Assembly (NCBI GenBank): GCA_045863855.1
Contig: BTVV01000105.1
Span: forward strand, 1 to 21,450
Length of the DNA: 21,450 bases
Direction of reading: 5' to 3'
Origin: Planctomycetota bacterium
Lineage (GTDB): Bacteria; Planctomycetota; SZUA-567; H5-PLA8
Shown: in pieces, positions 1-21,450 of the stretch
Position numbering within the stretch: the stretch's first letter is position 1
How the letters are laid out: each line of letters begins with the position of its first letter
Made by a program: the position numbers and the translations under genes
The notes under the pieces: generated by a model
What the model saw: only the letters and a program-made list of their open reading frames with translations
What the model was told of the DNA's origin: nothing
Databases searched by the model: none

Positions 1-1
1 C

Positions 2-697
2 CACCGCGAAGACCGCAACCGTACGGGCATCCTGCAACTGGCTAAGCTGGCGGGGGGGTATACGCCGCGCCGCGACCAGCCGGACGAGCAGGAGTGTTGC
101 TGGATGCGCGCGGGCGTGGGGTACGTGTTCCATGGCGACCTCGCGTTACTTGCTCAGAATAACATCAAACGCTACTCGCCGAACCTCCTGGAGCGCTTCG
201 AGGAGTTCGAGCGGGATCCTGAAACCCAGCAAGTTCGCAAAGAGCTTGAAGCTCATCGAAAGAGCCGGCATGACGCCGAAAAGCGCGGCCTCGAAGAACA
301 GAAGGGCAAGCTGGGCGAGAAAGAATACGAACGGCTCAAAGACGAGCTTTCAGAAGCGCAGAAAGCGGAGAACGACTACGCACAGCGCAAGTTGAGCGAT
401 TTAAGCGATTGGAGCTTCAAGCACTACGTGTTCTTGCTGGCACGACCATACTGGGCCTTGGATGGCGACATCGCGGATATTGGCCGATTGAGCGTGCTGC
501 TTCAGGGCGCTCCAAACTTCGTTCAAGTCGTGGTGGCCGAAGATGACCCGCTAAATTCGCCCGCTGTGCTGAATGAGGTCAAGAGCCGCTTCACGGCGCC
601 GCAAGTAATAATGTTGCCCCATGGCGGACATTTGGGCTTCAACGGTACGAAATGGTTCCAGGCGATGGCTGGACAGTTTTTTGCTTTCAAGCCCTAG
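2..697 (+). CDS. Alpha/beta-fold hydrolase, C-terminal part (5' end lies outside the window)
   Basis: The frame is open from base 2 (HREDRNRTG...). The C-terminal AEDDPL and HGGHLGF motifs match the catalytic Asp and His regions of YheT/ABHD-like hydrolases. The nucleophile motif is not in the window. Confidence 0.7.
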   Translation, partial: HREDRNRTGILQLAKLAGGYTPRRDQPDEQECCWMRAGVGYVFHGDLALLAQNNIKRYSPNLLERFEEFERDPETQQVRKELEAHRKSRHDAEKRGLEEQKGKLGEKEYERLKDELSEAQKAENDYAQRKLSDLSDWSFKHYVFLLARPYWALDGDIADIGRLSVLLQGAPNFVQVVVAEDDPLNSPAVLNEVKSRFTAPQVIMLPHGGHLGFNGTKWFQAMAGQFFAFKP

Positions 698-718
698 TCG
701 GGAACGGGAAACGTGCAT

Positions 719-1963
719 ATGCCCACGAACGAACGCTGCCGTCTAGCCGCATGCCTGTTCGCCCTGCTGCTGGCCGGCCGATGCGCGGCGACGGAGAGGG
801 AACTTCAGCTCCGAGCTTCCGAGGTGCTGCCGCCCGGGCTCCTCAAGAGCCCCGTGCACGCGGTCAAGGAAGAAGTCGGTTTGGATCGCTTCCTTTTCAC
901 GTTCGAGGTGGAATCGCCTTTTGGCCTCTACCGGGTGACTTCGGCGGAGATGCTAAGAATCAGGGTTCATGAGTTGCATGTCCTCAGCCACGCGAGGGAC
1001 ATCAGCGGCATGGAAGAATTCGCCGGCTCGCTGAAAGACAGCGTAGTGCAAGTTCCGGTCGCGGTCGTGGACACCCTGACTTCTCCCGTGGCCTCGGTTC
1101 AGAAAGTTGGCGAGGGCGTCAAAGACAAGTTCGCTTCGGTGGGCCGGTTCTTCTCGGGTCGTTCAAAGAGCGGGTACGAGGATAACGCGGTGAAGGAGGC
1201 CGCGGTCGGCGCACGTAAACGTGAGGTCGCCGCCGAACTGGGTTTGGATGCCTACTCGACCAACCCCAAGGTCCAGCAGTTGCTGAACCACCTGGCCCGA
1301 GCCCGCGCACTCGGCGCCGCCCCGGTCCGCCTGGCGGGCATGGCGGCGCCGCCCGCCGTGGGCTGGACGCTCACCATACTGCGGCTACGGGAGAGCGTGG
1401 AAGATGATATAGCTCAGAAGTCTCCCGGCGAGCTTCACGCGCTGAATAACGAAAAACTCAAGAAGCTTGGCATCCGTGAGTCGGTGCGCGAAGCGTTCCT
1501 GAACAATCCGTGCTATTCGCCTCGCCATAAGACGGTGATCTGTGCGAATCTGGATGCCTTGCGGGACGTGGACGGCAAGGAGAACTTTCTTTTAACGACC
1601 GTCATGGATAACTCGGAAGATGACGCGTTCTTCGCAGAACGCCAGTTGGACATGATCCTCTACCATCACAAGAAGGTCGCGCGCCTCGAACGGATCGAGC
1701 GCACTGAGCGAGTGCCCATCTGCATAACCAAGGAAGGCGTCATGGTGGTTCTGGCCCCGCTGGACTTGGTGGTGCTGAATGAACGCTCACAAGGCGTGCT
1801 GGACGCGCTCACGGAGATCGCCCGAGACACCCAGGCCCGCAAGGTGCGGGTCGTCGTATCGGGACAAGCAACGGATGCCTGCCGGCAAAAGCTAACCCAA
1901 GCGGGGATAGAGCTGATCACGAACTTCCTAGCTAAAGCCGAAGCGGAGGCGCGCGAGCGATGA
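719..1963 (+). CDS. Exported hypothetical protein
   Basis: Long ORF with a signal-peptide-like N-terminus (RCRLAACLFALLLAG). The start is ATG 719 or GTG 713. The stop overlaps the next start (ATGA). Confidence 0.75.
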   Translation: MPTNERCRLAACLFALLLAGRCAATERELQLRASEVLPPGLLKSPVHAVKEEVGLDRFLFTFEVESPFGLYRVTSAEMLRIRVHELHVLSHARDISGMEEFAGSLKDSVVQVPVAVVDTLTSPVASVQKVGEGVKDKFASVGRFFSGRSKSGYEDNAVKEAAVGARKREVAAELGLDAYSTNPKVQQLLNHLARARALGAAPVRLAGMAAPPAVGWTLTILRLRESVEDDIAQKSPGELHALNNEKLKKLGIRESVREAFLNNPCYSPRHKTVICANLDALRDVDGKENFLLTTVMDNSEDDAFFAERQLDMILYHHKKVARLERIERTERVPICITKEGVMVVLAPLDLVVLNERSQGVLDALTEIARDTQARKVRVVVSGQATDACRQKLTQAGIELITNFLAKAEAEARER

Positions 1964-2928
1964 ACGGACCCGGGCAATTGGGCCGCGGACTTTATTCGGG
2001 GAGAGCCCTACCGATCAGCGTGCCCCGCGCCGTCCTTGCGGGCGTCGTGCTGCTTGGTTCGGTGGCGGCTCAAGACGATTCCGGCCCCATCCTATTCAAG
2101 GCCGAGGGACTGAAGAAGGGCGCGGTGGTTCGGATGGACACGCAGGCTCTGCTGAATCTATACGGGAAAGAAACGAAGCAGATCCGCCGCGAGTCGCTGC
2201 GCACGATCGCCGTGCTGGAGGATAACGGCACGGCGCCCGTCCGAATCAAGGTGAGCTACGGGGAGATTCGGACGCAGACCAACTTGTCGAAGGTGCCAAC
2301 GGGCAAGGAGCCGGTTTCAAACCGATCTTACCTCGTGCATGAGAAGGACGGGAAACCGGAGGTGCTCGATTTGCGCGGCAAGCCGGCTCCCCGGGAAGAG
2401 GCCGAGTGGGTGGCTCGCGACTTCCCGAACTTAGGCCAGTTGAACCCTATTTCCATGACGCTGAATGGGCAAAAGATGGCGTGCGGCGACGAAATGGCCG
2501 GCGCGGAATCGCTTCATCCGATGATCGAAGGGCGGCTGGGCGTGCTGGGCGTGGGACGCGTGGAGAAGTTTTCCGCGAGGCTTCTGGCGCGCCACAAATT
2601 CCAGGGCGAAGAAACGGCCATTTTCCTGCTGACGCTGCGGACGGGATCCTCTCCTTTGTTCCAGGACGCGAAGATGCGTCTCACGGGTCAATTGGTCGTC
2701 GCGGTGCCCTCGGGACGCCCCATCGCGCTCAAGTTCGACGGGCCCGTACAGGTCCATCTCGGTTCCTCCGCGAGCGATACCACGCCCGTTCAAGGCACCT
2801 TGACCCTAACAGCGATCACGCAGACGGAGCTTCCCGAAGCCCATACACCGCCCAAGGCATCATCGGATGATGACGACCTGTTGATCGTGCCGGGAACGGG
2901 GCTTCGAGTCGGGCGCCGGGCGCGCTAG
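1960..2928 (+). CDS. Exported hypothetical protein, predicted beta-rich
   Basis: 322-aa ORF coupled by ATGA to the upstream gene. It has a hydrophobic signal-like segment (RAVLAGVVLLGSVAA-QDD) and an alternating beta-strand pattern. Confidence 0.7.
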   Translation: MNGPGQLGRGLYSGRALPISVPRAVLAGVVLLGSVAAQDDSGPILFKAEGLKKGAVVRMDTQALLNLYGKETKQIRRESLRTIAVLEDNGTAPVRIKVSYGEIRTQTNLSKVPTGKEPVSNRSYLVHEKDGKPEVLDLRGKPAPREEAEWVARDFPNLGQLNPISMTLNGQKMACGDEMAGAESLHPMIEGRLGVLGVGRVEKFSARLLARHKFQGEETAIFLLTLRTGSSPLFQDAKMRLTGQLVVAVPSGRPIALKFDGPVQVHLGSSASDTTPVQGTLTLTAITQTELPEAHTPPKASSDDDDLLIVPGTGLRVGRRAR

Positions 2929-2988
2929 GCGTTCAAGCGGCGAGAGATAAAGGCGAGACCTGCCGCACGCGTTTGAGGCACGTCCGCC

Positions 2989-4476
2989 ATGTCGAAAGGA
3001 GTTCACGTGGTACGGGCAATCAGATTCTGGGTGCTGGCGCTGCTGCTCGCGATGGTGGCCGTCGCGGCGGGAGAAGCGGGCCAAGCAGGCGTTCCTCCCG
3101 GCGGTACTGGCGACGGAGCGACGCCGAGCGGCTCGCCCTCCCCTGCCGCTCCTCCGGCGGGAACCCCTCCGCAGATGCCGGACCTATTTGGAGGTCCCAT
3201 CGAGAAGCGCGCCAAGCTCACCGGCAACTGGGCTGGCGTGCGCAATGAGATGGCAATGAAGGGCGTCATCGCCGAACTGGACCTCACCACCGTATTCCAG
3301 CACCAGGCGTTCGGCGGAGCTCAATCGCAGTCGGTCCTGCGAGGCGGTCCCGGGAAGCAAGAGGACGACGCCGAACTCATGAGCCTGGGCGATATCTTCC
3401 TCGTCTTCGACATGAATCGCACGGGGCTTTGGAAGGACGGCATTTTCAAGTTCCGGGCGCAGGGGCGCTTCGGCGACAGCGCAATCTTTCGAAACGGCTC
3501 CCTGCTTCCGAACAACGTGTTGGCGTTCCAGCCGACCGATGACATTGACGAGGAGATTTTCGACATCACAGAATTCACGTATACCCACTTCATCATTCCT
3601 AAGTTCGCGCTCTTTGGCGGCGTGATGAACACGCTGGATGCGGATCTGACGCCCTTCAGCGGAAATACCCGCGGCAAGTCGGACTTCCTTCATTCGGACC
3701 TGAACTTGAGCACGGTTTCATTCCAAAACGCGCCCTACAAGACCGTGGGCGGCGGATTCGTGGCGATGCCGCATCAGCGGGTGACGCTCATTTCCACGGT
3801 CTTTAACCGCAAGGAAATGTCGGGGCACGGACCCTTCGATCGGGATAGTTACCACGGCGTGGGCACGGCCACGGAACTGTACGTCTCTCACAGCCTGTTC
3901 AGGAAGCCCGGCGGGCAAATGTTCGGATTTAATGCTTCGTGCGACGACGCCCTGGACTTGGCCGTTCGGCCGTTGGCTTTGATCTTCGATGCCATTTCGA
4001 GTCGTCCTCCCAACTTTCCCGATCCGGTGGATTTGGCGGAACCCCAGGAGAAAAAGTTCAGCTGGGCCATCACGTACAACGCATGGCAGTACATTGACGT
4101 CTTCGAAGGCGGACCTCCTGGCTGGAGCCCGCTCATGCCCGCAAGCCGGCCCTCGGGCTGGGGCGTGTTTTTGCGCGCCGCGGTTTCGGACCACAATCCC
4201 AACCCCCTAGCCTGGAACTTGAGCGGCGGCTTTGGCGGGAACAATCCAGCTCGAAAGTCGGATACGTGGGGTGTAGGCGCCTTCCATCGCAGCGTTTCGG
4301 ATGTGTTGCTATTGGAGCGCCTGCATTTGGGCGCGGAAACGGGTTTCGAGGCCTTCTATAACGCGCAGATTACGCCTTGGTTCCACGTGACGGCCGACCT
4401 TCAGTACATTGATACGGGACTTCCAAACGCGGACAACGGCCTCGTACTGGGTCTGCGCTCGAAGATTGACTTCTAA
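2989..4476 (+). CDS. Carbohydrate-selective porin, OprB family
   Basis: Signal peptide, Pro/Gly linker and the LTGNWAGVR N-terminal motif. The C-terminus has the pattern ETGFEAFYNAQITPWFHVTADLQYI...LGLRSKIDF with a terminal Phe. Confidence 0.88.
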   Translation: MSKGVHVVRAIRFWVLALLLAMVAVAAGEAGQAGVPPGGTGDGATPSGSPSPAAPPAGTPPQMPDLFGGPIEKRAKLTGNWAGVRNEMAMKGVIAELDLTTVFQHQAFGGAQSQSVLRGGPGKQEDDAELMSLGDIFLVFDMNRTGLWKDGIFKFRAQGRFGDSAIFRNGSLLPNNVLAFQPTDDIDEEIFDITEFTYTHFIIPKFALFGGVMNTLDADLTPFSGNTRGKSDFLHSDLNLSTVSFQNAPYKTVGGGFVAMPHQRVTLISTVFNRKEMSGHGPFDRDSYHGVGTATELYVSHSLFRKPGGQMFGFNASCDDALDLAVRPLALIFDAISSRPPNFPDPVDLAEPQEKKFSWAITYNAWQYIDVFEGGPPGWSPLMPASRPSGWGVFLRAAVSDHNPNPLAWNLSGGFGGNNPARKSDTWGVGAFHRSVSDVLLLERLHLGAETGFEAFYNAQITPWFHVTADLQYIDTGLPNADNGLVLGLRSKIDF

Positions 4477-4527
4477 ATTGGGGGAGTGCCGCTTCCGATG
4501 ACGAGTCACTCGGTGGAGAGGTCGAAA

Positions 4528-6867
4528 ATGCTTCGTGCGACGACAATCTTGGCGTGGATGGCATGTCTGCTCTTTGCTTGCGCCCGCATGGGCGCGGAAG
4601 AACGCATTCGCGGACGCGATATCGGGTGGCCGAGGGAATTCGCCGCCGGCGATCATCGCGTGGTGATGTATCAGCCACAAATCGACGCCTGGAGCGTTGA
4701 CCGGTCCCGCATGACTTTCTTGTCGGCCGTCGAAGTTGCGCCTAAAGGCACGGGCCCATCAACGTATGGCGTCATCGAGATTGAAGCGCATTCCGAAACG
4801 AATGTCGCGGAACGGACCGTGGACCTGAGCAACCTCAAGGTCAGGGAGTTGCGGTTCCCCAATGTGCCTGCGGACCAGGTGGAGGGCCTGAGTAAACGGG
4901 TTCGCGGGGCACTTCCTTCGACTGAAGGGAAAATCATCGTCGCTTCGCTCGATCGCATCAACGCGTACCTGGACGACCCGACCGCACAGCACCGTGGCGT
5001 CAGCGTCAACATGACTCCACCGAATATACTTTACAGCGACAAGCCGGCGGTCCTGATCATTTTCATGGGCAAGCCGGAGTTCAGAAAAATCGAGGGCGCC
5101 GGCCTGCTCGCGGCAACCAACACAAATTGGGACGTGTTCCTGGACCCCACTGAATCCCGTTACTACTTGCTTAATGGAAACTACTGGCTCACCAGCAAAG
5201 ATGTTACCAAGGAAGATTGGAAGATCGCGAAAGACCTGCCTCAAGGCTTTTCCCGGCTGCCGCAGGATCCCAATTGGGAAGATGTCCGCAAGCACGTTCC
5301 GGGCGGCGCCGCCGACAAGGCACCTCGCGTTTTCGTCTCAACAGAGCCTGCCGAACTGATCGTCACCGATGGCGAGCCTAGGTTCACGCCCATTCCTGGC
5401 ACTCGACTCATGGAGGTCGCGAACTCCGAAAGCGCACTGTATTACCATGGCGCGGAGAAATTGTACTACTATCTCGTGGCTGGACGCTGGTTCCGCGCAA
5501 AAGATTTGAAAGCGTCGTGGTCGCCGGCATCGCAAGATCTTCCATCCGATTTCGCGGCCATTCCCGACGATAACGAGAACGCCTTCGTGAAGGCCAGCGT
5601 ACCCGGGACGGAGTCGGCCAAGGACGCAGTCCTGCTCGCCTCCATTCCGCAGAAGACGGCCATTCGTATCGAGGATGCGAAATGCACCGTTCAATATGAC
5701 GGCACGCCGCGGTTCGTGGCGATCAAAGGTTCGGAAGTAAAGTATGCCGTCAACTCTCCTTGCGATGTGTTTTTGGTGGCTGGTGGGTATTACTGTTGCC
5801 AGCAAGGAATGTGGTTCGCCGCGCCGAAGCCCGAAGGCCCCTGGGTTCTTTGCTCCAAGGTGCCCGAGCCGCTGTACGCGATTCCGTCCGACCATCCCAA
5901 GCATAACGTGACCTATGTGTACGTGTACGACTCCACGCCGGACACCGTCGTCGTAGGCTATACCTCGGGATACACGGGCGAGTACGTCGCCGCGACGGGT
6001 GTGGTCATGTTCGGGTTGGGCATCCTCGCGGGTATGGCCATAGCGGACGACTGGGATGACGACTGTTGGCATTGGCACTACTCGTACCACCATCACTGTC
6101 ATTTCTATTCGTACGGTTGCGGCGCGGTGTATCACCACGGCTATGGCGGGTATTACCGCGCCGCGCACTGCTACGGGCCCTATGGCGGAGCGGGCCGAGG
6201 CGCTTACTACAATCCTCACACCGGGGCATGGGCTCGCGGCGGATACGTATACGGCCCCGGCGGAGGGGCGGGTTATCGAGCCGGATACAATCCCTTTACC
6301 GATACGTACGCGGCACGCGCTGTCGTCAAGACACCGTACGGCTCCTCGGGTCGCTTTTACGCGGAGCGCGGAAACAAGGAGGTCTGGGGCGGGCATGAAT
6401 CCGGTGCTCGCGGCAGCGTGGGTTGGGTAAAGGGAGACGAAGGACAAGGTGTGGCCGGCGTTGATACGCGCCACGGCCAAGGCGTGGTCGCTAAAGATAA
6501 AGAAGGAAACGTTTACGTCGGCAAGGACGGGAACATCTACAGGAAAGAAGCCGACGGCGGATGGAGTTCTAATCAAGGTGGAGACTGGAAGTCTTCCCCG
6601 TACTCGGGCACTGGCGACAAAGGTACGGAGCGCAAGTCCTCCCGCCCCGACACGCTCGCGACCAGCGACTCGCGTCCGAACGCGCCAGCCACGGTCGAAA
6701 AGCCCAGCCGCCGGGAAAGCTTCGCCGATACGGGCGAACAGCTGAACGCGGACGCCCGTTCACGCGACCGGGGAAACCAGAACGCAAGCCGCGCCTCAAC
6801 CACATGGGGTGGTTCAAGAGCCGGAGGCCGGGCTTCCGGCTCCGGCGGTGGGGGGCGGCGCCGGTAA
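4528..6867 (+). CDS. Large exported protein with a Tyr/Gly-rich repeat region (resembles proteins often auto-annotated 'carbohydrate-binding family V/XII')
   Basis: ATG 4528 follows GGAGAGG (alternative starts 4486 and 4498). It has a signal peptide, WPR and YQPQID motifs, repeated NT/NSxxxxF...YY...GxWF units and a hydrophobic segment. These are followed by YNPxTG repeats, an NVYVGKDGNIYR motif and a Gly/Arg tail. Confidence 0.75.
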   Translation: MLRATTILAWMACLLFACARMGAEERIRGRDIGWPREFAAGDHRVVMYQPQIDAWSVDRSRMTFLSAVEVAPKGTGPSTYGVIEIEAHSETNVAERTVDLSNLKVRELRFPNVPADQVEGLSKRVRGALPSTEGKIIVASLDRINAYLDDPTAQHRGVSVNMTPPNILYSDKPAVLIIFMGKPEFRKIEGAGLLAATNTNWDVFLDPTESRYYLLNGNYWLTSKDVTKEDWKIAKDLPQGFSRLPQDPNWEDVRKHVPGGAADKAPRVFVSTEPAELIVTDGEPRFTPIPGTRLMEVANSESALYYHGAEKLYYYLVAGRWFRAKDLKASWSPASQDLPSDFAAIPDDNENAFVKASVPGTESAKDAVLLASIPQKTAIRIEDAKCTVQYDGTPRFVAIKGSEVKYAVNSPCDVFLVAGGYYCCQQGMWFAAPKPEGPWVLCSKVPEPLYAIPSDHPKHNVTYVYVYDSTPDTVVVGYTSGYTGEYVAATGVVMFGLGILAGMAIADDWDDDCWHWHYSYHHHCHFYSYGCGAVYHHGYGGYYRAAHCYGPYGGAGRGAYYNPHTGAWARGGYVYGPGGGAGYRAGYNPFTDTYAARAVVKTPYGSSGRFYAERGNKEVWGGHESGARGSVGWVKGDEGQGVAGVDTRHGQGVVAKDKEGNVYVGKDGNIYRKEADGGWSSNQGGDWKSSPYSGTGDKGTERKSSRPDTLATSDSRPNAPATVEKPSRRESFADTGEQLNADARSRDRGNQNASRASTTWGGSRAGGRASGSGGGGRRR

Positions 6868-6962
6868 CCCAACGGGCGGATGCTCTGGTGCAGCCGCCTT
6901 ACCTACTGCATGGCGCGAAGCGGTCAAACAATCGCAACGCTCAACCGATAAAGGATGCCGAC

Positions 6963-8471
6963 ATGAGGCAAGGATCTAGGGGAGTCAAGGGAATCGCTCT
7001 TGCGCTTGGCGTTTTGTGCTGCGTCATGACCTTTCCAGCCGCGGCCGAGCAAGGCGGAAAGAAGCCCAACATCATTCACATCGTCGCGGACGATCTGGGC
7101 TGGAAGGACGTGGGATTCAACGGATGCGCGGACATTAAGACCCCGAACCTTGATGCCCTGGCCTCCAGCGGCGCGAAGTTCACGCAATTCTATGTACAGC
7201 CCATGTGCACGCCTACCCGCGCCGCGCTGATGACCGGCCGCTATCCGTTTCGCTACGGGCTGCAAACCGCCGTCATCCCAGGCACCGCCGGGTATGGCCT
7301 CGACACCAGCGAGTGGCTCATGCCCCAATGCCTCAAGGAGGCCGGGTACAACACGGCGATCATCGGTAAATGGCATCTCGGCCACGCCGATTTGAAATAC
7401 TGGCCCAAGCAGCGCGGCTTTGATTACGCATACGGCGCGACGATTGGGGAGTTGGATTACTTCACCCACGGCGACGCCGGCGTGCTTGACTGGTTCCGCG
7501 ACAACAAGCCCGTCCACGAAGAAGGCTACACCACCCATCTCCTCGGCGACGATGCGGTCAAATACATCAATGGGCAGAACGCGGACAAACCGTTTTACCT
7601 CTACCTCACCTTCAACGCCCCGCACACGCCGTACCTCGCGCCGAAAGAAGCCATCGCCAAGTACGCGCATGTCGCCGATCCAACCCGGCGGACGTACTGC
7701 GCCATGGTGGACAGCCTCGACGAGAACATCGGCAAGGTGGTGGCCGCGCTTGACAAGAAGGGTCTGCGAGAAAACACCCTTATCATCTTCCACAGCGACA
7801 ACGGTGGAACGCGTGATGCCATGTTCGCCGGCCAAATGGCCGACGTTTCCAAGATCAAGATTCCGTGCGACAATGGCCCCTACCGCGGCGGAAAAGGGCA
7901 GCTCTTCGAAGGCGGATGCCGCGTGGCCGCTTTCGCCAACTGGCCGGGCCGCATCAAGGCTCAGACGGTGGATGGCATCATCCACGCCGTGGACATCTAT
8001 CCCACGTTTGCTGCACTGGCGGGAGCGTCCACCGCCAAGTGCAAAACGCTCGACGGCATCAACGTCTGGGACTCCATCGCCGAAAACAAGCCTTCGCCGC
8101 GCACCGAGGTTATCTACAACATTGAGCCTTTCCGCGGCGCCATTCGCCAAGGGGACTGGAAATTCATCTGGCGCACGCTGGTTCCCGCCAGCTTCGACCT
8201 CTACAACCTCAGCGAAGATCCCTATGAGGCCAAAAACGTCGCCGCCGCCCATCCCGACAAAGTCGCCGCGATGCAGGAAAGAATCAACGCGCTGGGCAAG
8301 GAATGCGCAAAGCCGCTCTTCCTCCAATACATCGCGAGCGTAGGCATGAAACACGGCAAGCCCATCATCGCCGCCGAAGACGGCCAACCGCAAGCACTCA
8401 TCGGCGGCAGCGAGCACTCGATCACCGATGAGGGGTTCGGCAATACCGAAGCCGAGGCCGAACACCGCTGA
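6963..8471 (+). CDS. Cys-type (formylglycine-dependent) arylsulfatase, exported
   Basis: Motifs PNIIHIVADDLG, CTPTRAALMTGR (Cys codon 7206-7208), GKWHLG, APHTP, HSDNG and GGKGQLFEGG. A Sec-type signal peptide follows ATG 6963; the track start at 6804 overlaps the upstream gene. Confidence 0.95.
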   Translation: MRQGSRGVKGIALALGVLCCVMTFPAAAEQGGKKPNIIHIVADDLGWKDVGFNGCADIKTPNLDALASSGAKFTQFYVQPMCTPTRAALMTGRYPFRYGLQTAVIPGTAGYGLDTSEWLMPQCLKEAGYNTAIIGKWHLGHADLKYWPKQRGFDYAYGATIGELDYFTHGDAGVLDWFRDNKPVHEEGYTTHLLGDDAVKYINGQNADKPFYLYLTFNAPHTPYLAPKEAIAKYAHVADPTRRTYCAMVDSLDENIGKVVAALDKKGLRENTLIIFHSDNGGTRDAMFAGQMADVSKIKIPCDNGPYRGGKGQLFEGGCRVAAFANWPGRIKAQTVDGIIHAVDIYPTFAALAGASTAKCKTLDGINVWDSIAENKPSPRTEVIYNIEPFRGAIRQGDWKFIWRTLVPASFDLYNLSEDPYEAKNVAAAHPDKVAAMQERINALGKECAKPLFLQYIASVGMKHGKPIIAAEDGQPQALIGGSEHSITDEGFGNTEAEAEHR

Positions 8472-8601
8472 TAGCTTGCGGCCCAAGGCCTCCCCAAGCC
8501 GCGAGGGCCTGGGTGTTAAGCGAGCATTCGGTTCGCCGCGTTTTCGGATGGAAAGGCAGTCGGTCTCAAGATCCATTTCAAGGGTATTCGCAGGCGGCGC
8601 C

Positions 8602-9822
8602 ATGGAACGCTTCATCAGAAACGCAATCCCAAGCCATGCGCCAGCGCCGGAGTCGCGGTGGCGGCTGGCGGCGAGCGTCTCCTGCGGCGTATTGCTCCTG
8701 CTGACGGTCTACTCGGCGCGTCGTTTCCAAAGCACCGTCTCGCCGGTGCGTTCCGCCGATAATCAAGAAGCTCCCGCGCATCCAATCGCATCCGCGACAC
8801 TCGTGAAGCCCGCGCCGACTTCGTCTTACGAAGCCACGCGCGCCAACGCATTCAAGCCGATGAATCCGGGGCCGGACGGCATGGTCTGGATTCCCGGCGG
8901 CGAATTCTCCATGGGTTGCGACGATCCTCGAGAATGCCCATGCGGCGGACCGGATGCCATGTCAGACGCCAGGCCCATTCATCGCGTCTATGTGGACGGC
9001 TTCTGGATGGACAAGACAGAGGTCACCAACGCGCAATTCGCGAGGTTCGTTCAGGCCACCGGATACGTCACCGTGGCCGAACGCGTGCCGACGAAAGAAG
9101 AATTTCCCACCGCAATTCCTGAGAACCTAGTTGCCGGCTCTGCTGTCTTTACTCCAACTACCACGCAGGTTCCGCTAGAGGATCACAGCCGCTGGTGGCA
9201 ATACCAGCCAGGGGCCAACTGGCGTCATCCGGAAGGACCCCATTCCAATTGGGAGGGCCGAGAGCACTACCCGGTGGTGCACATCGCCTTTGAAGACGCG
9301 GCGGCCTACTGTAATTGGGCGGGTAAACGACTACCGACCGAAGCGGAATGGGAGTTTGCCGCGCGCGGCGGTATGCAAGGAAAGCGCTATCCTTGGGGCG
9401 ATGAGTTCAGGCCCAATGGCTCTTGGCGCGCGAATACCTACCAAGGCGAGTTTCCAGTTCGGGATTTCGGTGAAGATGGATTTGTCGGGCTTGCGCCTGT
9501 TGCCCAATTCCAGCCTAATGCTTACGGATTGAACGACATGGCTGGCAATGCCTGGGAATGGTGCAGTGATTGGTATCGCAGCGACTATTATAGCCGGCTG
9601 TCATTGGAAGGCGGTCTGACTCTAAATCCCCAAGGTCCCGATGTGCCCTTCGACCCCGTAGAGCCCGGTGTACGCAAGCGAGTTCAACGAGGTGGTTCAT
9701 TTCTTTGTACGGACCAGTATTGCACCCGCTACTGGGTGGGCGCGAGAGGCAAGGGCGAGGTATCGACTAGCACCAATCATGTTGGATTTCGATGCGCCAA
9801 GAGTCCTTCGAGCTTGAAGTGA
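8602..9822 (+). CDS. Formylglycine-generating enzyme (FGE/SUMF1 family, sulfatase maturase)
   Basis: Motifs MVWIPGGEFSMG, EVTNAQF, RLPTEAEWEFAARGG, DMAGNAWEW, the catalytic RGGSFLCxxxxCxRY and HVGFRC. The start is uncertain (8548 or 8602). Confidence 0.92.
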   Translation: MERFIRNAIPSHAPAPESRWRLAASVSCGVLLLLTVYSARRFQSTVSPVRSADNQEAPAHPIASATLVKPAPTSSYEATRANAFKPMNPGPDGMVWIPGGEFSMGCDDPRECPCGGPDAMSDARPIHRVYVDGFWMDKTEVTNAQFARFVQATGYVTVAERVPTKEEFPTAIPENLVAGSAVFTPTTTQVPLEDHSRWWQYQPGANWRHPEGPHSNWEGREHYPVVHIAFEDAAAYCNWAGKRLPTEAEWEFAARGGMQGKRYPWGDEFRPNGSWRANTYQGEFPVRDFGEDGFVGLAPVAQFQPNAYGLNDMAGNAWEWCSDWYRSDYYSRLSLEGGLTLNPQGPDVPFDPVEPGVRKRVQRGGSFLCTDQYCTRYWVGARGKGEVSTSTNHVGFRCAKSPSSLK

Positions 9823-9838
9823 GTGCTCTATCGCGATT

Positions 9839-11569
9839 TTGGGATGTGCCCGATGGGGACACGCAGGGCCTCTCCGGACGGGCAATCCGCTAGACGGAGT
9901 AACAGGAGCATTATCCGTGCCTGGGAGATTTCCTGCGCTGCGAGCCGACATAGTCTCCGGCCTGACGGTCTTTACTGTGCTGGTTCCCTCCGCCATGGCT
10001 TATGGCGAACTGGCCGGCGTGACACCGCAGGCGGGTCTGTGCGCGGGTCTGGTCGCGATGCTGGTCTACGCGGCCCTGGGCAGCTCCCGGCACCTAATTG
10101 TCGGACCGGAAGCCACCTCGGCGCTTCTCGCCGCGGTGATTATCGCTCCCGTGGCGGGCACCGGCGCCGACGCCGGTCGCATGGCGGCGCTGGCTGGCAT
10201 CCTGGCGGCACAGGTGGGTGCAATGCTGATGCTTGGATGCCTGCTGCGCGTCGGCTTCCTGGCAGACTTTCTTGCCCGTGCTGTGCTGACGGGTTACATC
10301 ACCGGCGCCGCGCTCCTGGTCATCCACAGCCAGTTAGGCAAGCTCTTTCGCATTAAGCTTGAGTCGGATGGCTTCTTCCGCTCCCTCCATGAATTGGCCT
10401 TCCGATTGGGGGATGCGCATGGGCCGACCGTACAGGTCGGTGCCGGAACCATTCTGGCATTGCTTGCCATCCGAAGATTTCTTCCGCGAGTTCCCTCCTC
10501 CCTGGTGGCCGTCACCTTAGGCATTTTGCTTTGTAGTTGGTTTGACTGGAAGAACTTGGGAGTCAGGGTGGTGGGCGAGGTGCCTGCCGGATTGCCCACC
10601 GTTGGCGTGCCTCAGGTATCATGGGCGGATGTGCAGGCGTTGTTGCCCGGTGCGGCGTCCATGGCGCTGCTGGCCTTTTCCGATGCTGTCCTGACCGGGC
10701 GTTCGTTCGCGGCGCGGCACGGCTACGCGGTGGACGCCAACCGGGAATTGTTCGCATTGGGCGCCGCAAACCTGGGCACGGCGCTTTTCGGAGGATTCCC
10801 GGTAGCCGCGAGCGGTTCGCGTACGGCCGTCAACGAAGGGACCGGCGCTCAGTCCAAAGCCTCCGGGGCTCTGGCCGCTGGCGCCCTAGCCGTCTTTCTT
10901 CTCTTTTTCACCTCCGTCCTGGCTAACCTTCCGGTCGCCATCTTAGGTGCCATTATTATTGTTTCATCACTGGGCATGATCGAGTTCGGCGAGCTGGCGC
11001 GCATGTACCGATTCCGCTGGCAGACCTTTCTCGGCGCTATGGTTACCCTGCTTGGGGTGCTGGTATTAGGGGTCGTGCCGGCCATTCTGGTGGCAGTGAC
11101 GCTCTCGCTGTTCCTGGTGATCGCGGTGATTTCTCGGCCATTGGATCATCATCTTGTCAGGGCGGGTGGCGCGACGGCCTTTCGTCCCATCGGAGAGGGT
11201 CCCGTTTACCAGATAGAACCCGGGCTGGCCGTTTACCGGATGGACGGACTGATGATGTTTGCCAATTGCGGCAGAATGAAATCCCGCGTACTCGAACTGG
11301 CCCAAAACGCGCAACCCGCACTGCATGCCGTGGTCCTGGATCTGAGCATGAGTCCCGATACCGACTTGACCTCGCTGACGGCTATCGAGGAATTGCACTC
11401 GGAACTTAAGCTGTGCGATGTGCGCCTGCTGATTGCGGAGGTGAATCCCTGGATCCTCCAGCTCCTCCAGCGATCCGGGACGGACCGCGTGCTGGGAACC
11501 GAGAACATTCACCCTAACCTAGCCTCCGCCATAGAAGCTTTTCAAAGAGCGCGGTCCGCCCAGACATGA
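9839..11569 (+). CDS. sulP: SulP/SLC26 family anion permease with C-terminal STAS domain
   Basis: Motifs DIVSGLTV..VPSAMAYGELAG, GSSRHLIVGP, DANRELFALGAAN and SRTAVN. The STAS domain shows YRMDGLMMFAN and VVLDLS..DLT. The TTG start is uncertain. Confidence 0.92.
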   Translation: MGCARWGHAGPLRTGNPLDGVTGALSVPGRFPALRADIVSGLTVFTVLVPSAMAYGELAGVTPQAGLCAGLVAMLVYAALGSSRHLIVGPEATSALLAAVIIAPVAGTGADAGRMAALAGILAAQVGAMLMLGCLLRVGFLADFLARAVLTGYITGAALLVIHSQLGKLFRIKLESDGFFRSLHELAFRLGDAHGPTVQVGAGTILALLAIRRFLPRVPSSLVAVTLGILLCSWFDWKNLGVRVVGEVPAGLPTVGVPQVSWADVQALLPGAASMALLAFSDAVLTGRSFAARHGYAVDANRELFALGAANLGTALFGGFPVAASGSRTAVNEGTGAQSKASGALAAGALAVFLLFFTSVLANLPVAILGAIIIVSSLGMIEFGELARMYRFRWQTFLGAMVTLLGVLVLGVVPAILVAVTLSLFLVIAVISRPLDHHLVRAGGATAFRPIGEGPVYQIEPGLAVYRMDGLMMFANCGRMKSRVLELAQNAQPALHAVVLDLSMSPDTDLTSLTAIEELHSELKLCDVRLLIAEVNPWILQLLQRSGTDRVLGTENIHPNLASAIEAFQRARSAQT

Positions 11570-11717
11570 GCAAGTTTCCATTACACCTGGGGCTGCACCC
11601 CAAAAAATCGAATGGGTACAGGGTGCATTACCGGGCGCAGTTTGACTTGGCTTTGCAGCCAGAAATAGAAAGCCGACAGGAATGGAGATCCCACATGGTG
11701 TAGCGGCCCAGGAGCCT

Positions 11718-11961
11718 GTGTAGCGGCCAAGGCGATTGTGAAGTCCGTAAATGATCCGGAGGCGCGCGAAAAAGTGAAATTTCCGCAACAGCCTCGCGCG
11801 TGCTTCTCGCCGACGGATTCAGGAAAGCCTTTGAATTTCAAAGACCGGTAGTCGATTCGCGCGCTACGCGATCAGCCGTACGGTCCGCATGGCGCGAATG
11901 TCGAGCTTGATCAAGTTGGGATCGCCGCCGTAATGGGTGCGATGCAGGGAGAGCGGGGGAC
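11718..11961. repeat. Diverged tandem unit, copy A (~244 bp)
   Basis: Begins with GTGTAGCGGCC, with an extra copy at 11698. The 81-nt block 11858-11938 matches 12101-12181 at 74/81 positions, and its last 46 nt are identical. Confidence 0.85.
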
Positions 11962-12205
11962 GTGTAGCGGCCCAGGAGCCTGTTAAGCCTCCCGATGAAT
12001 CCCGCGAACCGAAGAAATGAAACGGGCGAAACAAGCTCGGCTGCATTTCTACCGCGCAGGTCCAGCGGATGTTTTGATTTCCAAAGAACTATGTCTGTTC
12101 CGCGCGCTACGCGATCAACCGTACCGTTCGGTGGACGCGAATGTCGAGCTTGATCAAGTTGGGATCGCCGCCGTAATGGGTTCGAATCACCCAGACCGGC
12201 GGCAG
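11962..12205. repeat. Diverged tandem unit, copy B (~244 bp)
   Basis: GTGTAGCGGCCCAGGAGCCTGT at 11962-11983 is identical to 11698-11719. Patches are colinear with copy A (GAAGAAATGAAA vs GAAAAAGTGAAA; TTTGATTTCCAAAGA vs TTTGAATTTCAAAGA), and the 81-nt block is shared. Confidence 0.85.
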
Positions 12206-12284
12206 GACTCCATGCGCCAGGATCGACCGTCCTTGGGGCGACTTCGCACCTGCCTCCCTTTCGGCCGGACGATCGCCCCTACCG

Positions 12285-12407
12285 CTACAACCCCCTCACC
12301 ACACGCTTCAACTGCGCCTTCAGCGCTGCCTTTATCAACCGCTCCAGAATGCGCTTCTGTTCGTCGGTGAAGATCGCCTTACGGCCGCGCTTGCCCTTCT
12401 TGGCCAT
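12285..12407 (-). CDS. Small basic protein, 40 aa (MAKKGKRGRKAIFTDEQKRILERLIKAALKAQLKRVVRGL)
   Basis: It is below the ORF-track cutoff. The ATG follows GGGAGGGG and sits 1 nt after the stop of the upstream HTH remnant. Codons mostly end in G or C. Confidence 0.6.
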   Translation of the reverse strand: MAKKGKRGRKAIFTDEQKRILERLIKAALKAQLKRVVRGL

Positions 12408-12408
12408 C

Positions 12409-12507
12409 TCAAGCCCCTCCCAGCACGCGTAAGCGCTCCAACGCCTCGCGCTTGCCCAGTCCCCTCAAGGCCGCCAGCGCCGCCACTTGCGATGCCCTGG
12501 GCAATGC
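12409..12507 (-). pseudogene. 3' remnant of an XRE-like helix-turn-helix protein gene
   Basis: Translates ALPRASQVAALAALRGLGKREALERLRVLGGA*. This resembles the PRxxQ...LRGxGKREA C-terminus of a common HTH family. An in-frame stop lies a few codons upstream and there is no ATG. Confidence 0.6.
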
Positions 12508-12512
12508 ATCAG

Positions 12513-12541
12513 TGCAACCCTGAGCTCAATAAATGATCTGA
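12513..12541 (+). promoter_or_regulatory. Candidate ECF-type promoter for the synthase-oxidase operon
   Basis: TGCAACC-N18-CTGA. The AAC to TCTGA spacing equals that of RpoE/AlgU-type promoters. It ends 72 nt upstream of ATG 12614. Confidence 0.35.
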
Positions 12542-12613
12542 AAATCCAACTTGGACTTGCTGAAATACGGGCAGGCACCCTTGTGTTGGACGGAAACCCA
12601 AGGGAGCTACCAA

Positions 12614-13531
12614 ATGGCCCAACCAACCGTCCTGCCCTCCGAGGAACATCGCACCACGGCCATTTCGCAATCCTTGCGCGTGATCGCGGACGTTGATGGA
12701 CCGAACGCCCCCAAAACGCATGATTTCACGAGGGATGAGTGGGCTTTCTGTGACGATCCCCGGTATCGCCTTCGAGTAGCTGGTAATCTATTGGAACGCA
12801 AGCGCGCGTGGGGGCTAGCTTACCGCGTGTACCGGAGCAAGGGGTATGCGCGCGAATCGGAACTTGGCTTATGGTACGGCATTCATGATGCATTGGCCGA
12901 CACGATTACATTCATAGCCGAACGCCAAGGCGATCCAGTTGCAGCCCTGACGGTAGTATTCGACTCCCTATTGGGGCTTCCCGCCGACCACCTGTTCGCA
13001 GACGAGATCGCCCAACTGCGGAGAACCGGGCGCCGGCCCTGCGAACTGGTCAGTCTAGTTTCCGTGGAGACGAATGCCGCCCGCGGCGCAGAGCTGGTTC
13101 GCCAACTTTTCCGTCTCGCGCACCGGGCTGCGGAAGGCCGGTCCGACGATCTTCTCATCACGGTCAATCCCCGCCATACGCCCTTTTACATACGCAAGCT
13201 CCTCTTCGAGCGCTTCGGCCCCGACCGGACTTACGAGAAGGTCAATGGGGCGCTGGCGACGCCCTTGCGTCTCGACCTGCACACGGCCAGGGAGCGGTAT
13301 CGCCAAGCCTATGCCCAGCGCGAGGGTGGCGAGAACCTGTACGCTTTCTTCTGTGGGGCTCACGAACGTCCCATGGCCGCATGGATCGAATCTGGCAAAC
13401 GCCAGCTCGATGCCGACGCGCTCCGGCGTTACTTCGTGGATCTGCGGCCGCTCCTGCCGGACGCCCCGCCGCTTCACCGCGAAGCAATCCTCGCCGGGTA
13501 TGCCTCCTCGGCGTGCGCGGTCGTCTCATGA
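12614..13531 (+). CDS. Long-chain N-acyl amino acid synthase, FeeM-like (GNAT fold)
   Basis: Motifs YRVYRSKGY, TVVFDSLLGLPAD, CELVSL (putative catalytic Glu) and DLLITVNPRHTPFY...F...G...Y..VNGA.A..LRLDL. An AGGGAG RBS precedes ATG 12614. Confidence 0.85.
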   Translation: MAQPTVLPSEEHRTTAISQSLRVIADVDGPNAPKTHDFTRDEWAFCDDPRYRLRVAGNLLERKRAWGLAYRVYRSKGYARESELGLWYGIHDALADTITFIAERQGDPVAALTVVFDSLLGLPADHLFADEIAQLRRTGRRPCELVSLVSVETNAARGAELVRQLFRLAHRAAEGRSDDLLITVNPRHTPFYIRKLLFERFGPDRTYEKVNGALATPLRLDLHTARERYRQAYAQREGGENLYAFFCGAHERPMAAWIESGKRQLDADALRRYFVDLRPLLPDAPPLHREAILAGYASSACAVVS

Positions 13532-15198
13532 TCCGGATCGCCGAGCGAAGAACCGGAGCGCTTCCCTCGGATCGGGAAGCCGTTTCCGGAGCGCGGGCCG
13601 CATGGCGCACTGCCTTGGGTCCAGAGGCCGTGCTCGACGCGGAGGCCGCCCACGCTTGCTACGCGCGAAACACGGTGGGGCTGGAGCGTTCCATTCAAGG
13701 CGCGTTGAGACCGGCCGATCAAACCCACGTACAGGCGTTGGTGCGTATAGCCGCAGAATTCGGCGTTCCGCTCTTTCCGATTGGCGCGGGCCGAAACTGG
13801 GGATACGGCTGCGCTTCGCCCAGCGCGAACGGGTGCGTGATCGTGGACTGTTCCCGGATGCGCCGTATCTCGATGGATCCCGAATTGGGCCTGGTTACCG
13901 TGGAGCCCGGCGTCACTCAAGGGCAACTGGCCGAATACCTGGATGCGCGAAACTTGCCGTACTTGGTCCCCGTTACCGGTGCGGGGCCCGATGCCAGCCT
14001 GCTCGGAAATGTGCTGGAGCGCGGGTACGGCATCACGCCGTACCCCGACCACTTCGCTGCCGTGACCTCGTTGGAAGCGGTTTTGCCCGACGGCAGCCTC
14101 TATACCCCGACGCTTGCAGCCGCCGGCTGCGAACGCGCGGACCGCGCCTACCGTTGGGGATTGGGACCTTACCTGAACGGGTTGTTCACGCAGTTTGGAC
14201 TGGGCATCGTAACGCAAGTGACATTGGCATTGGCGCCCCGTCCCGAGCGCGTAGAAGCTTTCTTCTTCAGCTTGCCTCGCGGCGCCGATCTGGGTTCGGC
14301 CGCGGCGCGTCTTCGCGATCTCCTGCGCCGCTGTGGAAGTACGGTTTCGGCGCTCAATCTGATGAACGCGCGGCGCATACTGTCCATGTTCGAACCCTAC
14401 CCCACGGCGCGGGTGCCGGATGGCGGGACGATGCCGCAAGCCCTGGTGGACGAACTGATGAGTCCCTACGGCAAGGCGTCCTGGTTGGGCGTGGGATGTC
14501 TATACGGTACTCACAGGACCGTACGCGCGGCCAAGGCGGAAATCAGGCGCTTGTTGCATGGGTGGAGCAGCAGGCCTTGGTTCGTGACACCCGCACAGGC
14601 TTGCACGGCCAGGAAGTGGGCGGAGCGCTTGCCGCTGTTGAAAAACTCCGGGTTCGCCCGCCGTCTCCAAAGGCTCGACGAAACGCTTCGGATCATGAAT
14701 GGCCGGCCCAGTTCCGTCGCGCTTCGCTTGGCATACTGGCGCAGTAGGCATGCGCCGGATGCCCATGTGCACATGAACCCCAGCCGGGACGGCAGCGGAT
14801 TGCTCTGGTACTCGCCCTTGGTCCCGTTAGGCGCAGCGGACCTTGATAGTTTCGCGGCCTTCGTTGAACGAACCTGCTTGGCGCACGGCATAGAACCGCT
14901 GATTACGCTTACCACCCTATCGGACCGCTGCTGCGACAGCACGATTCCCCTACTTTTTCGAAGGGACGATCCCGCCGAAGCCGAACGCGCACACGCTTGT
15001 TACGAAGCGCTCTTGAAACAAGGGTTGGTATTGGGCTTTCCTCCTTATCGGCTGCCGGTGCATGCTATGCCCCTGATGGTGAAGAGTGCGCAGACTTGCT
15101 GGCGCATGAGCCGAAGCATCAAGCAGGCATTGGATCCTCAAAACATCATGGCACCAGGCCGTTACGACTCCGAGCTTTTTCCCCAAGGCGAAGCATGA
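13528..15198 (+). CDS. FAD-binding oxidoreductase, VAO/p-cresol methylhydroxylase family (FeeG/CndG-like candidate)
   Basis: Motifs PIGAGRNWGYG, VTVEPGVTQGQL, GNVLERGYGITPY, LEAVLPDG, GLGIVT, GLLWYSP, PPYR and ALDPQNIMAPGRY. ATG 13528 overlaps the synthase stop (ATGA). Confidence 0.88.
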   Translation: MIRIAERRTGALPSDREAVSGARAAWRTALGPEAVLDAEAAHACYARNTVGLERSIQGALRPADQTHVQALVRIAAEFGVPLFPIGAGRNWGYGCASPSANGCVIVDCSRMRRISMDPELGLVTVEPGVTQGQLAEYLDARNLPYLVPVTGAGPDASLLGNVLERGYGITPYPDHFAAVTSLEAVLPDGSLYTPTLAAAGCERADRAYRWGLGPYLNGLFTQFGLGIVTQVTLALAPRPERVEAFFFSLPRGADLGSAAARLRDLLRRCGSTVSALNLMNARRILSMFEPYPTARVPDGGTMPQALVDELMSPYGKASWLGVGCLYGTHRTVRAAKAEIRRLLHGWSSRPWFVTPAQACTARKWAERLPLLKNSGFARRLQRLDETLRIMNGRPSSVALRLAYWRSRHAPDAHVHMNPSRDGSGLLWYSPLVPLGAADLDSFAAFVERTCLAHGIEPLITLTTLSDRCCDSTIPLLFRRDDPAEAERAHACYEALLKQGLVLGFPPYRLPVHAMPLMVKSAQTCWRMSRSIKQALDPQNIMAPGRYDSELFPQGEA

Positions 15199-15258
15199 AG
15201 GGCTATCGCACGGCGCGGCGTTCCTTAATAGCTAAGGATTCGCGGTAGGTGTGGTTTT

Positions 15259-16647
15259 CTAGTAAGGCCCGGGATTATCGTATAGAAGCGGTTTGCCAGA
15301 GGGGGGATTCGCCAACTTCTCCATGCGCGCACGGAGCCGGCCGGCCTCATCCGCCTCGATTTCTTGAGCTTCCATTCGAATCACGGCGAAACCGTCCACG
15401 ATTAGGGCCAGTCTTCCGTCGCCGCGCGAGTCGAATCGCTTGAAGGAATTCGGCGCATCCTCCGATCCGATTAGCGCATCCTGGCCCACAAAAAGAATTT
15501 CATGCGTGAAAGTGGTGGATTTTTGCTTGGAGACCACCCACGTCGGCGCCGTGCTAGCCCATACCCACCCGGGTACAAAGTGATCTTCCTCCAGCCACAT
15601 GAGCGAAGCAGTGGCTCGGGCATTCATCCATTGGAACGACAACCGGACTCGAAAGGCATCGGGCCACTTGGAGACCGATGGCATCACGACCAGCATTTCG
15701 GGGTTCCCAGCCTTCATGCCAACCGTGTTGCCGGAAACAGGTTGAAAAAGAGGATGTCCGCGCAATACCTCAAAGCCCTGAGGTAACGTCTCAAAAGTCC
15801 AGATACGACGCATGGGGGTGGGCGACAACTCGGCGGTTTCTTTCCCGGGCGCGGCTCGCGGCTTCGATGTCCGGGGTGGGACGCCGGCAACCGGCATGAG
15901 ATTCCAAGCCAGTATCGCCGTTGCGGCGACCCCGGCGGCAAAGCTCAGTGCCGCCGTGCGCGAGAAACCTGGTATTCGGGACGGGGCGGGCGCCATGCGC
16001 CGCAGGAGCGCTGGCAGGCAATCGGGTGGCGCCGGACCTTCACAGCAGGCTCGCCGAAATAGGTTCGCATCCAGCGTGGCGACGGCCAAACCGGCGGCGG
16101 CCAGATGCTCCCGCAGGTCCGTCACCGCCCGCTTGAGACGGAACGAAACGGTGGTCTGGGGGACTTTGAGTTGTTGGGCGATCTCTTCCTGGGTCATATC
16201 GGCCCCGTAGTAGAAGCTCAATATTTGCCGTTCGAGATCGGGGAGTCGGTCCATCAGCGACCTGAGCGCACTGAGCACCTCGTCGCGCTCGACCGGCTGT
16301 GTCTGGGCGCCTTCATACCGTTCAGGAGGCATGGATCGAATCTTGTCCTTGAGCGCATGGACGCGGCGGCGCTTGCGCAAGGCGGCAAGGCATTCGCGCG
16401 CCACTATTTTCAGGATCCAACTTCGCACTTCGCCCGTGTCGCGCCACGTCCGCGCCGATTTCCATACCTGGAGCATGGCGTCTTGGAAAGCTTCGAGCGC
16501 CAACTCGCGGTCGCACGTGATGCGCAGGGCCAGGTTGTAAGCCTGCGTTTCGCAGCGGCGATACAATTCTGCATACGCGTCCGCGTCCTCTAGTGAGGCC
16601 ACGGCGCTCAACAAATCCTGATCGCTTCGTTGCCGTCCGCCGGCCAT
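15259..16647 (-). CDS. ECF sigma-70 factor with a transmembrane helix and C-terminal extension
   Basis: Sigma2 region (SDQDLL...AYAELYRR...EAFQDAMLQVW...RSWILKI) and sigma4 region (LPDLERQILSFYYGADMTQEEIAQQLKVPQTTVSFRLKRA). A hydrophobic segment (AALSFAAGVAATAILAW) is followed by about 210 aa of largely beta-rich sequence. Confidence 0.9.
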   Translation of the reverse strand: MAGGRQRSDQDLLSAVASLEDADAYAELYRRCETQAYNLALRITCDRELALEAFQDAMLQVWKSARTWRDTGEVRSWILKIVARECLAALRKRRRVHALKDKIRSMPPERYEGAQTQPVERDEVLSALRSLMDRLPDLERQILSFYYGADMTQEEIAQQLKVPQTTVSFRLKRAVTDLREHLAAAGLAVATLDANLFRRACCEGPAPPDCLPALLRRMAPAPSRIPGFSRTAALSFAAGVAATAILAWNLMPVAGVPPRTSKPRAAPGKETAELSPTPMRRIWTFETLPQGFEVLRGHPLFQPVSGNTVGMKAGNPEMLVVMPSVSKWPDAFRVRLSFQWMNARATASLMWLEEDHFVPGWVWASTAPTWVVSKQKSTTFTHEILFVGQDALIGSEDAPNSFKRFDSRGDGRLALIVDGFAVIRMEAQEIEADEAGRLRARMEKLANPPSGKPLLYDNPGPY

Positions 16648-16743
16648 TTCGATTATGTCCTGATCAAAGCACGCTTGCAGCTATTCCGCATCTCCCGCCT
16701 TCCTATCTCAACAATGCTGGAATGCACTACATTAACAAGGATT

Positions 16744-16772
16744 TCATGCGCGATCTTGCGTGTACGGTTCAA
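16744..16772 (-). promoter_or_regulatory. Candidate ECF-type autoregulatory promoter
   Basis: The minus strand reads TTGAACC-N18-ATGA, pointing at the ECF gene, with the same spacing as the motifs at 12513 and 16801. Confidence 0.25.
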
Positions 16773-16800
16773 CTGTTTCTTGTGCCGGAAGTTATGCGAT

Positions 16801-16829
16801 TGAAACCTGTCCTGAATTAGCGGGACTGA
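16801..16829 (+). promoter_or_regulatory. Candidate ECF-type promoter for the exporter operon
   Basis: TGAAACC-N18-CTGA, matching the motif at 12513 at 10 of 11 box positions. Confidence 0.3.
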
Positions 16830-16998
16830 GTCTGCTCGGCTGACCTTCGGTCGGGTGCTAACTGCACAGGTGCGCGTGGCCTCCATCCATACGCGTTGGC
16901 AAAGGCGCCGCCGCCCACCGCGCGAGCGTGGAGAATGAATCAGAACTCGTTGTTAAGCCCACCGCTGATGGCCTTGTAGGCAGCGAGGAGGCTACCTC

Positions 16999-17256
16999 AT
17001 GCCGCGAGCGCTATCGGAAGACGAATGGACGCGCTTGGAACGTCTAGCGCGGGGTTTCTGCGAACTGCGCATTCGATACCGGACCCATAAGACGGAAGGG
17101 ACGTTGACGCCTTTGACTGAAGCAGCGATGCAGCGGGCGCTGCAACGGCTCGAAGGTCAAATGACTGCATTGAAAGAGGGGGCGTGCGAGGAAGTTCCTC
17201 GTTCGGCGCCCACGCTGCGTTTCGAGATTCTCGAAAACGTGGGACGGCTGGGGTAA
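16999..17256 (+). CDS. Small hypothetical helical protein, 85 aa
   Basis: A strong GAGGAGG RBS precedes the ATG. The ORF ends 4 nt before the permease start. Confidence 0.7.
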   Translation: MPRALSEDEWTRLERLARGFCELRIRYRTHKTEGTLTPLTEAAMQRALQRLEGQMTALKEGACEEVPRSAPTLRFEILENVGRLG

Positions 17257-17260
17257 AGCC

Positions 17261-18403
17261 ATGCTTTCCATCGGCTGGCGCAACCTGAAGCGCGACCGTA
17301 TGCGCATGCTCGTCGCCGTCCTGGGCGTGGTCTTCGCCGTGGTGCTGGTCACGGTCGAAGTCGGGATGCTGCTGGGGCTGGTGCGAAACGCGTCGCTCTT
17401 GATTGACCGTTCCGGCGCGGAAATCTGGGTCAGCACGGTGGACGTCAAGACCTTCGACTTCGCCACGCCCATGGCGCAACGCAAGAAGTACATGATCCGT
17501 TCGGTGCCCGGAGTGGAGCGCGTCGAAGAATACAACGTCTCGTACAGCGTATGGAAGCTCCCCAGCGGAGGTAACGCAAACGTGCAGGTGGTCGCCTTCG
17601 ATCCGTGGGGGGCGCTCGCCGCCCCGCTCGACCTGGTGGAAGGAAGCCTGGATGATCTGCATAACCAGGACGCGATCATTGTGGACGAAGGCGAACGGGC
17701 CAAGCTCGGCCATCCGGCGCTGGGCGATTACGTCGAGGTGATGCAGCGGAGGGCCAAGGTGGTGGGCTTCACGCGGGGTATGCGCTCATTCACCACCACG
17801 CCCTATGTTTTCACGACGCTCGGCCGCGGCGAGTTCTACGGCTGGCTCACTCGTCCATCAGGGGATGCCGCGCGCCAGTCCATTTACCTTCTCGTCAGCG
17901 TGGCACCGGGACATGACCCGGAAGCGGTGCGCCGCAAGATCGAGTCCTCGGTATCCGACGTGGAGGCGCATACGCGCGAGTCCTTCGGCCAACGTACGCG
18001 CCGGTACTGGCTGCTCGAAACCGGCGTGGGACTGGGCTTCCTTGCAGCAGCTTTCCTGGGCCTGTTGGTCGGAGGCGTAGTTGTTTCGCAGACGCTCTAC
18101 GCGATGACTTTGGAGAGGCTGCCCGAATTCGGCGTGCTCAAAGCCATGGGTGCTTCGATGCACGAGATCGCGCGTGTGGTGCTTGAGCAAGGTTTGGTCT
18201 GCGGAGTGCTGGGCTTGGCGGTGGGCCTGGCTGTCAGCGCGGGCGTGAGCGCGCTGGCGGAGTCGGCTGGAGCGGCGGTCCTGATTCCGCCGGCGCTGGT
18301 GCTGGCAGTGAGCCTGCTGACGGCTGCGCTTTGCGCGGGGGCGGCGCTGATGACCGTCGCGAGGCTGCGCAAGCTCGAACCGGCGATGGTTTTCCGAACG
18401 TGA
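17261..18403 (+). CDS. ABC exporter permease, DevC/FtsX-MacB family
   Basis: WRNL...AVLGVVFAVVLV N-terminal TM, a large periplasmic loop, EFGVLKAMGAS, three C-terminal TM segments and a LEPAMVFR end. Confidence 0.92.
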   Translation: MLSIGWRNLKRDRMRMLVAVLGVVFAVVLVTVEVGMLLGLVRNASLLIDRSGAEIWVSTVDVKTFDFATPMAQRKKYMIRSVPGVERVEEYNVSYSVWKLPSGGNANVQVVAFDPWGALAAPLDLVEGSLDDLHNQDAIIVDEGERAKLGHPALGDYVEVMQRRAKVVGFTRGMRSFTTTPYVFTTLGRGEFYGWLTRPSGDAARQSIYLLVSVAPGHDPEAVRRKIESSVSDVEAHTRESFGQRTRRYWLLETGVGLGFLAAAFLGLLVGGVVVSQTLYAMTLERLPEFGVLKAMGASMHEIARVVLEQGLVCGVLGLAVGLAVSAGVSALAESAGAAVLIPPALVLAVSLLTAALCAGAALMTVARLRKLEPAMVFRT

Positions 18404-18413
18404 GGCGCGGCAC

Positions 18414-19154
18414 ATGACGCGGGCCGTGATTGAGATGCATCGGCTGGGCAAGCGCTACGACGGCGCCGCGTGCGCCGACGACATTTGGGCGGTCCGCAAC
18501 GTCACGCTGTCCATTTTCACTGGTGACGTTACGGTGCTGATGGGGCCTTCCGGCAGCGGCAAGACGACGTTGCTGTCCATGATCGGCGGCTTGCTCGCGC
18601 CGACTACCGGCCACTTGTGCGTGTGCGGCACGATCCTGGACGAATGCGCGGAACCTGAGCGCGAGGTCTTCCGCCGGCGGAGTGTGGGCTTCATTTTTCA
18701 AAACTACAACCTGCTTCATTCCCTGACCGCGGCCGAGAACGTGGCCGTGGGCTTGTCGCTGCGCGGTGCCGATCCGGACGCCGCCGTCGGACTTCTGGAG
18801 GTCGTGGGCCTGGCGCGAAGAGCCGGGAGTTACCCCGAGGAGCTATCGGGCGGCCAGCGCCAGCGCGTGGCGATCGCGCGCGCGCTGGCGGGCGAGCCCG
18901 CGGTGCTGCTCGCCGACGAACCCACGGCAGCGCTGGATGCCGAGCAGGGCCGGCTGGTGATGGGCTTGTTGCGCAAGCGCGCCAAGGAACTCGGCATCGC
19001 CACGCTGGTGGTGACGCACGATCCGCGCGTGCGCGATTTCGCTGACCGCGTTATCGAGATGGAAGATGGCCGCTTGCACCGCGTCGTGCGTCGCGTGCGC
19101 ATTCCAAACCTAAACGGCCCCGCGAAGCGAGGAACGCCCCATGCCCGCTCCTGA
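18414..19154 (+). CDS. ABC exporter ATP-binding protein, DevA/LolD-like
   Basis: Walker A GPSGSGKT, GFIFQNYNL, signature LSGGQ, Walker B LLADEP and VTHD. Confidence 0.95.
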   Translation: MTRAVIEMHRLGKRYDGAACADDIWAVRNVTLSIFTGDVTVLMGPSGSGKTTLLSMIGGLLAPTTGHLCVCGTILDECAEPEREVFRRRSVGFIFQNYNLLHSLTAAENVAVGLSLRGADPDAAVGLLEVVGLARRAGSYPEELSGGQRQRVAIARALAGEPAVLLADEPTAALDAEQGRLVMGLLRKRAKELGIATLVVTHDPRVRDFADRVIEMEDGRLHRVVRRVRIPNLNGPAKRGTPHARS

Positions 19155-20418
19155 TTCCGTAATGTCCGCCGCCAAACGCGCGCCGAAATCCGTACCCAAG
19201 GTGCCTGCGCATGGCCGTGCTCCGGAAGCGGCGCCGGTTGGGCGCAACCGCGCTGCATATGCAGTGGGCGTGCTGGTTTTCGCTACCACTCTCGCGCTCG
19301 TGGCGAGCCTGTTCGTGGCGGCGGATCGGGAACGGCCGGTTCCGGAAAAGCGGAGGGGACCGGGGATTGTCGCCGCGCCGGGGTTGGTGGAATCGATATC
19401 GGGCCTGTTGTCCCTGGCGTTCGAGATTCCCGGCAAGTTGAAAACGGTTCGCGTCGAGGAAGGCCAGCGCGTGAAAGCCGGGGAAGTGCTCGCGGAACTG
19501 GCCAATGCCGCGCAAGCCGCGAACGCGGCTCTGGCGCGCGCGGACTTGAAGGTCGCGCAGGCCGAACTGTTGGCGCTGGAAGGGGATTTGACGGGCCAGG
19601 AGCGGCAGGCGGAGCGCGCCGTCGAACGTGCCGCCGCCGAGTGGGCCATGCTCAAGGCCGGGCCGCGGAGCGAGGAGTTGGAGCACGCACGCGCACTGGC
19701 GCGGGCTGCGGCAGCCGAGTGGAAGCGCAGGCTTGACGATGCCAGGCGGTACGTGGATCCCAAGATCGCTTCGGAGCAACAACGCGACCTCTCCCAAGGT
19801 GAGGCCGACGTGGCCGAAGCCCAACTTGCAGCCGCGCGCGCCAAGTTGCGCGAACTGGAAGCGGGGTTCCGGCCGCAGGAGATTGAAAAGGCTCACGCGC
19901 TGCACGAAGCTGCGAAGGCGGATCTCGAACGCCTGCGCGCCACGAGGGACCGGCGCCTAGAAGCCGCCGCCGGCCGCGTCGAGCAGGCCCGCGCGAAGTT
20001 AGCGGCGGCGGAAACGGAATTAGCCAAGACGACTCTCTCCGCCCCGCATGATGGCGTGGTGATCTGGAAGTACCGCCACGCGGGCGAGAGCGTGGGGGTG
20101 CTGCCCCCGGAACCCATCTTGGCGGTGGCCGATCCGCGGAAGGTGCGCGTGCGGGCCGATGTGGACGAAGGCGACTACGCCCGCATCCGGCCGGGCACGT
20201 CTGCGCGGGTGCGCGCGGAGGCTTTCGGCGACCGCGATTTCCTCGGGCGGGTGACTTTGGTGGGCGCCGCCGCCGGACGAAAGCGATTCAGCTCCGGCGA
20301 AGCGAAGGAACGGCAGGACGTCAAAATCGTAGAAACGCTCATCGAATTTGAGGCCCCTCCTCCGTTCAAGCTGGGATTGCGCGTCACCGTCCAATTTGAA
20401 GGCGTCACACACGAATGA
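19141..20418 (+). CDS. HlyD/DevB family membrane fusion protein
   Basis: N-terminal TM, biotinyl-like halves (VEEGQRVKAGEVLAEL and LSAPHDGVV), a long Ala/Glu/Arg coiled coil and a VRADVDE beta-barrel. Confidence 0.92.
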   Translation: MPAPDSVMSAAKRAPKSVPKVPAHGRAPEAAPVGRNRAAYAVGVLVFATTLALVASLFVAADRERPVPEKRRGPGIVAAPGLVESISGLLSLAFEIPGKLKTVRVEEGQRVKAGEVLAELANAAQAANAALARADLKVAQAELLALEGDLTGQERQAERAVERAAAEWAMLKAGPRSEELEHARALARAAAAEWKRRLDDARRYVDPKIASEQQRDLSQGEADVAEAQLAAARAKLRELEAGFRPQEIEKAHALHEAAKADLERLRATRDRRLEAAAGRVEQARAKLAAAETELAKTTLSAPHDGVVIWKYRHAGESVGVLPPEPILAVADPRKVRVRADVDEGDYARIRPGTSARVRAEAFGDRDFLGRVTLVGAAAGRKRFSSGEAKERQDVKIVETLIEFEAPPPFKLGLRVTVQFEGVTHE

Positions 20419-20497
20419 AGCGTTTGTCTGGCTCGCGAACCGGCGCCAGTCGCCGAGCGCTGTACTCGAAGCCACGAGATTCAGGAGCACCGATCCC

Positions 20498-21193
20498 ATG
20501 GAATTGTGCGAAGCGCACTCCGTAGATGCGGTACATGTGCTGGACGAATTGGATTTGGCTAACCGGCGCTTCGGGATCCAACGGCGCTTTCGAGCGGCGC
20601 TCTCGCCCTGGATCGCGGCGCATGCCCGAACCCGGACGCCGCTTCGTCTTCTCGACGCGGGATGCGGCACGGGCGGTTTATTGCTAGACTTGGCGGACTT
20701 TCTGAAACGGCGCGGTGTCCCCTGCCGCCTCATGGGCATAGAGATCAATCCACACGCCGTAAGGCGAGCGCGCGAGCGCGCCGTCTTTGCTCACTTACCG
20801 GACATCGAGTTTCGCTGCGCGAAGCTTGAGACCCTGCCCGCAGGTTGCACGGACGTGGTGCTCAGCTCGTTCGTGCTTCATCACTTGAGTAAGGACGAAT
20901 TGCACCTTTGGATGAGGCAGATGCGGCGCGTGGCCACGGAGGGTGCCGTACAGGTGGACTTCCGTGCGCCGTACATCGCCCCCATGCGCTGGGTGTGGCA
21001 AGGAATGCTGGCATGCGCGGGCTTCTCCCAAGCCCTGCGCGAGGACGGCCGGACATCGCTGGTCAGGGCGTGGACGGCAGAATCCGTGCAAGAGGCCTGC
21101 CGGGCGGCTGGATGGGAGCCGGAGTCGGGAATGTTCGGCGGCCTGTGCGTTCAAGTCATGGGACGCTGGGCTCTCCCTAAGCTGGGTTCATGA
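20498..21193 (+). CDS. Class I SAM-dependent methyltransferase (type usually seen beside type III PKS genes)
   Basis: Motifs LLDAGCGTGG, GIEIN, DVVLSSFVLHHL and EDGRTSLVRAW. The first in-frame ATG is at 20498 after AGGAG; the true start may lie upstream near 20411. Confidence 0.85.
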   Translation: MELCEAHSVDAVHVLDELDLANRRFGIQRRFRAALSPWIAAHARTRTPLRLLDAGCGTGGLLLDLADFLKRRGVPCRLMGIEINPHAVRRARERAVFAHLPDIEFRCAKLETLPAGCTDVVLSSFVLHHLSKDELHLWMRQMRRVATEGAVQVDFRAPYIAPMRWVWQGMLACAGFSQALREDGRTSLVRAWTAESVQEACRAAGWEPESGMFGGLCVQVMGRWALPKLGS

Positions 21194-21199
21194 CGATAT

Positions 21200-21239
21200 T
21201 CCGTCCAAAGAAGCTGAGTCGCGGCCTCTTTGAAACGGA
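21200..21239. terminator. Imperfect inverted repeat between convergent genes (possible terminator)
   Basis: TCCGT-C-CAAAGA ... TCTTTG-AA-ACGGA fills the gap between the two stops. There is no clear U-tract. Confidence 0.3.
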
Positions 21240-21240
21240 T

Positions 21241-21450
21241 CTATGGATCGGTAAGCGATTGCACCCAACTCATGGAGAGCGTCCCGCTGAGTTGGACGCT
21301 TGAAATGGTGATAGAACTGCTCGCCCCCCCGCCAATCCCCACGCCATCCTGAAGGTTCACGCTCAGAGTCTCGTCCAAAACCGTTTTATCCTGCACTTTG
21401 AGGATAAACCGGTTGCCTTTCCGGGATATTTCCAAGTTGGTTCCCGGGGT
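21241..21450 (-). CDS. 3' end of a hypothetical beta-rich protein (continues beyond the window)
   Basis: The frame is open from the window edge (TPGTNLEISRKGNRFILKVQD...) to TAG at 21241. The strand pattern is reminiscent of a ConA-like sandwich. Confidence 0.55.
   Translation of the reverse strand, partial: TPGTNLEISRKGNRFILKVQDKTVLDETLSVNLQDGVGIGGGASSSITISSVQLSGTLSMSWVQSLTDP

Follow-up and report, generated by a model that had tools for sequence, protein, structure and literature searches.

A FeeM-family synthase and a candidate tailoring flavoprotein encoded by overlapping genes in a planctomycete, with a recurring sigma factor and exporter nearby

Background

What N-acyl amino acids do in bacteria is largely unknown (PMC11959600). 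The occurrence, on a planctomycete contig, of a FeeM-family N-acyl amino acid synthase gene overlapping that of a flavoprotein of the VAO/PCMH family of 4-phenol-oxidising enzymes raises the question of what the two enzymes make and whether they act as a unit of two genes, as was assumed in an initial annotation of this locus. For the flavoproteins FeeG and CndG, a 2024 review (PMC11350588) describes an oxidative decarboxylation with a proposed quinone methide and reports no crystal structure of such decarboxylases. The pair examined here is a compact test case with easy expression expected, and it marks a large subfamily labelled '4-cresol dehydrogenase' by annotation pipelines, for which it offers a residue signature.

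Methods

The window, i.e. the whole stretch of 21,450 nucleotides analysed, is the complete contig C105, and 17 of its ORFs were scanned for protein families. The alignment and trees of the flavoprotein comprised 45 family rows and 6 controls, the FeeG, CndG and HyeB sequences lying outside this comparison. An initial quick tree, in which one control row (L018) is partial, was complemented by a FastTree re-run with full-length controls.

Results and discussion

The gene pair

The coupling of the two genes through an ATGA sequence, as initially annotated, is confirmed by their coordinates (Table 1), and the overlap suggests that synthase and flavoprotein are translationally coupled. Zero variant letters and zero indels were observed for positions 12614-15198 in contigs of the runs X3, X4 and X5, belonging to two further studies, and one X3 contig spans the ATGA junction without differences. 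The absence from the window of genes for a cytochrome c, aromatic catabolism or an ACP, also claimed initially, holds for the 17 ORFs scanned, and no ORF with a CxxCH motif lies on the same strand within 1.5 kb of the pair.

Table 1. Coordinates of the gene pair and the neighbouring features in the window
Feature	Position	Strand	Remarks
FeeM-family synthase (ORF1), 305 aa	12614..13531	+	PF21926 profile, 2g0b alignment
VAO/PCMH 4-phenol-oxidising flavoprotein (ORF2), 556 aa, non-PCMH clade	13528..15198	+	
ATGA overlap, ATG of ORF2 and TGA of ORF1	13528..13531	+	read from sequence
ECF sigma factor with predicted membrane helix (residues ~233-251) and ~210-aa C-terminal domain	15259..16647	-	
Small ORF, 85 aa	16999..17256	+	similar ORF also ahead of devC in FeeM-ThiF cassettes on C182 and in G002
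DevC-like ABC exporter permease	17261..18403	+	
DevA-like ABC exporter ATPase	18414..19154	+	
DevB/HlyD-like periplasmic adaptor	19141..20418	+	
SAM-dependent methyltransferase	20348..21193	+	start uncertain, may be ATG 20498

The synthase

ORF1 matches the Pfam FeeM profile PF21926 with 127.7 bits (cut-off 27) and the FeeM structure 2g0b of the PDB with an E-value of 7e-7. Its Glu144 aligns with the glutamate of the KLAEVV stretch of FeeM, which is at chain position 96 by count as against the published Glu95, given as the catalytic glutamate in PMC4897644. The synthase belongs to a distinct FeeM subclade (FastTree support 0.993) whose members have mixed partner genes, and its nearest metagenome relative (43% identity) is followed by ORFs judged by eye to be radical-SAM-like, with no oxidase. 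The amino-acid substrate of FeeM-type enzymes is unreadable from sequence, which counts against assigning tyrosine as the substrate and an enamide as the product; the mixed partners of the subclade would suit a different acceptor, as discussed below.

Family, fold and active site of the flavoprotein

ORF2 matches FAD_binding_4 in the Pfam scan. Its best matches among solved structures (nsVAO, PCMH, VAD, EUGO and VAO) all belong to the 4-phenol oxidising enzymes, with no structure above about 30% identity found in the PDB searches. The predicted model (pLDDT 91.7) superposes on EUGO, PCMH and nsVAO with Z of about 41 and rmsd of 2.1-2.3 A over about 500 residues. PCMH is thus tied with EUGO and nsVAO as a fold match, which, along with the name '4-cresol dehydrogenase' given by JGI to many relatives and foreseen as likely in the initial annotation, would suit a catabolic p-cresol or alkylphenol dehydrogenase with an incidental synthase beside it. 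Such a role is nevertheless scarcely credible, as the flavoprotein is 26-32% identical to the PCMH/EUGO-type controls and falls in a 26-row clade (SH-aLRT 100) apart from the 3-row cytochrome-linked clade, its separation from the PchF-like enzymes being upheld in both trees; further, a cytochrome c gene adjoins 0 of the 43 family loci as against five of the six controls, and alanines (Ala402 and Ala152) occupy the positions of Tyr384 and Pro155 of PCMH.

The fold and the phenolate pocket are shared with PCMH (PchF/PchC), EUGO, VAO and nsVAO. The pocket of VAO, given as Y108/Y503/R504 in PMC12909556, corresponds to Y93/Y507/R508 of the flavoprotein when mapped through a near-identical EUGO copy, and these residues are present in 42, 44 and 45 of the 45 family rows, respectively. 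The flavoprotein differs from these enzymes at the positions of covalent FAD attachment (H390 in EUGO, Y384 in PCMH; PMC7617285, Table 1), which are occupied by Leu425 and Ala402; by these substitutions its FAD is likely to be non-covalent. No family row (0/45) has a tyrosine in the Tyr384 column, Tyr403 of the flavoprotein being one residue past Ala402 and aligned with PchF Asn385. The Asp-Leu pair at the flavin N5 of VAO/EUGO is replaced by Gly151 (at EUGO Asp151; kept in 44 of 45 rows) and Ala152 (kept in 43 of 45), so that Asp151/170 is lacking, and Ala398 and Thr460 stand at two PchF glutamates. At the para-substituent position Arg283 is found in 44 of 45 family rows and an aromatic residue in all six controls; the flavoprotein also carries about 17 inserted residues (406-422) that PCMH, EUGO, VAO and nsVAO lack. 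Gly151-Ala152, Asn280, Arg283 and Thr460, together with the insertion, provide a residue signature of the subfamily. At least 1888 proteins match at E <= 1e-60, a count that takes in more distant relatives too. Matches occur in six of 45 Methylomonas genomes, all six being family members of two subtypes, and one Methylomonas genome is among the best 40 listed for HyeB.

Genomic neighbourhoods of the oxidase family

Oxidase-synthase adjacency recurs across several synthase clades: FeeM directly adjoins seven of the nine oxidases in G005 and G007, and eight of 11 distant oxidase loci have a FeeM or GDSL acyltransferase gene in the vicinity, with GDSL genes adjoining at five and PEP-CTERM genes at eight of the 11. 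An in-frame oxidase-FeeM fusion occurs in one record (P0150), the single match among 1479 candidates. Universal pairing is contradicted by the 17 new phylum-wide oxidase loci, of which four have FeeM within the fetched 1.5 kb and 13 have none. These 13, and the family members L015, L016 and L040, which are also without FeeM nearby, favour action on another phenolic amine or acceptor (tyramine, a modified tyrosine or a peptide C-terminal tyrosine) or the participation of the two enzymes in separate pathways; we consider this quite improbable for the present pair, as the ATGA coupling, the repeated adjacency and the fusion point to one pathway.

The separate clade, the retained phenolate pocket, the missing covalent-FAD residues, the acyltransferase neighbours and the lack of cytochrome c genes at the family loci thus suggest, as the best reading, that the flavoprotein tailors an N-acyl aromatic amino acid, in agreement with the initial proposal of a tailoring enzyme rather than a p-cresol dehydrogenase.

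The pair might instead be a recently acquired, decaying passenger devoid of current function. The oxidase is found in neither of two same-genus genomes, repeats common to other contigs lie just upstream of the pair, position 86 of the flavoprotein is Gly as against a Ser consensus in the family, and a paralogous cassette on contig C123 carries only a truncated and frameshifted oxidase remnant behind its synthase. This seems very unlikely, however, given that both ORFs are intact, that the key residues are all kept in a confidently modelled protein and that the identical sequence recurs in the two further studies. No convincing shared motif was found upstream of the two paralogous synthases.

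The proposed pathway

Oxidative decarboxylation of an N-acyl-tyrosine to the N-acyl 4-hydroxystyrylamide (enamide), by analogy with FeeG and CndG, is probably the reaction carried out by the pair. The synthase would join an acyl group from host acyl-ACP or acyl-CoA to L-tyrosine, with Glu144 as the base. Tyr93, Tyr507 and Arg508 of the flavoprotein would bind the phenolate of the product, and a benzylic hydride would pass to the non-covalent FAD to give a p-quinone methide. Hydration of this intermediate is not expected since Gly151, Ala398 and Thr460 stand where the hydroxylating relatives have acidic residues; CO2 would be lost instead while the near-invariant Arg283 holds the carboxylate. 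The flavin would be reoxidised by O2, given the lack of a cytochrome partner. As judged by the gene context, the pathway is probably regulated by the ECF sigma factor, its product is probably exported by the DevBCA-like transporter, and methylation is possible.

The system shows likeness to the fee cluster of soil environmental DNA (FeeM and FeeG) and to CndG of chondrochloren biosynthesis in combining a FeeM-family synthase carrying the catalytic glutamate with a 4-phenol-oxidising VAO/PCMH flavoprotein. The fee cluster includes FeeH, an enol-ester-forming enzyme. It also includes an ACP (PMC11959600), whereas the window has neither a dedicated ACP nor an enol-ester-forming enzyme, and its pair is accompanied by genes for an ECF sigma factor and for an exporter of the DevBCA type. 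The hye cluster of hyellamide (HyeB and HyeC; PMC11959600) similarly has no dedicated ACP and a FeeG-like oxidase adjoining an acyltransferase; the latter is a GDSL protein (HyeC), as proposed from gene content, whereas that of the window is FeeM-type, and the window is without a glycosyltransferase.

None of the residues examined discriminates between decarboxylation and desaturation, and Arg283 may also act on the carboxylate by stabilising it, so that it is retained; both points count against decarboxylation. In the main alternative, the quinone methide formed from the same substrate would lose its alpha proton and yield an N-acyl 2,3-dehydrotyrosine of the stieleriacine or thalassotalic-acid type. 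The entry step to N-acyl-tyrosine is shared with OxzAB, TyzABC and the Stieleria NasY/ThiF/nitroreductase clusters (stieleriacines), from which the window differs in having a VAO-type flavoprotein and no ThiF or nitroreductase among the ORFs scanned; the flavoenzyme would replace the OxzAB/TyzABC-type nitroreductase, possibly together with the ThiF enzyme encoded in a paralogous cassette on contig C182 of this genome. Planctomycetes are known producers of N-acyl dehydrotyrosines, the C182 cassette has FeeM, ThiF and an exporter with no nitroreductase among the nine ORFs scanned there, and among the FeeM cassettes of the family, some of which carry ThiF and some also a nitroreductase, these genes and the oxidase are mostly alternative partners of the FeeM paralogs. 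We regard this product as unlikely all the same, since the characterised VAO-family enzymes acting on N-acyl-tyrosine all decarboxylate. In addition, G002 has the same FeeM-ThiF-exporter cassette and no oxidase match at E <= 1e-40, which indicates that this cassette is independent of the oxidase.

Regulator, exporter and the wider unit

The initial description of a minimal two-gene cassette is not supported, as the ECF sigma factor and the exporter of the DevBCA type recur beside the FeeM genes of the lineage; the unit is therefore probably larger than the pair, and both probably belong with it. The ECF gene is transcribed towards the pair and away from the exporter operon, and its subfamily is the type that accompanies FeeM genes in same-family genomes. 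In five such genomes this type lies within 2.5 kb of 34 of 48 FeeM genes; it is upstream of FeeM in 26 of the 48 cases, unlike the convergent arrangement seen here, which tells against the best reading. FeeM paralogs number 19 and 24 in two genomes. On the exporter side, the devC-like gene is 68% identical at the nucleotide level to the copy in the C182 FeeM-ThiF cassette, and the small ORF preceding it matches its counterpart with a phmmer E-value of 1.5e-5, the translations having also been compared by eye. Co-location is to be trusted with caution, since in Stieleria neptunia a nasY gene inside a predicted cluster is not the main producer (PMC12479983).

A truncated ECF gene at the end of contig C120 and a 5'-open ORF with a membrane-plus-domain organisation on C123 resemble a single gap-split gene, which, lacking an exact overlap, was left uncounted. 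N-acyl amino acid synthase genes have been linked to PEP-CTERM/exosortase loci by Craig, Cherry and Brady (2011), as cited in later papers; in contrast, the 17 window ORFs show no PEP-CTERM match and the lineage regulator is a predicted membrane-anchored ECF. A literature search that covered few subscription papers found no description of an ECF link to such cassettes, nor was one found in the enamide pathway literature; the core chemistry is known, and the regulatory wiring was not found in print. The link suggests a route to switch on the production of such lipids.

An autoinduction unit free of LuxR, in which the synthase and a tailoring enzyme make the signal, DevBCA exports it and the outer domain of the tethered ECF senses it, is a doubtful though conceivable extension. 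Each synthase with its tailoring enzyme (the oxidase, ThiF/nitroreductase, radical SAM or methyltransferase) would make its own acyl-amino-acid signal, and, if true, some planctomycetes would operate about 20 private chemical channels and the bacterial N-acyl-tyrosine enamides would gain a first biological role. Comparison of the synthase phylogeny with that of the sigma or the C-terminal part of the ECF gave no signal in two genomes with 11 pairs apiece (Mantel rho -0.04 to 0.14, p 0.25-0.58), these being small samples with very divergent sensor domains. In the ESM Atlas the ECF C-terminal part reaches top scores of 0.83-0.90 at low recognition, with several glycan-binding clusters among the matches, which serves as a lead only. 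The methyltransferase gene is a possible source of a further tailoring enzyme of the cassette, as judged by its position, and other methyltransferase genes adjoin FeeM genes at four loci (L060, L071, L083 and L084).

The synthase and oxidase gene pair

The cassette is a real feature of the window, in which the synthase and oxidase ORFs share an ATGA overlap. The synthase matches the PF21926 profile with 127.7 bits (cut-off 27) and PDB 2g0b at E 7e-7, and its Glu144 occupies the alignment column of the FeeM glutamate, the equivalent of which is described as essential in Nas354 (PMC4897644). Both ORFs and the profile and fold matches agree with the initial annotation of a synthase of N-acyl amino acids coupled by ATGA to a VAO/PCMH flavoprotein. 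A second copy on contig C123 of the same genome, which has three FeeM genes, combines a synthase 67% identical to that of the window with a frameshifted oxidase remnant and a convergent intact oxidase paralog. Such a remnant could recommend reading the window's cassette as a decaying passenger, which is considered highly improbable; the cassette is present without listed difference in contigs of three runs from two further studies.

The stretch directly upstream of the synthase carries a direct repeat. Together with adjoining sequences, the repeat matches several of the genome's other contigs at 75-95%, in some cases close to contig ends; these sequences look like mobile-element remnants. An unrelated block precedes it. 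On C123, integrase (rve) ORFs lie upstream, and a 5'-open ORF may represent the outer half of the ECF gene that is cut off where contig C120 ends.

Features of the window and of related loci
Feature	Location	Strand	Description
Synthase ORF	12614-13531	+	305 aa, FeeM-family N-acyl amino acid synthase
Oxidase ORF	13528-15198	+	556 aa, VAO/PCMH flavoprotein
Upstream repeat region	11691-12502		130-nt direct repeat, copies 11830-11959 and 12073-12202, 80% identical
Unrelated block	2989-11569		OprB-family porin, 793-aa protein without Pfam match, sulfatase, FGE-sulfatase-domain protein, SulP transporter
Paralogous cassette	L004 (G000:C123) 13584-18245		remnant, N-terminal oxidase part; intact oxidase, second subtype
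C182 cassette	L005 (G000:C182) 1-8537		ECF sigma, FeeM, ThiF, small ORF, DevCAB, outer-membrane efflux protein
Oxidase-FeeM in-frame fusion	L056 616-3120	-	835 aa
Methylorubrum plasmid cluster	L017 6044-13310		FeeM-family GNAT, methyltransferase, same-clade oxidase, halogenase-like protein, amidase
Long FeeM ORFs	L039 3868-5388; L085 5270-6769		about 500 aa, FeeM domain in C-terminal half, N-terminal half without Pfam match

Active site and relationships of the oxidase

The signature positions used here follow PMC7617285 (Table 1, section 16) and PMC12909556. The phenolate pocket of the oxidase is complete (Tyr93, Tyr507, Arg508), and both covalent-FAD positions are missing (His390 replaced by Leu425 and Tyr384 by Ala402). 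The flavin N5 pair is Gly151-Ala152, as against Asp-Leu or Ala-Pro; a VAD variant with Gly at the second position of this pair is described as gaining oxidase activity, while the window oxidase has Ala there. PchF glutamates 380 and 427 (manual count), which we presume to take part in water attack, correspond to Ala398 and Thr460. Arg283 is present in 44 of the 45 family rows, the six controls all having an aromatic residue there; its column is that of PchF Trp285 and adjoins EUGO Met282, and we take it to be equivalent to the VAO Leu316 cluster site. A para-substituent contact at this position would follow from that equivalence and the account of the cluster in PMC12909556. The family shares an inserted stretch, roughly 17 residues long, at 406-422. 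Taken together, these residues fit a p-substituted phenol whose side chain is anionic and which undergoes oxidation to a quinone methide without being hydrated. In three family members (L050, L051, L052) Leu replaces the Tyr93 that binds the phenolate, pointing to another substrate for them.

The closest solved structures are, without exception, 4-phenol oxidising enzymes, and the AlphaFold2 model (pLDDT 91.7) matches EUGO, PCMH, nsVAO and VAD equally (Z about 41, identity 26-30%). The six plasmid-borne controls comprise five cytochrome-linked enzymes and a near-identical EUGO copy with EUGO numbering. A quick IQ-TREE analysis places the window oxidase in a 26-row clade (SH-aLRT 100) separate from the three cytochrome-linked rows included there, and FastTree unites all 45 family rows in one group (0.884), outside which the six controls lie. 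A small CxxCH ORF occurs within 1.5 kb, the whole flank available for many family loci, at none of 43 family loci as against five of the six controls, the exception being the oxidase EUGO. Identity with PchF was rejected on the separate clade, the 26-32% identity to the controls and the CxxCH counts; the earlier view had the flavoprotein as a tailoring enzyme that a pipeline would likely label 4-cresol dehydrogenase. A role in cresol catabolism, which the fold alone would accommodate, is thus extremely unlikely.

Predicted pathway

The synthase would form N-acyl-tyrosine from tyrosine and a host acyl donor, and the oxidase would convert it through a quinone methide to an enamide; we regard this as the probable course, by analogy. 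Acyl-ACP is described as the donor for FeeM and decanoyl-CoA for OxzA (bioRxiv 10.1101/2020.06.11.147165), and enamide formation through a quinone methide for FeeG and CndG (PMC11350588, PMC8762209). The cassette would work like fee and hye, and its oxidase is a candidate member of the FeeG/CndG clade. The active-site residues are compatible with both decarboxylation and desaturation, and a dehydrotyrosine product instead of the enamide is possible but rather unlikely. A heme-copper oxidase motif on contig C73 (motif match only) suggests that the host encounters oxygen. Names of the source organisms of a close homologue and of a same-phylum protein point to a planctomycete as the probable host. 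In Stieleria neptunia, nasY inside a predicted cluster is reported as dispensable (PMC12479983), and cluster readings in planctomycetes therefore call for caution.

Gene neighbourhoods of the oxidase family

Among 40 relatives the oxidase was found only in G005 (five copies) and G007 (four), and in neither of the two same-genus genomes. Seven of these nine directly adjoin FeeM, and an eighth lies 3.7 kb away. Oxidase matches were observed in 13 of 400 genomes across the phylum, with FeeM within 1.5 kb at just four of 17 new loci; the pairing is therefore common and not general. That the pair acts on another substrate is judged improbable, though somewhat less remote than cresol catabolism. The tailoring partner differs between FeeM genes and may be an oxidase, ThiF (alone or together with a nitroreductase), radical SAM or a methyltransferase. 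One of the four FeeM-linked loci encodes an in-frame fusion, known from a single record and weak support for a joint pathway; its genome also has two split paralogs in the order oxidase to synthase.

At 11 loci of distant genomes, where 90 picked ORFs were scanned, a FeeM-family gene is nearby in five, a GDSL acyltransferase in five and either in eight, and PEP-CTERM genes occur at eight; with three of the loci from Methylomonas, two from Nitrosospira and three from alphaproteobacteria, they do not count as independent. The GDSL protein of the hyellamide cluster, adjoining the FeeG-like HyeB, is a proposed acyltransferase (PMC11959600). The Methylorubrum plasmid cluster is a candidate halogenated or methylated variant.

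Association with ECF sigma factors and exporters

The window's ECF factor has a sigma domain, a predicted membrane helix and a 210-aa outer domain, and its gene is convergent with the synthase-oxidase pair and divergent from the exporter. This subfamily lies within 2.5 kb of 34 of the 48 FeeM genes in five genomes (15/19 in G005, 15/24 in G007, 2/3 in the window's own genome and 1/1 each in G002 and G003); in 26 of the 48 cases its gene shares the FeeM strand and sits immediately upstream. Rough chance rates per gene, with 150 candidates scored per large genome, are 0.016, 0.064 and 0.003 for the first three. The window's small ORF and exporter genes are paralogs of those in the C182 cassette (devC and devA are 68% identical at the nucleotide level), the layout of which recurs in G002 (L074); no nitroreductase was found among the ORFs scanned on C182. 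The cassette had been described as a minimal two-gene unit; the ECF association and the small ORF and exporter that have paralogs on C182 speak against this view, and, judged from gene order, the unit probably extends beyond the pair.

Synthase and ECF distances show no correlation in these small samples (p 0.25-0.58, 11 pairs per genome), which lends no backing to cognate signal-sensor pairs. The chemistry is known; for the ECF-FeeM regulatory setting no description was found in the literature searched, one related paper naming sigma factors merely in passing and PMC7826278 treating ECF extensions in general terms. At five sites within L065, L066, L069 and L088, a FeeM or ECF gene has a small YgaP-like membrane protein as its neighbour.
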